This document shows positions 1 through 64,000 of a stretch of 64,000 bases of DNA, piece by piece. The notes beneath the pieces were generated by a model, which did no database searches, was not told the origin of the DNA, and saw only the letters and a list, made by a program, of their open reading frames with translations. The position numbers and the translations under genes were made by a program. This stretch comes from Patescibacteria group bacterium (GTDB lineage: Bacteria > Patescibacteriota > Patescibacteriia > Patescibacteriales > UBA12465), in NCBI GenBank assembly GCA_022710685.1, contig JAKLGM010000002.1, positions 1,701-65,700 on the forward strand, read 5' to 3'. Position 1 is the stretch's first letter. The number at the start of each line of letters is the position of its first letter.

Positions 1-920
1 ATTCGACTAGCGGTTAGCTTCATATCGGCATCGTATTTTACTATCAAGCCATCGCTTAAGCCGCTGCCTTCGGAATTAGTCGCTCCGACTAGGTAATAAT
101 AGTATCTGGATTCATCGCGGGCGATATCATAATAGTATTCATCAAGTTTCTCATTGCCGAAAGTGTAGGTTCTCATAAGGCCGAAATCGCCTTTTTTAAC
201 ACTGGCCAATAAGGCTTCTTTAGTTTTAGTTTTAGGATTAAGATAGTATCCGGCCGCTAATAAATCTCCGTTCTTGTCTTTGGTTAGGCCGAAAAATTCG
301 ACATCCGTCCCGATATAAGCATCTTTGGGATTTTCTAGCTTAGCTTGATCATAGTTTATAAGTAGTCCGCGGTTGTCAAAGCGGCCAGCTACATAAATTG
401 TTTCGCCGTCGATCAAGATCTCGTTCAGGGTGTCATTAATTTCTTCCTTGCCGGCAACTGAGCTGAAGATCCAGGCAGCACAGGTGGCGTTAGTGATCCC
501 GGCCGGAGTAGCGCAATGTTCGCCAGATATTAGATAGCCCGAGCTCTTTTCTAAGCAGAACTCTATCGTGTAACTAGTTCCACCGTTAGTCTGAGTATAG
601 ACATAGTCGCTGTTAGTGCAGTTCAAGGTGCTAGTTAAAGGCGGATTATGAGGCACCAGCATCATATAGGTGGACGAGCCATTAGAGCTGGACAAGGAAT
701 CGCCCGGGGTGACGTAAGTAGGATAAGAGCCTTCGCTGGCGCGGTAAAGTTCCAGGGCTGCCTGGATTTCTTTGATGTTTGATAACCGTTCCGTATCGCG
801 GGAGTTTTGCCGCACTCCAGTCAGAGAAACAATCGAGAGGGTGAGTAAGATGGCTATAACCCCTAAGACCAAAATTATTTCTATCAAGGTGAAGCCAGGT
901 TGGTTGTTAATTTTTTTCAT
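1..920 (-). CDS. Type IV pilin-like protein (prepilin N-terminus); the C-terminal part runs off the window
   Basis: A reverse-strand ATG at 918-920 is followed by MKKINNQPGFTLIEIILVLGVIAILL. This is a G/FTLIE prepilin cleavage/N-methylation motif plus a hydrophobic helix. The frame stays open to position 1. It starts 9 nt downstream of the preceding pilin gene. Confidence 0.75.
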   Translation of the reverse strand, partial: MKKINNQPGFTLIEIILVLGVIAILLTLSIVSLTGVRQNSRDTERLSNIKEIQAALELYRASEGSYPTYVTPGDSLSSSNGSSTYMMLVPHNPPLTSTLNCTNSDYVYTQTNGGTSYTIEFCLEKSSGYLISGEHCATPAGITNATCAAWIFSSVAGKEEINDTLNEILIDGETIYVAGRFDNRGLLINYDQAKLENPKDAYIGTDVEFFGLTKDKNGDLLAAGYYLNPKTKTKEALLASVKKGDFGLMRTYTFGNEKLDEYYYDIARDESRYYYYLVGATNSEGSGLSDGLIVKYDADMKLTASR

Positions 921-929
921 ATATTTTAA

Positions 930-2120
930 TTAGTCTTTTAAGCAGCGGATGCTATGACCGTTTTTTCGAGAGACGGCTCCAGTGCCTAGATCAAAAGTAG
1001 TAGCATCATAAGTTAGGCCCCGGTAAGTTCCGGAGGAGCCATAACTACCCATTATTGTAGTGGTCCAAAAGTTAGTCCGTTTGCGAAAAAAACTGCCGAC
1101 ATTGCCTTCCGCCAGCCTGTAACCAGTGCCCAAGCCATTAAAATTAAATTCATTAGAGGCTCCAGTATTAGGGCTCTCCCAGTGGGTAGTGCCGACTTCT
1201 TTTAGCTTGGCGCCGCCTTCAAACATTCCAATATAATTTTCTAATATTTCAAATTCAGCTAAACTCGGGATGTGCCAACCAGTCGGGCAGATGCCTTGAT
1301 GAGGCAAGCTAAAGTTGCAGCAACTACTGGTCGGATTAGCAGAGCAGTCAACTGTATCGCAACTAGCCGGGAAGCGCATGGCGGTATGCCATTGATAGAG
1401 AGCGCCGTATTCATCGCAGTTAGCCGGATCATCGTTAGAGCAATATTTTTGGATATTATAATTATCAGCATCAGCCTGGTTTAGCGGGGTTGTCCCCCAG
1501 AAATAACAAGTAAAGTTACAATTACTGTCGCAAACTCCAGCGGCGCAGGAATTTATTCTAGTGCCAAAATTGAGACTGATATCCATCCAGCATTGGGTGC
1601 CAATTTGGACAGTACTGTAGGGCGTTCCCATATAGATGCCGGTGTCGCCGCAATTCTCAAAATTTTTCATGGTATAAGGACTACAGCTTTCGTTGTAGGT
1701 GCCATTAGGGGTGGCGCAATGACTGCCCTGGGGCAAGTAGCTGGTCGTTTCACCTAGGCAGAATTCAATCGTATAAGAGCTGTTATTGTTCTGCGTGCTG
1801 TAAACATAGCCTCCGGCCGCGCAAGAGCCATCGGCTTGGGGGCCGGGATTAGAGGGTACCATTTCCAGGTAGGTAATAGCTGAGGTCGAGCCGACCAAAG
1901 CTTGGCCCGGAGTGATAGTGGCCGGGTATTGGCCTTCGTGCCGATAGTAGCTTTCTAGGGCTTTTTGTAAAGTCTTGATATCAGCCACTCGTTGCGTGTC
2001 GCGGCCCTTCTGCCGGATATTGCTGAAAGAAGCGATTGAAGCGGTGACGATAACGCCGATGATAGCGATAGCGATTAAAAGTTCCACTAGCGTGAAACCG
2101 CGGCGCTTTAAAAGATTCAT
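930..2120 (-). CDS. Type IV pilin-like protein with a C-terminal FISUMP (Fibrobacter succinogenes major paralogous, TIGR02145-like) lectin-like domain
   Basis: The N-terminus KRRGFTLVELLIAIAIIGVI is a prepilin motif. The C-terminal half has FISUMP hallmarks: QIGTQCWM, YGALYQW, CPTGWHIPS..EFE, FNGLGTGYR, FWTTT, SIRCLKD. Confidence 0.8.
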   Translation of the reverse strand: MNLLKRRGFTLVELLIAIAIIGVIVTASIASFSNIRQKGRDTQRVADIKTLQKALESYYRHEGQYPATITPGQALVGSTSAITYLEMVPSNPGPQADGSCAAGGYVYSTQNNNSSYTIEFCLGETTSYLPQGSHCATPNGTYNESCSPYTMKNFENCGDTGIYMGTPYSTVQIGTQCWMDISLNFGTRINSCAAGVCDSNCNFTCYFWGTTPLNQADADNYNIQKYCSNDDPANCDEYGALYQWHTAMRFPASCDTVDCSANPTSSCCNFSLPHQGICPTGWHIPSLAEFEILENYIGMFEGGAKLKEVGTTHWESPNTGASNEFNFNGLGTGYRLAEGNVGSFFRKRTNFWTTTIMGSYGSSGTYRGLTYDATTFDLGTGAVSRKNGHSIRCLKD

Positions 2121-2121
2121 A

Positions 2122-3636
2122 TTATTTATTTAATATTTTAGCTAATTCTTCTAAAACTATTTTGGGGTTGGCTTTACCCTTGGTTTGCGCCATTACTTGG
2201 CCGACAAAAAATTGGGCTAAAGCGGTTTTGCCCTGGCGGTATTCGGCCGCTTGTTGCGGGTTGGCGGTCAAGACAGATTCGATGACGCGGGCTAATTCGG
2301 CACTGCTATCAATTTGTTCCAGTCCTAAATCGGCCATAATTTGTTTTGGGCTGGAGTTGGATTCGTTCATAGCGCTCAATATCTTTTGTCCGGCGCTGGA
2401 GTTTATCTTTTCTTGAAATATCAGAGTGATAAGTTCGGCGAAGTTTTCGGCGCTGATTCCTTTTGGCCTGGCTTGGTTGGCCCAGCTGGCGATGGGGTAG
2501 TATTTAAATAATTCGCTTGTCAGCCAATTGGCGGCCAAGGCTGAGAGACGGCGATTATTCCTTTCCCAATTGTCAGAACTGGCGTCTATCCAGGCACGTA
2601 ACTCAGATACCACTTCTTCATACCATTGGGCTAAGTTCTTGTAGCTGACCATCAGGGTGGCAGTTTCTGGGTTTAAGCCATATTCATTTTGAAAGCGGGC
2701 GGCTTTGGCTTGGGGCAGTTCAGGGAGGTTTTCCTGGATATTTTTAATAGCCGTTGAGCTGATATTTAATGGTGGAATATCTGGTTCGGGGAAATAGCGG
2801 TAATCAGCGGAACTTTCTTTGATTCTTTGGGAAATAGTCTTGTTTTGAGTGTCGCTCCAACCGCGGGTTTCCGGGGCAATCTTTTTTTCCTGGTCTAATA
2901 ATTCGCTTTGGCGCGCGATTTCAAAATTAATGGCTTTTTCGACGGCCTTAAAGGAATTGATATTTTTTATTTCAACCTTAGGGTTCAATTCTTTTTTCTC
3001 GGTCGGCTTTATCTGGCCATCTTCGTATTTCCAGTTCCCGGGAGTTTGCAGGCTGATGTTGGCCTCACAGCGCATCTGGCCCTTTTCCATGTCGGCATCG
3101 CTGATATCCAGATAGCGCAATAATTGTTGATAGCTTTGGCAGAAGTTTTTGGCTTGTTTGCCGTCCTTGATTACCGGCTCCGTCACCATTTCAATCAAAG
3201 GCACGCCGGCGCGATTATAATCAATGAGAGTATAGTTAGCTTTATCCGGGTGGGTTAATTTGCCGGTATCTTCTTCCAGATGCAGACGGGTAATGGCGAT
3301 GTTGGCGCCGTCTATCTCTAAGTTAGCGTTATAGACGAGGGGCAAATCATATTGGGATATTTGGTAGCCCTTGGGCAGGTCGGGGTAGAAATAATTTTTC
3401 CGATCAAATTTAGACAGCTGGTTTATCTCACCGTTCAAAGCTAATCCGAGCCGGAGGATCATGTTAACAGCTTCTTGATTTAATTGGGGCAGGGTGCCGG
3501 GGTGGCCGAGGCAAATAGGGCAAACGGCCGAGTTGGGGTCGGCTTTGAGGGTGTTATTAGCGCAGCGGCAGAACATTTTGCTGGTAGTTTTAAGTTCGGC
3601 ATGGATTTCCAAGCCGATAATGACATCGTATTTCAT
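2122..3636 (-). CDS. gatB: Asp-tRNA(Asn)/Glu-tRNA(Gln) amidotransferase subunit B
   Basis: Full-length match to the GatB pattern: MKYDVIIGLEIHAEL, CPICLGHPGTLP, NRAGVPLIEMVTEP, and a C-terminal GatB/Yqey tail. Confidence 0.93.
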   Translation of the reverse strand: MKYDVIIGLEIHAELKTTSKMFCRCANNTLKADPNSAVCPICLGHPGTLPQLNQEAVNMILRLGLALNGEINQLSKFDRKNYFYPDLPKGYQISQYDLPLVYNANLEIDGANIAITRLHLEEDTGKLTHPDKANYTLIDYNRAGVPLIEMVTEPVIKDGKQAKNFCQSYQQLLRYLDISDADMEKGQMRCEANISLQTPGNWKYEDGQIKPTEKKELNPKVEIKNINSFKAVEKAINFEIARQSELLDQEKKIAPETRGWSDTQNKTISQRIKESSADYRYFPEPDIPPLNISSTAIKNIQENLPELPQAKAARFQNEYGLNPETATLMVSYKNLAQWYEEVVSELRAWIDASSDNWERNNRRLSALAANWLTSELFKYYPIASWANQARPKGISAENFAELITLIFQEKINSSAGQKILSAMNESNSSPKQIMADLGLEQIDSSAELARVIESVLTANPQQAAEYRQGKTALAQFFVGQVMAQTKGKANPKIVLEELAKILNK

Positions 3637-3683
3637 AGGGTATTATTTACCTCTATTTTAGCAAGAAAAGCCCTTAACTGCAA

Positions 3684-3710
3684 TAAAAAAGGGCTTCTTG
3701 GCAGAAGCCC
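3684..3710 (-). terminator. Intrinsic terminator downstream of CDS 3728-4543
   Basis: Hairpin gggcttct-tggc-agaagccc (3691-3710), followed on the minus strand by a T run. Confidence 0.7.
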
Positions 3711-3727
3711 TTTAGTTTCTTTACATC

Positions 3728-4543
3728 TTATGGCATTACATAGTAGCAGAGGCCGATGAAATAGTCTTTTTCCTGAAAAGGACAAGAAATGTTTTTCAGG
3801 GGGACCAAAATCATGTTCTCCATGCCATTGCTTTCCGTCGCCAGAAGGGTTAGCTTACGGCCGCTGATACTACCGCCGATGAAGTTTTCTTTTGGGAAAT
3901 AAGTGACGATTACCTCGTGGCAATCATCATTGATAATGGCGGAACAGGCCAGGACTAATTCTTCTCTGAAGTCCTCAGGCAAGTTGCCGAAATTTCCCGC
4001 TATTATTCTTTCATCATTTAAGACAAGCCAGCTGAATTGCGGGCAGAAGTTTTTGCCCGTGACCATCCAGGTCGTTGCCATTATTTCCAGGTAGTCCATA
4101 ATAGGTATGGTCTTGCCCTGGTTGGCTGACATTTCTTGGCTGAGTTCTTTGAATCCGGTAGAATTACTGCTGTCTGGCGGCTTGAGGTTTACCAGGCGGT
4201 AGGTTACGTCGGTTTTTTCCGGCCAGCTGTAAACGCCATAATAATTATCCCAAAATTCTCCTAAATTTAAATCGCTTAACCCCAAGGTGGGGACCAGGTA
4301 GAAATCACCTTCGCCGGCCGCAGTCTTCGACTGGAACCAGGCAAGAGTTGATTCGCTATATGGTATGACAATGTCAGTATTTAGGGTAATATTGGAATCT
4401 ACTTTATGCCAAGCAGTAACGGCCTGTTCGGTCGAGATGAGATGATCGCCTAAGATGTTTTTGGCTTTTTCCAGATTAGTTTGCGGCTGAGCCGACAGAG
4501 CTAAACCGAAAAGCCAGGCTGTTAAAAGGACTTTGGTTTTCAT
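3728..4543 (-). CDS. Hypothetical secreted protein
   Basis: 271-aa ORF with an N-terminal signal-peptide-like segment, MKTKVLLTAWLFGLALSAQ. It has its own terminator. I recognise no family. Confidence 0.6.
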   Translation of the reverse strand: MKTKVLLTAWLFGLALSAQPQTNLEKAKNILGDHLISTEQAVTAWHKVDSNITLNTDIVIPYSESTLAWFQSKTAAGEGDFYLVPTLGLSDLNLGEFWDNYYGVYSWPEKTDVTYRLVNLKPPDSSNSTGFKELSQEMSANQGKTIPIMDYLEIMATTWMVTGKNFCPQFSWLVLNDERIIAGNFGNLPEDFREELVLACSAIINDDCHEVIVTYFPKENFIGGSISGRKLTLLATESNGMENMILVPLKNISCPFQEKDYFIGLCYYVMP

Positions 4544-4625
4544 GATTAATCTGGTCTATTTGTTGCTTTTGGTATATCATAATAATTATATTTTGTCAAT
4601 ATTAACTTATCCACCGTTAGATAAC

Positions 4626-4652
4626 AAAAAACCGGCTAAATAGCCGGTTTTT
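4626..4652. terminator. Bidirectional-looking intrinsic terminator
   Basis: aaaaaccggc-taaata-gccggttttt: a stem flanked by an A run and a T run. It lies downstream of CDS 4674-6524. Confidence 0.6.
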
Positions 4653-4673
4653 ATCAAATATCTTGGTTTTTAC

Positions 4674-6524
4674 TTAGGTAGCCATATTGATGATGCGGCC
4701 GTCAGGCAGCTCGAAGCTTCTAATCTTGAATTCTAGGTTGGGCAGTTCTTTCAGTTGTTCTTCCAGATTTTCCAGGCGGTCTTTTACGACTTGGCGCACA
4801 TCGCCTCGAATAGATGGATTATTTAATTGTTCATTGGCCCGATCAATATCAGCTTGGATCTTTTCTAATTTCTTTTCATAGAGCTTGTCAAAATTGTCCT
4901 TCATTTCATTTAGGGAAATCTTGATAATCTGTTGGTTTTCATCATAGCCAAGATTGAAATAGACCTTGACGCCCTTCATTTGGGAATCAATTAATAGCTT
5001 GTCCATTTCCGCTTTAGTGGTTTGGATAGCTTCGTCAGTGTTAATGAGCAGTAATTTGGCTTCCAGGGCCTTATTGCCGGTCATATCATAGCTAGCTAAA
5101 GCTTCATTAGCGGCCAAGATCGATCTTTCGTGGGAGCTGCCGCCGGTCGGGATATTTTTCAGGGCTTCGCCGGCTTCATAGAAGCTATTGGTGGAAGTGA
5201 CTGCATCCAGGTTATCGGAAAATGTTGCGACTTTGATATTGGCGCTACCGTTTCCGGTTTTGAGCTGCTCGGCCATATAGTCGCGAGAATCATGCATTGA
5301 CGGGCTGTTATCAAAGATGATGATAGTTTGGTCGTAGCTGGAAATCAAATCAATGGTTATCTGGGTCATTTCTATTTTGTTTTCAATCTCTAGCTGCGGC
5401 TCTAGTATTGGCATCGGTTTTAATTCTTCACCGGCCTTAGCCATTAGGTTGACCTTGATATAGCGGCAAGAGCGTAAAAGATCATTATATTTTGTCAGGT
5501 TGGTTTTTTTCAGTTCGGCGACTTCTTTCTCGGTATAATTCACGCCGGTATCCGGATTGACCAAGTCGGTGATGTGGGTAACGCCGTCTTCCGGTACGCC
5601 ATGCTTAAATTCTTTGCCTTGCAATTGTTTAATTTGTTCCGGTGTCAGATCGGAGCTCGAAAAGTCATGGTTGTTTAATTCCGCCAAAAGAATTTCTTCA
5701 GCGGCGGCAATTCGGGCTTCAGTCAATTCTAAGTTGCCGCCTTTCCAGGTGCTGGTGGGCCGTTCATCGCTGGAGCCGTAAATTTTGAAGTCTAGTTTCA
5801 TGACTTCGTTAAAGTTCTGGGAGTTAACTTTGTTCAAAAAGGCGCTAAAATCAGCTTTGATTTCATTGGCATCAGCCTCAGATATCAAAGCCATATCAGT
5901 CTCGTAGCTATTAGTCAGATCCATGACTGCGATATTTTCAATATCTCCTGGTTCAAAGTCTTCTCCGGTTAAGGTGTAGGTATTACCGTCTGGACCGCCA
6001 TCCGGTTTGGTGCCATGGCCGCCGTCGAATTTTTCAGTCTTAGTATTGGTATCGCCCAAATCTTTGGCCGGGGCTTCGGCCGCTTGGCTATGAGGAGCGA
6101 ATTTCAAGAAAAGAAGCAAGGTGACAAAAGCAATCTTAGTGGCGGGACGGCGCAAAAAGTTTTTTAGCTTGCTGCCGCTATATGATTCGTTCAATTCGCC
6201 GTTTAGGACTTTGGAAATGTTGTCGTGCAGGCTTTTAACATCAGCTTCCTTGATATTTTCCCCGCCGTTAATGTATTCCATGAAGTCGCCGACATTCATT
6301 TTCATGATGTTTTCAAAGACGCCTTCGTTTATTTCTAAGCCCTGAGATTCCATTTCAGTCATGGCTTTCTTCAAGCCGTCGAGGCGGGCGGAAAAATCCT
6401 GCGTCTCTTCTTCAACGCGGTTTGTTTTAGTCGGAACTTTCTTCTCTATCGGAGTTTCTTTCCGATTTGTCTCAATCGTCTTGTCGTGGTTTTTATGTTC
6501 TCGGCGGAAATTAAAGATACCCAT
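4674..6524 (-). CDS. Membrane-anchored protein with an OmpA/MotB-like segment and a vWA-like (DxSxS MIDAS) C-terminal domain
   Basis: 616-aa ORF with one TM helix (IAFVTLLLFLKFAP). IYGSSDERPTSTWKGGNLELTEARIAAAEEIL resembles the OmpA-C peptidoglycan-binding motif. IIIFDNSPSMHD is a DxSxS MIDAS-like motif. Confidence 0.5.
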   Translation of the reverse strand: MGIFNFRREHKNHDKTIETNRKETPIEKKVPTKTNRVEEETQDFSARLDGLKKAMTEMESQGLEINEGVFENIMKMNVGDFMEYINGGENIKEADVKSLHDNISKVLNGELNESYSGSKLKNFLRRPATKIAFVTLLLFLKFAPHSQAAEAPAKDLGDTNTKTEKFDGGHGTKPDGGPDGNTYTLTGEDFEPGDIENIAVMDLTNSYETDMALISEADANEIKADFSAFLNKVNSQNFNEVMKLDFKIYGSSDERPTSTWKGGNLELTEARIAAAEEILLAELNNHDFSSSDLTPEQIKQLQGKEFKHGVPEDGVTHITDLVNPDTGVNYTEKEVAELKKTNLTKYNDLLRSCRYIKVNLMAKAGEELKPMPILEPQLEIENKIEMTQITIDLISSYDQTIIIFDNSPSMHDSRDYMAEQLKTGNGSANIKVATFSDNLDAVTSTNSFYEAGEALKNIPTGGSSHERSILAANEALASYDMTGNKALEAKLLLINTDEAIQTTKAEMDKLLIDSQMKGVKVYFNLGYDENQQIIKISLNEMKDNFDKLYEKKLEKIQADIDRANEQLNNPSIRGDVRQVVKDRLENLEEQLKELPNLEFKIRSFELPDGRIINMAT

Positions 6525-6543
6525 ATTTTTATTGCGGCGCTAT

Positions 6544-6879
6544 CTAATCTTTTTGATTAAACAGGGCCATAAAGTTATTAGTAATTTTTTCTATTGGTTG
6601 TTTGACGGCGGTCGTGACTAGTTCCAGACGGTCAGCGGTCGGAATGGTTTCTAGTTGTTCTAAGACTTTGTGGGCCGCTTCCGGTTCGGCTTTGGTGATT
6701 AGGAGAGTTAGGTATTTATTGAAGTCAATATAAACCAGGGTGCGGATTTGTAGCTCGCGGTTCAGGCTGGTTGGTTTGTTATCAAGTAAGGGCCGAATTT
6801 TCTGGTCTAATTCTGTAATAACCGGATGGTTGAAATCCAGAAAGGGAATAAAAGGGGTAAAATTATTGTTATTATTCAT
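6544..6879 (-). CDS. Hypothetical protein
   Basis: 111-aa ORF in an operon-like position upstream of 4674-6524. I recognise no family. Confidence 0.5.
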   Translation of the reverse strand: MNNNNNFTPFIPFLDFNHPVITELDQKIRPLLDNKPTSLNRELQIRTLVYIDFNKYLTLLITKAEPEAAHKVLEQLETIPTADRLELVTTAVKQPIEKITNNFMALFNQKD

Positions 6880-6921
6880 ATTTTTTGGTATTTGTCTAAC
6901 AATTATAGCATAAATTCAGGG

Positions 6922-6955
6922 AAAAATCAAAGAGGAAACCAGGTTGGTTTCCTCT
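6922..6955 (-). terminator. Intrinsic terminator downstream of tmk
   Basis: agaggaaacc-aggt-(t)ggtttcctct hairpin, with a T-rich tract on the minus strand. Confidence 0.65.
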
Positions 6956-6961
6956 TCGCTA

Positions 6962-7651
6962 TTAGTCGTCTATGGTTTTCCGGGCAGTTTGGAGAACTAG
7001 GGCGTGGATTTCTTCCGGACTCATTATCGCCTGGTCTTTCATGCATTCTATCATGACGAAGTCATCAAAGGTTTGGGCGATTTCGGTGTAGACATCTTCG
7101 GCGTGCTTCAAGTGGTTGATGTCGGATTCGTGGATATCGCGTTTTTCACCGCCGACATAATCACGGTGACCCTTTTTGTCGACCAATTGCTGGCCGACGG
7201 CCGCGGTCACATGAAGGATAATATTGATATCGGGGCGAGGGATACAAAAGATATTATATTCCAAATCATGGAGCCATTTGAAATAGATTTGCCGTTCAAT
7301 GTCGTTGCTAATCTTTCCACCCTGATGCGCCATATTGGAAGCGACATAACGGTTGGAGAGGACAATTTTACCATCCTTGAGCCATTCTCTGATCTTGAAG
7401 CTGGCATCATAGCGGTCTACGGCATAGAAAATAGAGGCGCCATAGGGTCCGACTTCATCGGCGGTGCCATAGCGGCCGTTGAGATATTCTTCTACTAGTC
7501 CGGCGGATTTTTGGCCATACTGCGGGAAGTCAACAATTTCTACCTGATAGTTTAAACTGATTAATTTTTCCGCTAACAGTTTTAGCTGGGTAGCTTTGCC
7601 GGAGCCATCGCCGCCATCAATTACGATTAATTTACCGCGTTTTTTGTCCAT
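6962..7651 (-). CDS. tmk: Thymidylate kinase
   Basis: GKLIVIDGGDGSGKATQ P-loop, DRY motif (VDRYDAS), and typical length of 229 aa. Confidence 0.9.
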   Translation of the reverse strand: MDKKRGKLIVIDGGDGSGKATQLKLLAEKLISLNYQVEIVDFPQYGQKSAGLVEEYLNGRYGTADEVGPYGASIFYAVDRYDASFKIREWLKDGKIVLSNRYVASNMAHQGGKISNDIERQIYFKWLHDLEYNIFCIPRPDINIILHVTAAVGQQLVDKKGHRDYVGGEKRDIHESDINHLKHAEDVYTEIAQTFDDFVMIECMKDQAIMSPEEIHALVLQTARKTIDD

Positions 7652-7661
7652 ATGATTATTG

Positions 7662-7991
7662 TTAGCGATTATCGCCGTTGCCCTTGATTTGGTTTCGTTC
7701 TAAGCGCGAGGCCAATTTGGCAATATTATTTTCTGCGACATCATCTAATGATAGTTTTAGTTCGGTAGCGATTTGAGCTACATACCACAAGACGTCTCCC
7801 AGCTCTTTATTGATTTCCTGTTGGTCTTCCGGGCTAACGAAGCTGTTTTTGTCGCGAATGATTTTTTTGATTTTTTCTGCCACCTCTCCGGCTTCTCCGG
7901 CCAGTCCTAAGGTCGGATAAATGAAATTATTATCTCGATTAGGATAGATGGCAGTGAGTCTTGATTTAGCTTGGTATTCGGTAAAAGTCAT
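7662..7991 (-). CDS. MazG-like all-alpha nucleoside triphosphate pyrophosphohydrolase
   Basis: 109 aa. LGLAGEAGEVAEKIKKIIRD ... ELGDVLWYVAQIA is the EXXE...D metal-binding MazG core. Confidence 0.8.
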   Translation of the reverse strand: MTFTEYQAKSRLTAIYPNRDNNFIYPTLGLAGEAGEVAEKIKKIIRDKNSFVSPEDQQEINKELGDVLWYVAQIATELKLSLDDVAENNIAKLASRLERNQIKGNGDNR

Positions 7992-7992
7992 A

Positions 7993-8559
7993 TTATTTAG
8001 TGTGTTTTTTGATGTCAGCTACGATGTCGTCAACGTTCTTTTCTAGTTCGGCAAAAGTGCCTTCGTTAATGATTTCATAGTCTGCCGTAGCCATCACTTC
8101 CGGGATTTGGATTTCGGTTTCCATCTGTTGGTCTTCCAGAAAATCAGCAAAAGTTTTTTTATCATCACCGGGGTTTTCGTTGCGGGTATTGACGCGCTGG
8201 TGGCGCAGTTTTTCATTAGCTACGATGCGGATCAATTTGAATCCGGGAATGGCTTTCAAGAATTTAATATCAGCTAAGCGCCGAATCCCGTCTATTACCA
8301 TGAAGGGACGAGAGTCATTTTTGATGTCTTCGGCCATAGCATGGGCGAGCAAATCCTCGCCAAATTGATGTCGTAGAGCGGTGGAAATATGCTGCAAATT
8401 CTCGCGGCTGGTTTCTAGGTGCAAGCGGGTTAGTAAGTCGCGCAGGATAGAAGAGAAGCGGTAATCACTAGCGGCATGGCTTTCCATTAGGTACTTTTTA
8501 ATAACGCCTTTGCCACAAGCGATTTGGCCGGTTAAACCGATGACAATTCTATTTTCCAT
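7993..8559 (-). CDS. P-loop nucleotide/nucleoside monophosphate kinase (CoaE / dNMP-kinase-like)
   Basis: IGLTGQIACGKG Walker A and a length of 188 aa. It is embedded in the dTTP-synthesis cluster. Confidence 0.6.
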   Translation of the reverse strand: MENRIVIGLTGQIACGKGVIKKYLMESHAASDYRFSSILRDLLTRLHLETSRENLQHISTALRHQFGEDLLAHAMAEDIKNDSRPFMVIDGIRRLADIKFLKAIPGFKLIRIVANEKLRHQRVNTRNENPGDDKKTFADFLEDQQMETEIQIPEVMATADYEIINEGTFAELEKNVDDIVADIKKHTK

Positions 8560-8576
8560 AGATATTTTTTAGATAA

Positions 8577-9869
8577 TTATTTTTTAGTAGTAATATCTTG
8601 CAAACCGCGGCGGACATCCCAATCGTCAGCACCTAGATCACAGTGGAGCAAGAGTTTAGGGAAGGCATTTTGGAGGGCGGCTTGCATCTGGTGAGCAATC
8701 TTTCTCAATGTCGGATGGACTGTCTTGTTGGAACGTAATTCAACAGTGTAGACAGTGGCTGGCAAGCCATAGGTGACGCGGCAGGGGACATTGAAACCCA
8801 TGGCAATATAATATTGTTTGGTTTCCGGTATGGTTTCCAGTTTTTCCAGGGCGTCAACTTGCTCGGCGATTAGTTTCTCGGCTGCGCCGCGCAGGTCTTC
8901 CGGCAGTTGTTCCAAATACCAGGAGTTAAATCCGAGAGCGGTGGCCAAAAGTGGCATGCGGCAGACGCCGTTTCGATGTCTTTGGATATCGCGGAAAGAG
9001 CCGAAATCCAAGATAAAATCAAAGGTTACCTGGCCTAGCTCGCTTAAGAATGTCGGCAGATTGGTCTTTATCGGCCGGTTAACCATGATATCGTTGTAGT
9101 TTTCCAACTCTTCATTTTTGACGGTGGTTGTCATTTGGAACGGAGTAGTGGTCTCCGGCTGAAAATAATTATACTTAGAAACCGCATAGCCGCGATAGCT
9201 TTCTTGCTCGTCATAGAGCGGATGGCTGAAGCTGTGGGCATACTTAGCTTTTAATTGGTCTAAAATATCGTTGGCAATTTGGCGGACCTCAGCTAGGGGG
9301 TGATGGCGCATCAATGAAAGCTTGTCCCAGGCTTGGCGCAGGTTGGTGTGCCAGCTCAATTGAGTCGTGATGCCGGCCGGCAAAAAGCCGCGCATAATAT
9401 CAAAAGTCCTGGCCTTGATCGCTTTTTGATAGACAGCTTCATCTTCTTCATCTTTTTTGGGGTATTTTTTTCTTAGATGTTCCTGTACCGCTTCTTGGTT
9501 GCTATTATAGAAAGCCATCCATTTGTCTAAAATCGCTTTGCCCTCCGGGGTTCCGAGGGGATCGATTATCGGCTGCTGGCCCATATCAATATAACGGGTG
9601 GAGGTTTCCTGGCCGGAATATAATTGCCAGTCCTGGATGGCCTTGTCGGCCAAGATGCTTAACTGTTCAATGAAGATCGTGGTGCTGCCGCAATCGGCGA
9701 TGCTGAGGTGGCCATAGCCGACATAGAAGGTTTCCATAAACTTGCCGGAACCGCTTTGCTTGACTTTGTCCACGTGTTCCGCCACGCTTTTAGGGCTGCG
9801 GGAATAAAGCGCCTGCATCATTGCCGTGTCTTCTGGACCGAATTCGTCATAGATGAAAATTTTTGCCAT
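8577..9869 (-). CDS. thyX: Flavin-dependent thymidylate synthase (ThyX)-like protein with a tandem-domain architecture
   Basis: The N-terminal half, GYGHLSIADCGSTTIFIEQLSILADKAIQDWQLYSGQETSTRY, aligns to the ThyX core (GHxS..E..F.IE..S......RHR..S..Q.SQRY) but lacks RHR. The C-terminal half has FRDIQRHRNGV. At 430 aa it is about twice the canonical ThyX length. Confidence 0.55.
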   Translation of the reverse strand: MAKIFIYDEFGPEDTAMMQALYSRSPKSVAEHVDKVKQSGSGKFMETFYVGYGHLSIADCGSTTIFIEQLSILADKAIQDWQLYSGQETSTRYIDMGQQPIIDPLGTPEGKAILDKWMAFYNSNQEAVQEHLRKKYPKKDEEDEAVYQKAIKARTFDIMRGFLPAGITTQLSWHTNLRQAWDKLSLMRHHPLAEVRQIANDILDQLKAKYAHSFSHPLYDEQESYRGYAVSKYNYFQPETTTPFQMTTTVKNEELENYNDIMVNRPIKTNLPTFLSELGQVTFDFILDFGSFRDIQRHRNGVCRMPLLATALGFNSWYLEQLPEDLRGAAEKLIAEQVDALEKLETIPETKQYYIAMGFNVPCRVTYGLPATVYTVELRSNKTVHPTLRKIAHQMQAALQNAFPKLLLHCDLGADDWDVRRGLQDITTKK

Positions 9870-9887
9870 AGATATTATTTAGATTTT

Positions 9888-10385
9888 TTATTTCATGTCG
9901 TCGTAAGTAGTCATTGCGGAGTCTAACAATACATACTCTACTCCAGCCTCTTGAAAAATTTCCTTGCTCCGCTCTCCGGCGTGGTAGTCTTGTTGGCAGA
10001 CCACGCGCTTGATGCCAGCGTTGATAATCATCTTAGCACAAGTATAACAAGGGGTCATTTTACAGTAGAGGGTGCCGCCGTCTAAAGCGACGCCGAAACG
10101 GGCCGCCTGGCAGATAGCATTCTGCTCGGCGTGGGTGGTGCGGATGCAATGGCGAGTTTGTTCGCCATTTTCGTGGGTAACGGTGTGCATCTCATGCCCG
10201 ACTTCGTCGCAATGCTTGAGGCCGATAGGGGAGCCGGCATAACCGGTGCTGATTAGGCGCTTGTCTTTGACAATGACGCAACCGCTGCGGCCGCGGTCAC
10301 AAGTGCCGCGCTCGCCGATGAGGGTGGTTATATGGATGAAATACTCGTCCCAGGAGGGGCGCTGATAATTAGCGTTTTCGCTCAT
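9888..10385 (-). CDS. dCMP deaminase (ComEB-type cytidine/deoxycytidylate deaminase)
   Basis: HAEQNAI zinc motif plus PCYTCAKMIINAGIKRV; 165 aa. Confidence 0.9.
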   Translation of the reverse strand: MSENANYQRPSWDEYFIHITTLIGERGTCDRGRSGCVIVKDKRLISTGYAGSPIGLKHCDEVGHEMHTVTHENGEQTRHCIRTTHAEQNAICQAARFGVALDGGTLYCKMTPCYTCAKMIINAGIKRVVCQQDYHAGERSKEIFQEAGVEYVLLDSAMTTYDDMK

Positions 10386-10500
10386 ATTTTTGGGGTTAAA
10401 GCGGCAGGGCCGTTATTCCATTTTATCAGAATAGATAGGGCTAAGCAATATTGACAAGATAGCGCTTTTTTTAATTCAGCACTTGGGTTATAATATACTT

Positions 10501-10767
10501 ATGTTAGACAAATATCAGCAAATCCTTAGGGAAAAAGGTGAATTATACTTACGGCTCAAGGTTCATCCCGGAGCCAAGGAAACGGCTGTCCGAGCGCTAA
10601 TGGCGGATGAGACTATCAAGGTAGACCTGAAGGCGGCGCCGGAAAATGGTCGGGCTAACGAAGCCTTGGTCGCTTGCCTCGCGGCGGAATTTGAGGTAAA
10701 AAGAGAGCAGGTTAAGATTCTAAGCGGCGCGGCTGAACGCCAGAAGCTAATAAAGATCACCATTTAG
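10501..10767 (+). CDS. DUF167 (YggU-like) protein
   Basis: LRLKVHPGAKETAV ... KVDLKAAPENGRANEALV ... KILSGAAERQKLIKI is the typical DUF167 pattern. I prefer the ATG at 10501 over the TTG at 10483. Confidence 0.75.
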   Translation: MLDKYQQILREKGELYLRLKVHPGAKETAVRALMADETIKVDLKAAPENGRANEALVACLAAEFEVKREQVKILSGAAERQKLIKITI

Positions 10768-10772
10768 ACTTT

Positions 10773-11633
10773 ATGGATATCTCAGTTATCATTGTTTCTT
10801 GGAATGTCCGGGAAAAACTGCAAGCTAATTTAGCCGCCCTTTATAAATCAAGCGGCGATTTTAGCTTTGAGGTTATTGTGGTTGATAATGACTCCCGAGA
10901 TGATTCGGTCGCTATGTTGTCAGAAAAGTTTCCGCAAGTGAAATTAATCGCTAATTCTGATAATCTCGGTTTTGCTAAGGCTTGCAATCAAGGAATCAAG
11001 GTAGCTCAAGGTGATTATATTTTGTTGCTTAATCCGGATATGAAAGTTTTTCCGGACACATTGTTTAATCTCTTAGCTTGGACTAAGCAGCATGAAGCAG
11101 CAACGGTTGTCGGCTGTCATTTGGTTGATGAAATTGGTACGACCGTGCCGCAAGTCAGAAGATTTCCGCGCTTAGCCGATCAATTAGCCATAGTTTTGAA
11201 ATTGCCCCATTTGTTCCCTCGAATTACACAGAAATATTTGTTGCCCGAGTTCAATTATCAGCAAGCAGCCGTGGTGGATTCGGTCCGCGGTTCTTTTTTC
11301 CTGATTAATAAATTAAATTATCAAAAGCTCGCTCCGGGACGATTGCCTTTGTTGGATGAGCGTTATTTTATCTGGTTTGAAGAAGTAGATTTTTGCCAGG
11401 AAGTGAAACGATTGGGTGGTGCTGTCTGGTACACGCCGGCCGCTAAGTGCTTAGACTATGTCGGTGCCAGCTTTGGCCAGGTGAAACGGGGCCAGACCCA
11501 GCTCTATTTCCGGGATTCTATGCTTAAATATTTCCGCAAATGGCGCCCTATTTCTGAATATTTGATTCTGTGGCTGGCCTGGCTGCCACTATTTTTAATC
11601 GCTTCAATCTTATGTCAAAAAAAGTCGCGTTAA
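10773..11633 (+). CDS. Family 2 glycosyltransferase
   Basis: ISVIIVSWN, VVDNDSRD and LLNPD are GT2 signatures. Confidence 0.85.
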   Translation: MDISVIIVSWNVREKLQANLAALYKSSGDFSFEVIVVDNDSRDDSVAMLSEKFPQVKLIANSDNLGFAKACNQGIKVAQGDYILLLNPDMKVFPDTLFNLLAWTKQHEAATVVGCHLVDEIGTTVPQVRRFPRLADQLAIVLKLPHLFPRITQKYLLPEFNYQQAAVVDSVRGSFFLINKLNYQKLAPGRLPLLDERYFIWFEEVDFCQEVKRLGGAVWYTPAAKCLDYVGASFGQVKRGQTQLYFRDSMLKYFRKWRPISEYLILWLAWLPLFLIASILCQKKSR

Positions 11634-12673
11634 TACTGATAAACTACAAGGATTATGCTGATAAGTACCTGGCTGAATGCTGGGCTAGTTTGCGCTGCCA
11701 GGATTATGCTGGACCCATTACCACCTTCATTGTTGATAATGAGACCAGCGACGCTAGTTATAATTCCTTGAAAGCTATAGCTCCTGAAGCTGAGATTATC
11801 AGAAATAAAGATAATGATGGTTTTGCCAAGGGGAATAATGATGCTTTGAGGCTGGTTTCGGCTTTAGGCTATGAGTATGCCATCCTATTTAACATGGACA
11901 CGGTAGTAGAAGCTAATTGTGTCAGTGAATTAGTTCGAGCGGCCGAGGTTGATACTAAGGTGGCGGCAGTCCAGGCGCGCTTGATGCTCCATCCGGAAAC
12001 CGAATTGGTAAATAGTTTGGGTAACACGACGCATTTCTTGGGCTTCGGTTATTGCCAGGGCTATCGGGAAAAATTTAATGATAGCAATTTGGCGATAAAA
12101 GATATTATGTATCCTTCGGGCGCGGCGGTTTTATTTAATCTAGCCGCCCTGAAAAAAGTCGGAATGTTTGATGAAAGATTTTGGATGTATAATGAGGATC
12201 AGGATTTAGGTTGGCGGCTTTGGCTAGCCGGTTATAGTTGCATCTTAGCTCCGGCAGCCGTAGTTTATCACAAATATGAGTTTTCTAAGTCTATCAGCAA
12301 GTATTATTATATGGACCGGAATCGGACTCTGGCCATCTTGAAAAACTATCGTTTGGCTACTCTGTTCCTAATTTTTCCAGCATACGTTATAATGGAGTTG
12401 GGTTTGATATTTTTTGCCCTAAAAGGCGGCTGGTTTAAAGAGAAAAAGAAGGCTTGGTCCTATTTCTTCCGGCCTAGCACTTGGTTTTACTTGATGTTTG
12501 AACGGGCTAAAATCAAACAATTTAGAAAAGTGAAGGATTATCAACTGGCCGGGATGTTCTCGGGCCGCATTTGGTATCAAGAGGTCGGGGATTGGAAACT
12601 GCGCCTAGTTAATCCTTTTTTTGCCGCTTATTGGTGGCTGGTTAAGCAGATTTTACGCTTATTTAAGATTTAA
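11612..12673 (+). CDS. Family 2 glycosyltransferase with C-terminal membrane segments
   Basis: The ATG at 11612 gives MSKKVALILINYKDY. IVDNETSD, FNMDT and NEDQDL are GT2 motifs. It overlaps the upstream GT2 gene by 22 nt. Confidence 0.8.
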   Translation: MSKKVALILINYKDYADKYLAECWASLRCQDYAGPITTFIVDNETSDASYNSLKAIAPEAEIIRNKDNDGFAKGNNDALRLVSALGYEYAILFNMDTVVEANCVSELVRAAEVDTKVAAVQARLMLHPETELVNSLGNTTHFLGFGYCQGYREKFNDSNLAIKDIMYPSGAAVLFNLAALKKVGMFDERFWMYNEDQDLGWRLWLAGYSCILAPAAVVYHKYEFSKSISKYYYMDRNRTLAILKNYRLATLFLIFPAYVIMELGLIFFALKGGWFKEKKKAWSYFFRPSTWFYLMFERAKIKQFRKVKDYQLAGMFSGRIWYQEVGDWKLRLVNPFFAAYWWLVKQILRLFKI

Positions 12674-12674
12674 T

Positions 12675-13454
12675 ATGGATATTTCTATCATCATCGTCAA
12701 TTACAAGAGTCGGGAAAAGACGGCTAAATGCCTGGAGTCTCTTTTTGCTTCGGATTTTTCCGGTTTGCAGCATGAGATTATCGTGGTTGATAATGCTTCG
12801 GGTGACGATCTGAAGGTTTTCCAAATAAAACATCCGGAGCTGAAGATCATTTATAGCCAGAATAATCTGGGCATGGGCGGCGGTAATAATCTAGGCCTGA
12901 AACAAGCTCGGGGTGAATTTATCTTGATATTAAATCCCGACACCGAAGTTTATCCCGATGCTATTAAGATTTTGCATAGCTATTTGGTAAATCATCCCGA
13001 TGTCTATATTGCCGGCCCGAAATTATTGAACCCGGATAAAACTTTGCAGTTGTCTTGTTCTCAATTCCCTAAAATTTATACCCCGATTCTGCGCCGGACT
13101 TTCTTGGGTGATTATTTTAAGAAGAGCCGTGATAGCTTTATGATGACCGACTTTGATCATGAAGAGATCCGTGAGGTTGATTGGCTGATGGGCTCTTGCT
13201 TGATGATTCGGGCGCATGAGTGGGAGGGTTTTGACGAGCGTTTCTTCATGTATTTTGAAGATATTGACGTCTGCCGCCGTGCCTGGCGCTTCGAGAAGAA
13301 GGTTATCTATAATCCGCAGGCTGTTGTCATCCATGATCATGCGCGGGAGAGCGCCAAAAATCCTTGGTATATTGCTCCGTTTTCTGACAAGCTGACGCGG
13401 GAGCATATCAAGTCGTGGATCAAGTATTTTTGGAAATGGAAAATTAGAAAATAA
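12675..13454 (+). CDS. Family 2 glycosyltransferase
   Basis: The ATG at 12675 gives MDISIIIVNYKS. VVDNASGD, LNPDT and YFEDIDVC are GT2 motifs. Confidence 0.85.
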   Translation: MDISIIIVNYKSREKTAKCLESLFASDFSGLQHEIIVVDNASGDDLKVFQIKHPELKIIYSQNNLGMGGGNNLGLKQARGEFILILNPDTEVYPDAIKILHSYLVNHPDVYIAGPKLLNPDKTLQLSCSQFPKIYTPILRRTFLGDYFKKSRDSFMMTDFDHEEIREVDWLMGSCLMIRAHEWEGFDERFFMYFEDIDVCRRAWRFEKKVIYNPQAVVIHDHARESAKNPWYIAPFSDKLTREHIKSWIKYFWKWKIRK

Positions 13455-13470
13455 TTTTTAATCTAATCAT

Positions 13471-14352
13471 ATGAACAAAATCACCAAAGCAATTTTGCCA
13501 GTCGCCGGTTTCGGTACCAGATTTTTGCCGGCCACTAAAGCGCAACCGAAAGAGATGTTGCCGATAGTTGATAAACCAGCCATCCAATATTTAGTAGAGG
13601 ATGCGGTCAAGGCTGGAATTAAAGAGGTGGTGTTTGTTACCGGCCGCGGCAAGCGGGCGATTGAAGATCATTTTGACTATTCTTTTGAATTAGAGAAGAC
13701 TCTGGTAGAGAAAAATAAGATGGATTTAGTGGAAAAAATTAGGGAGATCGATTCTTTGGCTAAATTTTCCTATGTCCGCCAGCCGATTCCCTTGGGCGAT
13801 GGCCATGCCATTAATTGCGCTGGGCATTTAGTGGGAGATGAGGCGGTTTTGGTGATGTTTGGCGACACCTTATATAATGCTCCGATTTCTCCGGCCCAGC
13901 AGGTGATTGAGGCTTATGAAAAATATCAATGTCCGATTGTCGGTTTGTCCGAAGTCAAGCCGGAAGAAGTCAGCAAGTTTGGTGTTATTGACGGAGTTGA
14001 AGTTGAGCCGGGGATCTATGATATCAAGAAATTTGTGGAGAAGCCGAAGCAGGAAGCCGCTCCTTCTAATTTAGTAGCGGTTGGAATTTATGTTATTACT
14101 CCGGAGATCTTCCGGATTTTAGCCGAGATGAAAGAAGGCAAGTCGGGTGAAATCCGCCTGGCTGATGCCTTTGATATCATGCTTAATTCCGGCCAGTCCC
14201 TTTACGGCAAAAAGATTGAAGGTGAATGGTTGGATACCGGCACTAAATTTAATTTTATTAAAGCCACTTTGACTTTGGGGCTAAAAGACAAGGAGATTGG
14301 GGCGGACTTGAAGGATTATTTGAAGGGGTGGTGCGACAAGTTGGAGAAATAA
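13471..14352 (+). CDS. galU: UTP-glucose-1-phosphate uridylyltransferase
   Basis: KAILPVAGFGTRFLPATKAQPKEMLPIVDKP is the canonical GalU N-terminus, with VEKP later in the sequence. Confidence 0.92.
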   Translation: MNKITKAILPVAGFGTRFLPATKAQPKEMLPIVDKPAIQYLVEDAVKAGIKEVVFVTGRGKRAIEDHFDYSFELEKTLVEKNKMDLVEKIREIDSLAKFSYVRQPIPLGDGHAINCAGHLVGDEAVLVMFGDTLYNAPISPAQQVIEAYEKYQCPIVGLSEVKPEEVSKFGVIDGVEVEPGIYDIKKFVEKPKQEAAPSNLVAVGIYVITPEIFRILAEMKEGKSGEIRLADAFDIMLNSGQSLYGKKIEGEWLDTGTKFNFIKATLTLGLKDKEIGADLKDYLKGWCDKLEK

Positions 14353-14365
14353 TTTTATGACAATG

Positions 14366-14398
14366 AAAAAAGCTGTTTCGTTAGAAACAGCTTTTTGT
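14366..14398. terminator. Bidirectional intrinsic terminator between galU and the convergent ORF
   Basis: aaaaagctgtttc-gtta-gaaacagcttttt. Confidence 0.75.
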
Positions 14399-14399
14399 T

Positions 14400-14792
14400 T
14401 TATAATTTGTTTAGCACAGTTTGGGCTTTTTCCTGCCAACCTTGGTTTAGAAAATAGAAGAACATGTTTTCATATTCATCCCGAGTGATTTTTTGGGCAA
14501 GCAGTTCGGCGCATTCTTCTACAATTTCCAAATTGCCGTCCCGGATGTTTTTGTCTCGGATTTTTTCCAAATCTGTTATAATCGGAGTCAGGCGGAGATG
14601 GTCGCAGATGCATTGATAGTCGCGGAGATTACCAAGATCGCTACTGCGGCCGAGAATTTTCTTTATCCTCTCCGACCTGTCCGGTTCGGGTAGGATTTCA
14701 CTAGCGAGAATTAGGGCGAACAACTCATCGCGGTCAAAACAATTTTTCAATTCTTCATCAAAAGACGGATTATTAATTGCGGCGGTTTTCAT
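14400..14792 (-). CDS. Hypothetical protein
   Basis: 130-aa ORF bracketed by terminators. I recognise no family. Confidence 0.5.
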   Translation of the reverse strand: MKTAAINNPSFDEELKNCFDRDELFALILASEILPEPDRSERIKKILGRSSDLGNLRDYQCICDHLRLTPIITDLEKIRDKNIRDGNLEIVEECAELLAQKITRDEYENMFFYFLNQGWQEKAQTVLNKL

Positions 14793-14837
14793 GGATTGAA
14801 AAGAACTAAGGGTTAGGACTAAATTTATTTTTGAATA

Positions 14838-14866
14838 AAAAAACAGAAGTTTCCTTCTGTTTTTAT
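14838..14866 (-). terminator. Intrinsic terminator downstream of the PEGA-domain gene
   Basis: acagaag-tttcc-ttctgt hairpin with flanking A and T runs. Confidence 0.6.
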
Positions 14867-14893
14867 AGTACTATATTATAGGTAAATTGTCAA

Positions 14894-15808
14894 CTATTTG
14901 ATAAATAGCTTATATAATCCTTCTTGGTTGCCAATCTTGGCGGTAAAATAGAGGACGTTGCCGGAGCCGTCTAAGACCGGGGCGGACATCTTTTCCAGGT
15001 TGATTAGGGCGGTGGGATTGTCGCGGTCTTTGAGGTTGATGATGTTGATGCTGTTAGCGGTAGAGTAGATAATGTAGCCGCCTTGGCGCCAAGCGACGGA
15101 GTTAATCTTGTGGCTGAGGCGAGTGATTAGGGTATGGCGGTTCTCTTTGGCATCAAAAAGATATATTTCCCAGTCAGTGGCATAAACCAAGAGATCGGAG
15201 CTGATTAGACTCAGGTATTTGATGCTGGCCGGTTTTATGAAGTTAATTTTGTCTTCTGGCGTTTTCAGAGTGTCGGCAGTCAGCGTAATTTGCGTTTCGT
15301 TTTCACTGGCCAAGTCAATTATCCTCTTGTCATCTCCTAACACCAGATATTTTTTGTCAGAGGTGATAGTGACGGGCTGGACCTTAGCATCAATAATTTT
15401 AGCCGGCAAATCCTGGCGAAATAATTCTACATCTTCCAGGTAGGTAGCTTCGCCCGGATAGAGTCGGATCTTTTTTTCATAGGGCCAATAGCCGCTGGAT
15501 TCAAAGCGCACGACGTATTCGCCGGGATTTAATTTTTTGATTTTGACGGGGGTATAATATGATCCTTTCTGGCGGGGAAAATATTTTTCCAGCCAGCCCA
15601 TTTCTTTCTCGCCGCTGAGAGTAACGGTGGCGCCGCTGGGGCTGGAGTCCAATATCAGAGTGCCAGTTTGCTGCAGTATCTGCTTGAAGTTCGGCGGCCA
15701 GGAAGGATTAAGGCGGTAGCCCGCGGCGTAGAGAGAAATAAAAAAAGTAGCGATGATAAAAATCGCGAAGAAACTCCAGAATAAGATTCTGCGAGAGCGA
15801 TGTGACAT
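14894..15808 (-). CDS. Membrane-anchored PEGA-domain protein
   Basis: N-terminal TM helix (ILFWSFFAIFIIATFFISLYAA). SSPSGATVTLSG...TPVKIKKLNPGEYVVRFESSGYWPYEKKIRLYPGE fits a PEGA domain. Confidence 0.65.
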   Translation of the reverse strand: MSHRSRRILFWSFFAIFIIATFFISLYAAGYRLNPSWPPNFKQILQQTGTLILDSSPSGATVTLSGEKEMGWLEKYFPRQKGSYYTPVKIKKLNPGEYVVRFESSGYWPYEKKIRLYPGEATYLEDVELFRQDLPAKIIDAKVQPVTITSDKKYLVLGDDKRIIDLASENETQITLTADTLKTPEDKINFIKPASIKYLSLISSDLLVYATDWEIYLFDAKENRHTLITRLSHKINSVAWRQGGYIIYSTANSINIINLKDRDNPTALINLEKMSAPVLDGSGNVLYFTAKIGNQEGLYKLFIK

Positions 15809-15811
15809 AAA

Positions 15812-17071
15812 TTATTCGACTCTTTTAATATCCGCGCCTAAAGCGATTAGTCTTTCGTCCAGTTTTTCGTAGCCGCGGTCAATTTGGTAGATATTATCAA
15901 TCTCGGTAACGCCGTCAGCGATCAAGGCGGCGATTACCAGCGCGATGCCCGCCCTAATATCAGGTGAAATCAAGCGTTTGCCATAGAGTTTGGCTGGTCC
16001 GTTGACTACTACGCGGTGCGGATCGCACATGATGATATTAGCGCCCATTTGGGAGAGCATATCAGTCCAAAGTAAGCGCCGGTCATAAATGGTTTCTTGG
16101 ACTAGGGAAGTGCCATTGGCTTGAGTCATTAGAACTAGATAGGGTGATTGCAGGTCGGTCGGGAAGCCGGGGTATTCATGGGTTTTAATATCGTAAGGCT
16201 TAATGTCGGTTGCTGCTTTCATTTTCAGATAATCGGCACCAGCTTCATACGGGATACCGATCTTAGTAAAGATAGAAAGCAAACTTAACAAATGTTTCGG
16301 GTTGCAATTAGTGATGGTAATTTCGGAACGGCTCGCTGCCGCTAAAAGAGCAAAAGATCCGGCCTCAATGCGATCCGGGATTATCTGGCATTCGCCGGCG
16401 CTGATTTTTTCAACGCCTTCAATTGTGATAGTGGCCGTGCCGGCGCCGCTAATCTGGGCGCCTTGGCTATTGAGGTATTCAGCCAAAGCTTCTATCTCCG
16501 GTTCCATAGCGCAATTGCGCAGGATGGTTTTCCCTGGAATCAGGGTGGCGGTCATCATTAAGCTTTCAGTCACGGTAACGCTGACAGTGGTAAAAAAGTA
16601 ATCGGCACCATGGAGGTTTTTGGCTGTGATATGGTAGTCTCGATCAGTCATTTGGATCTCAGCGCCAAAAGCTTTGAAGCCTTCCAAGAATAAATCAATC
16701 GGCCGGCCGCCGGCGCCGATGACGCAGCCGCCGGGGTGAGGGAATTTAGCTTCGCCTAAGCGGACTAGGATCGGACCGACAAACATGACAGAAGTCCGGA
16801 ACTTGTCGGCTAGCTTGGTAGGAAAATCGATTTGATTGATGCCGCTGGTGTCAATTTCCACAAAGTTTTTGCCCCGTTCAATCTTGGCTCCCAGTTCTAC
16901 TATCAATTCTAAAGACTTATCAACATCTTCAATATTGGGTAGATTTTTGATGGTAGTCTTGCCCGCGGCCAGAATGGTGGCCGGAATGACTTTCAGGGCC
17001 ATATTTTTAGCCCCGCCGACAGCGATAGTGCCGCTGAGGGGTTTTTGGCCGGAAATGATGAATTTTGGCAT
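15812..17071 (-). CDS. murA: UDP-N-acetylglucosamine 1-carboxyvinyltransferase
   Basis: KFIISGQKPLSGTIAVGGAKNMALK, the active-site region HPGGCVIGAGGRPIDL, and a length of 419 aa. Confidence 0.93.
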   Translation of the reverse strand: MPKFIISGQKPLSGTIAVGGAKNMALKVIPATILAAGKTTIKNLPNIEDVDKSLELIVELGAKIERGKNFVEIDTSGINQIDFPTKLADKFRTSVMFVGPILVRLGEAKFPHPGGCVIGAGGRPIDLFLEGFKAFGAEIQMTDRDYHITAKNLHGADYFFTTVSVTVTESLMMTATLIPGKTILRNCAMEPEIEALAEYLNSQGAQISGAGTATITIEGVEKISAGECQIIPDRIEAGSFALLAAASRSEITITNCNPKHLLSLLSIFTKIGIPYEAGADYLKMKAATDIKPYDIKTHEYPGFPTDLQSPYLVLMTQANGTSLVQETIYDRRLLWTDMLSQMGANIIMCDPHRVVVNGPAKLYGKRLISPDIRAGIALVIAALIADGVTEIDNIYQIDRGYEKLDERLIALGADIKRVE

Positions 17072-17138
17072 ATTTTATCAATCTAATTTATTATATTAGA
17101 ACTATAGCTCATCCCCCAATATTTTTCAATTAGGGGGT

Positions 17139-18509
<1,371 letters not shown>

Positions 18510-18515
18510 CGCCCC

Positions 18516-18546
18516 AAAGCGGAGTCAAACGACCCCGCTTTTTTAT
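18516..18546 (+). terminator. Intrinsic terminator after purA
   Basis: aaagcgg...ccgcttt stem followed by ttttatt. Confidence 0.55.
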
Positions 18547-18575
18547 TTGACTTTCTTAGGCGTCTAGCTTATTAT

Positions 18576-18866
18576 ATGAGCAAACCAAACCCTGTTGCTA
18601 TGGAAGAAAAACCTACCCGCTTAGAGCTCCTGGATAAAATAAGAGAAATAATCCTGGGGATTGATAATGTAGTCCCATCTGACAAAGATGAGATTAAAGA
18701 AGAATCGTTCTTCAAAAATGATCTAAATCTGGATTCCTTGGACATGGTAGAGCTGGCCATGAAGTTGGAAGGCGCCTATCCCCAAGTCAGAATTTCCGAT
18801 TCTGATTTCAGTGAGATTGAGACGGTTGGAGATCTAATTGACCTCTTTTTTGAGCTCGCAGCTTGA
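18576..18866 (+). CDS. Acyl carrier protein-like
   Basis: FKNDLNLDSLDMVELAMKLE contains the DSL phosphopantetheine-attachment motif. The protein is 96 aa, and the true start may be the internal Met near 18600. Confidence 0.7.
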   Translation: MSKPNPVAMEEKPTRLELLDKIREIILGIDNVVPSDKDEIKEESFFKNDLNLDSLDMVELAMKLEGAYPQVRISDSDFSEIETVGDLIDLFFELAA

Positions 18867-18920
18867 AAGTTGTCAATTAACTCAGCCAAAGGGGGCAAAA
18901 ACGCCTCCTTTTTTATTTTA

Positions 18921-18948
18921 TTGACAATTTTCAGCTTTTTGCTATGAT
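18921..18948 (+). promoter_or_regulatory. Sigma70-like promoter with extended -10 upstream of rplU
   Basis: ttgaca (18921-18926), 16-nt spacer ending in TGc, tatgat (18943-18948). Confidence 0.6.
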
Positions 18949-19000
18949 ATCAATAGATATCCGAGCTATATCTTTTTTATTTATATTAACCCGTATTTAT

Positions 19001-19315
19001 ATGGCAAAAATCGCAGTAATCAAAACCGGCGGCAAGCAGTATAAGGTAGCTGAAGGTTTGGTGGTAAAAATTGAGAAATTAGACAAGAAATTAAACGACC
19101 AAGTCAGCTTTGATACTTTGTTAATCGCCGATGAGGATGGTAAGGATGTAAAGATTGGTACTCCGTCCTTGGGGGAAAAAGTCACGGGCGAAGTTATCAA
19201 GGAAGGCAAAGCCGACAAGGTGACTGTGGTCAAATACAAGAATAAGACCAGATACAAACGGACTTTGGGCCATCGCCAACCTTACTTGGCTGTCAAAATC
19301 ACTTCTATCGCTTAA
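19001..19315 (+). CDS. rplU: 50S ribosomal protein L21
   Basis: MAKIAVIKTGGKQYKV...KADKVTVVKYKNKTRYKRTLGHRQ. I use the ATG at 19001 rather than the track start. Confidence 0.93.
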   Translation: MAKIAVIKTGGKQYKVAEGLVVKIEKLDKKLNDQVSFDTLLIADEDGKDVKIGTPSLGEKVTGEVIKEGKADKVTVVKYKNKTRYKRTLGHRQPYLAVKITSIA

Positions 19316-19329
19316 TTGTTTTTATACGA

Positions 19330-19358
19330 AAAAACCGCTTGCTTAAAGCGGTTTTTTC
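19330..19358 (+). terminator. Intrinsic terminator after rplU
   Basis: aaaaaaccgctt-gctta-aagcggtttttt. Confidence 0.8.
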
Positions 19359-19368
19359 TTTGTCTAAT

Positions 19369-19397
19369 TTGACACTTTATGAGTTGCCCGATATAAT
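19369..19397 (+). promoter_or_regulatory. Consensus sigma70-like promoter
   Basis: ttgaca (19369-19374), 17-nt spacer, tataat (19392-19397), upstream of ORF 19436. Confidence 0.7.
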
Positions 19398-19435
19398 ACT
19401 ATTCATTCACGGATGTTTAATCAAAAAATTAATCA

Positions 19436-19816
19436 ATGAGTTCTTTAAAACAATTAACCAATTCCTGCCTTGATGCAGGCAAGCGGCCCGAGCCTAACGG
19501 CATTTTAATCATTAATGGAGCGAGTCAGGAAATATTCGTCCCCAAAAAATTAATTGCCGGTTTCGGCTATGAAACCGCCGGGCGCCAGCGTCGATCGCTG
19601 GAACCAAAAACCTTCCACCAGATAATAAATTCTGATCTGCCCCGCAAGTTGAAGGGCAGAGGAAAAGTAATTACTGTCCTTTGTCTGGGGCCTGATCCCA
19701 AAAAGATGGGCCCTACTAACGCCGCCAGCTTTCAGAATTTTATGAAAGTTAACGGCCTAGGGAAAGGACAAATTTATAAAGTAATTGAAGTTACCAAGGA
19801 GGTTGCGGCCGTTTGA
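19436..19816 (+). CDS. Hypothetical protein
   Basis: 126-aa ORF with a consensus promoter upstream and a terminator downstream. I recognise no family. Confidence 0.6.
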   Translation: MSSLKQLTNSCLDAGKRPEPNGILIINGASQEIFVPKKLIAGFGYETAGRQRRSLEPKTFHQIINSDLPRKLKGRGKVITVLCLGPDPKKMGPTNAASFQNFMKVNGLGKGQIYKVIEVTKEVAAV

Positions 19817-19845
19817 GTGAATAATATTTTCTTAGTGTAGAACTG

Positions 19846-19873
19846 AAAAGGACCCTTAGCAGGTCCTTTTTTT
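19846..19873. terminator. Bidirectional intrinsic terminator
   Basis: aaaaggacc-cttagca-ggtcctttttt, between convergent ORF 19436-19816 and recR. Confidence 0.75.
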
Positions 19874-20480
19874 AAATAGTGTTTCTATATTTTAGGGCAT
19901 TACCCAGAGTCAATTCGTCAACATATTCCAAGTTGGCGCCAGAAGGCAGGCCGCGGGCTAGCCGCGTGATTTTTATCTTCGGATTTTTTAAGAGTCGGGA
20001 TAGATAAAGAGCGGTCGTTTCACCTTCCAGGGTCGGGCTCAGAGCCAGAAGGATTTCTAAATTTCCTTGTTTTTTTAACAGCGCATTTACCCTGTCGGCT
20101 AGTTTTTGCAGGGGCAAGTCATCCGGTTTGACGTCTTCAATGGTGTTAATCAATCCGCCCAAGACAAAATATTTCCCTTGGTATTGCCGAGTGTTTTCCA
20201 GACTAATCATGTCCTGCAAATTAGCCACGACGCTCAAAAGGCTTTCGTTTCTAGTTTTGTCGGAACAGATAGGGCAGGGGTCGTTTTCGGCTATAGCCAA
20301 ACAAGAGGAACAAATTTTGATATTGCCCTTTAATTGGCTGAGAGATTGGGCTAGGAGCTGGATTTTTTCCGGGCTGGATTTGAGCAAATAAAAAACATAG
20401 CGTTCGGCTGTCTTAGGGCCGACGCTGGGTAATTGAGAGAATTGGTCTATTAGATTTTGGAGAGCCAGTGGGTAGCGCAT
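19872..20480 (-). CDS. recR: Recombination protein RecR
   Basis: LPSVGPKTAERY helix-hairpin-helix motif, CSSCLAIAENDPCPIC zinc finger, and a Toprim C-terminus. Confidence 0.92.
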   Translation of the reverse strand: MRYPLALQNLIDQFSQLPSVGPKTAERYVFYLLKSSPEKIQLLAQSLSQLKGNIKICSSCLAIAENDPCPICSDKTRNESLLSVVANLQDMISLENTRQYQGKYFVLGGLINTIEDVKPDDLPLQKLADRVNALLKKQGNLEILLALSPTLEGETTALYLSRLLKNPKIKITRLARGLPSGANLEYVDELTLGNALKYRNTI

Positions 20481-20487
20481 AATTTAC

Positions 20488-20516
20488 TTGACAAGTTTGG
20501 CAATTTTTATTAGAAT
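20488..20516 (+). promoter_or_regulatory. Sigma70-like promoter
   Basis: ttgaca (20488-20493), 17-nt spacer, tagaat (20511-20516), upstream of ORF 20583. Confidence 0.55.
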
Positions 20517-20582
20517 AATAACCTCTTTCATTATAGTACTTTTTTAATCAAATTCATACTAACCCTTAAACCAGTTTTACAA

Positions 20583-20954
20583 ATGAGTGCGTACGACAAG
20601 ACAGTTGAATTATCCCGGGAACAGAGACGCCGGGAACAAGGGGCTTTTGGCCTGATGTTTGTAGTCTTTATTGAATCAAAACCGATCGGTGAAAGATCTA
20701 TCGCTTTGCCGCCGAACTTTTTTGGCCAAAAGAAATTTTCTTTGAAGAAAGGCCGCTTTATCGTCCGGCGTTACAATGATGGCGACAAAATCACGCCGAA
20801 AGACATTAGAAAAGCCATTTTTTTGGGCCCTAAAGTCATTGATGGCCACCGGATCACCTTTTCTGATCCTTATCGGGACGCGGCCCATTTGCCGCTTAAT
20901 AATAAGGTGGAAATAGTTGATGTCCGTTGCCGTCACCGGCATCTGATTGATTAA
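20583..20954 (+). CDS. Hypothetical protein
   Basis: 123-aa ORF with a promoter upstream and a terminator downstream. It is inserted on the opposite strand between ybaB and recR. Confidence 0.55.
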   Translation: MSAYDKTVELSREQRRREQGAFGLMFVVFIESKPIGERSIALPPNFFGQKKFSLKKGRFIVRRYNDGDKITPKDIRKAIFLGPKVIDGHRITFSDPYRDAAHLPLNNKVEIVDVRCRHRHLID

Positions 20955-20968
20955 GAGTTAGCCTTTTC

Positions 20969-21003
20969 TAAAACCCGCATTCGGCTGAATGCGGGTTTTT
21001 TTA
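20969..21003. terminator. Bidirectional intrinsic terminator
   Basis: aaaacccgcattc-ggct-gaatgcgggttttttt. Confidence 0.8.
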
Positions 21004-21015
21004 TATAAGCAGTCT

Positions 21016-21291
21016 TTATTTTAATCCAGGGAAGCCGCCCATTTCCTGCATCTTACGGGCCATCAGTTTCTGAGTTTGTTTGATGGCATCATTGACGGCA
21101 TCTTTGATGGCGCTGGCCATAGCCTCTTTGCTTAGGTCGGAATTTATCTTGATGCCGTTGATTTGCATATTGCCATCCATGGTGATGACTAAACCATTCT
21201 TTTCAGTGGTAACGGTTTCGCCGGAAAGGGCATTCTGCATCTTTTTGGCTTGATCGCGTAAATCTTTTAACTGTTTGAGTTTGTTGAACAT
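21016..21291 (-). CDS. ybaB: Nucleoid-associated protein YbaB/EbfC
   Basis: MFNKLKQLKDLRDQAKKMQNALSGETVTTEKNGLVITMDGNMQINGIKI is the YbaB pattern. I use the ATG at 21291; a TTG at 21303 is the alternative start. Confidence 0.85.
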   Translation of the reverse strand: MFNKLKQLKDLRDQAKKMQNALSGETVTTEKNGLVITMDGNMQINGIKINSDLSKEAMASAIKDAVNDAIKQTQKLMARKMQEMGGFPGLK

Positions 21292-21316
21292 AGGGTTGAA
21301 CAAAATTATATTATTA

Positions 21317-22708
21317 TTAAAATTTGATTGAATCTTCGTTTTGCTTCTTAGTCATATTGCGGAAGCTGGCAGTTTCTTCGGAGAAGTAGAGATCGACGCG
21401 TCCGGTCGGGCCGTTTCTGTGTTTGGCGATATGGATTTCGGCTTTATGTCTTTCTTCCATGGGTAAGTCGTTGGGATTATAGGCGCGGTCGGCGGCTTTG
21501 CGGTAGATAAACATCACGACGTCGGCATCTTGTTCAATGGAACCGGAATCGCGCAGATGGGAGAGTTTTGGGATGGCTGGGCCACCTTGCTGTTCGACGC
21601 TACGGGAGAGCTGGGCTAGAGCTAGAACTGGAATGTCTAATTCACGGGCAATACCTTTCAGACCGCGGCTGATTTCAGAAATTTCCTGTACCCGATTGTC
21701 GCCGTATTTGCCTCGGCCTTCCATTAACTGTAAATAGTCAATAACTATCAAGCCCAAGCCTTTTTCCATTTGCAAGCGGCGGGCTTTAGCTCTAATTTCC
21801 ATCACTGAAACATTGGCGGAATCATCAATATAAATAGGCGCTTCATATAAATGGCTCATAGCTTCATTGATTTTAGGGAAGTCAGTTTCATTCAAGTTGC
21901 CGGTGCGCATTTTCCAGAGGTTGATATCGGCTTGGGAGCAGAGCATACGGTCTACCAATTGCTCTTTACTCATTTCCAAAGAGAAAATACCGACACCCTC
22001 CTTGCTCTTAATGGCAGCTTGGCGGGCAATATCTAAAGCCAGGGCGGTTTTGCCCACGCTCGGACGGGCCGCTAAGATTACTAGGTCTGATTTTTGCAGG
22101 CCGGCTAAGTGGTTGTCCAAATCATGAAAACCGGTAGCTAGACCGCGCGGCTTACCGCTCTTCTTGTGTAATTCATCAATTCTTTCAAAGGCTTGTCCCA
22201 AGAGATCATCAATAGCCATGAAGGAATTTTTCAGGTATTTGCGGGAGACAGCAAAAATTTTTCTTTCGGCCTGGTCTAAAATATTTTCAATTTCTTGCTC
22301 TTCCTGAAAGCTCAAATCCATAATCTCAGAAGAGGCTGATTGCAGGCGGCGCAGGGTAGCTTTGCGTTGGATAATTTGGCCATAGTGGCCGATATTGGCC
22401 GAGGTGGCGGAAAAGTTAGATAGCTGGGCGATGTAGGTGCGGCCGCCAGCTTCTTTCAACTTGTTTTTTTCTTCTAGACGGTTAGTGACAGAAATGATAT
22501 CAATCGGTTCGCGCGCCTCAAATAATTCTTTGATGGTTTCATAGATCAATTGATGGCTGTCCTTGTAGAAGTCGCGTTCCAAAATACTATCGGCCACCTT
22601 AATCATAGCATCCTTGTCTATTAACAAGCAGCTGAGGAATGATTGTTCGGCCTCAATATTCTGGGGCGGAATCTTGGCGCTGATTTCGGTCGGTTTTTTG
22701 TTTTCCAT
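21317..22708 (-). CDS. dnaB: Replicative DNA helicase
   Basis: PPQNIEAEQSFLSCLL, GFHDLD, ARPSVGKTALALD Walker A, IVIDYLQLM, and a length of 463 aa. Confidence 0.93.
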   Translation of the reverse strand: MENKKPTEISAKIPPQNIEAEQSFLSCLLIDKDAMIKVADSILERDFYKDSHQLIYETIKELFEAREPIDIISVTNRLEEKNKLKEAGGRTYIAQLSNFSATSANIGHYGQIIQRKATLRRLQSASSEIMDLSFQEEQEIENILDQAERKIFAVSRKYLKNSFMAIDDLLGQAFERIDELHKKSGKPRGLATGFHDLDNHLAGLQKSDLVILAARPSVGKTALALDIARQAAIKSKEGVGIFSLEMSKEQLVDRMLCSQADINLWKMRTGNLNETDFPKINEAMSHLYEAPIYIDDSANVSVMEIRAKARRLQMEKGLGLIVIDYLQLMEGRGKYGDNRVQEISEISRGLKGIARELDIPVLALAQLSRSVEQQGGPAIPKLSHLRDSGSIEQDADVVMFIYRKAADRAYNPNDLPMEERHKAEIHIAKHRNGPTGRVDLYFSEETASFRNMTKKQNEDSIKF

Positions 22709-22783
22709 GTCCTCATATTAGCAGTCATCGGTCCATCTTTCAAGGATATTTTTCCCCCATTTTTCAACTACTTATGCACACTA

Positions 22784-22812
22784 TTGCCAAACCTTTATTG
22801 TTCTGGTATGAT
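22784..22812 (+). promoter_or_regulatory. Sigma70-like promoter with extended -10 for tRNA-Lys
   Basis: ttgcca (22784-22789), 17-nt spacer ending in TGg, tatgat (22807-22812). Confidence 0.6.
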
Positions 22813-22862
22813 ATTTTCAAGAAAGAAATTTCTTTTTTTATTGGACAAAAAACCAGAAATTT

Positions 22863-22935
22863 GCGCTGTTAGCTCAGCTGGTAGAGCAGCTCCCTTTTAA
22901 GGAGAAGGTCGCAGGTTCGAATCCTGCACGGCGCA
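22863..22935 (+). tRNA. tRNA-Lys (anticodon TTT)
   Basis: Hand-folded cloverleaf: acceptor GCGCTGT/ACGGCGC, D arm GCTC..GAGC, anticodon loop CTTTTAA, T arm GCAGG-TTCGAAT-CCTGC. No encoded CCA. Confidence 0.88.
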
Positions 22936-22937
22936 CA

Positions 22938-22968
22938 GAAAAACAAGCTAGAAATAGCTTGTTTTTTG
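22938..22968 (+). terminator. Intrinsic terminator after tRNA-Lys
   Basis: aaaaacaagcta-gaaa-tagcttgtttttt. Confidence 0.8.
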
Positions 22969-22999
22969 TTCGGGGTAGCTTAAGTTTAGTTTAATTTAC

Positions 23000-23028
23000 T
23001 GGACAAATCCCGGCTAATAATTTAATAT
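23000..23028 (+). promoter_or_regulatory. Sigma70-like promoter for tRNA-Thr/mtaB
   Basis: tggaca (23000-23005), 17-nt spacer, taatat (23023-23028), about 18 nt before the tRNA 5' end. Confidence 0.55.
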
Positions 23029-23045
23029 AGAGCAGTAGTGTTTTT

Positions 23046-23118
23046 GCCGTCTTAGCTCAGCTGGTAGAGCAGCTGTCTTGTAAACAGCAGGTCGTCGGTT
23101 CGAACCCGACAGACGGCT
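23046..23118 (+). tRNA. tRNA-Thr (anticodon TGT)
   Basis: Perfect cloverleaf: GCCGTCT/AGACGGC acceptor, anticodon stem GCTGT/ACAGC, loop CTTGTAA, T arm GTCGG-TTCGAAC-CCGAC. Confidence 0.92.
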
Positions 23119-23119
23119 C

Positions 23120-24376
23120 ATGATTAAGTTTAGAATCTATACCCTTGGTTGCAAGGTCAACCAATATGATTCCGGCCGCTTAGAGCGCTTATTGGCTCAG
23201 AGCGGTTTTATGGTTGGGGCCAAGAAGGTTGATTTGGCTATCATTAATACTTGCGCCGTTACCAAGACGGCCATTGTCAAAGACCGGCGGATGATTAATC
23301 TGGCGCGGAAAGAGAATCCAGGCGCCAGGATCGTCGTTATTGGTTGTTGGCCCAAGGCCTACGAACTGTCTGAAGATGTTGATTTAATCGGGGCAGAGAA
23401 AACCCCGGAATTGACCGCCAAGAAGATCAAGGGATTGTATGGGCCGGGCAAAAAAGGAGTCTACAATCACTCGGCTTCGTTATTATCAGCTAACTCTGAT
23501 CGCTCCCGCTATTTTATCAAAGTCCAGGATGGCTGCAATCAATTCTGTTCCTATTGCATCATCCCCTATACCCGCGGCCGCCTGCACAGCCGGCCGCAAT
23601 CTCAGATTATCGCTGAGGTCAAAGCCGCTGTCGCTTCTGGCTATCAAGAAGTCGTCTTGTCTGGAATCCATTTAGGATTGTATGGCCAGGAAAAAGCGGG
23701 AAACAAGACTAACTTAGTGGTTTTAATGAAGAAAGTTTTGGCCATCAGGGGCTTGGGCCGTTTGCGTCTGAGCTCGATTGAGATTACGGAAGTGACTGAT
23801 GAGTTGATAGGATTGATGGTGCAGAATAAAAAAGTTTGTCAGCATCTTCATATTTCGCTGCAATCCGGTTCTGACAAGATTCTTTCCCTCATGAACCGCC
23901 CTTATGATTCTAAATATTTTTTATCGCGGGTGAAAAAATTACGCCAAGCCTTGCCGTTCGTAGCTATTAGCACTGACGTTATTGTCGGTTTCCCGGGCGA
24001 GACTGACAAAGATTTTTCCGCTACCTATAGTTTTTGCCGCGAGGTAGGGTTCAGTAAGATTCATGTTTTTTCTTTTTCGGCCCATGAAAAAACCCCGGCT
24101 GCCCAGATGTCGGGCGTAGTAGCATCTGAGAAGATTAAAGAGCGGTCGCAGAAATTACGTTCTCTGTCGGCTGAATTGGAAACAAAGTATCAGGCTGAGA
24201 TCAAGGATTATTTTTCCGGCCAAGAGTTAGCGGTGGTGGTTGAAGGGGAAAAAAATGGACGCCTCAAGGGCAAGACCGAGTTTTATTTTGATATCTATTT
24301 TTCTAGCAAGCAGATAATCTCAGCTAGTCGGAAGAAACCCAAATTAGGAGATCTGGTCCGGATTATCTTGCTTTAA
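23120..24376 (+). CDS. mtaB: Radical-SAM methylthiotransferase, MtaB-like (MiaB/RimO family)
   Basis: The N-terminal UPF0004 domain has YTLGCKVNQYDS. The radical SAM domain has CNQFCSYCIIPYTRG. There is a C-terminal TRAM-like region. It is 418 aa with no MiaB-type N-terminal extension. Confidence 0.8.
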   Translation: MIKFRIYTLGCKVNQYDSGRLERLLAQSGFMVGAKKVDLAIINTCAVTKTAIVKDRRMINLARKENPGARIVVIGCWPKAYELSEDVDLIGAEKTPELTAKKIKGLYGPGKKGVYNHSASLLSANSDRSRYFIKVQDGCNQFCSYCIIPYTRGRLHSRPQSQIIAEVKAAVASGYQEVVLSGIHLGLYGQEKAGNKTNLVVLMKKVLAIRGLGRLRLSSIEITEVTDELIGLMVQNKKVCQHLHISLQSGSDKILSLMNRPYDSKYFLSRVKKLRQALPFVAISTDVIVGFPGETDKDFSATYSFCREVGFSKIHVFSFSAHEKTPAAQMSGVVASEKIKERSQKLRSLSAELETKYQAEIKDYFSGQELAVVVEGEKNGRLKGKTEFYFDIYFSSKQIISASRKKPKLGDLVRIILL

Positions 24377-24515
24377 TAATATTGGTTTGACTAAAACGTC
24401 GTTTCTAAAGGCATTTTCCGATTTTTTACGTTTAGTATTGACAAAATTAGTATTTTTTGTTATTTCTTAGGTATATATTCACCTTAACAACCAACCAAGG
24501 ACAAAATCTAAAATC

Positions 24516-25220
24516 ATGAAATCATTGAAGTCACTATCGACCAAAGAGCTCGTGCTGAAGCTTAAGAAGCTTACGGCGCCGCTCGACAATGATGGAAAGA
24601 TATCCAAGGCGATTGATTTCAGTTTGTCCCTACATGCCAAGCAGAAAGACCGACAAGCCGATGGTCCCTACATCAACCATGTGTTGCGTGTGACCATTAG
24701 GAGTATCCTTCTGGGCCTAAGAGAACCCGAAGGAATTATTGCCGCTCTTATGCATGATTCAATTGAGGATCAATTGCAGGGATTAGCTAAAGCTTCATCT
24801 AAGTCAACAGTTGGCGCCGGCGATCCGGAAAGAATTGCCGCCCATGCTATTGTCAGTCTCTTTGGAGAAAGGGTTTTGGAGTTAGTCGGCCATCTTACCA
24901 TTCCGGGGTGGCAATATGCCCTGGATCCTAATGGAAAGAATCGTTGTTATGTAGAACACGTGGAAAAGCTTTTTAACATCCACCGTTCTGTCATAATAAT
25001 CAAATTAGCCGACTTCCTGGATAATGCTTGTAGCCTGTTGGATCTGCCCACGCCTGATTTGCAAAAGCGTGGCGCCAGTAAATACCAACCGGTTTATAGC
25101 TTGTTTATAATAAAAATCCAAACTGGACTGCTGCCAATAGAGAATGCTCCCGAAACTTTAGCTGAATTAAAAAACGGCCTCGATGATGCCACGAAAATTC
25201 TAACCACTATCATCGACTGA
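24516..25220 (+). CDS. HD-domain protein, RelA/SpoT-type (p)ppGpp hydrolase-like
   Basis: YINHVLRV ... AALMHDSIED is the HD motif pattern of the SpoT/Mesh1 hydrolase domain. There is no synthetase domain. Confidence 0.65.
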   Translation: MKSLKSLSTKELVLKLKKLTAPLDNDGKISKAIDFSLSLHAKQKDRQADGPYINHVLRVTIRSILLGLREPEGIIAALMHDSIEDQLQGLAKASSKSTVGAGDPERIAAHAIVSLFGERVLELVGHLTIPGWQYALDPNGKNRCYVEHVEKLFNIHRSVIIIKLADFLDNACSLLDLPTPDLQKRGASKYQPVYSLFIIKIQTGLLPIENAPETLAELKNGLDDATKILTTIID

Positions 25221-25244
25221 AAAACTTGGATATCTGCCATCTTT

Positions 25245-25273
25245 AAGGAGCGACCAGAAAATCGCTCCTTTTA
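25245..25273 (+). terminator. Intrinsic terminator after the HD-domain gene
   Basis: aggagcga-ccagaaaa-tcgctcct followed by ttt. Confidence 0.6.
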
Positions 25274-25339
25274 CTTTGCTCTGGACAAATATCATCTATT
25301 GCCTTAAGATAATTCTCAAGCACCTTAAAAAATTGAGCC

Positions 25340-25714
25340 ATGGCAAAACAGAATTCTACAGACTCAGACCGGAAGAATAAAGGCAAAAAGGGCAAGGATG
25401 ATGCTCTGCGAGAACGAAAATCCAAAAATTTAGCTCCGACCGACCATCACATTGTTCCTTCCAGTCGCATGCATGAACCGGAATACCAGGAGTATATTGG
25501 CAAGAGCAACCTAACCATCGTGCCGGATTATCCGCATCACGACTACCATCATCTTTTTTTCAATTTAACCCCGCCCGAAGTCCTAGCTAAGCTGGTGACT
25601 GATTTCTGGGGCGGCCAGACTTTTTGGCTCCAAAAGTATTTAGAAAATCCCGAACATTTTTTGGCTACCATGCGCGAAGCCGAAAAAGGCCAGTTCAAAA
25701 AGCACCCTCGTTGA
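25340..25714 (+). CDS. Hypothetical His-rich basic protein
   Basis: 124-aa ORF with a Lys-rich N-terminus and DHHIVPSSR ... HHDYHHLF. A candidate promoter is tggaca-17-taagat at 25282-25310. I am not confident of any family. Confidence 0.5.
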   Translation: MAKQNSTDSDRKNKGKKGKDDALRERKSKNLAPTDHHIVPSSRMHEPEYQEYIGKSNLTIVPDYPHHDYHHLFFNLTPPEVLAKLVTDFWGGQTFWLQKYLENPEHFLATMREAEKGQFKKHPR

Positions 25715-25732
25715 GGTGCTTTTTTATTTGAT

Positions 25733-25762
25733 TAAAAAAGCCGTAACTTGTTAGTTACGGCT
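25733..25762 (-). terminator. Intrinsic terminator downstream of CDS 25769-26788
   Basis: agccgtaact-tgtt-agttacggct with a T run on the minus strand. Confidence 0.75.
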
Positions 25763-25768
25763 CCTGTT

Positions 25769-26788
25769 TTAGTAGCGGACAATTAGATATCCGTTGAGAG
25801 TTTTATAGAGCAGATCATAGCGCAGTTCGACGGTTCCTTGCCAGTCATTAAATTTCCATGATTTATAGAGTTCGAATGATGGCGCGAGGCGAAGATCAGT
25901 TTGATATTCGCTGTTTATCCCGACGGCAACGCGTAAGAGTTCATCTCCAATCTTTTTCCCCATCATGATTTCATAGTTTTGGACACCGTTTGTGCGGCGG
26001 CCGTCAACTTTCAGGGAATATTCGCCTTTGGTGCAAATCGGAGAGAAATGTTTGTAGTAGAATACTGGCACTACCATGTAGCTGGTGCCTTCGACGTATG
26101 AATCCTGACAGAAAAATTTCTGGTTGATTTCTCCAAAGCCGCTTTGGGAGCGGAACCAGAAGTTGCCAGTTTCAGGCTGGTAGTTGATGAAGGTGAAATT
26201 TCCAAAGCGCTTGAGGTTTTTAGTTCCCACAAATCCCCAATACTGGCGATCCTGTTTACCTACGGCGATAAAAGCGTGTTTGGGGTGATAGGCTAGCCAG
26301 CCATAAGTAGCATCTTGTTTCGTCATTTTTTTTCCCAGCATCGGATGGTAGGACAGGGCGTAGAATTCAGTAGTGAAATTGCGGTAAGATAATCTGGTGC
26401 CGGCGAAATCCCAGGGTTTACTGGCGGGACTGACAATTCGGCCTAATTCTACCGTAGCGCTGAATTTTCCCCATTTCTTGGAAGCCCAGGTATCAAAAGC
26501 AAATTGGTCTTCCTCATTGCCATCACCTGATTTAAGTATCACGCCGCCCCAGCTGCTAGTTGAATCCGAAATTATCTTAGGCATTATGACGCCCAAGACA
26601 TCGCGGCCGTTGGCTTTGTAGTCATACTTGAAACTGATGGTCGGGGTGCTGATTTCAATCCTTTGAGTCAGGACTTGAGAACTGAGGGTGTCGACTTTAA
26701 AGGAGTTTTCCAGATTGACGGATTGTCCCCAAAGATAACTTTGGGTCAGAAAACAGATAGCGATAATCATTGCAATATTTTTGTTCAT
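25769..26788 (-). CDS. Secreted beta-rich protein, outer-membrane beta-barrel-like
   Basis: Signal peptide MNKNIAMIIAICFLTQSYLWGQS. It has many alternating hydrophobic/aromatic strands and ends in ...GYLIVRY, a C-terminal aromatic like an OMP beta-signal. Confidence 0.55.
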   Translation of the reverse strand: MNKNIAMIIAICFLTQSYLWGQSVNLENSFKVDTLSSQVLTQRIEISTPTISFKYDYKANGRDVLGVIMPKIISDSTSSWGGVILKSGDGNEEDQFAFDTWASKKWGKFSATVELGRIVSPASKPWDFAGTRLSYRNFTTEFYALSYHPMLGKKMTKQDATYGWLAYHPKHAFIAVGKQDRQYWGFVGTKNLKRFGNFTFINYQPETGNFWFRSQSGFGEINQKFFCQDSYVEGTSYMVVPVFYYKHFSPICTKGEYSLKVDGRRTNGVQNYEIMMGKKIGDELLRVAVGINSEYQTDLRLAPSFELYKSWKFNDWQGTVELRYDLLYKTLNGYLIVRY

Positions 26789-26863
26789 TTTAATTTCCTC
26801 CTAACTTAATTAATAATTGTTTGATGCGACCGTCGCTTTAGCGCCAATCGTTTTAGGCAATTA

Positions 26864-28009
26864 CTAATAAGTCAGGGGAACCGGATCAGGATTTTTTTTG
26901 AATCCTGAATGTTTCTCTGGCGCTGGAGGCCAAATTACCTTCCAGACTAGGAATTCCGGTTTGATAAAGTGATCAAAAAATACTATCGCCGGACTCGCCG
27001 CTTGGTCGTCGTGAGGCTCTAATTGCTGCCCGTTGATTCCGGGAGGAGCTTTGACCTCCAAGTGATATCCGATAGTTCCGTGGTTTTGACAATAGCTGGT
27101 TTCAGCCCCCCAAGTTTTGGGAGCTAACAAGAGCAGCGTCGTTATTGCCATCACTGGCAACAAAGCTTGCTGGCGCCGGAAGCCACGGTTATCAAGATAC
27201 TGGCGGTAATCGCTCACCTTCAGGTTGCTGGCGGCGAAACGTTTGATGTCAGCCATTTCATCGTCGGAAATCATTGAGAAGATATCGGTTTGCCGACGTT
27301 TTAGTTCAATCTTCATCGCCCACATTCTGGTGCCGAAGCGCCAGGATTTATGCCATACCCGGATAATAGTTACGGGGTAGAGCAATAGGCAGATCAAGAA
27401 GCTTAGGGGGTTGTTAATGCGAATTTTTTCTTTTTCTTGATACCACCAGATCCACAGGAGAAAAAATGCCAGTGGAAAATTCTTTAAGTAGAATGTCCCT
27501 AGCCAGAATATGATGCTGAGCAATAAGTCAGCCCAGAAGCCAGGGCGGTTAACCTTGGCATTAAATTCATCTCTTCTTTTTTGGCTATCAGGGTCAATAA
27601 GCAATTCGCATTTTTTTTGAGCAACAGTCAGTCGCTCCTGGAATTTTTGGTACTCTTCCTCGGAATCTTGCTGCCGGTGGCGGCAAACATTCTCATGGAA
27701 TACAGCCAGGAGTTCGTTGATGGAATTATTGACCATAATTACAACACTACGGTCAAAGTCATTGTTTTGTTGCTTTATTTTGATTTCCGTCAGGTCGGCA
27801 AAATAAAGCTCGGGGGTGTAATTTTCGCCCCACATCTGGGCTTGGCGTATTTTTCCATTTAAATATTCTTGGTCTCCTTTCCCGCCATCCGCCTTAAAGG
27901 GCGGTTGGGGGCCTGATTCAATATTATTGAATAAAGAGAAGAAACCGATATTATAAAGGAAAAAGCCGGCCAGGATGATTTTTGCCATAATTAGCGCGAC
28001 CTTTTTCAT
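26864..28009 (-). CDS. Hypothetical multi-pass membrane protein
   Basis: 381-aa ORF with an N-terminal TM helix and a central cluster of TM helices (FWADLLLSIIFWLGTFYL, LAFFLLWIWWY, LSFLICLLLYPVTII). Confidence 0.55.
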   Translation of the reverse strand: MKKVALIMAKIILAGFFLYNIGFFSLFNNIESGPQPPFKADGGKGDQEYLNGKIRQAQMWGENYTPELYFADLTEIKIKQQNNDFDRSVVIMVNNSINELLAVFHENVCRHRQQDSEEEYQKFQERLTVAQKKCELLIDPDSQKRRDEFNAKVNRPGFWADLLLSIIFWLGTFYLKNFPLAFFLLWIWWYQEKEKIRINNPLSFLICLLLYPVTIIRVWHKSWRFGTRMWAMKIELKRRQTDIFSMISDDEMADIKRFAASNLKVSDYRQYLDNRGFRRQQALLPVMAITTLLLLAPKTWGAETSYCQNHGTIGYHLEVKAPPGINGQQLEPHDDQAASPAIVFFDHFIKPEFLVWKVIWPPAPEKHSGFKKNPDPVPLTY

Positions 28010-28218
28010 GATTAGTCAGATTTGTGGTTTATATTAATTTGTCAAAGAAAATTGCCATTTTGGGCAACATATCATAATATCATTTTTTACAACTTTTGTC
28101 AATATCATACTATGGCTATTTTCCAGTAAATTGACACTTTTTTACGGTTTTGTTAGCATGATGAGATTAGTCAAAATCAATCTGTTCTTAATAATAACTA
28201 ACAAAAAAAGGAGGTCTA

Positions 28219-28944
28219 ATGAAAGAAATCATGGCTATCGCTGAAAAGAATTTTTTGGCACTTAAAAACAACCCTTATCCGGGACGAGGGATTATCGTCG
28301 GCGCCGATGCCGCTGGAAAAAATTTAGTCTTGGGATACTGGATTATGGGCCGAAGCCCCAATAGCCGTAATCGCATTTTTGTTTTGAGACCGGACGAATC
28401 TTTGGAGACTGCTCCGGCTGATCCCAGCAAGGTAGAGGATTCCAGTTTGATTATTTACCGCGCAATGGCTCAAAACCGTTCAATGGGTGTTTATGTGGTC
28501 AGTAATGGCCATCAGACTGATGATGCCTTGGAATGGGGATCGGATAATCTGCCAGCTGATTGGCAATATGAACCGGATGCGCCAAATTTTACTCCCCGAA
28601 TTACTGCCGGAATCAGCTTAATGGAAGGGGATAGTGCGGTGGCCTTGGTGAGCATCTTGAAGAAATCTCCTTTCAGCGAAGCTTGCGACCGTTATAACTA
28701 TCATCTGGCTTTGGCTCCGGGCTTGGGCTATTGCATCACCACTTATTCTGGCGACGGCAAACCTTTGCCGCCATTCCAGGGCGATCCTTATCTCGTGCCC
28801 CTGGCTGGAGACATCAAAGAAATGGCTCAGACAATCTGGTCCGCCCTCAACGAAGACAACCGGGTATCGCTGGCGCTAAAATTTATCAACACTGAAAACA
28901 ATAGAGTTACTGTGGAGATAATCAACAAATACTGCGCTATTTGA
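28219..28944 (+). CDS. purO: IMP cyclohydrolase, archaeal PurO family
   Basis: YPGRGIIVGADAAGKNLVLGYWIMGRSPNSRNR, VVSNGHQTD and FTPRITAG parallel the M. jannaschii PurO blocks YLGRILAVGRNSNG..YRVSSRSFPNR, VVSNGSHTD and NTPRIAA. A strong AGGAGG RBS lies at 28210. Confidence 0.72.
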   Translation: MKEIMAIAEKNFLALKNNPYPGRGIIVGADAAGKNLVLGYWIMGRSPNSRNRIFVLRPDESLETAPADPSKVEDSSLIIYRAMAQNRSMGVYVVSNGHQTDDALEWGSDNLPADWQYEPDAPNFTPRITAGISLMEGDSAVALVSILKKSPFSEACDRYNYHLALAPGLGYCITTYSGDGKPLPPFQGDPYLVPLAGDIKEMAQTIWSALNEDNRVSLALKFINTENNRVTVEIINKYCAI

Positions 28945-29006
28945 CCCCCCAAAAGCTTCAATTAAAAGAAAACCCCGCCGAGTAATCTATGGGGTTTTTA
29001 TATTTG

Positions 29007-29036
29007 TTGTAATATTTTTTTAAGCGGGTGTATAAT
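29007..29036 (+). promoter_or_regulatory. Candidate promoter of the first tandem pilin gene
   Basis: ttgtaa, 18-nt spacer, tataat (29031-29036). The flanks resemble the promoter at 30438-30466, but there is no G tract. Confidence 0.45.
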
Positions 29037-29074
29037 ATGAATATTATAAAGGTTAGGCTTTAACTTCATTTAAT

Positions 29075-30205
29075 ATGAATTTTCGCAAAAAAGGCTTCAC
29101 TCTCATTGAGTTGTTGGTAGTTATCGCCATTATTGGCGTTTTAGCCACTATTTCTATCATCGCTCTCCAAAATGCTCGGGCTAAATCCCGCGATGCTAAA
29201 AGAGCGGGTGATATGAAACAAGTGCAAACGGCTCTAGAGTTGTTCTTTAATGACAAGAATCGTTATCCGACCGTGGAGGAGTGGACTACTGGCCAGATCT
29301 ATTCCACCTCCTCTGGTTCTACTTCTACCTATATGCAGATTATCCCTAATGCTTCAACCCCAGCCGATGGCCCTTGCACTGATACTCAAAACACTTTTTA
29401 TTACCAACAAACCGAGAATGGTAATTCCTATAATATTTCCTTCTGTTTGGGCAACACTACGGGCACTTTGGATGGTGGCCTAAAATGTTTGACCCCAGCA
29501 GGTATTATGGACACAGATTGTAGCGGCGGAGGCGGCGGGACTCCACCCCCAGCTTTTACTTGCGGCGACCAAGTTAATATTACCACTCTTGCTGGCCATA
29601 CTTGTAATACCGGCGCTCCGGATTATGACACCTGTACCTATGATACAGTTTCAATCGGCACCCAATGTTGGATGCAGGAGAATTTGAATGTTGGCAGCCA
29701 AGTCGCTGGCACCTCCGACCAATTTAATAATTCTACTTTAGAAAAATATTGTTTTGATGATACTTCCACCAATTGCCAAAACGATGGCGCTTTATACCAA
29801 TGGGATGAAACTATGCAGTATTCCGTTGCCGAAGGAGCTCAAGGCATCTGCCCGACTGGTTGGCATATTCCTAGCGATGCTGAACAAAATATACTTGATC
29901 AATATTTGAATGATACCACTTGTGTGGCTAATCGGGTTGGGGCTTGGGATTGTGCTAATGCCGGTACTAAGTTACAAGTCGGCGGCAGTTCTGGTTTCGA
30001 AGGTATATTAGCCGGCAACCGCAATAGTAGCGGGCTTTTTGATTTTCAAGGGATGCTCGGATTTATTTGGTCATCTTCTGCTATTTCACCTTCGGTTCCC
30101 GGCTCAGATGTTTGGTTCCGTAATTTAGAAGCGTTTTCTGAGTTCGTTTATCGTGGCTATAATTATCGGGTCGATGGTTTTTCTGTTCGTTGTCTCAAGG
30201 ATTAA
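29075..30205 (+). CDS. Type IV pilin-like protein with a FISUMP lectin-like head (paralog of the DGR target; not matched to the TR)
   Basis: KKGFTLIELLVVIAIIGVL prepilin motif. FISUMP blocks: SIGTQCWMQENLNVG, GALYQWDE, CPTGWHIPSDAEQ, GFEGILAGNR, IWSSS, FSVRCLKD. Confidence 0.85.
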   Translation: MNFRKKGFTLIELLVVIAIIGVLATISIIALQNARAKSRDAKRAGDMKQVQTALELFFNDKNRYPTVEEWTTGQIYSTSSGSTSTYMQIIPNASTPADGPCTDTQNTFYYQQTENGNSYNISFCLGNTTGTLDGGLKCLTPAGIMDTDCSGGGGGTPPPAFTCGDQVNITTLAGHTCNTGAPDYDTCTYDTVSIGTQCWMQENLNVGSQVAGTSDQFNNSTLEKYCFDDTSTNCQNDGALYQWDETMQYSVAEGAQGICPTGWHIPSDAEQNILDQYLNDTTCVANRVGAWDCANAGTKLQVGGSSGFEGILAGNRNSSGLFDFQGMLGFIWSSSAISPSVPGSDVWFRNLEAFSEFVYRGYNYRVDGFSVRCLKD

Positions 30206-30231
30206 ATAACTTTTACCACTGATTTGCAAAA

Positions 30232-30261
30232 ACACCGCAGATTGTTCTGCGGTGTTTTTTG
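30232..30261 (+). terminator. Intrinsic terminator after the first tandem pilin gene
   Basis: acaccgcag-attgtt-ctgcggtgt followed by tttttt. Confidence 0.8.
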
Positions 30262-30437
30262 TTAGTAGTCCTCCGAGAGGAGATATCTAAACATTTAAGC
30301 GAAATTATTGAGGAAATTAAGATCTGGGCGGTGTTTTTGACACTGATAAATTAATATTACTTTTTATAACTAGAAAAGTCAATTAACTTAAAGTCTAAAT
30401 TTTTTGTTTTAAAACCCAGTTCAAATCTGCCCCAATA

Positions 30438-30466
30438 TTGCCGGGGGGGGGGGGATATGGTATAAT
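30438..30466 (+). promoter_or_regulatory. Promoter of the DGR target gene, with a G12 homopolymer in the spacer
   Basis: ttgccg (30438-30443), 17-nt spacer, tataat (30461-30466), with TGg extended -10 at 30458-30460. The spacer is dominated by the G run at 30443-30454. Confidence 0.65.
30443..30454. repeat. Homopolymeric G12 tract
   Basis: The sequence ccgggggggggggggat contains 12 consecutive G. Confidence 0.95.
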
Positions 30467-30505
30467 ACGAGTATTAATAAAAGTTAAGTATTAATCTTGT
30501 TTTAT

Positions 30506-31609
30506 ATGAAATCTAAAAAAGCCTTCACCCTCATCGAGCTCTTAGTAGTAATAGCCATCATTGGTATCTTAGCAACTATTTCCGTTTTAGCTCTCAATAA
30601 TGCTAGGGCTAAATCCCGTGACGCCAAAAGAGTGGGGAATATGAAACAAGTCCAAACAGCCCTAGAGCTATTCTTTAACGACAAACAAAGATATCCCACC
30701 GCTGAAGAATGGAACACTGGAAAAATATACTCCACTACCACCAATTCCACCTCGACCTATATGCAAATAATACCAGTTGCTCCCACCCCTAATGATGGTA
30801 ATTGTACCACCGATCAAAACGCTATTAACTATATCCCTACCTCAGACGGAGCATCCTATTCTATCTCTTTCTGTCTGGGAGGTACTACCGGAACCCTAGC
30901 TCCCGGACCAAAATGTTTGACTCCTAGTGGAATTGTGGATATGGATTGTAGCGCTGGTAGTCCACCAGCTTTTGCTTGTGGTATTAGCCAAGTTACAATT
31001 TCTTCTATTGCCGGCCACACTTGTAATACTGGCGCCCCAGACTATGACACTTGTACCTATGACACTGTTGATATTAACGGTCAATGCTGGATGAAGCAAA
31101 ATATGAATATCGGTACTTATGTCACTGGTGCCACTACCCAAACCAATGACTCTAATTTACAAAAATATTGTTACGGCGATAATACCGGTAATTGTCTAAC
31201 TGACGGCGGTCTCTATCAATGGGATGAAGCTATGCAATATTCCGTCACTGAATTAGCTCAAGGCGTTTGCCCCGATGGTTGGCATATCCCCACTGACGCT
31301 GAACAAAATACGCTTGACCAATCATTAAATGATACTACTTGTAATGCTAATAGAATCGGGGATTGGGATTGTGCTAACGCCGGCACTAAATTACAAACTG
31401 GAGGTACTTCCGGATTTGAGGGTCTCTTAGCCGGCTACCGCGATCCCGGTGGGTTGTTCTACCTTCAGGGGACGTACGCGCTCTTCTGGTCGTCATCGAT
31501 TAGCGGGTCTGATGCTTGGGATCGGTACTTGCTCACTGGCCTCGCGACCGTTTTCCGCAATCATAGTGACCGAGCCCACGGCTTTTCTGTGCGTTGTCTT
31601 CAGGACTAA
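30506..31609 (+). CDS. DGR target (variable) protein: type IV pilin-like N-terminus plus a FISUMP/C-type-lectin-like head carrying the VR
   Basis: The ATG at 30506 gives MKSKKAFTLIELLVVIAIIG. FISUMP blocks: INGQCWMKQNMNIG, GGLYQWDEAM, CPDGWHIPTDAEQ, GFEGLLAGYR, FWSSS, FSVRCLQD. The last 177 nt are the VR. Confidence 0.9.
   Translation: MKSKKAFTLIELLVVIAIIGILATISVLALNNARAKSRDAKRVGNMKQVQTALELFFNDKQRYPTAEEWNTGKIYSTTTNSTSTYMQIIPVAPTPNDGNCTTDQNAINYIPTSDGASYSISFCLGGTTGTLAPGPKCLTPSGIVDMDCSAGSPPAFACGISQVTISSIAGHTCNTGAPDYDTCTYDTVDINGQCWMKQNMNIGTYVTGATTQTNDSNLQKYCYGDNTGNCLTDGGLYQWDEAMQYSVTELAQGVCPDGWHIPTDAEQNTLDQSLNDTTCNANRIGDWDCANAGTKLQTGGTSGFEGLLAGYRDPGGLFYLQGTYALFWSSSISGSDAWDRYLLTGLATVFRNHSDRAHGFSVRCLQD
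31430..31606 (+). repeat. DGR variable region (VR)
   Basis: Gap-free 177-nt alignment to 32191-32367. By hand count there are 36 mismatches, 25 of them at TR adenines. The 3' 29 nt are identical. Confidence 0.88.
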
Positions 31610-31612
31610 TTC

Positions 31613-31639
31613 GACTATTTTGACTATTTTGACTATTTT
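31613..31639 (+). repeat. 3 x 9-bp tandem repeat (gactatttt)
   Basis: Three perfect tandem copies begin 4 nt after the target-gene stop codon. Confidence 0.9.
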
Positions 31640-31640
31640 T

Positions 31641-31662
31641 CCGCCTCGTGTCAGCGAGGCGG
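31641..31662 (+). promoter_or_regulatory. GC-rich hairpin downstream of the VR (candidate DGR target-recognition hairpin and/or terminator)
   Basis: ccgcctcg-tgtcag-cgaggcgg: an 8-bp GC-rich stem with a 6-nt loop, 35 nt after the VR end. Confidence 0.55.
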
Positions 31663-31680
31663 AATTAATTAATTTTCCTT

Positions 31681-32025
31681 ATGGCTACTTATGATAATCT
31701 GCCGGTGTATAAAGCCAGTTATGATTTACTGCTGGAAATATTCATTTTCAGCAAGAATATGGATAAGGAATATAAATATACCATTGGGGATGATTTGAAA
31801 AAAGAAACCACGGCCATGATTACCAATATCTACCGTGCGAATTGCAGTCAGAATAAAAAAGAGTTAATCCAAGGTGGTCGGAAAAATTTAGAAGTCATCA
31901 GATTATATTTACGCTTAATCAAAGATTTGAAACAGATATCTCTATTAAAATTCGTAAAGATTAATGAAATTATTGAATCAATTTCTAAACAATTGAATTT
32001 TTGGCAAAATGCCATGAAATCATAA
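31681..32025 (+). CDS. avd: Accessory variability determinant (Avd)-like four-helix-bundle protein (TIGR02436 / 23S rRNA-IVS protein family)
   Basis: 114 aa. LPVYKASYDLLLEIFIFSKNM.KEYKYTIGDDLKKETTAMITNIYRAN fits the family pattern. It sits between the VR and the TR. Confidence 0.8.
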   Translation: MATYDNLPVYKASYDLLLEIFIFSKNMDKEYKYTIGDDLKKETTAMITNIYRANCSQNKKELIQGGRKNLEVIRLYLRLIKDLKQISLLKFVKINEIIESISKQLNFWQNAMKS

Positions 32026-32190
32026 TGGGCCAGAGTCGTCATCGGTTACGGCCATGGCGAGTGCGCCTCACTAGTCCAATAATCCACTAAATTTTTTTAA
32101 ATTTAGTAATTGACGGAGCAACCTGTCATTTTGCTGATTTTTTAATAAAATATCAAATCAGCCGAAGAGTTTAGCGATTATTATAAAAGA

Positions 32191-32367
32191 GCCGGCAACC
32201 GCAATACCAATGGGTCGTTCAACAATCAGGGAACGAACGCGAACTTCTGGTCATCTACCATTAGTGGACCGGACGCCTGGAATCGGAACTTGAACACCGG
32301 CTATGCGACCGTTAACCGCAATCATAATGACCAAGCCAACGGCTTTTCTGTGCGTTGTCTTCAGGAC
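32191..32367 (+). repeat. DGR template repeat (TR)
   Basis: Non-coding copy of the VR. Read in the VR frame, it has 14 AAY codons among 59 (AGNRNTNGSFNNQGTNANFW...NRNLNTGYATVNRNHNDQAN). It lies 55 nt upstream of the RT start. Confidence 0.88.
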
Positions 32368-32422
32368 TGGTCAAAAGGAGCCATATAACAATGGCTTCTT
32401 TTATTTTACTAAAATATTTTTT

Positions 32423-33634
32423 ATGTCCGATAAACTTCTTGTTGACCTCTTTCAAGCCTATTACGACGCTCGGCGTTACAAGAGAAATACGATGAGCGCT
32501 TTAAATTTTGAAATTAATTTAGAGCATAATATATTTGAATTATATAAAGAGATAAAAAATGGTACTTATCAAATTAGTCCCAGTCTGGCCTTTATAATTT
32601 TCGATCCGGTTCAGCGGGAAATTATCGCTTCTCCCTTTCGGAATCGAGTCGTTCATCATCTCGTTTTTAATTATATTAACCCTATTCTGGAAAAGCTCTT
32701 TATTTCAGACAGTTATAGCTGTCGCCAGGGCAAGGATATCAGTTACGGAGTTAAGCGAGTCGCCCATTTTGTCCGGTCTAGTTCACAAAATTATCGGACC
32801 GATAATTATATTCTTAAACTAGATATTTCCGGCTATTTTATGAGTATTAATCAAAAGATATTATATGATAAGGTAGAGAATTATTTATTAAGACATAACA
32901 CTAATTATCCTTTCGATTTAAAATTAATTTTAGCTCTATTAAAGAAAATTGTTTTTCACGATTATATCAAGGATTGCGTTATTAGAGGCGGGCACACTAA
33001 TTGGCAAAAATTACCCCGCAATAAAAGCTTATTTTTTACCCCTCCGGGTTTTGGTTTGCCGATAGGTAATTTAACCTCGCAATTATTTAGCAATGTTTAC
33101 CTTAATGATTTTGATCATTATATTAAACGGAATTTGAAGTTTAAATATTATGGCCGTTATGTTGATGATTTAATAATCATTGACGGCAGTAAAGAGAGCC
33201 TCCAAATAGCTATGGCCAAAATTGCGGAATATTTATCAGCAAATCTGAATCTAAAAATTCACCCCAGAAAAATATATTTACAGCCCTACACTAAGGACGT
33301 TAATTTTTTGGGCGGAATTATTAAGCCTTATAGAGTTTATGTCCGTCATCGGACTAAAGCTAGTTTTTATCGCTCAGTGGCTAAGTCCAATAATATTTTA
33401 AAAAATATAGATGTAGAAAAGAAAGCGCTAAGAAAAATTTTATCCAGTTTTAATTCCTATTTAGGATCATTGGGGCAATATAAAACCTATAATTTACGGC
33501 GTAAAATATTGGATAACAAACTATCTCCGGCCTTTTCGCGTTATTATAGATTGGGAAGTGGCAAGTTTAGATATAAGAAAATTATTTTGAAGAGATATTT
33601 TAAACTTATCCCCAGCTCCACCAAGCACGATTAA
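32423..33634 (+). CDS. DGR-type reverse transcriptase
   Basis: The ATG at 32423 gives MSDKLLVDLFQAYYDARRYKR. Motifs include GLPIGNLTSQLFSNVYLNDFD (DGR-specific [ILV]GxxxSQ), YGRYVDDLIII (YxDD), and FLGGIIKP. The track start at 32303 is an out-of-frame readthrough of the TR. Confidence 0.9.
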   Translation: MSDKLLVDLFQAYYDARRYKRNTMSALNFEINLEHNIFELYKEIKNGTYQISPSLAFIIFDPVQREIIASPFRNRVVHHLVFNYINPILEKLFISDSYSCRQGKDISYGVKRVAHFVRSSSQNYRTDNYILKLDISGYFMSINQKILYDKVENYLLRHNTNYPFDLKLILALLKKIVFHDYIKDCVIRGGHTNWQKLPRNKSLFFTPPGFGLPIGNLTSQLFSNVYLNDFDHYIKRNLKFKYYGRYVDDLIIIDGSKESLQIAMAKIAEYLSANLNLKIHPRKIYLQPYTKDVNFLGGIIKPYRVYVRHRTKASFYRSVAKSNNILKNIDVEKKALRKILSSFNSYLGSLGQYKTYNLRRKILDNKLSPAFSRYYRLGSGKFRYKKIILKRYFKLIPSSTKHD

Positions 33635-34030
33635 ATTATCTCGTCAAAATCTCAAAAATCACCCCCAAAATCAGCCCTTAACCTATCCCCGAATTTATGC
33701 TATGATACATTTAGACTTAATCAATAAAATTATATAATCTCGGAACCCATTGTTGAACGGATGTCGCTCGCATGAAACGCAAAATAAAAATAAAACTCAT
33801 AAAATAATATCCCCTGTAAATTAGCAAAGTCTTTCTTTGCCAATTGAAACTAATTAACCAGCATTTGTCCGTGCTCGGTTTTTTTTGTTTTGGCAAAGAC
33901 TATTAATTTCGTCGTCGCCTGTTTAGTTAGCGAAACAGGTCAATGATTCCTTTAATGTAAACAAGCGTATTAGTTTGTTTTAGCCTATTGGTGGCACTTG
34001 CCCCGTCGCTAGTGGCTAGTTCTGTTCTTT

Positions 34031-34140
34031 AATCTCTCATTTTTGACCGTCCCCCCAAGCATTGTTTTTTATTTTTTTTTCGGCGAGGCTTGTCCGCTCG
34101 CCGAAAAAATAAAAACAAGCTGGGGGCGGTAAATGAGATT
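34031..34140. repeat. Long imperfect palindrome centred on a GC hairpin (bidirectional terminator and/or replication origin)
   Basis: aatctc(tc)attt..accg.cccccaagc.ttgtttttt.atttttttttcggcgag-gcttgtccg-ctcgccgaaaaaataaaaacaagctgggggcggtaaatgagatt. The core stem is cggcgag/ctcgccg. Confidence 0.7.
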
Positions 34141-34217
34141 TTAAATAAAAGTAGTGTTTGTTCGCCGTGTGCCTCTATTAGACTTGACTATAGGCACACT
34201 TAACGCCGTTATAACTT

Positions 34218-35006
34218 ATGGAAATTAAACCACGAGTTTATCGGCAGAAGCTGATAGAGTCGGGTGATTATGTAGAAATATATGATTATGAGAACTTCAT
34301 TAAAATTAATCAAAAGAGAAGACATGGAAGAATTAAAAAGGAAAAAATTAAGCAACCACATGAAGATGATAACAGTGAATTGAGTAAAGTATTAAAAAGT
34401 GAATTTTCCTATAGGCGAAGTCGGTCAAATATTGTTAGACTGGTAAATTCTAACCCCGATTTAAGAGTATTTATCACGCTAACCTTTGATAGCCATAAAT
34501 TCGGGGATAAGCCGTTTACTGATTTTAAAGAATGTAATTTGATATTTTCTAATTTCATTAAACGACTAAAACGGAAATATCCCGATTTAAAATATCTGGC
34601 CGTGCCCGAATTTCAAAGCGACTATTATCACCGCACCAATATCCGAAAAGAATTTGGCGGTAATATTCATTATCACTTATTATCTAATTTGCCGTTTATT
34701 GAGAACACCGCTCTCGAGAAAATCTGGGGCTACGGATTCATTAAAATCAATAATATCCGACAGGTGTCTGCTGTCGGTCCGTATGTCGCTAAATACATCG
34801 GCAAAGAATTATTTGACGGTCGCTTAAATGGAAAGAAAAAACTATTTTATTCGAGGACTCTTAATCGCTCTAAAATTATTATTACCTACTCAAAAATAAA
34901 AGAATATCTTAATAACTTAAAATCACCTCTCAAGCTTTTGCACGAGACAACTTACAAGTCCGAATATCTCGGCAGAGCTCGCTATCGGCTCTATAAAAAT
35001 AGTTAG
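34218..35006 (+). CDS. Rolling-circle replication initiator, HUH superfamily, Y2 type (phiX174 gpA-like motifs)
   Basis: Motif I is VFITLTF, motif II is IHYHLLSN (HUH), and motif III is GPYVAKYIGK. The YxxxY pair compares with phiX174 A protein YVAKYVNK. Confidence 0.65.
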   Translation: MEIKPRVYRQKLIESGDYVEIYDYENFIKINQKRRHGRIKKEKIKQPHEDDNSELSKVLKSEFSYRRSRSNIVRLVNSNPDLRVFITLTFDSHKFGDKPFTDFKECNLIFSNFIKRLKRKYPDLKYLAVPEFQSDYYHRTNIRKEFGGNIHYHLLSNLPFIENTALEKIWGYGFIKINNIRQVSAVGPYVAKYIGKELFDGRLNGKKKLFYSRTLNRSKIIITYSKIKEYLNNLKSPLKLLHETTYKSEYLGRARYRLYKNS

Positions 35007-35053
35007 CAATATCGTCTTTGATTCTTTTAGGTAAAACATAAGCCCTCTAACCA

Positions 35054-35215
35054 ATGATTACTATCGAGGCCCTTAAAAAATTAATAGTAAGTCGTGGTCG
35101 ACAGTATTCCGATGACGAATTGGAGACAGTTAGACGCGACTTATACCAACTTGCTCATCTCTCGTTTAAGTATTATCTCAATCAACAAAATATACTAACA
35201 AAATCAATAAAATAA
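35054..35215 (+). CDS. Small hypothetical ORF (53 aa) between Rep and the recombinase
   Basis: ATG at 35054 giving MITIEALKKLIVSRGRQYSDDELETVRRDLYQLAHLSFKYYLNQQNILTKSIK. It is below the track threshold, helical-looking, and sits where an excisionase/RDF might lie. The function is pure speculation. Confidence 0.25.
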   Translation: MITIEALKKLIVSRGRQYSDDELETVRRDLYQLAHLSFKYYLNQQNILTKSIK

Positions 35216-35330
35216 ATGAAAAATATTGTAAAAATTAAAATATATGTTATTATCCTTAATGGACACAATTAAATCAAAGTATATCAACCATTCTCAAATC
35301 ACAATGACGGCAGATGAGTCGTTTTGATAT

Positions 35331-35396
35331 AAAGAGAGCAGTGGCTGTTTCAGTTATACTTTGTATAATTGTGTCCAACAGTTCACTGCTCTCTTT
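35331..35396. repeat. 13-bp perfect inverted repeat flanking a TATAAT box upstream of the recombinase gene
   Basis: aaagagagcagtg (35331-35343) pairs with cactgctctcttt (35384-35396). tataat lies at 35364-35369 inside the loop. A second inverted repeat pairs ggacacaatt (35261-35270) with aattgtgtcc (35367-35376). Confidence 0.7.
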
Positions 35397-35417
35397 TTAT
35401 TATTAACTTTTAACCCT

Positions 35418-36941
35418 ATGCAAAAAGGAATAATCTATTACCGAGTTTCAACCGAAGACCAAGCTCAAACTGGCGTTAGCTTGGAACAGCAGAAAAACGC
35501 CTGTCTTGATTATGCTCAAAAAAATGATATTGAAATATTAAAATTATTTCACGATGACGGAGTGTCCGCTAAAACCACTAAAAGGGCGGGGCTCCAAGAG
35601 TTGCTGGCGTATTGTAAAAAGAATCATAAAGAAGTTGATTGTCTGATAGTTTATAAAATTGATAGGTTGTCGAGAAATGTTAAAGACTACGCCACGCTAT
35701 TAATGGCACTAGGCGAATTTAACATTAAATTTATTTCCACCACTGAGACCGTCAATGAAACATCAAGCGGAAAACTTATCGGTACGATTATGGCCTCGTT
35801 CGCTCAATTTGATAATGATGTTAGGAGCGAAAGAGTGTCGGTCTGTATGCTCGAAAAGGCTAAGCAGGGAATCTGGTGCTTCAAAGCCCCATTCGGTTAT
35901 CTAAACGCTCGAGACGGGCAAAATAGAGCCATTATAACCGTGGATAAGGAGCGTATGCCAGTTATTAAAATGGCCTTTGAAAAGTTTGCCACGGGATTAT
36001 ATAAAATGGAGGAAATTAGAAAAATGATGATTAAAGCTGGTTTTAAAACATGGCGAGATAAAGAGCTAAATATTCAAAGTTTATCCCGTTTATTATCGGA
36101 AAAGTTCTATATCGGCATTATGACGATTAAAGGCCAAGAATATCAAGGCACGCATGAATTATTTATTGATGAAAATACATATTACAAATGCCAAAAATTA
36201 ATCCGCACTTCTAAGCGAGGTGATAATATTGCTTTTAAACGCACTAACGAAATGTTTCCGTTAAGAAATTTTATTTTATGTCCTCATTGTCATCGCCCTT
36301 TTACCGCCTACTTATCTAAAAATCGCCAAGGCAAATATTATCCGTATTATAAATGCTATAACAAGGACTGTCACAATTTTAAATCTGTCGCCAAAGATAG
36401 GCTGGAAAATCAGTTCAGCAATTATATCAAAGAAATATCGCCTGATCCTGATTTTGCTAAAGCCTATCAAAAAATTGTGGTTGAGGAATGGGAAAAGGGA
36501 CTGCAAAATTATAAGGGTAGTATTGTTAATCTCAAGAATGAATTAGATAAACTAGAAATAGAGAAGTCTAAATTAATTGAAATGAAGAAAAAGGATTTGC
36601 TTGACGATGAGGACTTTAAAGAAGAAATGTATAAAGTAAAGATTAAAATAGCCGAAAAGCAGTCTATCCCAGCCGAGAGTATAGCTGATAATTTTGATGT
36701 TAAAAAAGAATCCAAAAAAGTTTTTGATATTATCCCCGACCTCAATAAATTCTATAATGGTCTCGGCTATTACGACAAGCTGAAATTACAGGGTTTGATT
36801 TTTCCTGAAAAGGTCTATTTTGATTTTTCCGAAAGTCGAACCCCTAAATTGTCGCTAATATTACAAACCAAAAGAGAGCTGGCAACTGCCAGCTCCCCGA
36901 AAGTAGCCTCTAGGGGAATCGAACCCCTGTTACATGGTTGA
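35418..36941 (+). CDS. Large serine recombinase (resolvase domain + recombinase domain + zinc ribbon + coiled coil)
   Basis: The ATG at 35418 gives MQKGIIYYRVSTEDQ, with the catalytic Ser in YRVST. Other features are VYKIDRLSRN, the zinc ribbon CPHCHRPF...YYKCYNKDC, and a Lys/Glu-rich coiled coil. The last 38 nt overlap tRNA-Glu. Confidence 0.88.
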   Translation: MQKGIIYYRVSTEDQAQTGVSLEQQKNACLDYAQKNDIEILKLFHDDGVSAKTTKRAGLQELLAYCKKNHKEVDCLIVYKIDRLSRNVKDYATLLMALGEFNIKFISTTETVNETSSGKLIGTIMASFAQFDNDVRSERVSVCMLEKAKQGIWCFKAPFGYLNARDGQNRAIITVDKERMPVIKMAFEKFATGLYKMEEIRKMMIKAGFKTWRDKELNIQSLSRLLSEKFYIGIMTIKGQEYQGTHELFIDENTYYKCQKLIRTSKRGDNIAFKRTNEMFPLRNFILCPHCHRPFTAYLSKNRQGKYYPYYKCYNKDCHNFKSVAKDRLENQFSNYIKEISPDPDFAKAYQKIVVEEWEKGLQNYKGSIVNLKNELDKLEIEKSKLIEMKKKDLLDDEDFKEEMYKVKIKIAEKQSIPAESIADNFDVKKESKKVFDIIPDLNKFYNGLGYYDKLKLQGLIFPEKVYFDFSESRTPKLSLILQTKRELATASSPKVASRGIEPLLHG

Positions 36942-36975
36942 GAACCATGTGTCCTAACCGTTAGACGAAGAGGCC
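36904..36975 (-). tRNA. tRNA-Glu (anticodon CTC)
   Basis: The reverse complement folds as GGCCTCT-TC-GTCT..GGAC-A-CATGG-TTCTCAA-CCATG-TAAC-AGGGG-TTCGATT-CCCCT-AGAGGCT-A. The cloverleaf is fine except for a G1-U72 terminal wobble. Confidence 0.85.
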
Positions 36976-36982
36976 ATGATGA

Positions 36983-37945
36983 TTATTTCAGGACATTGCC
37001 GATGATGCTTTCGTTGCCGCGCAGGAAGGAATCAACTTCCATTACTTTCTTGCCTTCGAGTTGTAATTTTATAACAACTAAGGCGTTTTGTCCACATTGG
37101 ACAGCCAAAGCGCTTTCATAAAGGAAAAGCTGGCCAATCTTGTATTTATTGATTTTGAGCGGTTGGGGCCGCACCGCCAATATCTTAAACAAAACTCTGT
37201 TAATTTTCAAGTCCTCGTCGCTCAGGTAGCTATAGGCGCCAGGCCAGGGGTTATAGGCTCGAATCATCCTTTCTATTTCGATCGCATCTTTGCGCCAATT
37301 AATGTGTCCGTCTTCTTTCTTTATCATTTTGACATAGCTGGCTTCGGTTTCTTTTTGTTTCTCTGGCTTAATCCAGCCCCTGGTATATCGTCCTAGAGTT
37401 TTGATTAACAAACCGGCCCCCAAGGCAGCTAACTTGTCGTGCAGGGAAGAAGCGGTTTCGTCTTTGGCTAATTTAATTTTTTTCCGGGCTAATATTGGTC
37501 CGGTGTCTAGGCCAGCATCCATTTTCATGATAGTAACGCCGCTATATTTGTCGCCGTTTAGAATCGGCGCCTGTAAGCAAGCCGCACCGCGGTATTTGGG
37601 CAGGAGTGAGCCATGGACATTAATGCAGCCGTAGGTTGGGATTTCTAATATTGATTGGGGTATGATTTGACCATAGGCGGCGACTACAATTAATTCTGGC
37701 TTTAATTCTTTTATCAAAGCAACCTCAGTCCGGATTTTTTCCGGCTGGTAGACTGGAGTATTATTCTGTTTCGCTAGTTGCTTGATGGGAGGTTCGGTCA
37801 GGATTTGCTGGCGGCCGACTTTCTTGTCTGGTTGGCTGATAACTGCCACAACATCAAAACGGTCGCTTCCAAGAAGCGCCGCCAAGCATTGGGCTCCAAA
37901 TTCCGGAGTGCCCATGAATATAGTTCTAATTTTTTTTGCTGCCAT
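36983..37945 (-). CDS. fmt: Methionyl-tRNA formyltransferase
   Basis: From the ATG at 37945: MAAKKIRTIFMGTPEFGAQCL, INVHGSLLPKYRGAAC, and a C-terminal Fmt domain. The track N-terminal extension overlaps def and is rejected. Confidence 0.9.
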   Translation of the reverse strand: MAAKKIRTIFMGTPEFGAQCLAALLGSDRFDVVAVISQPDKKVGRQQILTEPPIKQLAKQNNTPVYQPEKIRTEVALIKELKPELIVVAAYGQIIPQSILEIPTYGCINVHGSLLPKYRGAACLQAPILNGDKYSGVTIMKMDAGLDTGPILARKKIKLAKDETASSLHDKLAALGAGLLIKTLGRYTRGWIKPEKQKETEASYVKMIKKEDGHINWRKDAIEIERMIRAYNPWPGAYSYLSDEDLKINRVLFKILAVRPQPLKINKYKIGQLFLYESALAVQCGQNALVVIKLQLEGKKVMEVDSFLRGNESIIGNVLK

Positions 37946-38414
37946 AGAGTTTGTCAATAAAGAGGACGCCGTCCAAATGGTCGGTTTCGTGCTGGATGAT
38001 GCGAGCCAGGATTTCTTTGGCTGCCACTTTCTGTTTTTTGCCTTTGGTATCCAGATAGACGCATTGGATATTCTTGTGCCTTTCCACATTGCCAAAGATG
38101 ATATGGCCGTTTTTGTCTAAAACCGACAAACAGCCTTCTTCATCCACGGCCTTGGCCCAGGATTTTTTGGTAATCTGGGGATTGATCATGATAAAGGTTT
38201 TTTCTAGATCTTGGTCGCGCAGGACTACCAAGCGGAGATTTTGCCCGATTTGGGGCGCGGCTAGACCGGCGCCGTCTTTAGCGAGCATAGTTTTTTCCAT
38301 ATCAGAAATCAACCGCTGGATTTCAGGCGATTCAATCTCGTCCGGGTGGAGCGGTCGCGACATTTTCCTTAATATTGGATTGGGATGGTTGAGGATAGGG
38401 AGAATTTTAGCCAT
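37926..38414 (-). CDS. def: Peptide deformylase
   Basis: GAGLAAPQIG, EGCLS and HETDHLDG motifs; 162 aa. Confidence 0.93.
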   Translation of the reverse strand: MAKILPILNHPNPILRKMSRPLHPDEIESPEIQRLISDMEKTMLAKDGAGLAAPQIGQNLRLVVLRDQDLEKTFIMINPQITKKSWAKAVDEEGCLSVLDKNGHIIFGNVERHKNIQCVYLDTKGKKQKVAAKEILARIIQHETDHLDGVLFIDKLYGSKKN

Positions 38415-38418
38415 ATGA

Positions 38419-38706
38419 TTATTTTTCGGCTTCGGTTTTTTTAGTTTCAGCTTGCAGCTTGTCGAAGCTGTCTATTACTTTGAAAAAATATTGCCATTTA
38501 GATCCGCCCTTGCAGAGCTCCTTGGTCTCGTTCATGGCTTTTTCAACAGTATATTTATGATGATCACGGCAAACCTTGAATAGGGCCGAGCGCTTAAAAT
38601 CCGGGATGGACAATTCTTTCACAACTCTCAGGGCTAAGTCTTGCCATTCATAGGCCGGCGGTTTGACGGTTCGGCGGTTTTTTAGGAGGTCAGCTAGGTT
38701 GTCCAT
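38419..38706 (-). CDS. Hypothetical protein
   Basis: 95-aa ORF tightly packed upstream of def. I recognise no family. Confidence 0.5.
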   Translation of the reverse strand: MDNLADLLKNRRTVKPPAYEWQDLALRVVKELSIPDFKRSALFKVCRDHHKYTVEKAMNETKELCKGGSKWQYFFKVIDSFDKLQAETKKTEAEK

Positions 38707-38714
38707 ATGTTTTT

Positions 38715-39512
38715 CTATTCATTAATATTCAGAGCTAGAGTCAGATAGCCGACACCTAAATCACCTTGGTAGGCTAGAACCTGAGGCTCATATTCTAAGC
38801 CTTCAAAGATCCCTAAAATAACAGTGATAGCCTTGAGGCCGCATTCGCCAGCGTCTTTCACTAGCTTGTCGTCCATTCGCAGGATATTTTCCGCCGCGCT
38901 CTCCGGCTGATTCAAGTATTCAATCACTTTGTTATCAAACTTGGCGCCTTTAGGAGAATAGCCGGCCGGGGAGCTGCGTTTCAAGCGATGAGACAAGTCG
39001 GCTGAGGCTAAAACTGCTATCTTCTTCGGTTGGCTGATGATAAAATCTTTTAGAGTCTGGCCAAAGTCAAAGTGCGCTTGGCGGTTGCCGCTTGAATAGG
39101 AGAGGCTGATAACTTTAATATCTTTTAGGTTTGAGGTCAAGAGATAGAGCGGGATAGCGCTGCCGTAATCTAATTGCTCGGCGCTAGTCATTTGGAGCGG
39201 AAAATCTTTTTTTAGGGCTTCTTTTAGTTCGTGCGCCAGGGCCATATCGCCGGCTATTTGGCTCTTAGTGGCAAAGTCGCCGAAATTTTCAAATGATAGC
39301 TTGAATTCCGGCGCGCTGTTTAAAGCATAGCCGGTTTCGGGCATTATCAGGTGAGGCGAAATTACTATGATTGTTTCTACTCTTTCTTCCAGCAGTTGCT
39401 GGGCTATTTTTTGATAGGCGGCGGTAGTTTTATCCAAAATCAAGCTATTGGCTTTGCCGATAGCCGGAATCAAGATTGGAGAGTGGGGAACAATATAGGA
39501 TGAAGCCAGCAT
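38715..39512 (-). CDS. Class III extradiol dioxygenase (LigB/Memo-like) family protein
   Basis: VPHSPILIP, VISPH and ASADLSHRL form a histidine pattern typical of the LigB-type fold. Confidence 0.5.
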   Translation of the reverse strand: MLASSYIVPHSPILIPAIGKANSLILDKTTAAYQKIAQQLLEERVETIIVISPHLIMPETGYALNSAPEFKLSFENFGDFATKSQIAGDMALAHELKEALKKDFPLQMTSAEQLDYGSAIPLYLLTSNLKDIKVISLSYSSGNRQAHFDFGQTLKDFIISQPKKIAVLASADLSHRLKRSSPAGYSPKGAKFDNKVIEYLNQPESAAENILRMDDKLVKDAGECGLKAITVILGIFEGLEYEPQVLAYQGDLGVGYLTLALNINE

Positions 39513-39513
39513 A

Positions 39514-41010
39514 TTATTGGATGGTTTCTGGCGGCAACTGCATCGCTGATCCTTCTGGATAGAGTGACAAAAGTTGGGGCGAAACTGTAATCACGTTGCT
39601 CCAATTATAACCCAAAGTTTCAAAGGTGGTGCCGGAATTGAAAGGGCGTTTGGTGCCGGAATCTATCAGGTAGACAGCGGCTGATGCCGGAGATTTCAAT
39701 AATTCGCCGTTGCCGAATAGCACTGGCGCGATTTTAGTATATTTGGCCAAGGTCGTTTCCGTAGCCTTAATTATCTTTTTGCCTTTGAATTTAGTGCTGA
39801 GGAATATCCTGTCAACGAGCGGAGCCTTGGTGTTGTCTTGGACAAAATAGACGCCGCCAGTTTTGGTGCTTTGCATTAAGGTGCCGGTGATATTAGTGGA
39901 GGTAGCAGTCAGATTAGTGCCGGCTAAATAACCTTCCAGATCGGCCGCTGGAGCATCGATGACTTCTTCCGGGTTGAAACCGATGGATTTGAAGGCCGCC
40001 TCATTGACTATCAAGCGCTTGTAGTTATCAACTAAGAGATAGGTCTTTTTGTCTTCGTTGGTTTTGATGATAGAGTAGTTGGGGAATTTGATTGGAGTGC
40101 CTTTCTCATAATTATCTAAGACGCTTTTTTCGACGACAATGATTTTCTTTTCGTCAAAGCGGGAAGTCAAAGCCCCACGGGAGAGGAAGGGATGTTTCAT
40201 GCCGCCGTCAATCAGCCAGACGCCGACTTCGCCATTGATGCGCAAGAGGGTGCCATCCGGGTAGACTAATGGATTCTTCGGAAAATATTTTTTCCAGAGC
40301 TTGAAAAAATTGTAGTTGCCATTAAAGACGTGCGGCGTGTAGTTGTAGAGTCCGGCAGTCGCGGTGTTTTCGATGGTAACCTTCATCGGCTCGTTAGTGA
40401 TGACGCCGTAAGGGTTGGTAAAGGTATAGGTACCGCCGGCTTTGTACTTGTATCCTTCCGGGTGGTCCATGTAATAACGGAATTGGAGTGAAGCACTATT
40501 GATTTGTTTGCCAAAGCCTTTGTAATAGGGGTTGCAAGCCCAGTTATCCGGGCAACCATAACCGGTAGCCCAGTCTAACTGGCTTTGTTTTGGTGTCACG
40601 TCGTCTATGAGACTTTGTTCTTTTTGTAATAATACCAGAAGAAATTTAGGGTTAACCGTTGTGACGCGGCGGCACTTTAATTTTTTTTCTTCTTCGGTCG
40701 GCGATTCGCTCAATTCAATATCTTCACAGTCGTAGTTGGCCGTAGCGGCTTCATAGATAATCTCAGCTGCGCTTTTGTTAGCAGTGCCATGGGCGTTCGA
40801 GGTCCGATAATTTGCCAAAAAACCGCCTTGTTTGTTTAAGAAGTTTTGGATTTCCAATAAGCTTAGGCTATTAGTGTTTAGAATCTCAGAATCGCTGATA
40901 ATATTGCCAGGGTTAAATTCCGGGTCAACGGTATTTTGGGCAAAAGTGCTAAGTGGGGCTAGGATTAGGATAAAAGCGGTAATAATAGCGATTTTGTAGG
41001 ATTGATTCAT
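39514..41010 (-). CDS. Hypothetical secreted protein
   Basis: 498 aa with signal peptide MNQSYKIAIITAFILILAPLSTFAQ. I recognise no family. Confidence 0.6.
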   Translation of the reverse strand: MNQSYKIAIITAFILILAPLSTFAQNTVDPEFNPGNIISDSEILNTNSLSLLEIQNFLNKQGGFLANYRTSNAHGTANKSAAEIIYEAATANYDCEDIELSESPTEEEKKLKCRRVTTVNPKFLLVLLQKEQSLIDDVTPKQSQLDWATGYGCPDNWACNPYYKGFGKQINSASLQFRYYMDHPEGYKYKAGGTYTFTNPYGVITNEPMKVTIENTATAGLYNYTPHVFNGNYNFFKLWKKYFPKNPLVYPDGTLLRINGEVGVWLIDGGMKHPFLSRGALTSRFDEKKIIVVEKSVLDNYEKGTPIKFPNYSIIKTNEDKKTYLLVDNYKRLIVNEAAFKSIGFNPEEVIDAPAADLEGYLAGTNLTATSTNITGTLMQSTKTGGVYFVQDNTKAPLVDRIFLSTKFKGKKIIKATETTLAKYTKIAPVLFGNGELLKSPASAAVYLIDSGTKRPFNSGTTFETLGYNWSNVITVSPQLLSLYPEGSAMQLPPETIQ

Positions 41011-41076
41011 ATTCTTTGGTCTAATTAATTTTTTACCCTTTCATTATAATATATTTTGCTGATTTTGGGAAAGACA

Positions 41077-41110
41077 GAAAAAACGCCCCTTATTAGCGGA
41101 GGCGTTTTTT
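41077..41110 (-). terminator. Intrinsic terminator downstream of clpB
   Basis: aaaaaacgcccc-ttattagc-ggaggcgtttttt, with A and T runs on both sides. Confidence 0.75.
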
Positions 41111-41117
41111 CAAGATA

Positions 41118-43766
41118 TTATTTGACGTTCATAATAACCTCATCTTTCAATCCGATATCAATTGCGACTTTGTCGCCGTCGTTGATCTTGCCTTCGACGA
41201 TATTGAGAGCCAGTTCATCCAGAATCATGTTTTGGATAATGCGTTTGAGCGGTCGGGCGCCGAAAGTGATATCATAGCCTTTTTCGGCCAGCATCTTTTT
41301 TACCTTCTGGCTGATCCTGAGGCTGATATTGCGGTTGAGCAGACGGTTTTCTACTTTCTCTAACTCCAGGTCAACAATGTTGACTAAAGCTTCTTTGCTC
41401 AAGCTCTTGAAGAGGACAATCTCATCGATGCGATTAAGAAATTCTAGCTTGAAGTATTCTCGCAGAATCTTGTCAATTTTGGCGCGCATTTCGCCGCTGT
41501 GGGCTTTGTCCGCTTGGGCTTGATCGGTGGAATCGCTGAAGCCGATGGAATATTGCTTGATGATCTCATTACCCAAGTTAGAGGTCATGATAATGATGGT
41601 GTTTTTGAAGTTGACGACTCGGCCCTTGGAATCAGTCAAACGGCCATCGTCTAATATTTGGAGCAGCATATTGAAAGTTTCCGGATGAGCTTTTTCAATT
41701 TCATCGAAGAGGACGACGCTATAGGGGCGGCGGCGGATCTTTTCCGTTAATTGGCCGCCTTCGTCGTGGCCGATATAGCCTGGAGGGGAACCAATCATCT
41801 TGGCGACGCTATGTTTTTCCATAAATTCGCTCATATCCAATCGGACTAGGGCGTTTTCATCGTTAAACATAAAGCGGGCTAGGGCTTTGGCTAATTCGGT
41901 TTTGCCGACTCCGGTCGGACCGACGAAAAGGAAAGATCCGATCGGTTTCTTCTCTTCATTGATGCCGGCGCGGCTGCGGCGTAGGGCATTAGCGACAGCG
42001 TGGATAGCTTCATTCTGGCCGACTACCGCCTGGATCAGTTCGGTTTCGGCATTGGCTAGTTTTTTGATTTCGCTTTCCAACATTTTTTGGACTGGAATTC
42101 CGGTCCAGCGGGAAACAACACGGGCGATATCTTCTTCGTCCACTTCTTCCTTCAAGATACGTTGGCCTTTTTTCTGAATTTTGACTAATTCACCCTCTTG
42201 ATCTTTGATGGCTTTTTCTAGTTTCGGTATCAAGTCATATTTAATCTGCGCGACCTTAGTTAGGTCATCGCCGCGCCGCTGGATGATCTCAGCGTTAGCT
42301 TTTAGTTCATCGATTTTCTTTTTGCTGTCGCGGATTTGGGAAATGATGTTCTTTTCATTCTGCCAATGGAGTTCCAGCTGGTTGGCTTTTTCTTTGAGTT
42401 CGCCTAATTGTTTGTTGATGTTTTTGATTTTAGCGGCGTCATCTTTGGTATTAGTCTTGTTGGATGACAGGCCGGCCTTGACGATTTCCAGGCGCTTGAT
42501 CTCGCGTTTCAGGTTGTCCAGTTCTTCCGGCATAGAATCTATCTCCATGCGCAGGGAAGAGGTGGCTTCATCAATCAAGTCTACTGCTTTGTCCGGCAGG
42601 AAGCGATCGCTGATATAGCGGGTAGAAAGCTGGGCCGCGGCCACAATGGCATTGTCGGTAATCCGGACACCATGATGGACTTCGTATTTTTCTTTGATGC
42701 CGCGTAAAATTGCTACGGTGTCTTCAATGCTCGGCTCCAGGACGTAAATGGGTTGGAAGCGGCGTTCCAGCGCTTGGTCGCGTTCAATGTATTTCTGATA
42801 TTCTTTAGTGGTGGTGGCGCCGATGGTGCGCAATTCGCCTCGGGCCAAGACCGGTTTTAACATGTTAGAGGCATCAATGGAGCCTTCGGAAGCGCCGGCG
42901 CCGACTAGAGTATGGAGCTCATCGATGAAGAGGATTATCTTGTCGCCTTGCGATTTAATTTCTTTCAGGACGGCCTTCAGACGTTCTTCAAATTCGCCGC
43001 GGAACTTGGCGCCAGCCACGAGGGAGCCTAAATCCAAAGAAACAATTTCTTTATTTTTCAGCATCTCCGGCACATCGCCAGCCACAATGCGTTGGGCCAA
43101 GCCTTCAACTATGGCGGTCTTGCCGGTTCCGGCTTCGCCGATTAACACCGGGTTATTCTTGGTGCGGCGCAAGAGAACTTGCATGATGCGCCGGATTTCC
43201 ATGTCGCGGCCGATAACCGGGTCAAGTTTTTCTTCTCGAGCTTTATCAGTTAGATTGGTAGTATATTTTTCTAAAACTTTGAATTTAGTGTCCGGATCCG
43301 GGTCGGTAATCGGATTCTGGCCGCGCAATTCTTGCAGGACCTCTTTGACTTTCTGGTAGTCCAGCTTGAAATTTAACAGAATTTTTTGGGCCATGGTCGG
43401 GACGCCGATGAGAGCTAGGAGAATATGCTCGGTGGAAATATATTCATCGCCCATGCCATCGGCTTCTTTCTTGGATCTTTCCAAAACTAAAGCCACATCG
43501 CTCGTGCCTTGGACCGCTTGGACCGGTCCGGCGCTGGGAGTGGTTTTTACTTTGGGTAATTTATTTATTTCTTTGATAGTGAAGTCTTCAATAATATCCG
43601 GATCGATTTTCATCTTCTCCAGTATCGGCTTGATCAGGCTTTCATTCTGTTGCAAGAGAGCCAAGAGCAAGTGCAGGGCTTCGATATATTGCTGGCCGAA
43701 GTCCTGGGCGATGATTTGAGAGTTGATGATGGCTTCTTGGGATTTATTGGTAAATTTGTTGAACAT
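41118..43766 (-). CDS. clpB: Chaperone disaggregase ClpB
   Basis: 882 aa with a Clp-N domain, two AAA+ modules ([24 protein letters not shown]) and a long coiled-coil middle domain. Confidence 0.93.
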
Positions 43767-43788
43767 ATGTTAATAGGGTTAGTTCTTA

Positions 43789-43815
43789 TTAGCACTCATA
43801 TGCTTAGAGTGCTAA
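43789..43815. promoter_or_regulatory. CIRCE operator (HrcA binding site)
   Basis: ttagcactc-N9-gagtgctaa is a perfect match to the CIRCE consensus TTAGCACTC-N9-GAGTGCTAA. It lies immediately downstream of the clpB -10 box. Confidence 0.88.
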
Positions 43816-43819
43816 TATC

Positions 43820-43848
43820 AATATAATATATCCGCCTGGCGGTGTCAA
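43820..43848 (-). promoter_or_regulatory. clpB promoter
   Basis: On the minus strand: ttgaca (43848-43843), 17-nt spacer, tatatt (43825-43820). Confidence 0.65.
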
Positions 43849-43850
43849 GG

Positions 43851-43880
43851 AAAATAAAAAGCGGGATATTGCTATCCCGC
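43851..43880 (-). terminator. Intrinsic terminator downstream of ORF 43895-44122
   Basis: gcgggata-ttgc-tatcccgc with a T run on the minus strand. Confidence 0.7.
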
Positions 43881-43894
43881 TGGGTTATACTTAC

Positions 43895-44122
43895 TTAGTC
43901 TTTCTTGATATCGTGTTCATCTTCTTGGGCGACGAGCTCAGTAATCTCTTCCCAAAGCTTGTTTAGGTCTTTAATTTTGGCTTGGAGAGCCGTTTTGAGC
44001 TCACCCTCCGGCATCTGATCCAGAAGGTTGTCTATATCGGATTGAATTTTTTCAGCTTGCATGATCTTCTCGTTTATAATGTCTTGTTTGCTTTTCGGTA
44101 ATTCGGGTGTTTCAAATCCCAT
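43895..44122 (-). CDS. Hypothetical small acidic coiled-coil protein
   Basis: 75-aa ORF with its own terminator. Confidence 0.5.
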   Translation of the reverse strand: MGFETPELPKSKQDIINEKIMQAEKIQSDIDNLLDQMPEGELKTALQAKIKDLNKLWEEITELVAQEDEHDIKKD

Positions 44123-44288
44123 ATTATTTTTTGGAGCTAAATATTAGCGTTTAATACTTAGCTTTGATTTATTAATTATAAGGTAATAATATCACATTTT
44201 TTTAATTTTGTCAATATCTTTGGTTTTTATTCCTTTTTATGCTATTATTAATATATTCTAAGCTATTTAGCCGCTTTTGTCTAATTAT

Positions 44289-44654
44289 ATGAATAGCAGC
44301 CATTTTTTGATTTATCTCCCTAAAATTATCCTGCAAATCATCCGGGATTTTTTGTATTTTCCCCTGTGGTGGTATAGCGTCGGCTTGTGGCGCACCTTGA
44401 TCCACGTCGTTAATTTTTGGAGCGAGCGCCAGATTAATTTAGGCTTAGCGGTTTGGGCCAAGAATCTTTTTACGCCGATGTACGGCCAGCAAGATTTTAT
44501 GGGGAAGTTTATCAGCTTCTTCATCCGCCTGATTCAGATTATCGTCCGCAGTATCTTTATGCTTTTCTGGTTGATTGTCGGCTTGGTTTGGTTAGTATTC
44601 TGGATTGCTTTACCTCCGCTTACTATCGGCGGCATCATTTATCAATTGCTCTAA
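44289..44654 (+). CDS. Hypothetical small membrane protein
   Basis: Hydrophobic helices (FFIRLIQIIVRSIFMLFWLIVGLVWLVFWIALPPL). The stop lies 1 nt before the next start. The start is the ATG at 44289 or the TTG at 44277. Confidence 0.55.
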   Translation: MNSSHFLIYLPKIILQIIRDFLYFPLWWYSVGLWRTLIHVVNFWSERQINLGLAVWAKNLFTPMYGQQDFMGKFISFFIRLIQIIVRSIFMLFWLIVGLVWLVFWIALPPLTIGGIIYQLL

Positions 44655-44655
44655 T

Positions 44656-47241
44656 ATGGAAAGACCAATACCAAATTTATTCTGGGGTTTGAGCTTGAGC
44701 CGTTCGGCCATCGCTTTGAAGCGGCTGAAGGCTAAGTTTGACGTGCTGGTCAATGTTATTTGCTCTCTGATTTTTTTAGGCGGCCTAGCCAGCTTCGGCT
44801 ATTTTATCTATCTCCACCAGGAATGGATTAATTCGACGCCATTGAAATTTTTAACATTCTGGAAAGAACCAAGCGAATGGTTGCTCCTGTTTTTTATTTC
44901 TTTGATCTTTGCCATGTTCTTATATTATCGCGTCAGTGAGAGCGAGGCGCGCCGGCAGAAGATTGATTGGAAGTCGCATAAGAAAAAAGTTGATGCCGCC
45001 GGCGGCTTGAATGATCAAGCCATGAAATTATTGGAAGATGCTTATCTTTTGGCCGCTAAATTGAAGCAGCCGACAGTCGGTCCGCGTCATTTATTTTGGG
45101 CGCTGTTGTCTGATTCCAGTATCCGCGCTTTGTTCGTCCGTTTGAATGTGGATTTCCGGCAGTTAGCGGAGAAGTTAAAGAATTATTTAGCTGATCCCAA
45201 TATAACACCAGGCAAGACCGAAGGTTTGTCCGATTCAGTTAAAAATGTTTTGTTTAAAGCCTATGAAGCCGCTTGGGCTGAGAAGAAAAAAGCGGTTGAC
45301 GCTCTGCATCTATTATTTTTTATCTACAATGAGGATGAAATCTTGCAAGAAATCATGTATGACCAGGAGATTACTGCTAACAAGATAATGAATGCGGTCA
45401 AATGGTTCAGGGTCAATGAAGCGATGCGGGAAAATTACCTGGTCTATCGCAAGATGGCTCGTCTCAAACCGGGCAGCGGCATGAATCGGGCCTATACAGC
45501 CGTCGCTACTCCGACCTTAGATTATTTTTCCCATGACCTGACAATTATGGCCAAGTATGGCTATTTGGAAATTTGTGTCACTCGCGACAAAGAAACTAAG
45601 TCGGTTTTTGAGGCCTTGGAAAGCGGCCATGCCGGCGTCTTATTGGTCGGCCCTAACGGCGTGGGCAAGCGCAGTATAATTGAGGGTATCGCTCAGTTGA
45701 TGGTCAAAGAAGAAGTGCCGTTATTTTTGAAAGACAAACGTTTGGTGGAGTTAGATATCGCCCGGTTGATTGGCGGCGCTTCTCCGGCTGAAGCCCAGGA
45801 CAGATTATTGAATGTTATTAATGAGGCGATGCGCGCCCGCAATGTAGTTTTATTTATTGAGAATTTAGAAACTATCATCGGTATTTCTTCTGGCGCCGAA
45901 GGCAGTCTGGAGTTATCCGAAGTCTTGGCCGATGCCTTGAGCCGGCAGAACGTCTTTTGCTTGGCTTGCGCTTCCAGCGAAAACTACAGCAAATATATTG
46001 AGGAGCGAACCCTGGGAGAGATAATGACGACGGTGCCGGTGGCTGAACCGGACCATGATCAGGCAATTCAGATTTTGGAAAGTAAGGTGGGATTCTTTGA
46101 AGGTAAGTATAATGTCTATATTGATTATAACGCAGTGGAACAGGCGGTTGATCTGTCGGCCCGCTATATTAATGACCGTTATTTGCCCGACAAAGCCATT
46201 AGCATCATGCAGTTGACGGCGGTCAAGGTTTCGAAAAAGACTGCAGGGCAGGATTTCTGCAGCAAAGAAGATATCGCTGAAGTCATCAGCGAACAGACTG
46301 GCATCCCAGTTTCCAAAGTCAGCGCCAGTGAAACAGAAAAATTATTATCATTGGAAGATAGCATTCACAAGCGGATGATTGGCCAGGAGGAGGCGGTAGC
46401 TGCTATTAGTGGCAGCTTGCGCCGCGCTCGGGCTGAGTTGCGCGAGAGTAAGCGGCCAATCGCCAGCTTCCTCTTCTTAGGTCCGACTGGTGTCGGTAAA
46501 ACTGAGTTGGCTAAGACTGTGGCTGAGGTTTATTTTGGCGATGAGAATTGCATGATCCGTTTGGATATGAGCGAATACCAATTGCCCGATAGCGTCAAGA
46601 AAATGATTGGCGATGCCGATGGCACTTTGGGCTATCTGACCGAAGCGGTCCGCAAAAAGCCTTTTACCTTGGTGTTGTTAGATGAAGTTGAAAAAGCTCA
46701 TCCGGATATTTTGAATCTATTCTTGCAGATGATGGATGACGGCCGCTTGACTGATGGCCAGGGCCGGACCATTAATTTCACTAATTCTATCATTGTCGCC
46801 ACTTCCAATGCCGGCGCTCTATATATCGAGGATGCGGTCCAGAATAATGTCGATATGAATATCATCAAGCAGGAATTAGTGGATAACCAATTGAATAAGA
46901 TCATGCGGCCGGAATTAATCAACCGCTTTGACGGCATCATCGTCTTCCGTCCTTTGTCTTTTGAAAATGTAGTGGCCATCACCAAATTGATGCTCAAGAA
47001 AATTGCCAAGAATTTAGAAGTGAAGGGCATTGAACTTTTAGCCAGCGAGGCCGGCACGGAGATTTTAGCGCGGCAAGGTTTTGATCCTAAATTCGGCGCT
47101 CGGCCGCTGCGGCGCTTGTTGCAGGACAAAGTTGAAAATGAAATAGCCAATTTGGTTTTAGCCAACGCCATTAAACGCCGCGATGCTGTCGTGATAGATG
47201 ATAGCGGTAATATCGGCGTGGAGAAGGGCCGGGAGTTATAA
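44656..47241 (+). CDS. Membrane-anchored Clp/Hsp100-family AAA+ ATPase (ClpC/ClpB-like) with a degenerate first nucleotide-binding domain
   Basis: The ATG at 44656 gives MERPIPN. There are two N-terminal TM helices and a Clp-N-like repeat. NBD1 has GPNGVGKRS (Walker A with K-R) and LFIENLE (Walker B with DE changed to EN). NBD2 is canonical: [12 protein letters not shown] and LLDEVEKAH. Confidence 0.8.
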   Translation: MERPIPNLFWGLSLSRSAIALKRLKAKFDVLVNVICSLIFLGGLASFGYFIYLHQEWINSTPLKFLTFWKEPSEWLLLFFISLIFAMFLYYRVSESEARRQKIDWKSHKKKVDAAGGLNDQAMKLLEDAYLLAAKLKQPTVGPRHLFWALLSDSSIRALFVRLNVDFRQLAEKLKNYLADPNITPGKTEGLSDSVKNVLFKAYEAAWAEKKKAVDALHLLFFIYNEDEILQEIMYDQEITANKIMNAVKWFRVNEAMRENYLVYRKMARLKPGSGMNRAYTAVATPTLDYFSHDLTIMAKYGYLEICVTRDKETKSVFEALESGHAGVLLVGPNGVGKRSIIEGIAQLMVKEEVPLFLKDKRLVELDIARLIGGASPAEAQDRLLNVINEAMRARNVVLFIENLETIIGISSGAEGSLELSEVLADALSRQNVFCLACASSENYSKYIEERTLGEIMTTVPVAEPDHDQAIQILESKVGFFEGKYNVYIDYNAVEQAVDLSARYINDRYLPDKAISIMQLTAVKVSKKTAGQDFCSKEDIAEVISEQTGIPVSKVSASETEKLLSLEDSIHKRMIGQEEAVAAISGSLRRARAELRESKRPIASFLFLGPTGVGKTELAKTVAEVYFGDENCMIRLDMSEYQLPDSVKKMIGDADGTLGYLTEAVRKKPFTLVLLDEVEKAHPDILNLFLQMMDDGRLTDGQGRTINFTNSIIVATSNAGALYIEDAVQNNVDMNIIKQELVDNQLNKIMRPELINRFDGIIVFRPLSFENVVAITKLMLKKIAKNLEVKGIELLASEAGTEILARQGFDPKFGARPLRRLLQDKVENEIANLVLANAIKRRDAVVIDDSGNIGVEKGREL

Positions 47242-47258
47242 TATAGTTTAAAAAGTTT

Positions 47259-47291
47259 AAGAGGCTCCTTTTTAGGGGAGCCTCTTTTTTG
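47259..47291. terminator. Bidirectional intrinsic terminator
   Basis: aagaggctcc-tttttagg-ggagcctctttttt. Confidence 0.8.
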
Positions 47292-47292
47292 T

Positions 47293-47691
47293 TCAGTTGC
47301 CGGTAGATTTGGCAACGATAATTTGATTGCTAGCGCCAGTTGGTTCTCGGGTGTCAAGAAGGACATGGATACATCTCTTAATGACGCCGTCTTCACTGTC
47401 TTCCGCGGGAGTCGCTTGGGTTAGTTGTTCTTTGAGTGATCTTTCCGAGATTCTCAAGGCAATCATAGTCGCCCGTTCTTCGTGTTTTTTCTGCACGATT
47501 TGCTTGCGGGAAATGATATTCTCTCGTTCCAATACTTCGTCTTCTCCGACCACTTTCTTGGAATCCATCAGCTGTTGGATTTCAGCTTTGATCAGATTGA
47601 TGGTGCCGATTTCGTTTTCATAAAACTGTTTTAATTCCGCCAAGGAACATTCATCCAAGTTGCTAGCTTTTTTCTTCTTCTTTTTACACAT
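47293..47691 (-). CDS. Hypothetical coiled-coil protein
   Basis: 132-aa ORF. I recognise no family. Confidence 0.45.
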   Translation of the reverse strand: MCKKKKKKASNLDECSLAELKQFYENEIGTINLIKAEIQQLMDSKKVVGEDEVLERENIISRKQIVQKKHEERATMIALRISERSLKEQLTQATPAEDSEDGVIKRCIHVLLDTREPTGASNQIIVAKSTGN

Positions 47692-47752
47692 TACTAATTC
47701 TAATTTTTAAGGTTAACTTATTTTAAACAACTATTGAATATTCTAATAAATT

Positions 47753-49333
47753 ATGGCTATAATGTCAACGAGAGAGCAAATTATGAACTATTTTATCCCC
47801 GCTTTAGCTGCCTTTATTTTATCCTGGGCTTTGACCTGGGTAGTGCGGCTATTAGCGCAAAAATTTAATATTGTTGATAAACCGGATCAAGCCCGGAAAA
47901 TCCATTCTCGGCCGACGCCGCTTTTGGGCGGTCTGGCGATTTTTCTGGCTTTTACCGTGGTGGCCATTTTTGTTTGGCCGCGTTTAGTGTCCGGAGATTT
48001 AAATTTGGTCCACTGGCTGGGAGTCTGGGGCGGCGCTTTGATATTGATGATTGGCGGTTTTTGGGACGACAAGTATAATTTGCGTCCGGCGCGCCAGATT
48101 ATTTTTCCGCTTCTGGCTATTGGCGCGGTAATTATGGGTGGCGTAGAAATTACGAAGATTACCAATCCGGCCGGCGGTTTTATTTATTTGGCTCCTTGGC
48201 TTTCGGCGCTCTTAATTAGCGCCTGGCTTTTGGGTATGATGTATACTACCAAGCTTTTGGACGGCGTCGATGGTTTGGTTTCCGGCGTTGGCGCTATTGG
48301 CAGCTTAGTTATCTTTCTCTTTACCATAACCACCCAATATTATCAGCCGGATATCGCTTTGGCGGCGATCATTTTGGCGGGCGCCACTTTAGGTTTCTGG
48401 GTTTGGAATTTTAATCCGGCTAAAATATTTTTGGGTGAAGGCGGCTCTTTGTTCCTGGGTTATATTCTGGGCGTCTTGGCGATAATCTCCGGCGGCAAGA
48501 TTGCTGTGGCTTTGTTGATAATGGGCGTGCCGATCTTGGACGTCGCCTGGACTATATTACGCCGTCTGCTTAAAGGAAAAAATCCTTTTAAGTTTGCTGA
48601 TCGGAAGCATTTGCACCATCGGCTTTTAGCTTTGGGGCTGAATCAAAAACAAACCGTTCTGGTTTTTTATATTTTAGCGGCTACTTTCGGCTTGAGTGGC
48701 CTGTTTTTGCAGAGTCGGGGCAAGCTTTTAGCGCTTTTAATCTTGTTCTTAGTCATGGCCGCCTTAGTTATCGGTTTCAGTTGGTGGGACAAGAAAAAAC
48801 GTTTGCCGCGCCTTTTAATCCATACCTGTTGCGCTCCTTGCGTGGCTTATAGCGCCAGCCAAATCTTGGCTAAAGATTATGAGATAACCTTATATTTTTG
48901 TAATTCCAATCTGGATAGCCGTGACGAATATGAGCGGCGCTTAGAGGCGGTGCGTTTTGTGGCGGGGAAGTATGGTTTCGGATTATTGGTTGAACCTTAT
49001 GACCATCAAGCCTGGGAGGAGTTAGTGGCGGGCTATGAAAGCGAGCCGGAGCGCGGCCGCCGGTGCGATTTGTGCTTCCGTTCCCGCTTAAGCCAGACGG
49101 CTCTTGTGGCGCAGCAGAAAAAGTTTGATTATTTCACCACCTCTTTGACGTTAAGTCCTTTTAAGGATAGTGCTAAGATCTTGGCTTTAGGGCAGTCGTT
49201 GGGAGCAAATTTCTTGCCCTATGATTTTAAGTTAAACGACGGGGTTGATAAATCTTTGGCTTTAGCTAAGGAGCTTGGGATATATCGGCAGAAATATTGC
49301 GGTTGTGAATTCAGTAATTGGCAGAAAAAATAA
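47753..49333 (+). CDS. Fusion protein: polyprenyl-phosphate N-acetylhexosamine-1-phosphate transferase (MraY/WecA, GT4 family) + epoxyqueuosine reductase QueH (DUF208)
   Basis: The N-terminal ~340 aa are polytopic, with NIVDKPD..RKIH, DDKYNL, TKLLDGVDGL and NPAKIFLGEGGS. The C-terminal ~185 aa have LLIHTCCAPC, RCDLCFRSRL, TTSLTLSPFKD and YRQKYCGCEFS, which are QueH hallmarks. Confidence 0.8.
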   Translation: MAIMSTREQIMNYFIPALAAFILSWALTWVVRLLAQKFNIVDKPDQARKIHSRPTPLLGGLAIFLAFTVVAIFVWPRLVSGDLNLVHWLGVWGGALILMIGGFWDDKYNLRPARQIIFPLLAIGAVIMGGVEITKITNPAGGFIYLAPWLSALLISAWLLGMMYTTKLLDGVDGLVSGVGAIGSLVIFLFTITTQYYQPDIALAAIILAGATLGFWVWNFNPAKIFLGEGGSLFLGYILGVLAIISGGKIAVALLIMGVPILDVAWTILRRLLKGKNPFKFADRKHLHHRLLALGLNQKQTVLVFYILAATFGLSGLFLQSRGKLLALLILFLVMAALVIGFSWWDKKKRLPRLLIHTCCAPCVAYSASQILAKDYEITLYFCNSNLDSRDEYERRLEAVRFVAGKYGFGLLVEPYDHQAWEELVAGYESEPERGRRCDLCFRSRLSQTALVAQQKKFDYFTTSLTLSPFKDSAKILALGQSLGANFLPYDFKLNDGVDKSLALAKELGIYRQKYCGCEFSNWQKK

Positions 49334-49392
49334 TTTTTTAATCATATAAATAAAAAAAGGAAGCTGGGGCCTCCTTTTATTTTTTTGTGAGA

Positions 49393-49776
49393 TTATTTTA
49401 TCCCTTCTTTTTCAGCGAGCAGATTGAGGAGCGGGATTAGAAAATCTTCTTTAGGCGAACTTGAGTGGCAGCCGGCTTCAACTAATATGTCGTTGTGCTC
49501 GGGTTTGCCGGAAATAGCCATGATTGTAGCTTGGGGGAACTTTTTTTTGAGCAGCGGAACCAGGGGAGTCGTTTCTGGGCTTCCATCTTCCTGCGGGTTA
49601 GTGAGAGTCCCGTCCAGGAGGATGTATTTGATATCAGCCCTTTCCCGTTTAATGGCAGCGAGAGACTCAGCCATATTATAAGCTGAAATTACTTCAACTT
49701 GAGTCCGGGGAGTAGCGATCCGAAGCATTTCATGAATTGCTCTCTGGTCTTCAATTAATAAAATTTTCAGTTTCAT
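49393..49776 (-). CDS. Stand-alone response-regulator receiver domain
   Basis: KILLIEDQ, ILLDG (phospho-acceptor Asp) and AISGKP. Confidence 0.7.
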   Translation of the reverse strand: MKLKILLIEDQRAIHEMLRIATPRTQVEVISAYNMAESLAAIKRERADIKYILLDGTLTNPQEDGSPETTPLVPLLKKKFPQATIMAISGKPEHNDILVEAGCHSSSPKEDFLIPLLNLLAEKEGIK

Positions 49777-49923
49777 AGCATTGGGTTTGGAGGGTTGTTC
49801 AAAGGACTTGATTGTTAATTATAATTATCATATTTCTATTGCTTTGTCAATTACTAGGGCTTTGGGCTTTTGCCTTATTTTATGATATAATAAGGGGGAA
49901 ATAATAATTAATAATCTAACTCT

Positions 49924-52179
49924 ATGGAAGGTTTTAAAAAAATCAAAAGCATCATTTTGCTTGTAGTCGTCGTCGCCCTCATCGGCTGTTTTGCTTTTCT
50001 GAAAATTCAGCAGACCCGAGAAAAGAAGCTGGCCGCCAATAACCAGAATCAGAATAATATCCAGAATAATTCTGATAGTCCTATTCAGCTGGGATCAAGC
50101 GGCGAATTGAAAAAATTTGCCAGTTATGACGAGGCTAAGCAGTTCTTGGCTCAGCAGCAGCAGAATAATAATTATTCTTTGCCGATGATGACCAAGGGGC
50201 TGGCTATGGACACAGTCCAGTCCAGTGAGCGCGGTTCAGCCGTTGCTAGTGCTCCGGTCGCTGATGGCCTGGGTGCCGGTCCGGCGGCGGGGTCTGCCGG
50301 CAATGATTTTTCTAAGACTAATGTCCAGGTGGAGGGAGTGGACGAGGCTGATATAGTAAAAACTGATGGTAACTACATTTATGCCACCTCTTATAATAAT
50401 CTTTTTATCATCAAGGCTTATCCGGGAGAACAGGCTGAAATTGTTTCTAAGATCGAATTTAAGTCCCGTCCGACCGATTTGTATATCAATGGCGACAACC
50501 TGGCCGTCTTTGGCTATGATGACCGGATTTATACCATGGATCTTTATAAGAGTTTTAGACGCCAGAATTCTTATACCTTCTTCAAGGTTTTTGATATCAG
50601 CGACAAGAAAAACCCGAAGCAGGTCCGGGATTTAGACTTTGAAGGCAACTACTTCAATTCTCGCATGATTGGCGACTATGTCTATTTCATCACCAACAAC
50701 TATAATTATTTCATCGGTCCAGAGCCGGTAGTGCCGCGCATCTTGGATGGCGGCGTCGCTTTAGACGAGAAGTGTTCCGGTGCTAACGTCAAGTGTTTTA
50801 ATCCCAGTATTTATTATTTTGATATCCCTTACGATTCCTATAATTTTACCACCATCAGCGCTATTAATATCAAGGATAATAATGCTCCGATCAAGGGCGA
50901 TGTCTATATGCTTTCAAGCGCCCAGAATATGTATGTTTCTCCTAATAATCTTTACATCACTTATACCAAGTATATCAGTGAATATGAGTTAGAAATGGCG
51001 GTTGCCCGCGAAATATTGTTGCCGCGCTTGAGCGAAACCGATCGGGCTTTAGTTGCCAAGATTGAAGCAGTCACTAACGATATCTTGACCGAGTCGGAAA
51101 AAAAGTCTAAGGTCCAGCAGATATTGAATCGCTATCTCAATTCTTTGTCGGTGGCCGATCAAGAATCTTACGAAAAAGAGCTGGCCGCTAAGATGAAGCA
51201 GAAATATACCGACTTAGCCAAAGAAATGGAAAAGACTATCGTTTACAAGATAGCCATCAGCGGCGATACTCTAACCTACAAGGCCAAAGGCGAGGTTACG
51301 GGTTCGGTTTTAAATCAGTTCGCTATGGATGAGGCTAACGGTTATTTCCGCATTGCCACTACCAAAAATACGACTTGGAGCCGTTTTGAGGGCGGCGAGC
51401 AAGCTTCTTATAATAATGTTTATGTCTTAGATGGCGATATGAAATTATCCGGCGCCGCTGAGAACATCGCTCCGGGTGAGAGAATCTATTCAGTTCGGTT
51501 TATGGGTAATCGGGCTTATGTTGTTACTTTCAAACAGGTTGATCCGCTCTTTGCCCTTGATATGAGCGATCCGAAGAGTCCTAAAGTTTTGGGTCAATTG
51601 AAAGTTCCAGGATTCTCTACTTATCTCCATCCCTATGATGCCAACACTTTGATTGGCTTTGGCAAGGATGCCGGGGAGAACGAATATGGCAATACTATAG
51701 CTAAAGGCTTAAAGGTTTCGTTATTTGACGTTACCGATGTTACCGCACCCAAAGAATTGGATACTTATCTGATGGGAGATATGGGCAGTGATTCAGCCGC
51801 CCTGTATGACCACAAAGCTTTCCTTTTTTCCTATGACAAAAATCTCTTGGTCTTGCCGGTGATGTTGCGAAAATCAACTGCGGCCAATCAATGGGGCGAT
51901 ATCAGCTTTTCCGGCGCCATGGTCTTTAATCTGAAGGACAAGAAGATTCAATATACTGGTAAAATTGACCATTCCGATGGTGGTCAGCCGGCCAATCAGG
52001 ATTATTGGGATGGCTATAGCTATTATGATAATTCTGTTAAACGCAGTTTATATATTCAGAATCAGCTTTATACTTTGTCTAATAATTATTTAAAGATTAA
52101 TGATTTGGGCAGTTTGACGGAGATAAAGAAGTTAGAGTTGAAAAAAGATTCTGGCTCTGATTTTAAAGTAGTTAACTAA
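49924..52179 (+). CDS. Secreted beta-propeller domain protein (PF09826-like)
   Basis: N-terminal TM/signal segment. TNVQVEGVDEADIVKTDGNYIY and VDPLFALDMSDPKSPKVLGQLKVPGFSTYLHP are typical blocks of this family. Confidence 0.6.
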   Translation: MEGFKKIKSIILLVVVVALIGCFAFLKIQQTREKKLAANNQNQNNIQNNSDSPIQLGSSGELKKFASYDEAKQFLAQQQQNNNYSLPMMTKGLAMDTVQSSERGSAVASAPVADGLGAGPAAGSAGNDFSKTNVQVEGVDEADIVKTDGNYIYATSYNNLFIIKAYPGEQAEIVSKIEFKSRPTDLYINGDNLAVFGYDDRIYTMDLYKSFRRQNSYTFFKVFDISDKKNPKQVRDLDFEGNYFNSRMIGDYVYFITNNYNYFIGPEPVVPRILDGGVALDEKCSGANVKCFNPSIYYFDIPYDSYNFTTISAINIKDNNAPIKGDVYMLSSAQNMYVSPNNLYITYTKYISEYELEMAVAREILLPRLSETDRALVAKIEAVTNDILTESEKKSKVQQILNRYLNSLSVADQESYEKELAAKMKQKYTDLAKEMEKTIVYKIAISGDTLTYKAKGEVTGSVLNQFAMDEANGYFRIATTKNTTWSRFEGGEQASYNNVYVLDGDMKLSGAAENIAPGERIYSVRFMGNRAYVVTFKQVDPLFALDMSDPKSPKVLGQLKVPGFSTYLHPYDANTLIGFGKDAGENEYGNTIAKGLKVSLFDVTDVTAPKELDTYLMGDMGSDSAALYDHKAFLFSYDKNLLVLPVMLRKSTAANQWGDISFSGAMVFNLKDKKIQYTGKIDHSDGGQPANQDYWDGYSYYDNSVKRSLYIQNQLYTLSNNYLKINDLGSLTEIKKLELKKDSGSDFKVVN

Positions 52180-52180
52180 T

Positions 52181-52948
52181 ATGAAGTTAAAACCCGGACA
52201 AATTATTGTTGGCGGCAATTTATTATTGCTTTTGGTTTTAGAAGCTCAAGTTTTTTGGCCTCAGTTTTTCTATGGCTTAATTGTGGTCGCTAACTTATTG
52301 CTTTTAGCTTTAGTTTATTTGCTGCTGCGTCAGCCGGGAAAACCGCGGTGGCCTTTGTGGCTTTTGCCGTTCCTGGTATTTAACAGTATTAACGCTTATG
52401 TCCTTTTGATCCCGCAGGAAGTCTGGTTGAATAAATTTTTTATTCAGGCACTGTTTATATTATTTTTGGGATTTAATTTTTCTTATTGCAAGCAAGCTTA
52501 TGATTTTGTTTTCCATCCGGAACAGGAAAATAATCTCCCTAATCTGGCGGCCAATTTCAGTTTTCTTTCTTGGTTTTTCGCTTTGTCCGCCGTCTATGGC
52601 TTGCAGCTTTTTCTAGATTTATCCTATTGGGTTTTGCTCTTGGTCTTGATTATTCTGGCGATTTTAAGTACTTATTTAAATCTTTGGGTTAATAGGTTAT
52701 TTAGTAAGAAACAGGCGATATTTATGTTTTTAGCCGCTTTTATTGTGGCACAATTGGCTTGGGCAGTTTATTTCTTGCCTTTTGACTACAATTCTTTGGG
52801 CTTGATTATCGCCCTAGCTTATTATGTCATTTGGAACCTGATCCGCTTCTACCTTTCTCATAATTGGAATAAAAAAAATTTACGTTCCTTGTTGGTCTTC
52901 GCCGGCCTAATCATGCTGCTGGTGCTTTTGACCGTCAAGTGGCGCTAG
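52181..52948 (+). CDS. Hypothetical polytopic membrane protein
   Basis: 255 aa with at least 6 hydrophobic helices. It starts 1 nt after the upstream stop. Confidence 0.6.
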   Translation: MKLKPGQIIVGGNLLLLLVLEAQVFWPQFFYGLIVVANLLLLALVYLLLRQPGKPRWPLWLLPFLVFNSINAYVLLIPQEVWLNKFFIQALFILFLGFNFSYCKQAYDFVFHPEQENNLPNLAANFSFLSWFFALSAVYGLQLFLDLSYWVLLLVLIILAILSTYLNLWVNRLFSKKQAIFMFLAAFIVAQLAWAVYFLPFDYNSLGLIIALAYYVIWNLIRFYLSHNWNKKNLRSLLVFAGLIMLLVLLTVKWR

Positions 52949-52954
52949 AAAAAT

Positions 52955-54127
52955 ATGAAAAACAGAAATATCAATTTGGGTTGGAACATTGTAATTTTGT
53001 CTTTGCTCTGCGGCTTGTTCGGCGGCATTGGCGCTGATTTAATCTTGCGCAATTATATCTTTGAGCAGGATGCGGCCACGGTTAGCACCGGCGGGGAGAT
53101 TAACCTGACTAATGGCGTCTATGGCCGCTCCAATGTTGTCATTCAGGACCCGAAGAAAGTGGTGGTTAATTCTGATTTGAAAGTGCAGGAAACTATTAAT
53201 GCTGCCAATGACAGCTTAGTCGGCCTCTATGCGCGCTTGGAGGAGACTAAGAGCGGATCTGAATTTAATCGGAACCAATATTATGATTTGAGCCGACCGG
53301 AATGGAGCGGTTTGGCCTTGACGGCTGATGGCTGGATTATGGTCAGAGGTGAATCTTTAAATGCCAAGACTTTGATTGCTGATTATGTCGGTGTCACGAA
53401 AAACAAGAAAGTATATACTATTGATCGGGCGTTGGAATACAAGAAACAAGGCCTTTGGCTCATCCATTTGCAGGGTGCGGATAATTTACTGGTAAAAAAT
53501 TTGGCGCCGGCAGCCGACTTGTCTTTAGGGCAGGTGACTGTGGCCGTCAATTGGAATAATGACGTGATGGTCAGTGAGATATTGTCTCTGCCTAATCGCC
53601 AGAAGCAGATTAAGTCTAGTGATCGTTTAGAGGAATCTATCGTTTTGGCCGACACCCTAGATGGCCGTTTCAAAAATTCTTGGATTTTCAGCCTGGGTGG
53701 TGATTTGGTTGCCTTGGTTGACGATGATTTAAAAATCCATCCAGTGGCCAACGTGGAGGCTGCCCTATATAATTTTTTAGCTAAAGGCAGCTTTAGCAAT
53801 GTCTTTTTGGGGGTCAATTACAGCTCTTTGGCTAATTTAGTCAAGGCAGGGACTGATAATCGGCCGTTGGTCAGCGTTGGAGAAAATGGCTCGATAATTA
53901 GCGCTGATGAAAGCAAAGTGGCAATTATCAAGGATAGTCCAGCGGCCAAAGCTGGTCTTAAAGCGGGCGATATTATCGTTTCTCTTGATAATGTGGAATT
54001 GGGGGCGGACAAGGATTTGGCGGCCTTGGTCCAGAGCTATCAGCCGGAAGATACTGTCACTTTTAAATTCTTGCGCGGCGGTTCAATCCAGAGCCTGGAT
54101 ATTAAATTGGGTGAGCTGAAACAATAA
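52955..54127 (+). CDS. Membrane-anchored PDZ-domain protein (HtrA-like architecture, protease motifs not recognised)
   Basis: N-terminal TM helix. C-terminal PDZ domain: AIIKDSPAAKAGLKAGDIIVSLDNVEL. Confidence 0.6.
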   Translation: MKNRNINLGWNIVILSLLCGLFGGIGADLILRNYIFEQDAATVSTGGEINLTNGVYGRSNVVIQDPKKVVVNSDLKVQETINAANDSLVGLYARLEETKSGSEFNRNQYYDLSRPEWSGLALTADGWIMVRGESLNAKTLIADYVGVTKNKKVYTIDRALEYKKQGLWLIHLQGADNLLVKNLAPAADLSLGQVTVAVNWNNDVMVSEILSLPNRQKQIKSSDRLEESIVLADTLDGRFKNSWIFSLGGDLVALVDDDLKIHPVANVEAALYNFLAKGSFSNVFLGVNYSSLANLVKAGTDNRPLVSVGENGSIISADESKVAIIKDSPAAKAGLKAGDIIVSLDNVELGADKDLAALVQSYQPEDTVTFKFLRGGSIQSLDIKLGELKQ

Positions 54128-54131
54128 TGCT

Positions 54132-55355
54132 ATGAATATTAAGTCGGTAAAACAAATCAAAGATTTGCAAGGCCAGGCAGTTTTTCTCCGGGTTGACTTT
54201 AATGTTCCCATGAAGAAAGGAAAGATATTGGAAGATTTCAAGATACGGCAATCACTGGAAGATATTGATTATCTTTTGGAGCGCGGCGCCAAGGTGATTA
54301 TCGCTACTCACCTCGGCAGTCCGAAAGGCAAGGCGGTCAAGGATTTGTCCACTAAACCTTTAGCCAGTTTGTTAGGCAAGGTCATTAAAAAGAAAATTAA
54401 CTTTTTGGATGTCACTAAAGCCAAGGATTTACCGGCAGCCAGAAAAGTGGTGGCGCAAATGAAACCGGCCAGCGTAGCTTTTTTGGAAAACTTGCGTTTT
54501 GCTCCGGGCGAGCAAAAGAATGATCTGAAGTGGGCTAAAAATTTGGCCAGTCTGGCTGATATTTATATTAACAATGCTTTTGCCGTATCGCATCGCGCCG
54601 ATGCTTCGGTCGCTGCCATTAAAAAATTCTTGCCGGGTTATGCCGGGTTGTTGTTAGAGCAAGAGATTGTGAATTTGAATAAGATTTTGCGGCCGCGGAA
54701 ACCGTTGGTGGTAGTAATGGGCGGCGCTAAGATTGAAACTAAGATAGCTTTGATGAAAAATCTATTTAAATCAGCTTCCCAGATATTGATTGGCGGCGCT
54801 TTGGCTAATAATTTTCTGGCAGCTCAAGGCTATAATGTTGGCAAGTCTTTGATGGATCAAGGCAGTATTGCTGTTGCCAAGTCATTATTGCGGCGGAATC
54901 GCTCGCTTTTAGGTAGTCGGCGCAAAATTGTCTTACCTCCGGATGTCGTGACTAGCACTAAATTAGAAGATCACCATAAGATTAAGAATAATAACTTAAT
55001 CCATATCCGCAAAATTGATGCCATTGGTTCAGATGAGATAATCTGTGATATTGGGCCGGAGGCCATTGGTTTGTTTGCGCGTTATGTTAAAAAGGCCCAA
55101 ACGATTATTTGGAATGGGCCGATGGGCTTGTTTGAGATTCCTAATTTCCGGCAGGGAACGGTAATTATGGCTCGGCTCATCGCTTCCCGCGCCAGCGGCC
55201 GTGCCTATGGCGTTATCGGCGGCGGCGAAACCATTGAAGCCCTTAACCTGAGTAAGATGGCGCAGTATATGGATTGGGTCTCGACCGGCGGCGGCGCCAT
55301 GCTGTCATATTTAGGGGGCGAAAAGTTGCCCGGGTTGAAGGGGATAGCAAAATAA
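54132..55355 (+). CDS. pgk: Phosphoglycerate kinase
   Basis: VFLRVDFNVPM, ATHLGSPKG, LENLRF, and the C-terminal STGGGAMLSYLGG. Confidence 0.93.
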   Translation: MNIKSVKQIKDLQGQAVFLRVDFNVPMKKGKILEDFKIRQSLEDIDYLLERGAKVIIATHLGSPKGKAVKDLSTKPLASLLGKVIKKKINFLDVTKAKDLPAARKVVAQMKPASVAFLENLRFAPGEQKNDLKWAKNLASLADIYINNAFAVSHRADASVAAIKKFLPGYAGLLLEQEIVNLNKILRPRKPLVVVMGGAKIETKIALMKNLFKSASQILIGGALANNFLAAQGYNVGKSLMDQGSIAVAKSLLRRNRSLLGSRRKIVLPPDVVTSTKLEDHHKIKNNNLIHIRKIDAIGSDEIICDIGPEAIGLFARYVKKAQTIIWNGPMGLFEIPNFRQGTVIMARLIASRASGRAYGVIGGGETIEALNLSKMAQYMDWVSTGGGAMLSYLGGEKLPGLKGIAK

Positions 55356-55369
55356 TATTTTAGCTTAAT

Positions 55370-55402
55370 AAAAAAAAGCCTTCAGTTGAAGGCTTTTTTT
55401 TG
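55370..55402. terminator. Bidirectional intrinsic terminator
   Basis: aaaaaaaagccttc-agtt-gaaggcttttttttt. Confidence 0.85.
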
Positions 55403-55404
55403 GC

Positions 55405-55782
55405 TCATTTAATCTTTAAATAAGTTTTCATCAAACCATGGAATTCATTAACCAAGAATGGCTTGCTCAACAAGCCGGAGAATCCAAGCGCTTGAGCTTG
55501 CTCAATTTTGAAGTTAATAACTTCAGCGCTGGTGGCGATAAAGATTGTTTCCAGGTTGATTTTTTTCATTGACTCAAAAGCAGCAATAAAATCAGCACAG
55601 AGTTGGGCGCGACAATGAGTGTTGATAATAACCAGGTCGGGCTTAATCATTCGGAAGAAGTCAATGGCTTCATTGGGGTCTTCAGTGATTATAGATTCAG
55701 TTTCCGGTAATAGCCTAATGGCTGACCGAAAGTAGTGTCTGGAGTTTGTATCCCACTCTAGAATTAATATTTGTTTTTTCAT
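55405..55782 (-). CDS. Receiver-like (pseudo-receiver) domain protein
   Basis: CheY-like fold pattern, but the expected phospho-acceptor position reads DLVIINTH (Asn instead of Asp). The conserved T (ATSA) and K (SKPF) are present. Confidence 0.55.
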   Translation of the reverse strand: MKKQILILEWDTNSRHYFRSAIRLLPETESIITEDPNEAIDFFRMIKPDLVIINTHCRAQLCADFIAAFESMKKINLETIFIATSAEVINFKIEQAQALGFSGLLSKPFLVNEFHGLMKTYLKIK

Positions 55783-55925
55783 GCTTGATTGGGTTTAAAG
55801 AACATTTGTTTCTATTGGTTAAAGGGATGATAAAATAATTATCGCCATTTGTCAATGATGGAATTTGTCTAAACCGCTAAAGTCTAATATAATAGAAGGG
55901 TAATAATTAATCATTCCTTATTAAT

Positions 55926-57191
55926 ATGGCAAAAATTAAGCAAGTTTTAGCCCGGGAAATATTAGATTCTCGCGGTAACCCGACAGTAGAGGCTAAGGTG
56001 GTGCTAGACAATGGTCTTCAGGCTAAAGCTGCAGTCCCGAGCGGCGCTTCTACCGGGATGTATGAAGCTTTAGAGCTCAGAGACGGCGATAAAAAACGCT
56101 ATGGCGGCAAAGGCGTCTTGCGGGCTGTAGCCAATGTTAATAAGATTATCGCGCCCAAGCTCAAAGGGCTGGATCCGACCAAGCAAGAAATGATTGATTG
56201 TTTGATGCTTAAGTTGGATGGGACTGATAACAAGGCCCAACTGGGAGCCAATGCTATTTTGGCTGTTTCTTTGGCTGTGGCCCGCGCCGGCGCTTTAGTT
56301 AAAAAACAGGAGCTCTTTGTTTATCTAGCTAAGACCTATAAATTTCCGGTTAAGTATAAGCTGCCGATTCCGTCTTTTAATATTTTCAACGGTGGGGCCC
56401 ATGCCTCCACTAATTTGGATTTCCAGGAGTTTATGATTATGCCCCTGAAGAATTGCTCCTTCGCCGAGAAAGTCAGAATGGGAGCAGAAGTCTTTCATGA
56501 GTTGGGAGCAATCCTGAAGGAAAATAAAATGGATACTGATTTAGGTAATGAAGGCGGTTACGCCCCAGACATCAAGTCGCGCGAGCAGGTGATTGAAATG
56601 ATTATAGCGGCCATGAAACGCTCCGGCTATCATCCAGGAAAGGACATTGCTTTTGGTATGGATATCGGCTCTTCTGAATTCTACGATGACAAGAAAAAAT
56701 CATATTACTTGCCGTTGAACAAGAAATCTTTTTCAGCTGCTGCCTTGGTGGCTATCTATCGTTCTTGGGTCAAAAAATATCCCATCGTCTCTATTGAGGA
56801 TGGTTTAGCGGAGAATGATTGGGATAATTGGCGCTTGTTGACCAAAGAATTAGGCCAGAAGATTCTTTTAATCGGCGACGACCTTTTTGTTACCAACAAG
56901 AAGCGCCTAGAAATGGGGATAAAGCACAAGGCGGGCAATGCGATTTTGATCAAATTGAACCAGATTGGAACTGTGACCGAAACCATGGAAACTATTAAAT
57001 TAGCCCGAAAAAATAAGTACAAATTAATGATTTCTCATCGCAGCGGTGAAACTTGTGATGATTTTATCGCTGATTTAGCTGTCGCCACCGGCGCCGAGTT
57101 CATCAAGTCCGGATCTTTAGCTCGCAGCGAGCGTTTAGCGAAATATAATCGTTTGGCGGAAATAGAATTACTCTTAAATAAAAAATGGTAA
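55926..57191 (+). CDS. eno: Enolase
   Basis: REILDSRGNPTVE, SGASTG.YEA, and IKLNQIGTVTET...SHRSGET. Confidence 0.95.
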   Translation: MAKIKQVLAREILDSRGNPTVEAKVVLDNGLQAKAAVPSGASTGMYEALELRDGDKKRYGGKGVLRAVANVNKIIAPKLKGLDPTKQEMIDCLMLKLDGTDNKAQLGANAILAVSLAVARAGALVKKQELFVYLAKTYKFPVKYKLPIPSFNIFNGGAHASTNLDFQEFMIMPLKNCSFAEKVRMGAEVFHELGAILKENKMDTDLGNEGGYAPDIKSREQVIEMIIAAMKRSGYHPGKDIAFGMDIGSSEFYDDKKKSYYLPLNKKSFSAAALVAIYRSWVKKYPIVSIEDGLAENDWDNWRLLTKELGQKILLIGDDLFVTNKKRLEMGIKHKAGNAILIKLNQIGTVTETMETIKLARKNKYKLMISHRSGETCDDFIADLAVATGAEFIKSGSLARSERLAKYNRLAEIELLLNKKW

Positions 57192-57195
57192 CTAT

Positions 57196-58074
57196 ATGAT
57201 AGAAAATAATAATCCTGACCCCTTGGGGTCTGATTTTAAACGCCGTCCAGTAGTCTTGTTGCTTTTAGATGGCTGGGGTATTTCTAAAACCAGAGACAAC
57301 AACGCTATCCGTTTAGCCAAGATCCCAAATTTCAAAAGTTTGGTCGCTCATTATCCGGCGGCGGTTATTTCCGGCAGCGCCAAGAAAGATAGCGTCAATT
57401 ATACTATCATCGGAGCGGGGAGCGAAAAGCCGAAAAAAAAGATTAATCTATCCAAAATAATCTCGCAGCATAATCTAAAGCAGTTGAAGTTAGCCGAAAC
57501 TGAGAAGTTCGCTTTGGTCTCCAATTTTTTTAATAACAGCGAACAACAACTTCTGGGTGAGACCTATGACTTGGTTCCATCTCCGGTTAAGGAGGCGGAG
57601 TTGGATGTGGCTATGGCCACCACTGAAGTCGTAAAACACTTAGCTAAGGCCTTGAAGTCCCAGGCCCATGACTTTATTCTGATTAGCCTAGCTAACATTG
57701 ATAGCATTAGCCATACGGGTAATTTTGCCGCGACCATCAAGGCTATTGAGTTTATCGACAAGGCCTTGAAGCGGATTAGCGCTTTGGTTCTGCGCCAGCA
57801 CGGGACGCTGTTGATAACTAGTAGCCATGGTTACGCCGAAGAAGTATTTGATCTGCAGACGGATATTGTTAACAAAGAAAATTCTGACAACCCAGTACCA
57901 TTTATAGTTGTGGGCGAAGCTTATGCCGGCAAGACCATTGGTTTGGCCGAGGCCCCAGCTAACGATTTGAGCTTGCTGGAGCCAATCGGCTCCTTGGTTG
58001 ATATTGCTCCGACTATTTTAGCCCTAATGAACTTGCCTCAGCCTCCGGAAATGTCAGGGGAAAGCTTGATTTAA
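57196..58074 (+). CDS. iPGM-like metalloenzyme lacking the phosphotransferase domain (alkaline-phosphatase-core only)
   Basis: PVVLLLLDGWGIS, DSVNYTIIGAG, ANIDSISHTGNF and ITSSHGYAEE match the N- and C-terminal phosphatase-domain blocks of 2,3-BPG-independent phosphoglycerate mutase. At 292 aa it is short of the canonical ~510 aa. Confidence 0.6.
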   Translation: MIENNNPDPLGSDFKRRPVVLLLLDGWGISKTRDNNAIRLAKIPNFKSLVAHYPAAVISGSAKKDSVNYTIIGAGSEKPKKKINLSKIISQHNLKQLKLAETEKFALVSNFFNNSEQQLLGETYDLVPSPVKEAELDVAMATTEVVKHLAKALKSQAHDFILISLANIDSISHTGNFAATIKAIEFIDKALKRISALVLRQHGTLLITSSHGYAEEVFDLQTDIVNKENSDNPVPFIVVGEAYAGKTIGLAEAPANDLSLLEPIGSLVDIAPTILALMNLPQPPEMSGESLI

Positions 58075-58154
58075 TGAAGTTTGACAAAAAATAGGAGTAA
58101 TGTTAGTTTTACTTTGTGAGTAAATAGTTTTTTAAAACATAAAACCCTACAGAC

Positions 58155-58403
58155 ATGAATGTAATTATTAGTAATCTCGTTGATCAAGCTCGGGTCGTTG
58201 ATGGTTATGTTTTAGGAGCCCTTGGCTTTACCAGGGATTTTTCAGTTCAATTTTATTCGGAAGCTCCCGCCCGACAAGCTCAAACTGAAGCTAGAAGGTT
58301 GTGGGACCCGACTCCTAAAAATTATAACATCATTGATGATTTGGATTTGCTTTTTTGCGACCCTGAAGCCCGTGGTTTAATCGGACCCAGCCAGCGTCCT
58401 TAA
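58155..58403 (+). CDS. Hypothetical protein
   Basis: 82-aa ORF followed by a terminator. Confidence 0.45.
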   Translation: MNVIISNLVDQARVVDGYVLGALGFTRDFSVQFYSEAPARQAQTEARRLWDPTPKNYNIIDDLDLLFCDPEARGLIGPSQRP

Positions 58404-58420
58404 AATGGAAAAATTTTTTT

Positions 58421-58455
58421 AAAAAAAGACTTAGCACCAAGCTAAGTCTTTTCTA
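58421..58455. terminator. Bidirectional intrinsic terminator
   Basis: aaaaaaagacttagc-accaa-gctaagtctttt. Confidence 0.8.
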
Positions 58456-58472
58456 TTTTTTTTTAGGGTTAT

Positions 58473-61011
<2,539 letters not shown>

Positions 61012-61086
61012 TTATATTTTAGCAAAAAGATTGGGATTTGGCAATGCTTTAATAATCCGCTATAATCTTATTATTAACTAAAAAAT

Positions 61087-62010
61087 ATGAAAATATTAGT
61101 CACCGGCGGTGCCGGTTTCATCGGTTCTAACTTAGTGGATAAATTAATCGAATTAGGCCATCAGGTTGTCATTATTGACGACCTGTCTTCGGGGCTCAAA
61201 AGCTATATCAATCCCCAGGCCCACTTTTATCAAATCGATATTGCCGCTCCGAAAGTAGAGGAAATTTTTGCGGTGCAGAAATTTGACGCCGTCTTTCATT
61301 TGGCGGCCCAGATCGACGTCCGCAAATCAGTGGCTGATCCGGTGTTTGACAACAAGGTAAATGTTTTGGGCGGCTTGAATATTTTGGAAAATTGTCGCCA
61401 GCATAATGTCTCCAAGATTATTTTCGTTTCTACCGGCGGGGCATTGTATGGCGAAGCTGAAACTATCCCGACGCCAGAAACTTATCCGACCAACCCTTTG
61501 TCTCCTTATGGCATTCATAAATTGACATTTGAGAAATATTTGCATTATTATCATTCTGTCTACGGCCAGGCTTATACGGTTCTGCGTCTGGCCAATGTTT
61601 ATGGTCCGCGCCAGTACAAGGGCGGGGAATGCGGCGTCGTTTCTATATTCATCGGTAATGCCGTGGCCGGCCAGGAAAGCACTATCAACGGTGACGGCGA
61701 GAATACGCGTGATTATGTTTATGTCAGCGACGTGGTGGCGGCTTTAGCCAAGGCTCTAGAAGTTGATTACATCGGCGCCATCAATATCGGCACCGGCGTG
61801 GAGAAGAAAGTGAATGATGTCGTCTTGGCCGTGGAGTTAGCCTTGGGAAAAAGCATCGCCAAAAAATACGGACCGGCTAAGATCGGGGAACAGACTCGGA
61901 GCGTCTTGGATATTGCCTTAGCCCGGAAGGTGCTCAATTGGCAGCCGCAAGTAGCCCTGGATCAGGGCATTGCCTTGACTTTAGAGTGGTCTAAAAATCA
62001 GGTAAAATAA
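61087..62010 (+). CDS. galE: NAD-dependent epimerase/dehydratase (UDP-glucose 4-epimerase-like)
   Basis: KILVTGGAGFIGSNL Rossmann motif, STGGALYG, and the YGIHK catalytic YxxxK. The exact substrate is not determinable. Confidence 0.7.
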   Translation: MKILVTGGAGFIGSNLVDKLIELGHQVVIIDDLSSGLKSYINPQAHFYQIDIAAPKVEEIFAVQKFDAVFHLAAQIDVRKSVADPVFDNKVNVLGGLNILENCRQHNVSKIIFVSTGGALYGEAETIPTPETYPTNPLSPYGIHKLTFEKYLHYYHSVYGQAYTVLRLANVYGPRQYKGGECGVVSIFIGNAVAGQESTINGDGENTRDYVYVSDVVAALAKALEVDYIGAINIGTGVEKKVNDVVLAVELALGKSIAKKYGPAKIGEQTRSVLDIALARKVLNWQPQVALDQGIALTLEWSKNQVK

Positions 62011-62084
62011 GGGAAAATAGCTCAGTTGGTTAGAGCGCTACGTTCACATCGTAGAGGTCCAGGGTTCGAGTCCCTGTTTTCCCA
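62011..62084 (+). tRNA. tRNA-Val (anticodon CAC)
   Basis: GGGAAAA/TTTTCCC acceptor, anticodon arm CTACG-TTCACAT-CGTAG, and T arm CAGGG-TTCGAGT-CCCTG. It starts immediately after the galE-like stop codon. Confidence 0.92.
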
Positions 62085-62091
62085 CAGCCAG

Positions 62092-62121
62092 AAAAAAGCC
62101 GTCAGATTGACGGTTTTTTTC
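62092..62121 (+). terminator. Intrinsic terminator after tRNA-Val
   Basis: aaaaaagccgtca-gat-tgacggttttttt. Confidence 0.8.
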
Positions 62122-62195
62122 TTTTTATTAATCTATTGGCACTTTTGTCAATTTTTTGGTATAATTTAATTGTATTAAATAAATAAATTTTTAAT

Positions 62196-62576
62196 ATGGC
62201 AGTTTTAAAAAATGCTAAGAAAGTTTTAATCGTTGACGACGAAAAGGCAATCTCTAAAGCCTTGTCACTCAAGTTGACTAATTCCGGCTTTATCGTTGAT
62301 TCAGCTGGGGATGGTGCTGAAGCTGTGGCTAAAATCAAAGCCGAAAAATTTGATCTGGTTATCTTGGACTTGATTATGCCGGGAGACGATGGCTTTTCGG
62401 TTTTAGAATATTTATATAAAGAAAAAATAAAGCCGCCGGTGATTATAGCTTCGAACCTCAGCCAAAGCGAGGATATCAATAAGGCTAAGGCCTTGGGAGC
62501 GGTCGATTATTTTATTAAGTCCAATGTCACTCTCGCCGATATTATCAGCAACATTAAAAAAATACTAAAAGTATGA
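62196..62576 (+). CDS. CheY-like stand-alone response regulator
   Basis: KVLIVDDE, DLVILDLIMPGDDG, IIASN and DYFIKS form a canonical receiver. Its stop overlaps the pilB start (ATGA). Confidence 0.85.
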   Translation: MAVLKNAKKVLIVDDEKAISKALSLKLTNSGFIVDSAGDGAEAVAKIKAEKFDLVILDLIMPGDDGFSVLEYLYKEKIKPPVIIASNLSQSEDINKAKALGAVDYFIKSNVTLADIISNIKKILKV

Positions 62577-64000
62577 TCCTTAATTTGAGCGATGAAATAT
62601 TGCAGCAGATCCTGGTTTCGGAAAGTTATGTTTCGGCTGAAGATATGGCGCGAGCCGTAGATTTTGCCAAACGTAATAAGACCTCGATCATGGATTATCT
62701 TTTTTCTCAGAATATTCTTAGTCGGGATCTTTTGGGCCAGGCATTGGCCGAATATTACAAGATTCCTTATTTTGATTTAAATTCGCGGGAATTAGTGGCG
62801 GAGCAGATCCTGAAATTGCCAGAAGAGCTGGCGGTCCAATTTAATATTTTATTTTTAACAGAAAACAAAAATCAGATCTTATTGGCGACGGCCGATCCTA
62901 CCCAGCCGGATTTAATGGATGCCCTAGGCCAAGCTTTTCCCGGGAAGACTATTCTTTTCGCTTATTCTTTGCCGGACGATATCAGGGATAAATTTGTTTT
63001 TTACCGCAAGACACTAGAAACCCGCTTTGCTCAGATCTTGCAAGAGAAGAAGCGTGTGGCTCCGGAGATTATCGATGAGATTATCAAGGATGCTATCTTT
63101 TATCGCGCTTCCGATATCCATCTTGAGCCGCAAGCCAAAGAAGCCTTACTCCGTTTCCGTATCGATGGCGTCTTGCAGGATGCCGGCCACATAACTTTGG
63201 AATATTATGATAATATTTTGAACTTAGTTAAGGTTCTGGCTCACATCCGGACAGACGAACATTTGTCGGCCCAGGATGGCGCTATCCGTTATGGCGCTAA
63301 CACCCCTAATCCGATTGATTTGCGCGTTTCCATTATTCCGACGGTTAATGGCGAGAAAGTTGTTATCCGCCTCTTGTCCCAATACATCAGCAACTTATCT
63401 TTTGCTGATTTGGGCTTATCCTATAAGGATCATCAGATATTAGAGCATAACATGCATCGTCAATTCGGCATGATCTTGGTCACTGGTCCGACGGGTTCGG
63501 GTAAGACGACGACTTTGTATGCGGTTTTGAAATCAGTCAAGAATCCAGGAATCAATATCACCACCATTGAAGATCCGGTGGAGTATAAAATTAGCGGCGT
63601 CAACCAGATCCAGGTCAATGAACAAACCAACCTAACCTTTGCTAAGGGCTTGCGTTCAGTCTTGCGTCAGGATCCGAACGTGATCTTAGTCGGAGAAATC
63701 CGCGACCAAGAAACCTCGGAAATCGCTGTTAATGCGGCCTTGACCGGACATTTATTGCTTTCTACTTTTCATGCTAACGATGCTTCAACGGCTGTGCCGC
63801 GCTTGTTGGATATGGGGGTCGAGCCGTTCTTGTTGTCTTCAACCTTGAAGCTGGTTATTGCCCAGCGCCTAGTCCGGCGGATTTGCGAGCGCTGCCGTTA
63901 TAGTACGAAGATTACCTCGGTTGACTTAATAAAAAAATATCCTTATCTAAAAAAATATTTTTCCGATAAGACCTATACTCTATACCAAGGCAAGGGTTGC
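62573..64000 (+). CDS. pilB: Type IV pilus assembly / type II secretion ATPase (PilB/GspE family); the 3' end lies outside the window
   Basis: N-terminal GSPII_E_N-like domain (SAEDMARAVDFAKRNKTSIMDYL), Walker A at VTGPTGSGKTTTLYA, and an Asp box at RQDPNVILVGEIRD. The frame is open to 64000. Confidence 0.9.
   Translation, partial: MILNLSDEILQQILVSESYVSAEDMARAVDFAKRNKTSIMDYLFSQNILSRDLLGQALAEYYKIPYFDLNSRELVAEQILKLPEELAVQFNILFLTENKNQILLATADPTQPDLMDALGQAFPGKTILFAYSLPDDIRDKFVFYRKTLETRFAQILQEKKRVAPEIIDEIIKDAIFYRASDIHLEPQAKEALLRFRIDGVLQDAGHITLEYYDNILNLVKVLAHIRTDEHLSAQDGAIRYGANTPNPIDLRVSIIPTVNGEKVVIRLLSQYISNLSFADLGLSYKDHQILEHNMHRQFGMILVTGPTGSGKTTTLYAVLKSVKNPGINITTIEDPVEYKISGVNQIQVNEQTNLTFAKGLRSVLRQDPNVILVGEIRDQETSEIAVNAALTGHLLLSTFHANDASTAVPRLLDMGVEPFLLSSTLKLVIAQRLVRRICERCRYSTKITSVDLIKKYPYLKKYFSDKTYTLYQGKGC

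Follow-up and report, generated by a model that had tools for sequence, protein, structure and literature searches.

A conserved, slippage-prone poly-G tract as a candidate expression dial at the promoter of a Patescibacteria DGR target gene

The most likely reading of the promoter described here, considered probable, is that a conserved and slippage-prone poly-G run acts as an expression dial on the gene targeted by a DGR. In the window, i.e., the whole 64-kb stretch of DNA that was analysed, a run of 12 G would form most of the spacer of a sigma-70-type promoter, TTGCCG-17-TGG-TATAAT, ahead of the DGR target gene. Slipped-strand mispairing at replication would add or remove G residues, and each gain or loss would move the TTG of the −35 element relative to the extended −10 element, in distance and in helical phase. 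The altered spacing would then turn transcription of the pilin-like Fib_succ_major surface protein up or down. At the level of the population, the predicted outcome is a set of heritable and reversible sub-populations that express the protein strongly, weakly or not at all, which would constitute a second, faster layer of variation on top of a ligand-binding tip diversified by the retroelement. That TTGCCG/TATAAT is an active promoter, that the tract changes length frequently within a population, and that such changes affect expression are what we infer from the sequence. In model bacteria, an extended −10 element makes a promoter less dependent on the −35 element and on spacing. The extended −10 element may thus lessen the spacing dependence here, which makes graded "volume" control as likely as strict ON/OFF switching, and the effect of a length change on expression may be modest or graded.

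Promoter architecture in the window

The layout proposed in the initial annotation, i.e., TTGCCG, a 17-nt spacer and TGG-TATAAT ahead of an ATG at 30506, matches the sequence base for base (Table 1), and its description of a single uninterrupted G12 spanning the end of the −35 hexamer and 11 of the 17 spacer bases proved exact. The first G of the tract is the last base of the hexamer. A consensus scan, the consensus of which may not be the host's own, independently recovered TTGCCG-17-TATAAT, which matches at 10 of 12 positions and has a TG ahead of the second hexamer. The candidate promoter is situated about 40 nt 5′ of the ATG, and its distance (40–48 nt) agrees with that of other TGnTATAAT sites in the window. 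Eight such sites occur on the two strands, four of them 31–48 nt 5′ of a gene start, and the same motif is found at most pilin-paralog promoters of related MAGs. The G12 tract is the only G/C run longer than 6 in the 64-kb window, for which about 0.0015 such runs are expected from the base composition. [quoted passage not shown] A G-quadruplex role for the tract was rejected by reasoning only, since a single run of G8–G12 cannot fold a standard intramolecular four-run quadruplex and relatives with G8–G9 retain the feature.

Table 1. Coordinates of the promoter, the DGR cassette and the neighbouring features in the window
Feature	Position	Strand	Evidence
Paralog promoter TTGTAA-18-TATAAT, without G tract	29007–29036	+	Sequence read, consensus scan, alignment
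Untargeted pilin-like paralog, 376 aa	29075–30205	+	Pfam; ~73% nucleotide identity to target gene
Paralog terminator	30233–30260	+	Sequence read
Conserved non-coding block ahead of promoter, beginning just 3′ of paralog terminator	30262–30437	+	Alignment
−35-like hexamer TTGCCG	30438–30443	+	Sequence read
Uninterrupted G12 tract	30443–30454	+	Sequence read
Spacer between TTGCCG and TATAAT, 17 nt	30444–30460		Sequence read
Extended −10 TGGTATAAT (TGg 30458–30460, tataat 30461–30466)	30458–30466	+	Sequence read
DGR target gene, 367-aa pilin-like protein	30506–31609	+	Pfam PF07963, E = 2e-8; PF09603, E = 1.2e-29
Variable repeat (VR), 3′ end of target gene	31429–31607	+	80% identical to TR
Three copies of GACTATTTT, then perfect 9-bp GC-rich hairpin (31640–31663), between target stop and Avd	31613–31663	+	Sequence read
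Avd accessory protein, 114 aa	31681–32025	+	Pfam bAvd PF22296, E = 1.5e-11
RT-7-like RNA motif directly 5′ of TR	32029–32188	+	Rfam RF03028, 50.3 bits, E = 6e-10 (sub-threshold; gathering score 116.8)
Template repeat (TR), 179 nt	32190–32368	+	TR/VR comparison
DGR reverse transcriptase (RT), 435 aa (JGI gene call)	32327–33634	+	Pfam RVT_1, E = 2e-14

The promoter of the neighbouring, untargeted pilin-like paralog offers an internal comparison. As the initial annotation had stated, it keeps the flanking aatatt frame and a similar leader but has a T-rich spacer without a G tract, and the sequence, the consensus scan and the alignment agree on this point. The non-coding block that precedes the target promoter is opened by a small palindrome, TCCTCCGAGAGGAG, and is common to the window, to locus L007 and to both pilin genes of L008; it was found in L159 as well. 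The ORFs in this block are only 21–31 aa long and none of them is supported, and an Rfam search of it returned no convincing match. A minus-strand TTGACT-17-TAATAT (30382–30354) lies inside the block. A C-rich box, CCCACTATTG, is conserved 5′ of the tract in several lineages. The sequence TCCTCCGAGRGGA was considered as a widespread box and rejected, as its matches among the fetched loci are confined to the window's own contig (L001, L002) and L007.

The DGR cassette

The identification of the gene 3′ of the promoter as a DGR target was borne out by the presence of a VR, a TR, an Avd and an RT. The TR and VR of the window differ at 36 positions, 25 of which are at TR adenines, and therefore the DGR reading is correct; the cassette combines an RT next to a TR/VR pair, adenine-biased differences and an Avd-type accessory protein. 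The remaining 11 mismatches, all at non-adenine positions, form one block (VR 31490–31515, TR 32250–32275), which suggests either a recombinant cassette or a VR that was not fully re-homed after a change in the TR. Within this block, the window VR resembles the TR and VR of L007, and the window TR resembles that of L008. In L007, 24 of the 26 TR/VR differences are at adenines. The VRs of the window and L007 differ at 26 positions, in cassettes that are 95% identical, and the VR is identical in five assemblies from different samples.

The target protein begins with MKSKKAFTLIELLVVIAIIG, a prepilin cleavage/methylation motif (N_methyl, PF07963) followed by a hydrophobic helix, and its C-terminal domain is Fib_succ_major (PF09603). 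Shortly before the Avd start, the hairpin TCCGCCTCG-TGTCAG-CGAGGCGGA could be a DGR post-VR recognition hairpin, a terminator or both. The sequence TAATTCGACTATTT, located 3′ of the VR, was seen again in the distant loci L098, L134 and L139. The RT-7-like motif spans precisely the interval from Avd to TR and might correspond to the structured 5′ portion of the DGR RNA. Avd homologs with E ≤ 1e-20 number 769. A phage origin of this DGR clade was considered and rejected: IMG/VR gave one distant match, so the clade appears to be mainly cellular.

The locus L007 differs from the window in its surroundings. Its cassette is 95% nucleotide-identical to that of the window, its downstream DNA only 78%, and its upstream DNA is unrelated. 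In addition, a comparison of L007 6203–6217 with window 32727–36379 shows that about 3.65 kb is missing in L007, i.e., most of the RT, a REP_ORF2-G2P replication-protein gene (34218–35006) and the 5′ part of a serine recombinase gene (35361–36941). These differences are a hint that the cassette moved horizontally and that the DGR of L007 is dead. The L007 MAG (CAZXEE010000001.1) bears the label "uncultured Gammaproteobacteria bacterium", possibly through an error in taxonomy assignment, since its cassette and paralog family match those of Falkowbacteria/Patescibacteria MAGs.

Distribution of the tract among relatives

A protein-guided scan of GTDB species representatives yielded 45 loci, and sampling was extended with contigs fetched for Avd homologs and a metagenome scan with Avd alignment. 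MAGs labelled as Candidatus Falkowbacteria or as other Patescibacteria are the closest relatives. Of the 13 assessable lineages, all with an Avd at least 76% identical, 12 carry the tract at the DGR-target promoter: the window, L007, L008/L079, L081, L159, L054, L071, L086, L160, L074/L087/L088, L059 and L090. In these lineages a common frame, TTG(C/T)C-Gn-(6–10 nt)-TATAAT, lies 5′ of the DGR target. The TTG stands immediately 5′ of the tract in all 17 tabulated promoters, with diverged surroundings (TTGCCG, TTGTCG, TTGCGG, TTGCCC, TTGTGG), and the TG of the extended −10 element is found in 14 of the 17. The lineage without a tract is L052/L080 (Avd 93%), in which the target begins about 60 nt after another gene and is probably transcribed as an operon with it. 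In more distant lineages the tract is sporadic (L091, G8; L121, C9; L141, G9).

The tract was proposed in the initial annotation to be specific to the DGR-targeted copy, and this specificity holds well beyond the window. None of the approximately 27 pilin-like paralog promoters without Avd in the fetched DNA has a G/C run of at least 7; the comparison with the target promoters (12/13 vs. 0/27) gives a Fisher p of 2e-9 when shared ancestry is ignored. The locus L008, the DGR part of which is 87% identical to that of the window, has two tandem pilin genes, and the tract occurs only at the second, the DGR target, as ACTATTGTC-G10. The tract is also kept ahead of targets that are not pilin-like (L075/L090, L121) and in spacers whose remaining bases have diverged. 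Since an uninterrupted run has been kept while its flanks diverged, in genomes otherwise without G/C runs, the conservation pattern points to selection on the repeat itself.

Other simple repeats and tracts were noted in the collected DNA. In a groundwater lineage (Avd 74%), L065/L089 have a T15 at positions 15–29, without poly-G, just 5′ of the target's TGGTATAAT, and the sister contig L063 has 7-nt tandem repeats (TTATAAC/TTGTAAC) in the leader at approximately 320–365; both are other kinds of simple repeat at the equivalent location. In more distant DGR loci, tracts of G9–G12 occur 3′ of the RT (L123 4522–4530, L140 3424–3433, L150 3448–3459), two of them in the common context Gn-CTTAAA(A/T)GC, and the tract of L123 sits ahead of a signal-peptide-like protein. 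A C17 run is present at L044 5608–5624, in a context unrelated to the window; this locus of a Bacteroidetes MAG encodes a Fib_succ_major protein as well. In L059, the leader of about 220 nt from the G11 promoter to the target start contains a long perfect inverted repeat, ATTTCTGGTGTCAGGCACC ... GGTGCCTGACACCAGAAAT, at approximately 495–590, which may be an inserted palindromic element.

Tract length and promoter spacing

The length of the tract ranges from G8 to G12 across the lineages, with the TTG retained 5′ and TATAAT retained 6–10 nt 3′. In single loci the reading is G8 (L159), G9 (L054, L086), G10 (L081, L074), G11 (L071, L059) or G-A-G9 (L160), and L008 and L079 concur on G10. L090 reads G21 about 90–110 nt from a contig end, beside long A and T runs, and this value is probably unreliable. 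All lengths are those of the assembled consensus, and an error in consensus calling or assembly can produce a one-base difference in a homopolymer.

Whether the length is invariant across relatives had been set as a check on the initial annotation; it varies, also between nearly identical stretches of DNA. Three pairs of close relatives with the same flanks differ in this way, as in the porA/opc type of promoter. The window has G12 and L007 has G10 at the same promoter in 95%-identical cassettes, and the ~190 nt 5′ of the tract show two substitutions between them, to which the left end of the alignment adds four more differences. L087 (G9) and L088 (G10), from sibling-sample assemblies, have no mismatches and one gap over 4,088 nt. 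L086 and L160 are 97% identical, and their tracts differ by 2 nt.

The strain of the window was met in several assemblies. The JGI contig Ga0116241_10000775 is the same DNA as the window, and an identical Avd is encoded on contigs of four other samples. For up to 3.7 kb 3′ of the tract, these contigs have 100% identity to the window, and no turnover of the VR is seen among the samples. The contigs were found by identity-based look-up; an exact-DNA scan for the downstream flank of the promoter missed it, though JGI contigs carry it. L003 spans the tract cleanly as G12 and agrees with the window, which gives a consensus length of 12 for the strain. L005 and L006 start exactly at the tract, reading G12 and G13, respectively, and L004 reads G13 followed by a garbled, homopolymer-error-like copy of upstream sequence. 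At least five contigs of independent assemblies break off at the tract or only a few bases away (L005, L006, L072, L075, L077): L072 and L075 start immediately 3′ of it, and L077 starts within it. Such breaks fit either heterogeneity in length or trouble in reading through the run. Readings near contig ends (G13, G21 and G12, in L004, L006, L084 and L090) were deemed unreliable and left out of the evidence for length variation. The second check, for an assembly artefact, also came out in favour of the tract, which lies inside long contigs of independent projects with conserved sequence on both sides and is therefore not an artefact. It is a genuine feature of the DNA that interferes with assembly.

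The spacer was measured from the TTG hexamer nearest to the −10 element in 17 rows, with the window and L087/L088 lineages entered twice each. It is 15 nt in three rows, 16 nt in two, 17 nt in seven, 18 nt in two and 19 nt in two; the one remaining row, the unreliable L090, has 27 nt. Without L090 the range is thus 15–19 nt, with a mode of 17 nt. The part of the spacer contributed by the tract and the non-tract remainder are negatively correlated (r = −0.64, p = 0.02, for the 13 lineages first tabulated and with shared ancestry ignored), and 17 nt is reached by different combinations of tract and remainder (11+6, 9+8, 8+9, 7+10 and 6+11). This partial offset, together with the 17-nt mode, suggests a constraint on spacing and hence that length matters. 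A working −35 element at the TTG, with a 17-nt optimum, would be expected to leave just such an offset. If 17 nt is optimal, some of the assembled genomes would be in sub-optimal states.

Alternative explanations

The variable length could have no function even if the tract has one. The tract may serve a role independent of its length, as a site for a regulator or nucleoid protein or as a rigid GC-rich spacer, with the length differences being tolerated slippage noise; this explanation is considered unlikely. It is consistent with the extended −10 element, which may make spacing less critical, with the spacers of 15, 18 and 19 nt in assembled consensus genomes, which would show that non-optimal lengths are tolerated, and with the C-rich box, which could belong to a protein-binding site. 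However, an uninterrupted homopolymer is the most mutable encoding that a binding site could have, and the run stays uninterrupted across diverged flanks in genomes otherwise without G/C runs. The spacer offset and the 17-nt mode also imply that length matters. It is improbable that the tract is real while the assembly-to-assembly differences are sequencing or assembly errors around a true length that is stable in each lineage. The contig ends and garbling at the tract (L004, L084, L090) do show that short-read assembly has trouble there, both clean assemblies of the window strain give G12, and L008 and L079 both give G10. However, the window/L007 and L086/L160 pairs each differ by two bases with all four tracts internal to contigs, and the range of 8–12 among lineages requires many real changes on slowly diverging DNA. 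As general knowledge, Illumina consensus errors in G9–G12 runs of well-covered contigs are uncommon.

There is only a slight chance that TTGCCG/TATAAT is not the working promoter, in which case transcription would start in the upstream block or read through from the paralog, and the tract would lie in a leader or in untranscribed DNA. The conserved block of about 170 nt 5′ of the promoter would suit this explanation, and consensus matches are common in this AT-rich DNA (51 found vs. 25 expected in 8 kb). However, a strong terminator separates the paralog from the target, and a perfect extended −10 element is rare in the window, where half of its sites are just 5′ of gene starts. In addition, TTG-tract-TGnTATAAT is kept 5′ of the targets in L054, L071 and L086, all of which are without the upstream block.

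Comparison with known systems

[quoted passage not shown] A poly-C tract promoter is attributed to opc of the same species in a reference cited in PMC5084427. [quoted passage not shown] However, porA/opc belong to a host-adapted pathogen in which switching has been demonstrated, whereas the window comes from an uncultured Patescibacteria-type bacterium for which switching is proposed from sequence. The window promoter also differs in having an extended −10 element and in controlling a DGR target; the variation of PorA itself comes from ordinary mutation and recombination rather than from retrohoming. [quoted passage not shown] Unlike the window, hifA/hifB involve a dinucleotide repeat and a divergent promoter pair, without a retroelement.

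In Bordetella, the C-stretch in the fim2/fim3/fimX promoters has lengths of 7–18 that differ between strains and alter transcript abundance, and it sets the distance from the BvgA site to the −10 element, not from −35 to −10 as in the window (PMC1891110). The likeness to the window is in the homopolymer in the promoter of a gene for a pilus-type surface structure. Phage BPP-1 carries the Bordetella DGR, whose target is a phage tail-fibre gene and none of the fim genes. In Bordetella the homopolymer and the DGR thus act on different genes.

Patescibacteria are among the phyla richest in DGRs, and the type II secretion protein G-type pilin is one of the rarer VR-bearing domains (PMC11661182). 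The cassette of the window is like other CPR/Patescibacteria DGRs in the order target, Avd, TR, RT and in its adenine-specific TR/VR differences, which fall in a C-terminal Fib_succ_major domain. The conserved poly-G promoter comes on top of this in the present clade and lies outside the definition of a DGR. A literature search, with most subscription journals outside its full-text coverage, found no description of homopolymeric or phase-variable promoters at DGR targets, nor of phase variation in Patescibacteria. The proposed mechanism of the promoter is of a known kind; its occurrence in Patescibacteria and its conserved pairing with DGR targets throughout a clade are new.

Implications

A broader role, that the poly-G promoter is the only promoter for the entire target-avd-TR-RT cassette, is entertained as a tentative and rather unlikely extension. 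In the window there is no further extended −10 motif between the target gene and the RT. If this were true, slippage would switch the mutagenic retrohoming machinery along with the adhesin, and the tract would be a heritable, reversible ON/OFF switch for targeted hypermutation, conserved across a Patescibacteria clade. In L081, a second homopolymer, G13 (5827–5839), was observed about 30 nt 5′ of an RT-like ORF (start 5873, N-terminus MKVKLALNYSEIISPVNLLLAWQEF...), and poly-G promoters may also control RT genes in this group.

The motif TTG(C/T)C-G8–12-N6–10-TATAAT is a marker of target promoters in this DGR clade, and its poly-G run is offered as an explanation for the frequent assembly breaks at this site. 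DGRs are usually treated as one layer of variation, that of the binding-site sequence. If random switching of target expression came on top, these tiny, host-dependent bacteria would hedge on the display of the adhesin as well as on its binding specificity. Models of DGR function and cost would then change, e.g., with regard to the escape from phage or host recognition and the silencing of non-functional variants. Repeat-mediated phase variation, a concept that comes from host-adapted pathogens, would thereby extend to uncultured environmental Patescibacteria.

What the first reader, a model, noticed from the sequence alone, without database searches (positions are those of the whole stretch)
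30506..33634. Complete DGR whose variable region is the C-terminus of a type IV pilin-like, lectin-headed protein
**What the sequence shows.** The last 177 nt of CDS 30506-31609 (VR, 31430-31606) recur at 32191-32367 (TR). The TR lies in the non-coding gap between a 114-aa four-helix-bundle (Avd-like) ORF and a reverse transcriptase ORF.

**Mismatch pattern.** My gap-free hand alignment gives 36 mismatches. Of these, 25 fall at TR adenines (25 of 47 A positions changed) against 11 of 130 non-A positions. The 3' terminal 29 nt (acggcttttctgtgcgttgtcttcaggac) are identical, as expected for an IMH-type boundary.

**TR design.** Read in the VR frame, the TR has 14 AAY (Asn) codons among 59 (AGNRNTNGSFNNQGTNANFW...). 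This is the classical DGR design.

**RT and gene order.** The RT carries GLPIGNLTSQLFSN (DGR-type [ILV]GxxxSQ motif) and YVDD. The order target-avd-TR-RT is that of the Bordetella phage BPP-1 prototype.

**Why it stands out.** The N-terminus KKAFTLIELLVVIAIIG is a prepilin cleavage/N-methylation signal. The diversified segment is the end of a FISUMP (TIGR02145-like, presumably C-type-lectin-like) head. That implies a retroelement-diversified pilus subunit or adhesin, in a genome that looks like a host-dependent CPR bacterium and also encodes PilB and four other pilin-like genes in this window. DGRs are known to be common in CPR genomes. I cannot verify from memory whether a prepilin-fused FISUMP target has been described.
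Basis: partly seen in the sequence, partly recalled or inferred. Interest (0 to 1): 0.88.

Follow-up and report, generated by a model that had tools for sequence, protein, structure and literature searches.

The report
Mobile retroelement diversifying a pilin adhesin
A reverse-transcriptase cassette that rewrites the tip of a pilus-type adhesin in an ultrasmall (CPR) bacterium is real, and it travels with its target gene on a 6.6-kb integrating mobile element; in this copy, however, the template now present did not write the current adhesin variant.

Summary
The repeat is real. VR 31429-31607 and TR 32190-32368 align gap-free over 179 nt with 36 mismatches: 25 at TR adenines and 11 elsewhere (Fisher p=1.4e-9). 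The parts list is complete:
- a target with a prepilin signal plus a FISUMP domain
- bAvd
- TR
- an RT whose best solved relative is Bordetella phage bRT (E=4e-34)

1. The cassette and its target lie inside a 6,638-bp integrative element (30268-36905). The element also carries a rolling-circle Rep and a large serine recombinase and sits at the 3' end of tRNA-Glu. A copy 97.5-99.4% identical occupies the same site in a genome whose flanking genes are only 67-80% identical. Another copy abuts tRNA-Arg.
2. Seven sibling loci have 0-2 non-A mismatches, so this copy's 11 are exceptional. Nine of them match other TR alleles, so the VR was written by a different TR.
3. A G9-G21 tract sits in the target promoter spacer, which suggests phase variation.

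The kind is known: DGRs are abundant in CPR, pilin-like targets have been noted, and Bacteroides type V pilus DGRs ride on ICEs. This is a new variant, not a new category.

The parts
30265..30267 (+). attL junction trinucleotide GTA. The host side is ...GTTTTTTGTTA and the element side starts at 30268 (GTCCTCCGAGAGG...).
   Evidence: Homology with L002, which has an unrelated left flank, and with L008 begins here. The same GTA sits at the right junction.
30268..30354 (+). Displaced 3' coding end of the serine recombinase gene, i.e. the right half of attP. In a circle or tandem array it continues the recombinase ORF: ...SSPKV|VLREEISKHLSEIIEEIKIWAVFLTLIN*.
   Evidence: Joining 36905 to 30268 gives an in-frame tail. 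That tail is homologous to the read-through tail in L008 (PLREKISKRFNEIIGEIKRWARFL...) and to the remnant at the L008 unit 1/2 junction.
30438..30466 (+). Promoter-like site of the target gene: TTGCCG, a 17-nt spacer containing G12 (30443-30454), then TG-TATAAT.
   Evidence: It scores 10/12 with an extended -10. Tract length is G12 in window/L003/L004/L006 and G13 in the otherwise identical L005/L007. It is G11 in L001, G10 in L002/L008/L021, G9 in L023 and G21 in L024.
30506..31609 (+). Target (variable protein) gene, 367 aa. It comprises a prepilin signal (MKSKKA|FTLIE), a long alpha1 helix, a small pilin beta-domain, a Cys-rich linker and a FISUMP domain.
   Evidence: Pfam and NCBIfam matches. 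AF2 model pLDDT 88.6, helix 9-60. Foldseek top hits are type IV pilins. The C-domain model (pLDDT 94.8) matches phage FISUMP proteins at E=1.9e-12.
31429..31607 (+). Variable region (VR), the last 59 codons of the target.
   Evidence: It is the only part of the gene that differs from L001: 42 differences in 179 nt, against 0 in the other 923 nt.
31578..31607 (+). 3' block identical between VR and TR (IMH-like boundary). Homology ends at the stop codon.
   Evidence: The block is invariant in the closest alleles (window, L001, L002, L009, L019); more distant siblings carry 1-4 changes, mirrored in their own TR and VR.
31639..31664 (+). GC-rich hairpin (11-bp stem, 4-nt loop) starting 30 nt after the stop codon. 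It is preceded by 3x GACTATTTT. It is a candidate homing cis-element and/or terminator.
   Evidence: dG -13.2 kcal/mol, z=-5.0. The 73-nt spacer is 97-100% conserved in four sibling loci (L001, L002, L008, L009) whose neighbouring avd is 89-95% identical, and 86-89% in three more distant ones.
31681..32025 (+). avd (accessory variability determinant), 114 aa.
   Evidence: PF22296 bAvd 45.2 bits (cut-off 40). NF033474 48.8 bits, below its cut-off of 80. PHROG 3206 'Avd protein of DGR' at 1.7e-16.
32190..32368 (+). Template repeat (TR), non-coding, with 48 A and 14 AAY codons in the VR frame.
32373..32402 (+). Hairpin immediately 3' of the TR, in the TR-RT spacer.
   Evidence: dG -9.3 kcal/mol, z=-3.7. 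Its role was not tested.
32423..33634 (+). DGR reverse transcriptase, 403 aa, with GLPIGNLTSQLFSNVY and YVDD motifs.
   Evidence: Best PDB match is 8ub7_A (the 328-aa bRT) at E=4.4e-34, against 4e-7 for the best group II RT. The motifs align with bRT's GIPIGSLTSQLFANVY and YMDD. PHROG 1423 at 7e-93.
34066..34199 (+). Conserved non-coding region upstream of rep, with two hairpins: 34066-34118, and 34167-34199 with loop TCTATTAGACTTGACTA. Candidate replication origin.
   Evidence: The 34 nt TATTAGACTTGACTATAGGCACACTTAACGCCGT are 100% conserved even in a unit that is only 71% identical overall.
34218..35006 (+). Rolling-circle replication initiator, 262 aa, with HUH motif HYHLL and YVAKY.
   Evidence: PF23343 at 57.4 bits. 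PHROG replication initiation families. The closest annotated phage relative is an inovirus Rep, 33.6% identity, E=2e-29. Motifs.
35054..35215 (+). 53-aa ORF conserved between rep and the recombinase gene. Function unknown.
   Evidence: It is syntenic and 77-89% identical in L019 and L020. No family hit.
35418..36941 (+). Large serine recombinase (integrase). Element-encoded up to 36905; its last 12 codons are read from tRNA-Glu DNA.
   Evidence: Resolvase, Recombinase and Zn_ribbon_recom domains. PHROG 95 integrase at 8e-88. Junction analysis.
36903..36975 (-). tRNA-Glu(CTC). Its 3' end is the integration site (attR, GTA 36903-36905).
   Evidence: ARAGORN and Rfam. Homology with L008 stops at 36908. 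L019 has the same element end abutting tRNA-Arg(TCT).

Best explanation
**What it is.** Window 30268-36905 is a 6.6-kb integrative mobile element of a Patescibacteria (Falkowbacteria-like) genome, inserted at the 3' end of tRNA-Glu.

**Backbone.**
- a rolling-circle Rep with an ori-like hairpin region
- a 53-aa ORF
- a large serine recombinase whose ORF spans attP

**Cargo.** A complete BPP-1-type diversity-generating retroelement together with its own target gene.

**The target.** It is a modular type IV pilin-like protein. It has a class III signal peptide and an alpha1 helix for membrane extraction and filament incorporation, followed by a small pilin domain and a C-terminal FISUMP ligand-binding domain.

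**Inferred mechanism, by homology with BPP-1.**
1. avd-TR-RT is transcribed.
2. RT-Avd copies the TR RNA and misincorporates opposite adenines.
3. The cDNA replaces the last 59 codons of the target. It is anchored by the identical 3' 29 nt, and perhaps by the conserved downstream hairpin.
4. This rewrites 29 codons, about 10^25 possible peptides.

**Other layers.** Target expression is probably switched by slippage of a poly-G tract in the promoter spacer. The whole module moves between lineages and so transfers 'evolvable adhesion'.

**This copy.** The VR carries the non-adenine fingerprint of other TR alleles. It was therefore last written by a different TR. That TR was either replaced by recombination between element alleles or acted in trans from a co-resident element. 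The present TR has not visibly rewritten the VR.

**Shown versus inferred.**
- Shown: anatomy, A-bias, family memberships by sequence, element boundaries, near-identity across divergent hosts, the TR/VR allele mismatch, VR-only divergence from L001, and variable tract lengths.
- Inferred: the homing mechanism, pilus incorporation, the adhesin role, phase variation, and current mobility and activity.
For: **DGR**
- The A-bias has p=1.4e-9.
- bAvd scores above the Pfam cut-off.
- The RT matches bRT at E=4e-34, with the [ILV]GxxxSQ and YxDD motifs aligned.
- The VR is at the 3' end of the ORF.
- Sibling loci with 47-92% RT identity have TR/VR pairs with 16-27 A mismatches and 0-2 non-A mismatches.

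**Diversification really happened on this scaffold**
- L001 differs from the window by 0 of 923 nt in the rest of the gene and 0 of 73 nt downstream, but by 42 of 179 nt in the VR.
- A sister protein cluster shows 13 variants that differ almost only at the homologous C-terminal positions.

**Pilin**
-.

**Element**
- The recombinase tail is split between 36905 and 30268 and reads through in L008.
- The right junction is at tRNA-Glu in the window and L002, and at tRNA-Arg in L019.
- The left flank is unrelated in L002.
- Element DNA is 97.5-99.4% identical between the window and L002. Flanking fmt, def, Memo, ClpB, DnaB and rSAM are 67-80% identical.
- GC is 0.32-0.38 across RT-rep-recombinase against 0.42-0.48 in the flanks.

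**Non-cognate TR**
- There are 11 non-A mismatches, and 10 of them cluster (p=4e-5).
- Nine of the 11 equal the base, or derive from an A, in other sampled TR alleles.
- A two-piece chimera of the L002 and L019 TRs leaves 23 A and 3 non-A mismatches.
- A recombination breakpoint lies between the VR and avd: 0% then 11.3% divergence against L001.

**Poly-G**
-.
Against: - No excised circle, empty attB or read-level data could be obtained. Present-day mobility and present-day homing are therefore unproven.
- The identical VR is assembled in five data sets. This argues for low or no activity in this lineage, although those samples may share one population.
- In L021 and L023 a related DGR plus target lacks the Rep/recombinase backbone. 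The cargo-backbone association is therefore not universal.
- Homopolymer lengths from short-read assemblies are error-prone, and two contigs break at the tract.
- No PilB, PilC or PilD lies in the window. Assembly into a filament rests on the N-terminal signature and on literature about CPR pili (PMC9894109, PMC11623550).
- The C-type-lectin fold of the FISUMP domain is not significantly supported by PDB structure search.
Confidence: 0.75

Rival explanations
1. Decaying or fossil DGR. The cassette in this lineage has been silent for a long time, and the 11 non-A mismatches are ordinary drift in the VR and/or the TR.
For: - Only 69% of mismatches fall at A.
- The VR is identical in five assemblies.
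- A sister copy (L002) has lost the RT altogether through a deletion between 9-nt repeats.
Against: - The rest of the target gene (923 nt) and the VR-avd spacer (73 nt) show zero differences from L001. There has been no time for 8% drift.
- The non-A mismatches are clustered (p=4e-5). Nine of 11 coincide with alleles seen in other TRs.
- The RT, Avd and TR are intact.
Confidence: 0.12
2. The DGR and its target are chromosomal. The Rep-ORF53-recombinase block is an unrelated small element that happened to insert between the RT and tRNA-Glu.
For: - L021 and L023 carry a related target-avd-TR-RT without Rep or recombinase.
- The host also has chromosomal prepilin-FISUMP paralogs, at 29075-30205 and 930-2120.
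- The target's GC (0.43-0.46) resembles the host's.
Against: - The recombinase's own 3' coding end lies upstream of the target gene (30268-30354) and is in frame when joined to 36905. This places the target, avd, TR and RT inside the att sites.
- Homology with L002 starts at that point, next to an unrelated left flank.
- Target DNA is 97.5-99.6% identical between hosts whose core genes are 67-80% identical.
Confidence: 0.08
3. The VR/TR discordance is an assembly artefact: a consensus stitched from several VR variants or from two co-assembled strains.
For: Hypervariable regions commonly break or blur metagenome assemblies. Several contigs of this locus end at the poly-G tract.
Against: The same VR and TR, base for base, were assembled independently by JGI, ENA (SPAdes) and Logan pipelines from five samples.
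Confidence: 0.04
4. The target is not a pilus subunit. It could be a type II-secretion-like pseudopilin or simply a membrane-anchored surface lectin that uses a prepilin-type signal.
For: - The best NCBIfam full-length-type hits include GspG, below cut-off.
- JGI names some homologs 'general secretion pathway protein G'.
- The protein is 367 aa, far larger than major pilins.
- No pilus machinery genes lie in the window.
Against: - Modular minor pilins with grafted adhesive modules are established in Streptococcus sanguinis T4P (PMC8179133, PMC9934059).
- CPR bacteria are monoderm-like and use T4P for host attachment (PMC9894109, PMC11623550).
- The structure model matches T4 pilins first.
Confidence: 0.2

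Closest known systems
Bordetella phage BPP-1 DGR (mtd-avd-TR-brt)
   Same: - Same gene order.
- The VR is at the 3' end of the target ORF.
- A-specific TR/VR mismatches and AAY-rich TR design.
- The RT aligns with bRT through the IGxxxSQ and YxDD motifs (E=4e-34).
- Avd family.
- GC-rich hairpin downstream of the VR. Its role in BPP-1 is from my own knowledge of Guo et al. 2011.
   Different: - The target is a cellular pilin-like protein, not a phage tail-fibre tip.
- The carrier is a 6.6-kb Rep/serine-integrase element, not a tailed phage.
- No IMH/IMH* difference is visible inside the repeat, because homology simply ends at the stop codon.
- The present TR is not the VR's template.
Category 'd' / CLec2 DGR targets (DUF1566, DUF823, Fib_succ_major; Legionella LtdA), Wu et al. 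2018, PMC5758913
   Same: The VR overlaps a Fib_succ_major/DUF1566-type C-terminal domain. The protein is surface-exposed.
   Different: LtdA-type proteins are lipoproteins. Here the N-terminus is a class III prepilin signal plus a pilin domain.
[quoted passage not shown]
   Same: A DGR diversifies a pilus-associated adhesin. The DGR and target co-evolve as one unit and are transferred horizontally on an integrative element.
   Different: - Type IV pilin-like architecture rather than type V.
- A CPR host rather than Bacteroides.
- The carrier is a minimal non-conjugative element (RCR Rep plus large serine recombinase, tRNA-site integration), not an ICE.
CPR DGRs (Paul et al. 2017; 'clade 2' of Roux et al. 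2021, PMC8144416)
   Same: - Patescibacterial host.
- avd-TR-RT cassette.
- C-terminal VR.
- Pilin-like structures among CPR targets were noted in 2017, as relayed by PMC6642488. A GspG-type pilin domain on a VR-bearing target was listed as rare in PMC11661182.
   Different: - Roux et al. state that CPR clade-2 DGRs are almost entirely cellular.
- They also state that the targets typically lack recognisable transmembrane or other conserved domains.
- Here the target has a clear prepilin/pilin module and the locus is on a mobile element.
- I could not read Paul 2017.
Modular type IV pilins of Streptococcus sanguinis (PilB, PilC; PMC8179133, PMC9934059)
   Same: A pilin module (class III signal, alpha1, small beta domain) is fused to a C-terminal adhesive or lectin module.
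   Different: Different grafted module (FISUMP). No retroelement diversification is known for those pilins.
Phase-variable fimbrial and porin promoters with homopolymer tracts in the -35/-10 spacer (Bordetella fim, Neisseria porA; own knowledge)
   Same: A poly-G tract lies in the spacer. Its length differs between otherwise identical sequences, and G12 gives a 17-nt spacer.
   Different: Switching was not demonstrated here. The lengths come from short-read assemblies.

Membership tests
Diversity-generating retroelement (DGR) | Reverse transcriptase of the DGR clade (motif 4 [ILV]GxxxSQ, YxDD) | tested here: met
   The best solved relative is bRT 8ub7 at E=4.4e-34. The next best is a group II RT at 4e-7, then retron RT at about 6e-6. 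The motifs GLPIGNLTSQ and YVDD align to bRT. No formal phylogeny was run.
Diversity-generating retroelement (DGR) | TR/VR pair whose mismatches are concentrated at TR adenines | tested here: met
   25 of 48 A positions against 11 of 131 non-A positions, p=1.4e-9. At 69% A it falls below the at-most-three-non-A filter of MetaCSST (PMC6642488). The excess is explained by TR allele exchange.
Diversity-generating retroelement (DGR) | Accessory protein Avd | tested here: met
   PF22296 bAvd at 45.2 bits against a cut-off of 40. PHROG 3206 at 1.7e-16. NCBIfam NF033474 scores below its cut-off, 48.8 against 80.
Diversity-generating retroelement (DGR) | VR at the 3' end of a target ORF, in a variation-tolerant ligand-binding (C-type-lectin-like) fold | tested here: inconclusive
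   The position at the 3' end is met. The FISUMP domain is significant, and Wu 2018 groups such VRs as CLec2. My Foldseek search of a pLDDT-94.8 model gave CTLD top hits only at E>0.3.
Diversity-generating retroelement (DGR) | Ongoing mutagenic homing (VR variants differing at TR-A positions) | tested here: inconclusive
   L001 has the same gene with a different VR and nothing else changed. A sister family is hypervariable at the same positions. The window's own VR is invariant in five assemblies and discordant with its TR. Reads were not available.
Type IV pilin / type 4 filament subunit | Class III signal peptide: short basic leader, G/A at -1, F/M at +1, E at +5, followed by about 20 hydrophobic residues | tested here: met
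   The N-terminus is MKSKKA|FTLIELLVVIAIIGILA. PF07963 scores 33.9 bits (cut-off 21.2) and TIGR02532 scores 31.9 bits (cut-off 16.3). Position -1 is Ala here, and Gly in the neighbouring paralog.
Type IV pilin / type 4 filament subunit | Pilin fold: extended alpha1 packed on a beta-sheet | tested here: met
   The AF2 model has a helix at 9-60 followed by four to five strands. The Foldseek top hits are 4d40 (T4 pilin, prob 0.99, TM-target 0.66), 5vxx and EpsG 4lw9, but E-values are only 0.04-0.3 for the two-domain query.
Type IV pilin / type 4 filament subunit | Processing by prepilin peptidase and assembly by PilB/PilC machinery | not testable with these tools
   No such genes lie in the 64-kb window. 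The rest of the genome was not examined.
Site-specific integrative element (large serine recombinase) | Element-encoded integrase at one end, with defined junctions at a conserved chromosomal site | tested here: met
   Resolvase, Recombinase and Zn-ribbon domains. There are GTA junctions at 30265-67 and 36903-05. The element abuts the 3' end of tRNA-Glu in two genomes and tRNA-Arg in a third.
Site-specific integrative element (large serine recombinase) | Same element in different genomic backgrounds (evidence of transfer) | tested here: met
   The element is 97.5-99.4% identical while the flanking core genes are 67-80% identical.
Site-specific integrative element (large serine recombinase) | Excised circular form or empty attB | tested here: inconclusive
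   Only head-to-tail junctions in L008/L020, where the recombinase ORF reads through an attP-like site. No circle or empty site was found.
Inovirus (filamentous ssDNA phage) | Rolling-circle Rep plus morphogenesis ATPase (pI/Zot) and coat proteins | tested here: not met
   The Rep is inovirus-like (33.6% identity, E=2e-29; HUH and YxxKY motifs). The 6.6-kb element has no Zot-like ORF, whereas the reference inovirus has one.

The most novel reading that the evidence does not exclude
The element may be an inovirus-derived, pilus-dependent hitch-hiker. On this reading it is a minimal ssDNA replicon that has dispensed with its own morphogenesis genes. It encodes a pilin-type, DGR-diversified and phase-variable receptor-binding subunit. 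The host's type IV pilus machinery assembles that subunit, and the element uses it to reach new cells (by pilus-mediated contact or DNA uptake), not only to help its CPR host attach. The TR allele shuffling seen here would then be cross-talk: co-resident or tandem elements writing each other's VRs. That would add scaffold-level change on top of adenine mutagenesis.
Probability: 0.07. Interest if true: 0.85.

Novelty: new variant of a known kind. Interest (0 to 1): 0.58.

Why it matters
**Attachment specificity in CPR bacteria.** Cultivated CPR bacteria are obligate episymbionts, and type IV pili mediate their attachment to host bacteria (PMC9894109, PMC11623550). How they match or switch hosts is an open question.

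**Three stacked layers of variation.** A pilin-type adhesin here carries:
- adenine-directed rewriting of 29 codons in its binding surface
- a probable on/off switch in its promoter
- carriage on a small element that moves between lineages differing by 20-30% in core genes

This is a concrete, testable candidate for host-range determination.

**A counter-example to a published generalisation.** Roux et al. (PMC8144416) state that CPR DGRs are cellular and that their targets lack recognisable domains. This locus departs from both.

**A methods point.**
- Non-adenine TR/VR mismatches can be a readable fingerprint of which TR allele last wrote a VR.
- Filters that discard pairs with more than a few non-A mismatches will miss recombinant loci like this one.

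Tried and rejected
- **Second VR.** An A-blind scan of both strands of the window with the TR found none.
- **The neighbouring paralog (29075-30205) as a second target.** Rejected. It shows only 44-50% match at non-A positions and has an indel, although it shares an exact 17-mer with the TR 5' end.
- **RT infidelity as the source of the non-A mismatches.** Rejected, because cognate pairs in seven sibling loci have 0-2.
- **Direct repeats of tRNA-Glu as att sites.** None found, as expected for a serine recombinase. The boundaries came from comparative junctions instead.
- **Empty site or other contexts, via the exact paralog protein.** Only the window's own contig was found.
- **Rep relatives in IMG/VR.** None.
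- **Avd against PDB sequences.** No hit.
- **PDB fold search of the FISUMP domain.** Nothing significant.
- **PilB.** Thirty large ORFs were scanned and none is a T4P ATPase or platform protein. The two AAA+ proteins are ClpB-like.
- **Paul et al. 2017 (PMC5436926).** The paper is not held, so prior description of pilin-like CPR targets is known only second-hand.
- **Rfam.** Only four tRNAs at gathering threshold.

Full report
**1. The observation**

- The window holds a 179-nt gap-free direct repeat, 31429-31607 and 32190-32368, at 80% identity.
- Taking the downstream copy as template, there are 36 mismatches. Of these, 25 fall at the 48 template adenines and 11 at the other 131 positions. 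The odds ratio is 11.9 and Fisher p=1.4e-9.
- The reverse assignment shows no bias.
- The 3' 29 nt are identical, and homology ends at the stop codon of ORF 30506-31609.
- Read in the ORF frame, the template has 14 AAY codons and 29 codons that adenine mutagenesis could change. That is about 10^25.6 possible peptides.
- No other site in the window resembles the template once adenines are ignored.

**2. The parts**

*Target*
- The 367-aa protein carries a prepilin methylation motif (PF07963 33.9 bits, TIGR02532 31.9 bits) and a FISUMP domain (PF09603 104 bits, TIGR02145 102 bits). All four scores are above curated cut-offs.
- Its N-terminus, MKSKKA|FTLIELLVVIAIIG, has F+1 and E+5. Position -1 is Ala.
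- An alignment-based AlphaFold model (pLDDT 88.6) has a 52-residue helix (9-60) followed by a small sheet.
- The best PDB matches are a Shewanella type IV pilin (prob 0.99), the gonococcal pilus and the pseudopilin EpsG, followed by snake-venom and CD72 C-type-lectin domains. None reaches E<1e-3.
- The C-terminal domain modelled alone (pLDDT 94.8) matches phage FISUMP proteins (E=1.9e-12). Its matches to solved CTLDs are only weak (E>0.3).

*Avd and RT*
- ORF 31681-32025 is bAvd (PF22296 at 45.2 bits against a cut-off of 40; PHROG 'Avd protein of DGR' at 1.7e-16).
- The RT most likely starts at 32423.
- Its best solved relative is the 328-aa Bordetella phage bRT (8ub7, E=4.4e-34). The best group II intron RT scores 4e-7 and retron RTs about 6e-6.
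- GLPIGNLTSQLFSNVY and YVDD align with bRT's GIPIGSLTSQLFANVY and YMDD.

**3. This DGR belongs to a family with the same target type**
- Genome and metagenome scans with the RT returned loci at 47-92% RT identity.
- Each has avd-TR-RT and a VR at the 3' end of the upstream gene. TR/VR pairs show 16-27 A mismatches and only 0-2 non-A mismatches.
- Where the target is complete (L008/L020, L021, L023), it again has a prepilin N-terminus plus FISUMP.
- The architecture itself is very common in Patescibacteria, especially 'Candidatus Falkowbacteria' as named by the sources: 1651 hits at E<=1e-5 among the 8000 candidates scored.
- The window encodes two further full copies (29075-30205 and 930-2120) and a fourth prepilin ORF at its left edge. 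None of these is matched by the TR.
- In a sister cluster at 52% identity, 13 full-length variants differ almost exclusively in the last ~60 residues, at the positions homologous to this VR.

**4. Evidence that diversification acted on this very scaffold**
- The 90% cluster of the window protein has three members.
- Contig L001 carries the same gene with 0 differences in the 923 nt before the VR and 0 in the 73 nt after it, but 42 differences inside the 179-nt VR.
- L001's own TR/VR pair has 19 A and 2 non-A mismatches. L002's has 24 and 2.

**5. The anomaly: the window's VR was not written by the window's TR**
- Ten of the 11 non-A mismatches lie in TR positions 62-117 (p=4e-5). They are mostly synonymous third-position changes.
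- I aligned ten TR alleles and eight VRs. The window VR carries the L002-type TR allele across positions 64-88 and the L001/L019-type allele at 109-115.
- Nine of the 11 'non-A' mismatches are thus bases present in other TR alleles, or derived from an A there.
- A two-piece chimera of the L002 and L019 TRs leaves 23 A and 3 non-A mismatches.
- Against L001, divergence jumps from 0% (target, VR-avd spacer) to 11.3% in avd and about 6% in the TR. Segment identities against other loci are mosaic.
- Element alleles therefore recombine. The VR keeps a fingerprint of the template that last rewrote it.
- I cannot tell whether the cassette was swapped after the last homing event or the VR was written in trans by a co-resident element. 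Tandem arrays exist in L008/L020.
- The same VR and TR were assembled, base for base, from five samples by three pipelines. This excludes an assembly artefact, and it suggests little recent turnover in this lineage.

**6. The locus is cargo of a mobile element**

*Boundaries*
- Downstream of the RT lie a conserved hairpin-rich region, an RCR Rep (PF23343; HUH HYHLL, YVAKY), a 53-aa ORF and a large serine recombinase.
- Homology with L008 runs from the end of the target gene to 36908. That is the 3' end of tRNA-Glu(CTC), 36903-36975 on the minus strand.
- The 77 nt that follow the recombinase gene in L008 are homologous to window 30264-30339, just upstream of the target gene.
- Joining 36905 to 30268 extends the recombinase ORF in frame by VLREEISKHLSEIIEEIKIWAVFLTLIN*. 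This is homologous to the read-through tail in L008.
- The recombinase gene therefore spans attP, and integration has split it. The element is 30268-36905 (6,638 bp), with GTA at both junctions.

*Evidence for transfer*
- L002 has an unrelated left flank, and homology starts at the same point. It has the same right flank.
- L019 has the same element end abutting tRNA-Arg(TCT).
- Between the window and L002, element DNA is 97.5-99.4% identical. The syntenic flanking genes fmt, def, Memo, ORF498, ClpB, DnaB and a radical-SAM gene are 67-80% identical. This is clear evidence of recent horizontal transfer.
- GC drops to 0.32-0.38 across RT-rep-recombinase, against 0.42-0.48 in the flanks.

*Limits and the nature of the backbone*
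- L002 has lost 3.65 kb (most of the RT, rep, and most of the recombinase gene) between 9-nt repeats CTGTCGCCA. It still shows a clean TR/VR pair.
- The association is not universal. L021 and L023 have a related target-DGR without this backbone.
- The closest annotated phage Rep is from an inovirus (33.6% identity, E=2e-29). The element has no Zot-type morphogenesis gene, so it is not an inovirus.

**7. Other cis features**
- The target's promoter-like site (TTGCCG, 17-nt spacer, TG-TATAAT; 30438-30466) contains a G12 tract.
- A G tract sits at the same place in every related target promoter. Its length is 9, 10, 11, 12, 13 or 21, and 12 versus 13 among otherwise identical contigs.
- This is the classical layout of a slipped-strand phase switch. 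Short-read homopolymer lengths are unreliable, however, and two contigs break there.
- The VR-avd spacer is 97-100% conserved in four sibling loci (L001, L002, L008, L009) whose neighbouring avd is 89-95% identical, and 86-89% in three more distant ones. It holds three GACTATTTT repeats and an 11-bp GC-rich hairpin (31639-31664, z=-5).
- By analogy with the BPP-1 target-site hairpin (own knowledge), the hairpin may guide homing. It could equally be a terminator.

**8. Comparison with what is known**
- DGRs are enriched in CPR (PMC8144416).
- Fib_succ_major/DUF1566 VRs form Wu et al.'s category 'd' (PMC5758913).
- 'Putative pilin structures' among CPR targets were reported by Paul et al. 2017, as cited in PMC6642488. 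I could not read the original.
- A GspG-type pilin domain on a VR-bearing target is listed as rare in PMC11661182.
- Modular type IV pilins with grafted adhesive modules are established in S. sanguinis (PMC8179133, PMC9934059).
- Roux et al. describe CPR clade-2 DGRs as almost entirely cellular, with targets that typically lack recognisable domains. This locus departs from both statements.
- I found nothing in the searchable library describing a DGR on a Rep/serine-recombinase mini-element, or the use of non-A mismatches to trace TR allele exchange.

**9. Verdict**
- The finding is a genuine DGR with a type IV pilin-like, FISUMP-headed target.
- It is a new variant of a known kind.
- The added value lies in three things: carriage on a small, recently transferred integrative element; the non-cognate TR/VR pair that exposes recombination or trans-writing between element alleles; and the probable phase-variable promoter.
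- Still inferred, not shown: activity in this lineage, excision, pilus incorporation and adhesin function.

Noticed in passing
L001 1-137 joined to 129-2580 (= window 34051-34187 fused to 29890-32342): In this Logan contig the Rep-upstream region is fused to the middle of the paralog gene, at a 6-nt microhomology ACTTGA. On the element side the join falls inside the loop of the conserved hairpin GTGTGCCT...AGGCACAC (34167-34199), immediately upstream of rep. This is where an HUH Rep would be expected to nick. It could be a Rep-mediated rearrangement or a chimeric assembly.
   Followed up: partly
L002 12203-12217 (= window 32727 / 36379): A sister genome (GCA_964639785.1) carries the same element at the same tRNA-Glu, but with a 3.65-kb deletion between 9-nt repeats CTGTCGCCA. 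The deletion removes most of the RT, rep and most of the recombinase gene. The target, avd and TR remain, and the TR/VR pair is still clean (24 A, 2 non-A). The copy is immobilised and RT-less.
   Followed up: yes
L008 2384-13200 (same sequence as L020): Head-to-tail array of element units:
- a remnant with a prepilin-FISUMP gene only
- a complete DGR unit
- a third unit in which the cargo is a 461-aa ORF with no Pfam or PHROG hit (11076-12461), followed by the same ori-like region, rep, ORF53 and recombinase gene

The backbone therefore carries alternative cargos.
   Followed up: partly
L021 4845-6850 and L023 9871-11725: A second, unrelated DGR (RT about 31% identical; TR/VR 13 A/1 non-A and 10 A/3 non-A) lies directly downstream of the pilin-targeting DGR. 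In L021 it is preceded by its own G13 tract.
   Followed up: no
window 930-2120 (-), 1-929 (-), 29075-30205 (+): Three further prepilin-type ORFs. Two are confirmed as N_methyl plus FISUMP. None is matched by the TR. The paralog at 29075-30205 shares an exact 17-mer (30010-30026, AGCCGGCAACCGCAATA) with the 5' end of the TR. It has Gly at -1 of the prepilin site, whereas the DGR target and its closest homologs have Ala.
   Followed up: partly
window 36906-36941: Because integration split the recombinase gene, its ORF now ends with 12 codons read from the antisense strand of tRNA-Glu (ASRGIEPLLHG*). L019 has the analogous chimeric tail from tRNA-Arg. Whether the truncated or chimeric integrase is still active is unknown.
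   Followed up: no
The two large AAA+ ORFs (41118-43766 and 44605-47241) are ClpB-like according to the precomputed Pfam annotation of the syntenic L002 genes.
   Followed up: partly
L002/L013 and L009 record titles: GenBank titles call these MAGs 'uncultured Gammaproteobacteria bacterium'. Gene content, synteny with the window and protein neighbours point to Patescibacteria, so the taxonomic label is probably wrong.
   Followed up: no
window 35054-35215: A conserved 53-aa ORF lies between rep and the recombinase gene, with no family hit. Its position suggests a regulator or a recombination directionality factor.
   Followed up: no

Follow-up and report, generated by a model that had tools for sequence, protein, structure and literature searches.

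A DGR-bearing, probably integrative element with a rolling-circle Rep and a serine recombinase at a Patescibacteria tRNA-Glu gene

Genes and features of the locus

The locus described here lies in a 64,000-nucleotide window (the whole stretch of DNA that was analysed, from whose first letter all positions are counted) and borders on the end of a tRNA-Glu gene; the genome, from a member of the Patescibacteria, is tiny. Read from left to right it consists of a left end, tgt2, avd, a template repeat (TR), a reverse transcriptase (RT), a conserved intergenic region, a rolling-circle Rep, the small reading frame orf53 and a large serine recombinase (LSR), all on the plus strand.

The first four genes and features after the left end form a DGR. 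The target gene, tgt2 (30497..31609), has its own promoter and encodes a type IV pilin-like N-terminus followed by a lectin-type domain (Pfam N_methyl and Fib_succ_major), with the VR at 31429-31607; the genome holds about 25 paralogs of it. Next come avd, the DGR accessory protein (31681..32025; PF22296 bAvd, 45.2 bits; phrog_3206), and a spacer RNA (32029..32188) whose match to the Rfam RT-7 RNA, RF03028, is sub-threshold: 50.3 bits (E = 1.2e-9) against a gathering score of 116.8. The TR (32190..32368), defined by the VR/TR repeat, precedes the RT (32423..33634; RVT_1, 54 bits; phrog_1423, 1e-92). TR and VR differ by 36 mismatches, 25 of which fall at TR adenines; the other 11 are non-adenine differences, which makes recent DGR activity uncertain. 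No match to the TR exists at the 3’ end of tgt1. An RT, an Avd, an adenine-biased TR/VR pair and a lectin-fold target with the VR at its 3’ end together identify the DGR.

Downstream of the RT, the 583-nt non-coding stretch noted in the preliminary description is real (33635-34217), and from 33655 to 34217 it is a conserved region that aligns across the element family. It contains a promoter-like site (33678-33706), a long palindrome (34031-34140) and the motif ATTAGACTTGACTATAGGCACAC (34177-34199). The hairpin structure persists in distant family members despite differing sequence, and an ACTTGAYYAT motif lies upstream of 34 of the 38 distinct Rep loci, Zot-encoding loci included. The wider ACTTGA...CTATAGxCAC motif resembles the phiX174 gpA nick site, CAACTTG/ATA...CTATAGACCAC. 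We regard this region as a candidate replication origin and Rep control region.

The 262-aa frame that follows (34218..35006) encodes a two-tyrosine HUH rolling-circle Rep. All three motifs read there earlier (FITLTF, HYHLL and YVAKYIGK) are present, and an HMM search for an HUH family placed the protein in PF23343, REP_ORF2-G2P, at 57.4 bits against a cut-off of 27.8 (phrog_3584/3419). The label phiX174-type, which it had also been given, holds for the two-tyrosine motif, where residues 185-197 (AVGPYVAKYIGKE) are identical to gpA residues 339-351 (AVGFYVAKYVNKK) at 9/13 positions, but not for the family. Pfam Phage_GPA scores 12.9 bits, below its cut-off of 31.4, with only residues 180-197 aligned, and BLASTP of the Rep against gpA finds nothing beyond the 13-residue tyrosine motif. 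We rejected membership of the gpA family, as the likeness is limited to this motif and the putative nick motif. Inovirus-like, Zot-encoding prophages of relatives also have a Rep of PF23343, so filamentous phages rather than Microviridae are the phage kin to consider.

Between Rep and LSR lies orf53 (35054..35215), a small protein of 53 aa whose existence and conservation we confirm. It matched no family in our search. One or two copies occupy this position in every element of the window’s clade examined, and none was detected in Zot-type or tyrosine-integrase relatives. A role as recombination directionality factor or as regulator may be proposed for it.

The LSR (35361..36941) measures 526 aa in its integrated form from a TTG start at 35361, or, as first reported, 507 aa from the ATG at 35418. 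It carries YYRVSTEDQ and the Resolvase, Recombinase and Zn_ribbon_recom domains (PF00239, 123 bits; PF07508, 44 bits; PF13408, 31.9 bits), the last accounting for the zinc ribbon seen by eye, and matches phrog_95 at 2e-89. Its 3’ end overlaps by 39 nt the convergent tRNA-Glu(CTC) gene that closes the block (36903-36975, minus strand; ARAGORN; Rfam tRNA, 64 bits), directly downstream of fmt, and the antisense strand of the tRNA supplies the codons for the final 11 residues of the LSR. A terminator scan found a terminator-like hairpin on the minus strand (36873..36898), within the 3’ coding region of the LSR, which now stands 3’ of tRNA-Glu and is retained in relatives with altered stem bases.

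The stretch from avd to the LSR, earlier judged AT-rich by eye, has a computed GC content of 35.0% against a genome mean of 43.1% (sd 2.0 over genome-wide 5.3-kb windows; z = -4.0), and only 1.2% of these genome-wide windows are as low. The AT-rich part begins at about 31650, and tgt2 has a host-like 45% GC.

Ends of the element, empty sites and the travelling DGR

The mobile element extends from 30269 to 36906 (6,638 bp), with AGTAG at each junction. The bounds first proposed, 33635-36975, need correction accordingly; their start falls near the boundary of the Rep-orf53-LSR core at 33655, and the element begins further left. The attL core (30264..30268) separates a chromosomal flank, formed by the tgt1 terminator and a T-run, from the element on its right, and this flank resembles the empty tRNA-Glu sites of congeners. 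The attR core (36902..36906) carries the same 5 nt, and attL and attR have only AGTAG in common, a short core of the LSR type; no duplicated tRNA fragment was found on comparing the junctions. On the plus strand, GTAG corresponds to the final 4 nt of tRNA-Glu as called by ARAGORN, and integration therefore spares the mature tRNA.

Several relatives lack the insertion. Four genomes of the same genus (G005, G003, G001 and G004), as well as G017, have an empty site with terminator, T-run, GTAG and tRNA-Glu in place, and the congeners have no DGR there either. The congener G002, which has the only other copy at this tRNA-Glu site, matches the window at 95-99.4% nucleotide identity from 30256 to the tRNA, whereas the flanking fmt, def, h95, h265 and h498 are only 68-75% identical; for tgt2 itself the figure is 97.5%, against about 70% for flanking genes. 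The G002 copy is dead, owing to an internal deletion of 3.65 kb that took Rep and orf53 entirely and portions of both the RT and the LSR. An unoccupied site in closely related genomes and a break in identity at the ends are what an integrated element leaves behind.

By comparison of sequences, the DGR is shown to travel with the element. The mapped junctions and the identity break thus back the earlier suggestion that it is cargo, and the idea now reaches further, because the target gene tgt2 also lies inside. It could instead be argued that only the core (33655-36906) is mobile and landed by chance beside a resident chromosomal DGR. The host-like GC and many paralogs of tgt2 would fit, as would a second, DGR-less element in G024 whose similarity to the window starts at 33655. 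We consider this very improbable, and already largely refuted: the left end, which encodes the LSR tail, is upstream of tgt2 and not at 33655; identity with G002 breaks at 30256; and the congeners with empty sites have no DGR there. In addition, nothing like the tRNA flank is present at 33655, and two other element types enclose DGRs inside mapped ends. In one of these (G137 C4) an unrelated DGR, its RT 31% identical, lies between the left-end block and Rep. The other (L105) is a 7.7-kb element with a tyrosine integrase, bounded by 21-bp repeats of a tRNA-Leu 3’ end; its RT and avd are 75% and 72% identical to those of the window, its Rep only 45%. At tRNA-Arg, tRNA-Ala and tRNA-Glu(ttc), the same Rep-orf53-LSR core accompanies other cargo. 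A window-like RT occurs in 51 genomes of the order, with Rep adjacent only in the host assembly (G000) and G024 and a remnant in G002, so either most DGRs of this lineage lie off such elements or the contigs are too short.

The left end (30269..30354, plus strand) supplies the C-terminal 28 residues of the LSR (VLREEISKHLSEIIEEIKIWAVFLTLIN) once the ends are joined into a circle, and holds a conserved block, GAAATTATTGAGGAAATTAAG, that about 12 Patescibacteria elements share at their left ends. With 36906 joined to 30269 the LSR frame stays open and, counted from the TTG, reaches 543 aa. This tail is homologous to that of LSR copy 1 in G024, where sequence from 30265 on continues the LSR ORF, as well as to left-end sequence of the tRNA-Ala elements; among database proteins, a single one has the native tail. 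Read in frame, integration swaps the conserved 28 residues for the 11 tRNA-antisense residues, and it does so regularly in all integrated copies, those of other species included. As attP lies inside the LSR coding sequence, the state of integration alters the C-terminus of the LSR. In mycobacteriophage integration-dependent immunity and in the split integrase of SSV1, attP likewise lies inside a coding sequence and integration changes the C-terminus. Those cases involve tyrosine integrases and either a repressor or a fully split integrase, whereas the exchange here is limited to the last 28 residues and concerns a serine integrase. We found no description of such a change in serine integrases in the searchable papers.

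Taken together, we consider it very probable that 30269-36906 is a discrete integrative element made up of the Rep-orf53-LSR core, a left end that completes the LSR, and a cargo bay with a complete DGR. The preliminary description had proposed an integrated rolling-circle element with a serine integrase and set three checks beforehand (empty sites in relatives, computed composition and an HUH family for the Rep), all of which support it. In this view the LSR would have recombined an attP within the 3’-terminal part of the LSR gene and an attB at the very 3’ terminus of tRNA-Glu(CTC). A crossover within AGTAG would leave the tRNA intact and supply it with a trailer and terminator from the element. 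Excision probably employs orf53 as directionality factor. The Rep may then nick the conserved ACTTGA motif upstream of its own gene and replicate the circle by a rolling-circle mechanism.

It is also conceivable that the element arrived by integration, has since lost excision, and that the host simply retains the DGR. No episomal form turned up in a database search with the LSR tail; when metagenome contigs were scanned for the attP pattern, the only junctions recovered were tandem ones of the G024 type, with no circular or excised form, and none of 11 small Rep-bearing contigs tested (0/11) had terminal overlaps. The missing conserved tail of the integrated LSR, the decay of the G002 copy and the 11 non-adenine VR/TR differences point the same way. 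Nevertheless, such an immobilised relic seems rather unlikely, as none of the six genes in the window is disrupted, identity to G002 is high enough (95-99%) to imply a recent transfer, and the tail swap is regular in every integrated copy.

Filamentous-prophage kinship and possible routes of transfer

Sequence and gene order relate the core of the element to the Rep-LSR-tRNA backbone that Zot-encoding inovirus-like prophages of this genus and family possess. The Reps of Zot/pI-encoding prophages in G017, G005, G001 and G008 are of the PF23343 type and 39-46% identical to that of the window, and these prophages share the upstream motif and the layout, in which Rep, a small ORF and the LSR are followed by a tRNA into which the LSR reads. 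Between the element and the G005 prophage, a 60-nt intergenic stretch shows about 90% identity, although the Reps are only 41% identical. Inoviruses that integrate by a serine recombinase are known, those of the Candidate Phyla Radiation among them (Roux et al. 2019, PMC6813254, which does not mention retroelements or reverse transcriptase). With the Zot-encoding prophages of relatives the element also shares the long upstream hairpin beside the ACTTGA motif. The element differs from such inoviruses in having no pI/Zot and no coat genes, a Rep 39-46% and an LSR 28% identical, and a DGR in its cargo bay. It is best seen as a probable member of this backbone lineage that holds a DGR where the prophages hold their virion module.

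Neither the element nor the G000 assembly (89% complete) yielded Zot or coat genes, and there are no Microviridae capsid genes, so the earlier view that this is no intact Microviridae prophage stands, and an inovirus prophage is not indicated either. The absence of morphogenesis genes extends to the roughly 12 elements of this clade examined, and tblastn with structural proteins of the G017 prophage found nothing in the clade’s elements. These absences, set beside the kinship above and the evident transfer between species, raise a possible though not favored refinement of the transfer step: a co-resident Zot-encoding inovirus-like phage packages the element as single-stranded DNA, and the element, as a filamentous-phage satellite, keeps only Rep, an origin with packaging hairpin, and an integrase. 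Precedent exists in Vibrio cholerae, where RS1 and TLC are small integrated satellites with a rolling-circle Rep and origin, without morphogenesis genes and in tandem arrays. They integrate via host XerCD at dif, and their dependence on helpers, CTXphi and fs2, has been demonstrated. CTXphi-type prophages in head-to-tail arrays make single-stranded DNA without excision, and the head-to-tail array in G024, with attP-like internal junctions, recalls this arrangement. Our element is similarly small and integrated, with Rep and origin kept and morphogenesis genes absent; unlike RS1 and TLC, it has its own LSR that targets tRNA genes, and its helper is only hypothetical. Weighing against a satellite are the lack of Zot in the G000 assembly, the wide range of element sizes (5-11 kb), and the fact that the shared motif could mean common Rep recognition alone.

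It is tempting to speculate, more tentatively still, that helper inoviruses package this DGR-bearing satellite either after excision or through rolling-circle synthesis from origin to origin in tandem arrays such as that of G024, spreading a self-diversifying pilus adhesin between species, and that the exchange of the LSR tail acts as a sensor of the integration state that biases integration versus excision.

Alternatively, the element may be an integrative mobilizable element (IME) whose HUH Rep serves as relaxase, like MobT/Rep_trans of Firmicutes ICEs and IMEs. A serine integrase, an RCR-type protein and a tRNA site form a known IME layout, and the element has all three. Contig C23 of G000 encodes a VirB4/TraC-like ATPase (P-loop_TraG, 99.7 bits), and VirB4 is present in about 80% of Patescibacteria assemblies (PMC12102498). 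We nonetheless hold this to be decidedly unlikely. In Zot-encoding prophages, Reps of this family lie behind the same upstream motif and would be expected to act in replication; we identified neither a coupling protein nor anything like an oriT in the element; and the authors of the Patescibacteria T4SS study favor a non-conjugative role for that system.

Implications for Patescibacteria DGRs

The DGRs of Bacteroides ICEs (bioRxiv 10.1101/2024.11.15.621889) likewise diversify the bacterium’s own pilus-type adhesin and move between species on an integrase-bearing carrier. Those ICEs are large and conjugative, with tyrosine integrases, transfer genes and type V pilus adhesins, whereas the present element is 6.6 kb long, has an HUH Rep, a serine integrase and no transfer genes, resides in a Patescibacteria host and has a type IV pilin-like target. 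The pSAM2-type AICEs (PMC2440964) are also small, lie in tRNA genes, excise, and undergo rolling-circle replication with their own Rep; they use tyrosine integrases and an FtsK-like transfer protein, in contrast to the serine integrase here. Some Rep homologs of the element’s family give weak RepSA matches, whereas the window Rep gives none.

Patescibacteria DGRs have been classed almost entirely as cellular (Roux et al. 2021, PMC8144416). As the pipelines used there detect phages by virion genes, a 6.6-kb element without them would score as cellular. Our comparisons indicate that at least some of these DGRs, target gene included, ride small Rep-plus-integrase elements that have moved between species. 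The elements form a modular family with fixed ends and core and a swappable cargo bay, in which the integration state alters the C-terminus of the integrase through an attP inside its own gene. Their kinship with filamentous prophages offers a handle for finding further Patescibacteria cargo, such as defence-like genes and DGRs, and their compact serine integrases with mapped tRNA att sites may serve as tools. Moreover, as the DGR moves with the element, each new host gains a self-diversifying pilin-like adhesin. The element is thus a concrete vehicle for spreading accelerated evolvability among bacteria that have very small genomes and live attached to other cells.

Ends of the element and its transfer between species

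The element that carries the diversity-generating retroelement (DGR) occupies positions 30269-36906 of the window (6,638 bp). A search of the whole window for a second tRNA-Glu fragment that might mark a boundary found none duplicated, which fits a serine integrase, and we therefore sought the boundary through relatives instead. The close homologs of the large serine recombinase (LSR) in related genomes all terminate within a tRNA gene (tRNA-Arg in G024; tRNA-Ala in G005, G006 and G137; tRNA-Glu in G095, G014 and G120). One LSR copy in G024 lies away from any tRNA, and its ORF continues into ...PLREKISKRFNEIIGEIKRWARFL; the DNA coding this tail matches the window from 30265 on, between tgt1, which is outside the element, and the DGR target gene tgt2, which is inside it. 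When position 36906 is joined to 30269, the LSR frame stays open and gains VLREEISKHLSEIIEEIKIWAVFLTLIN, for a total of 543 aa, and in the tRNA-Ala elements the left end codes a homologous LSR tail, VVVKKRISNSLDEIIEEIKYWAEFL. Because the joined ends stay in frame with a homologous tail, attP is placed inside the 3' end of the LSR gene. At the left boundary, attL, the sequence runs ...GTGTTTTTTGTTAGTAG up to the junction and TCCTCCGAGAGG beyond it; at the right boundary, attR, at tRNA-Glu, ...CCCCGAAAGTAG is followed by CCTCTAGGGG. The two have only AGTAG in common, a sole core of the kind that a serine integrase would be expected to leave. Integration exchanges the tail of the LSR and leaves the tRNA intact; a terminator-like hairpin inside the LSR 3' coding region sits after the tRNA in the integrated state. 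The left-end pattern had a single match in IMG/VR, and it was unrelated.

Empty tRNA-Glu sites occur in four genomes of the same genus (G005, G003, G001 and G004), in G017 and in three more family members. There, a terminator hairpin, a T-run and GTAG come after the tRNA-Glu without any element, and the left flank of the window has exactly the same look. A further member of the genus, G002, has this element too, again at tRNA-Glu; from 30256 up to the tRNA the two copies are 95-99.4% identical, whereas fmt, def and three more flanking genes are only 68-75% identical to those of the window. That the left identity break coincides with attL is strong evidence, from sequence comparison, that the whole block, including tgt2 and the DGR, moved horizontally as a single unit. 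The preliminary description had asked whether this was a mobile carrier with the DGR as cargo, and the mapped ends, the empty sites and the identity break support this, with tgt2 inside the element as well. An internal deletion of 3.65 kb, corresponding to window 32728-36378, has joined RT codon ~112 to LSR codon ~342 in the G002 copy (G002:C1, 9322-10171), whose DGR and integrase are both dead. The genome of the window, G000, has one copy of the element. A mobile element confined to Rep, the 53-aa ORF and the LSR, without the DGR, was considered and rejected.

The interval from tRNA-Thr to tRNA-Glu (window 23119-36903) differs widely in length within the genus, from 1.6 kb (G005) through 2.3 kb (G003), 4.6 kb (G001) and 9.8 kb (G002) to 13.8 kb here, and appears to be a hot spot of gene gain and loss.

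The AT-richness from avd to the recombinase, previously judged by eye, holds when computed: the GC content of 31610-36902 is 35.0%, as compared with a mean of 43.1% (sd 2.0, z = -4.0) for same-size windows across this 0.89-Mb Patescibacteria assembly, 1.2% of which are as AT-rich. The GC content of tgt2 is host-like at 45%, and with some 25 paralogs in G000 the gene was probably captured from a host genome.

A conserved core related to filamentous-phage prophages

The gene content first read from the sequence was borne out by profile searches. The 262-aa Rep (34218-35006) carries FITLTF, HYHLL and YVAKYIGK, and matches PHROG replication-initiator families and, as an HUH protein, Pfam PF23343 REP_ORF2-G2P (57.4 bits, cut-off 27.8). 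Its proposed likeness to phiX174 stands at the level of the motif, where residues 185-197 share 9 of 13 positions with gpA 339-351, both catalytic tyrosines among them; it does not extend to the gpA family, since Rep reaches only 12.9 bits against Phage_GPA, below threshold. Rep thus belongs to family PF23343 and is an HUH protein with two catalytic tyrosines. It had no match in a PDB sequence search. A Microviridae prophage was rejected, as an intact one had been in the preliminary description, given the lack of capsid genes and the subthreshold Phage_GPA score.

The predicted 53-aa ORF (orf53, 35054-35215) is present and has no family match. All core-bearing elements examined have one or two homologs of it between Rep and LSR, and none was detected in the more distant relatives; orf53 may be a partner of the LSR, such as a directionality factor. 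The LSR (35361-36941; 507 aa from the ATG at 35418) contains Resolvase, Recombinase and Zn_ribbon_recom domains and matches phrog_95 'integrase' at 2e-89; as a query it found no relatives in IMG/VR. Its 3' end overlaps by 39 nt the convergent tRNA-Glu(CTC) that closes the block (36903-36975, minus strand), 8 nt past the fmt stop codon.

Upstream of Rep, the element shares with the prophages described below a long hairpin, GGCGGTAAATGAGATTTTAGAC and TTAACTTGACYATAsGCACAC. The shorter motif ACTTGAYYAT precedes Rep in 34 of 38 distinct loci, down to 33% Rep identity, and the hairpin keeps its structure while its sequence changes in distant members. On this conservation, the 583-nt non-coding stretch remarked on in the preliminary description is the core's candidate origin and control region. 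ACTTGAYYAT resembles the phiX174 gpA nick site, CAACTTG/ATATTAATAACACTATAGACCAC, and the ACTTGA motif, carried in ATTAGACTTGACTATAGGCACAC, is thus a candidate Rep nick site, a lead rather than proof. On the minus strand at 33717-33896, a 59-aa ORF lies antisense in the conserved Rep leader, in a region that G024 also conserves; candidate readings are a small gene, an antisense RNA region and plain sequence conservation.

Some Rep homologs adjoin Zot. Relatives have Zot/pI genes 1-2 kb away from a Rep with 39-46% identity, and an LSR with 28% identity, to those of the window. The G017 prophage reads LexA-like repressor, small ORFs, 595-aa and 137-aa ORFs, Zot/pI, Rep, a 73-aa ORF and an LSR running into tRNA-Gln, and its Zot/pI matches phrog_197 and phrog_1675 'protein I of M13'. 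The Zot proteins of G005 and G001, two genomes of the window's genus, are 92% identical to this one and suggest a phage that circulates among genera. Inovirus-like prophages of this kind, ~9.4 kb long, lie in L120 (G017:C1:50000-65000, at 3299-12705), L121, L122, L123 and L125; their LSR runs into a tRNA, which is tRNA-Gln in G017, and tRNA-Asn lies near one G008 copy. No Zot was found in G000, and with the G017 prophage proteins as tblastn queries, elements of the window's clade yielded no Zot or coat genes.

The core, comprising the intergenic region from ~33655, Rep, orf53 and LSR, recurs with differing cargo, which sits after the conserved left-end block and ahead of Rep. G024 element 2 carries a 461-aa coiled-coil protein there; G006, G138, G144 and G147 have ATPase, restriction-like and HTH genes, and L057 has unrelated ORFs. 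Across the order, 69 of 316 genomes and 29 of 96 genera have a Rep homolog. On one ENA contig (L109, 11496-17700), a ~6.2-kb element with a 284-aa Rep and a 559-aa LSR directly follows an inovirus-like prophage with a tyrosine integrase; its absence from another ENA contig, L110, is an insertion polymorphism.

The retroelement as cargo

The variable and template repeats (VR and TR) differ at 36 positions, 25 of them at TR adenines and 11 at other bases, and tgt1 has no TR match; we infer that the DGR acts on tgt2 in cis. Between avd and TR, window 32029-32188 resembles the Rfam RT-7 RNA RF03028 (50.3 bits, E = 1.2e-9), below the gathering score of 116.8. The pilin-like N_methyl plus Fib_succ_major family numbers ~25 paralogs across G000, on C1, C4, C8, C9, C21, C23, C26, C34 and C36 and at window 930-2120, many sharing an N-terminal half 70-80% identical. 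A second reverse transcriptase (G000:C3:20518-21252), 34% identical to that of the window, may mark a second DGR in the genome.

In contig 4 of G137, the stretch from a left-end block to Rep holds two targets, a TR, avd and an RT that shares only 31% identity with that of the window; Rep, two orf53 copies, LSR and tRNA-Ala come next. The ENA contigs L105 and L106 contain a 7.7-kb element with direct repeats of the tRNA-Leu 3' end, 21 bp long, at its boundaries; its RT and avd are 75% and 72% identical to the window's and its target is pilin/Fib_succ_major, with a Rep only 45% identical and a tyrosine integrase. Together these cases show one DGR lineage on two backbones and one backbone lineage with two DGRs. 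DGRs are a recurrent cargo of these elements. The association is a minority one: a window-like RT occurs in 51 genomes of the order, with Rep adjacent only in G000 and G024 and a remnant in G002, though for many of these RTs the contig is too short to judge adjacency. L105 and L106 (GROS21) are 97.8% identical over the element and left flank to ~11520, and their right flanks diverge, one having tRNA-Leu, tmRNA and smpB, the other tRNA-Ser and other genes, through either element-mediated rearrangement or an assembly chimera.

Activity, routes of transfer and novelty

Searches for the attP pattern in metagenome contigs returned only tandem junctions of the G024 type, none of 11 small Rep-bearing contigs had the terminal overlaps of a circle, and a database search with the native LSR tail returned one protein, of the G024 type. 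No circular form being found, the sole same-site relative being dead, and VR and TR having 11 non-adenine differences, caution is warranted. The G024 array (G024:C1, L011 5050-17260; also L135 and L136) is head-to-tail with three junctions: tgtA, a 45-nt LSR 3' remnant and an attP-like junction precede a DGR-bearing element with a full-length native-tail LSR, after which come a second attP-like junction and a DGR-less element finishing in tRNA-Arg(tct). An array of this type is also present in an independent 468-kb JGI contig.

In the mechanism we envisage, the LSR would catalyse attP x attB integration at tRNA-Glu, orf53 would aid excision, and Rep would nick at the ACTTGA motif, with rolling-circle replication to follow. 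Helper-inovirus packaging and mobilisation by a chromosomal T4SS are candidate routes of transfer, and both fit the evidence. G000 encodes a VirB4/TraC-like T4SS ATPase (C23:5251-7200, minus strand; P-loop_TraG 99.7 bits, AAA_10 39 bits), and known relaxases are missing from most Patescibacteria T4SS clusters (PMC12102498).

DGRs on phages and ICEs are already known, and those borne on Bacteroides ICEs diversify type V pilins (bioRxiv 10.1101/2024.11.15.621889). Inoviruses with serine recombinases, and CPR inoviruses, are likewise known, in a report where retroelements are unmentioned (PMC6813254). Our literature search found no description of such a Rep and LSR element with DGR cargo, just as the preliminary description had not recognised a DGR with a Y2 Rep and serine integrase as a described arrangement. 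The DGRs of Patescibacteria have been described as almost wholly cellular (PMC8144416). The small Rep and LSR element described here, inovirus-like in ancestry, is a new version of kinds already known: it bears a DGR together with the target gene as cargo, has attP within the integrase gene, and has moved between species.
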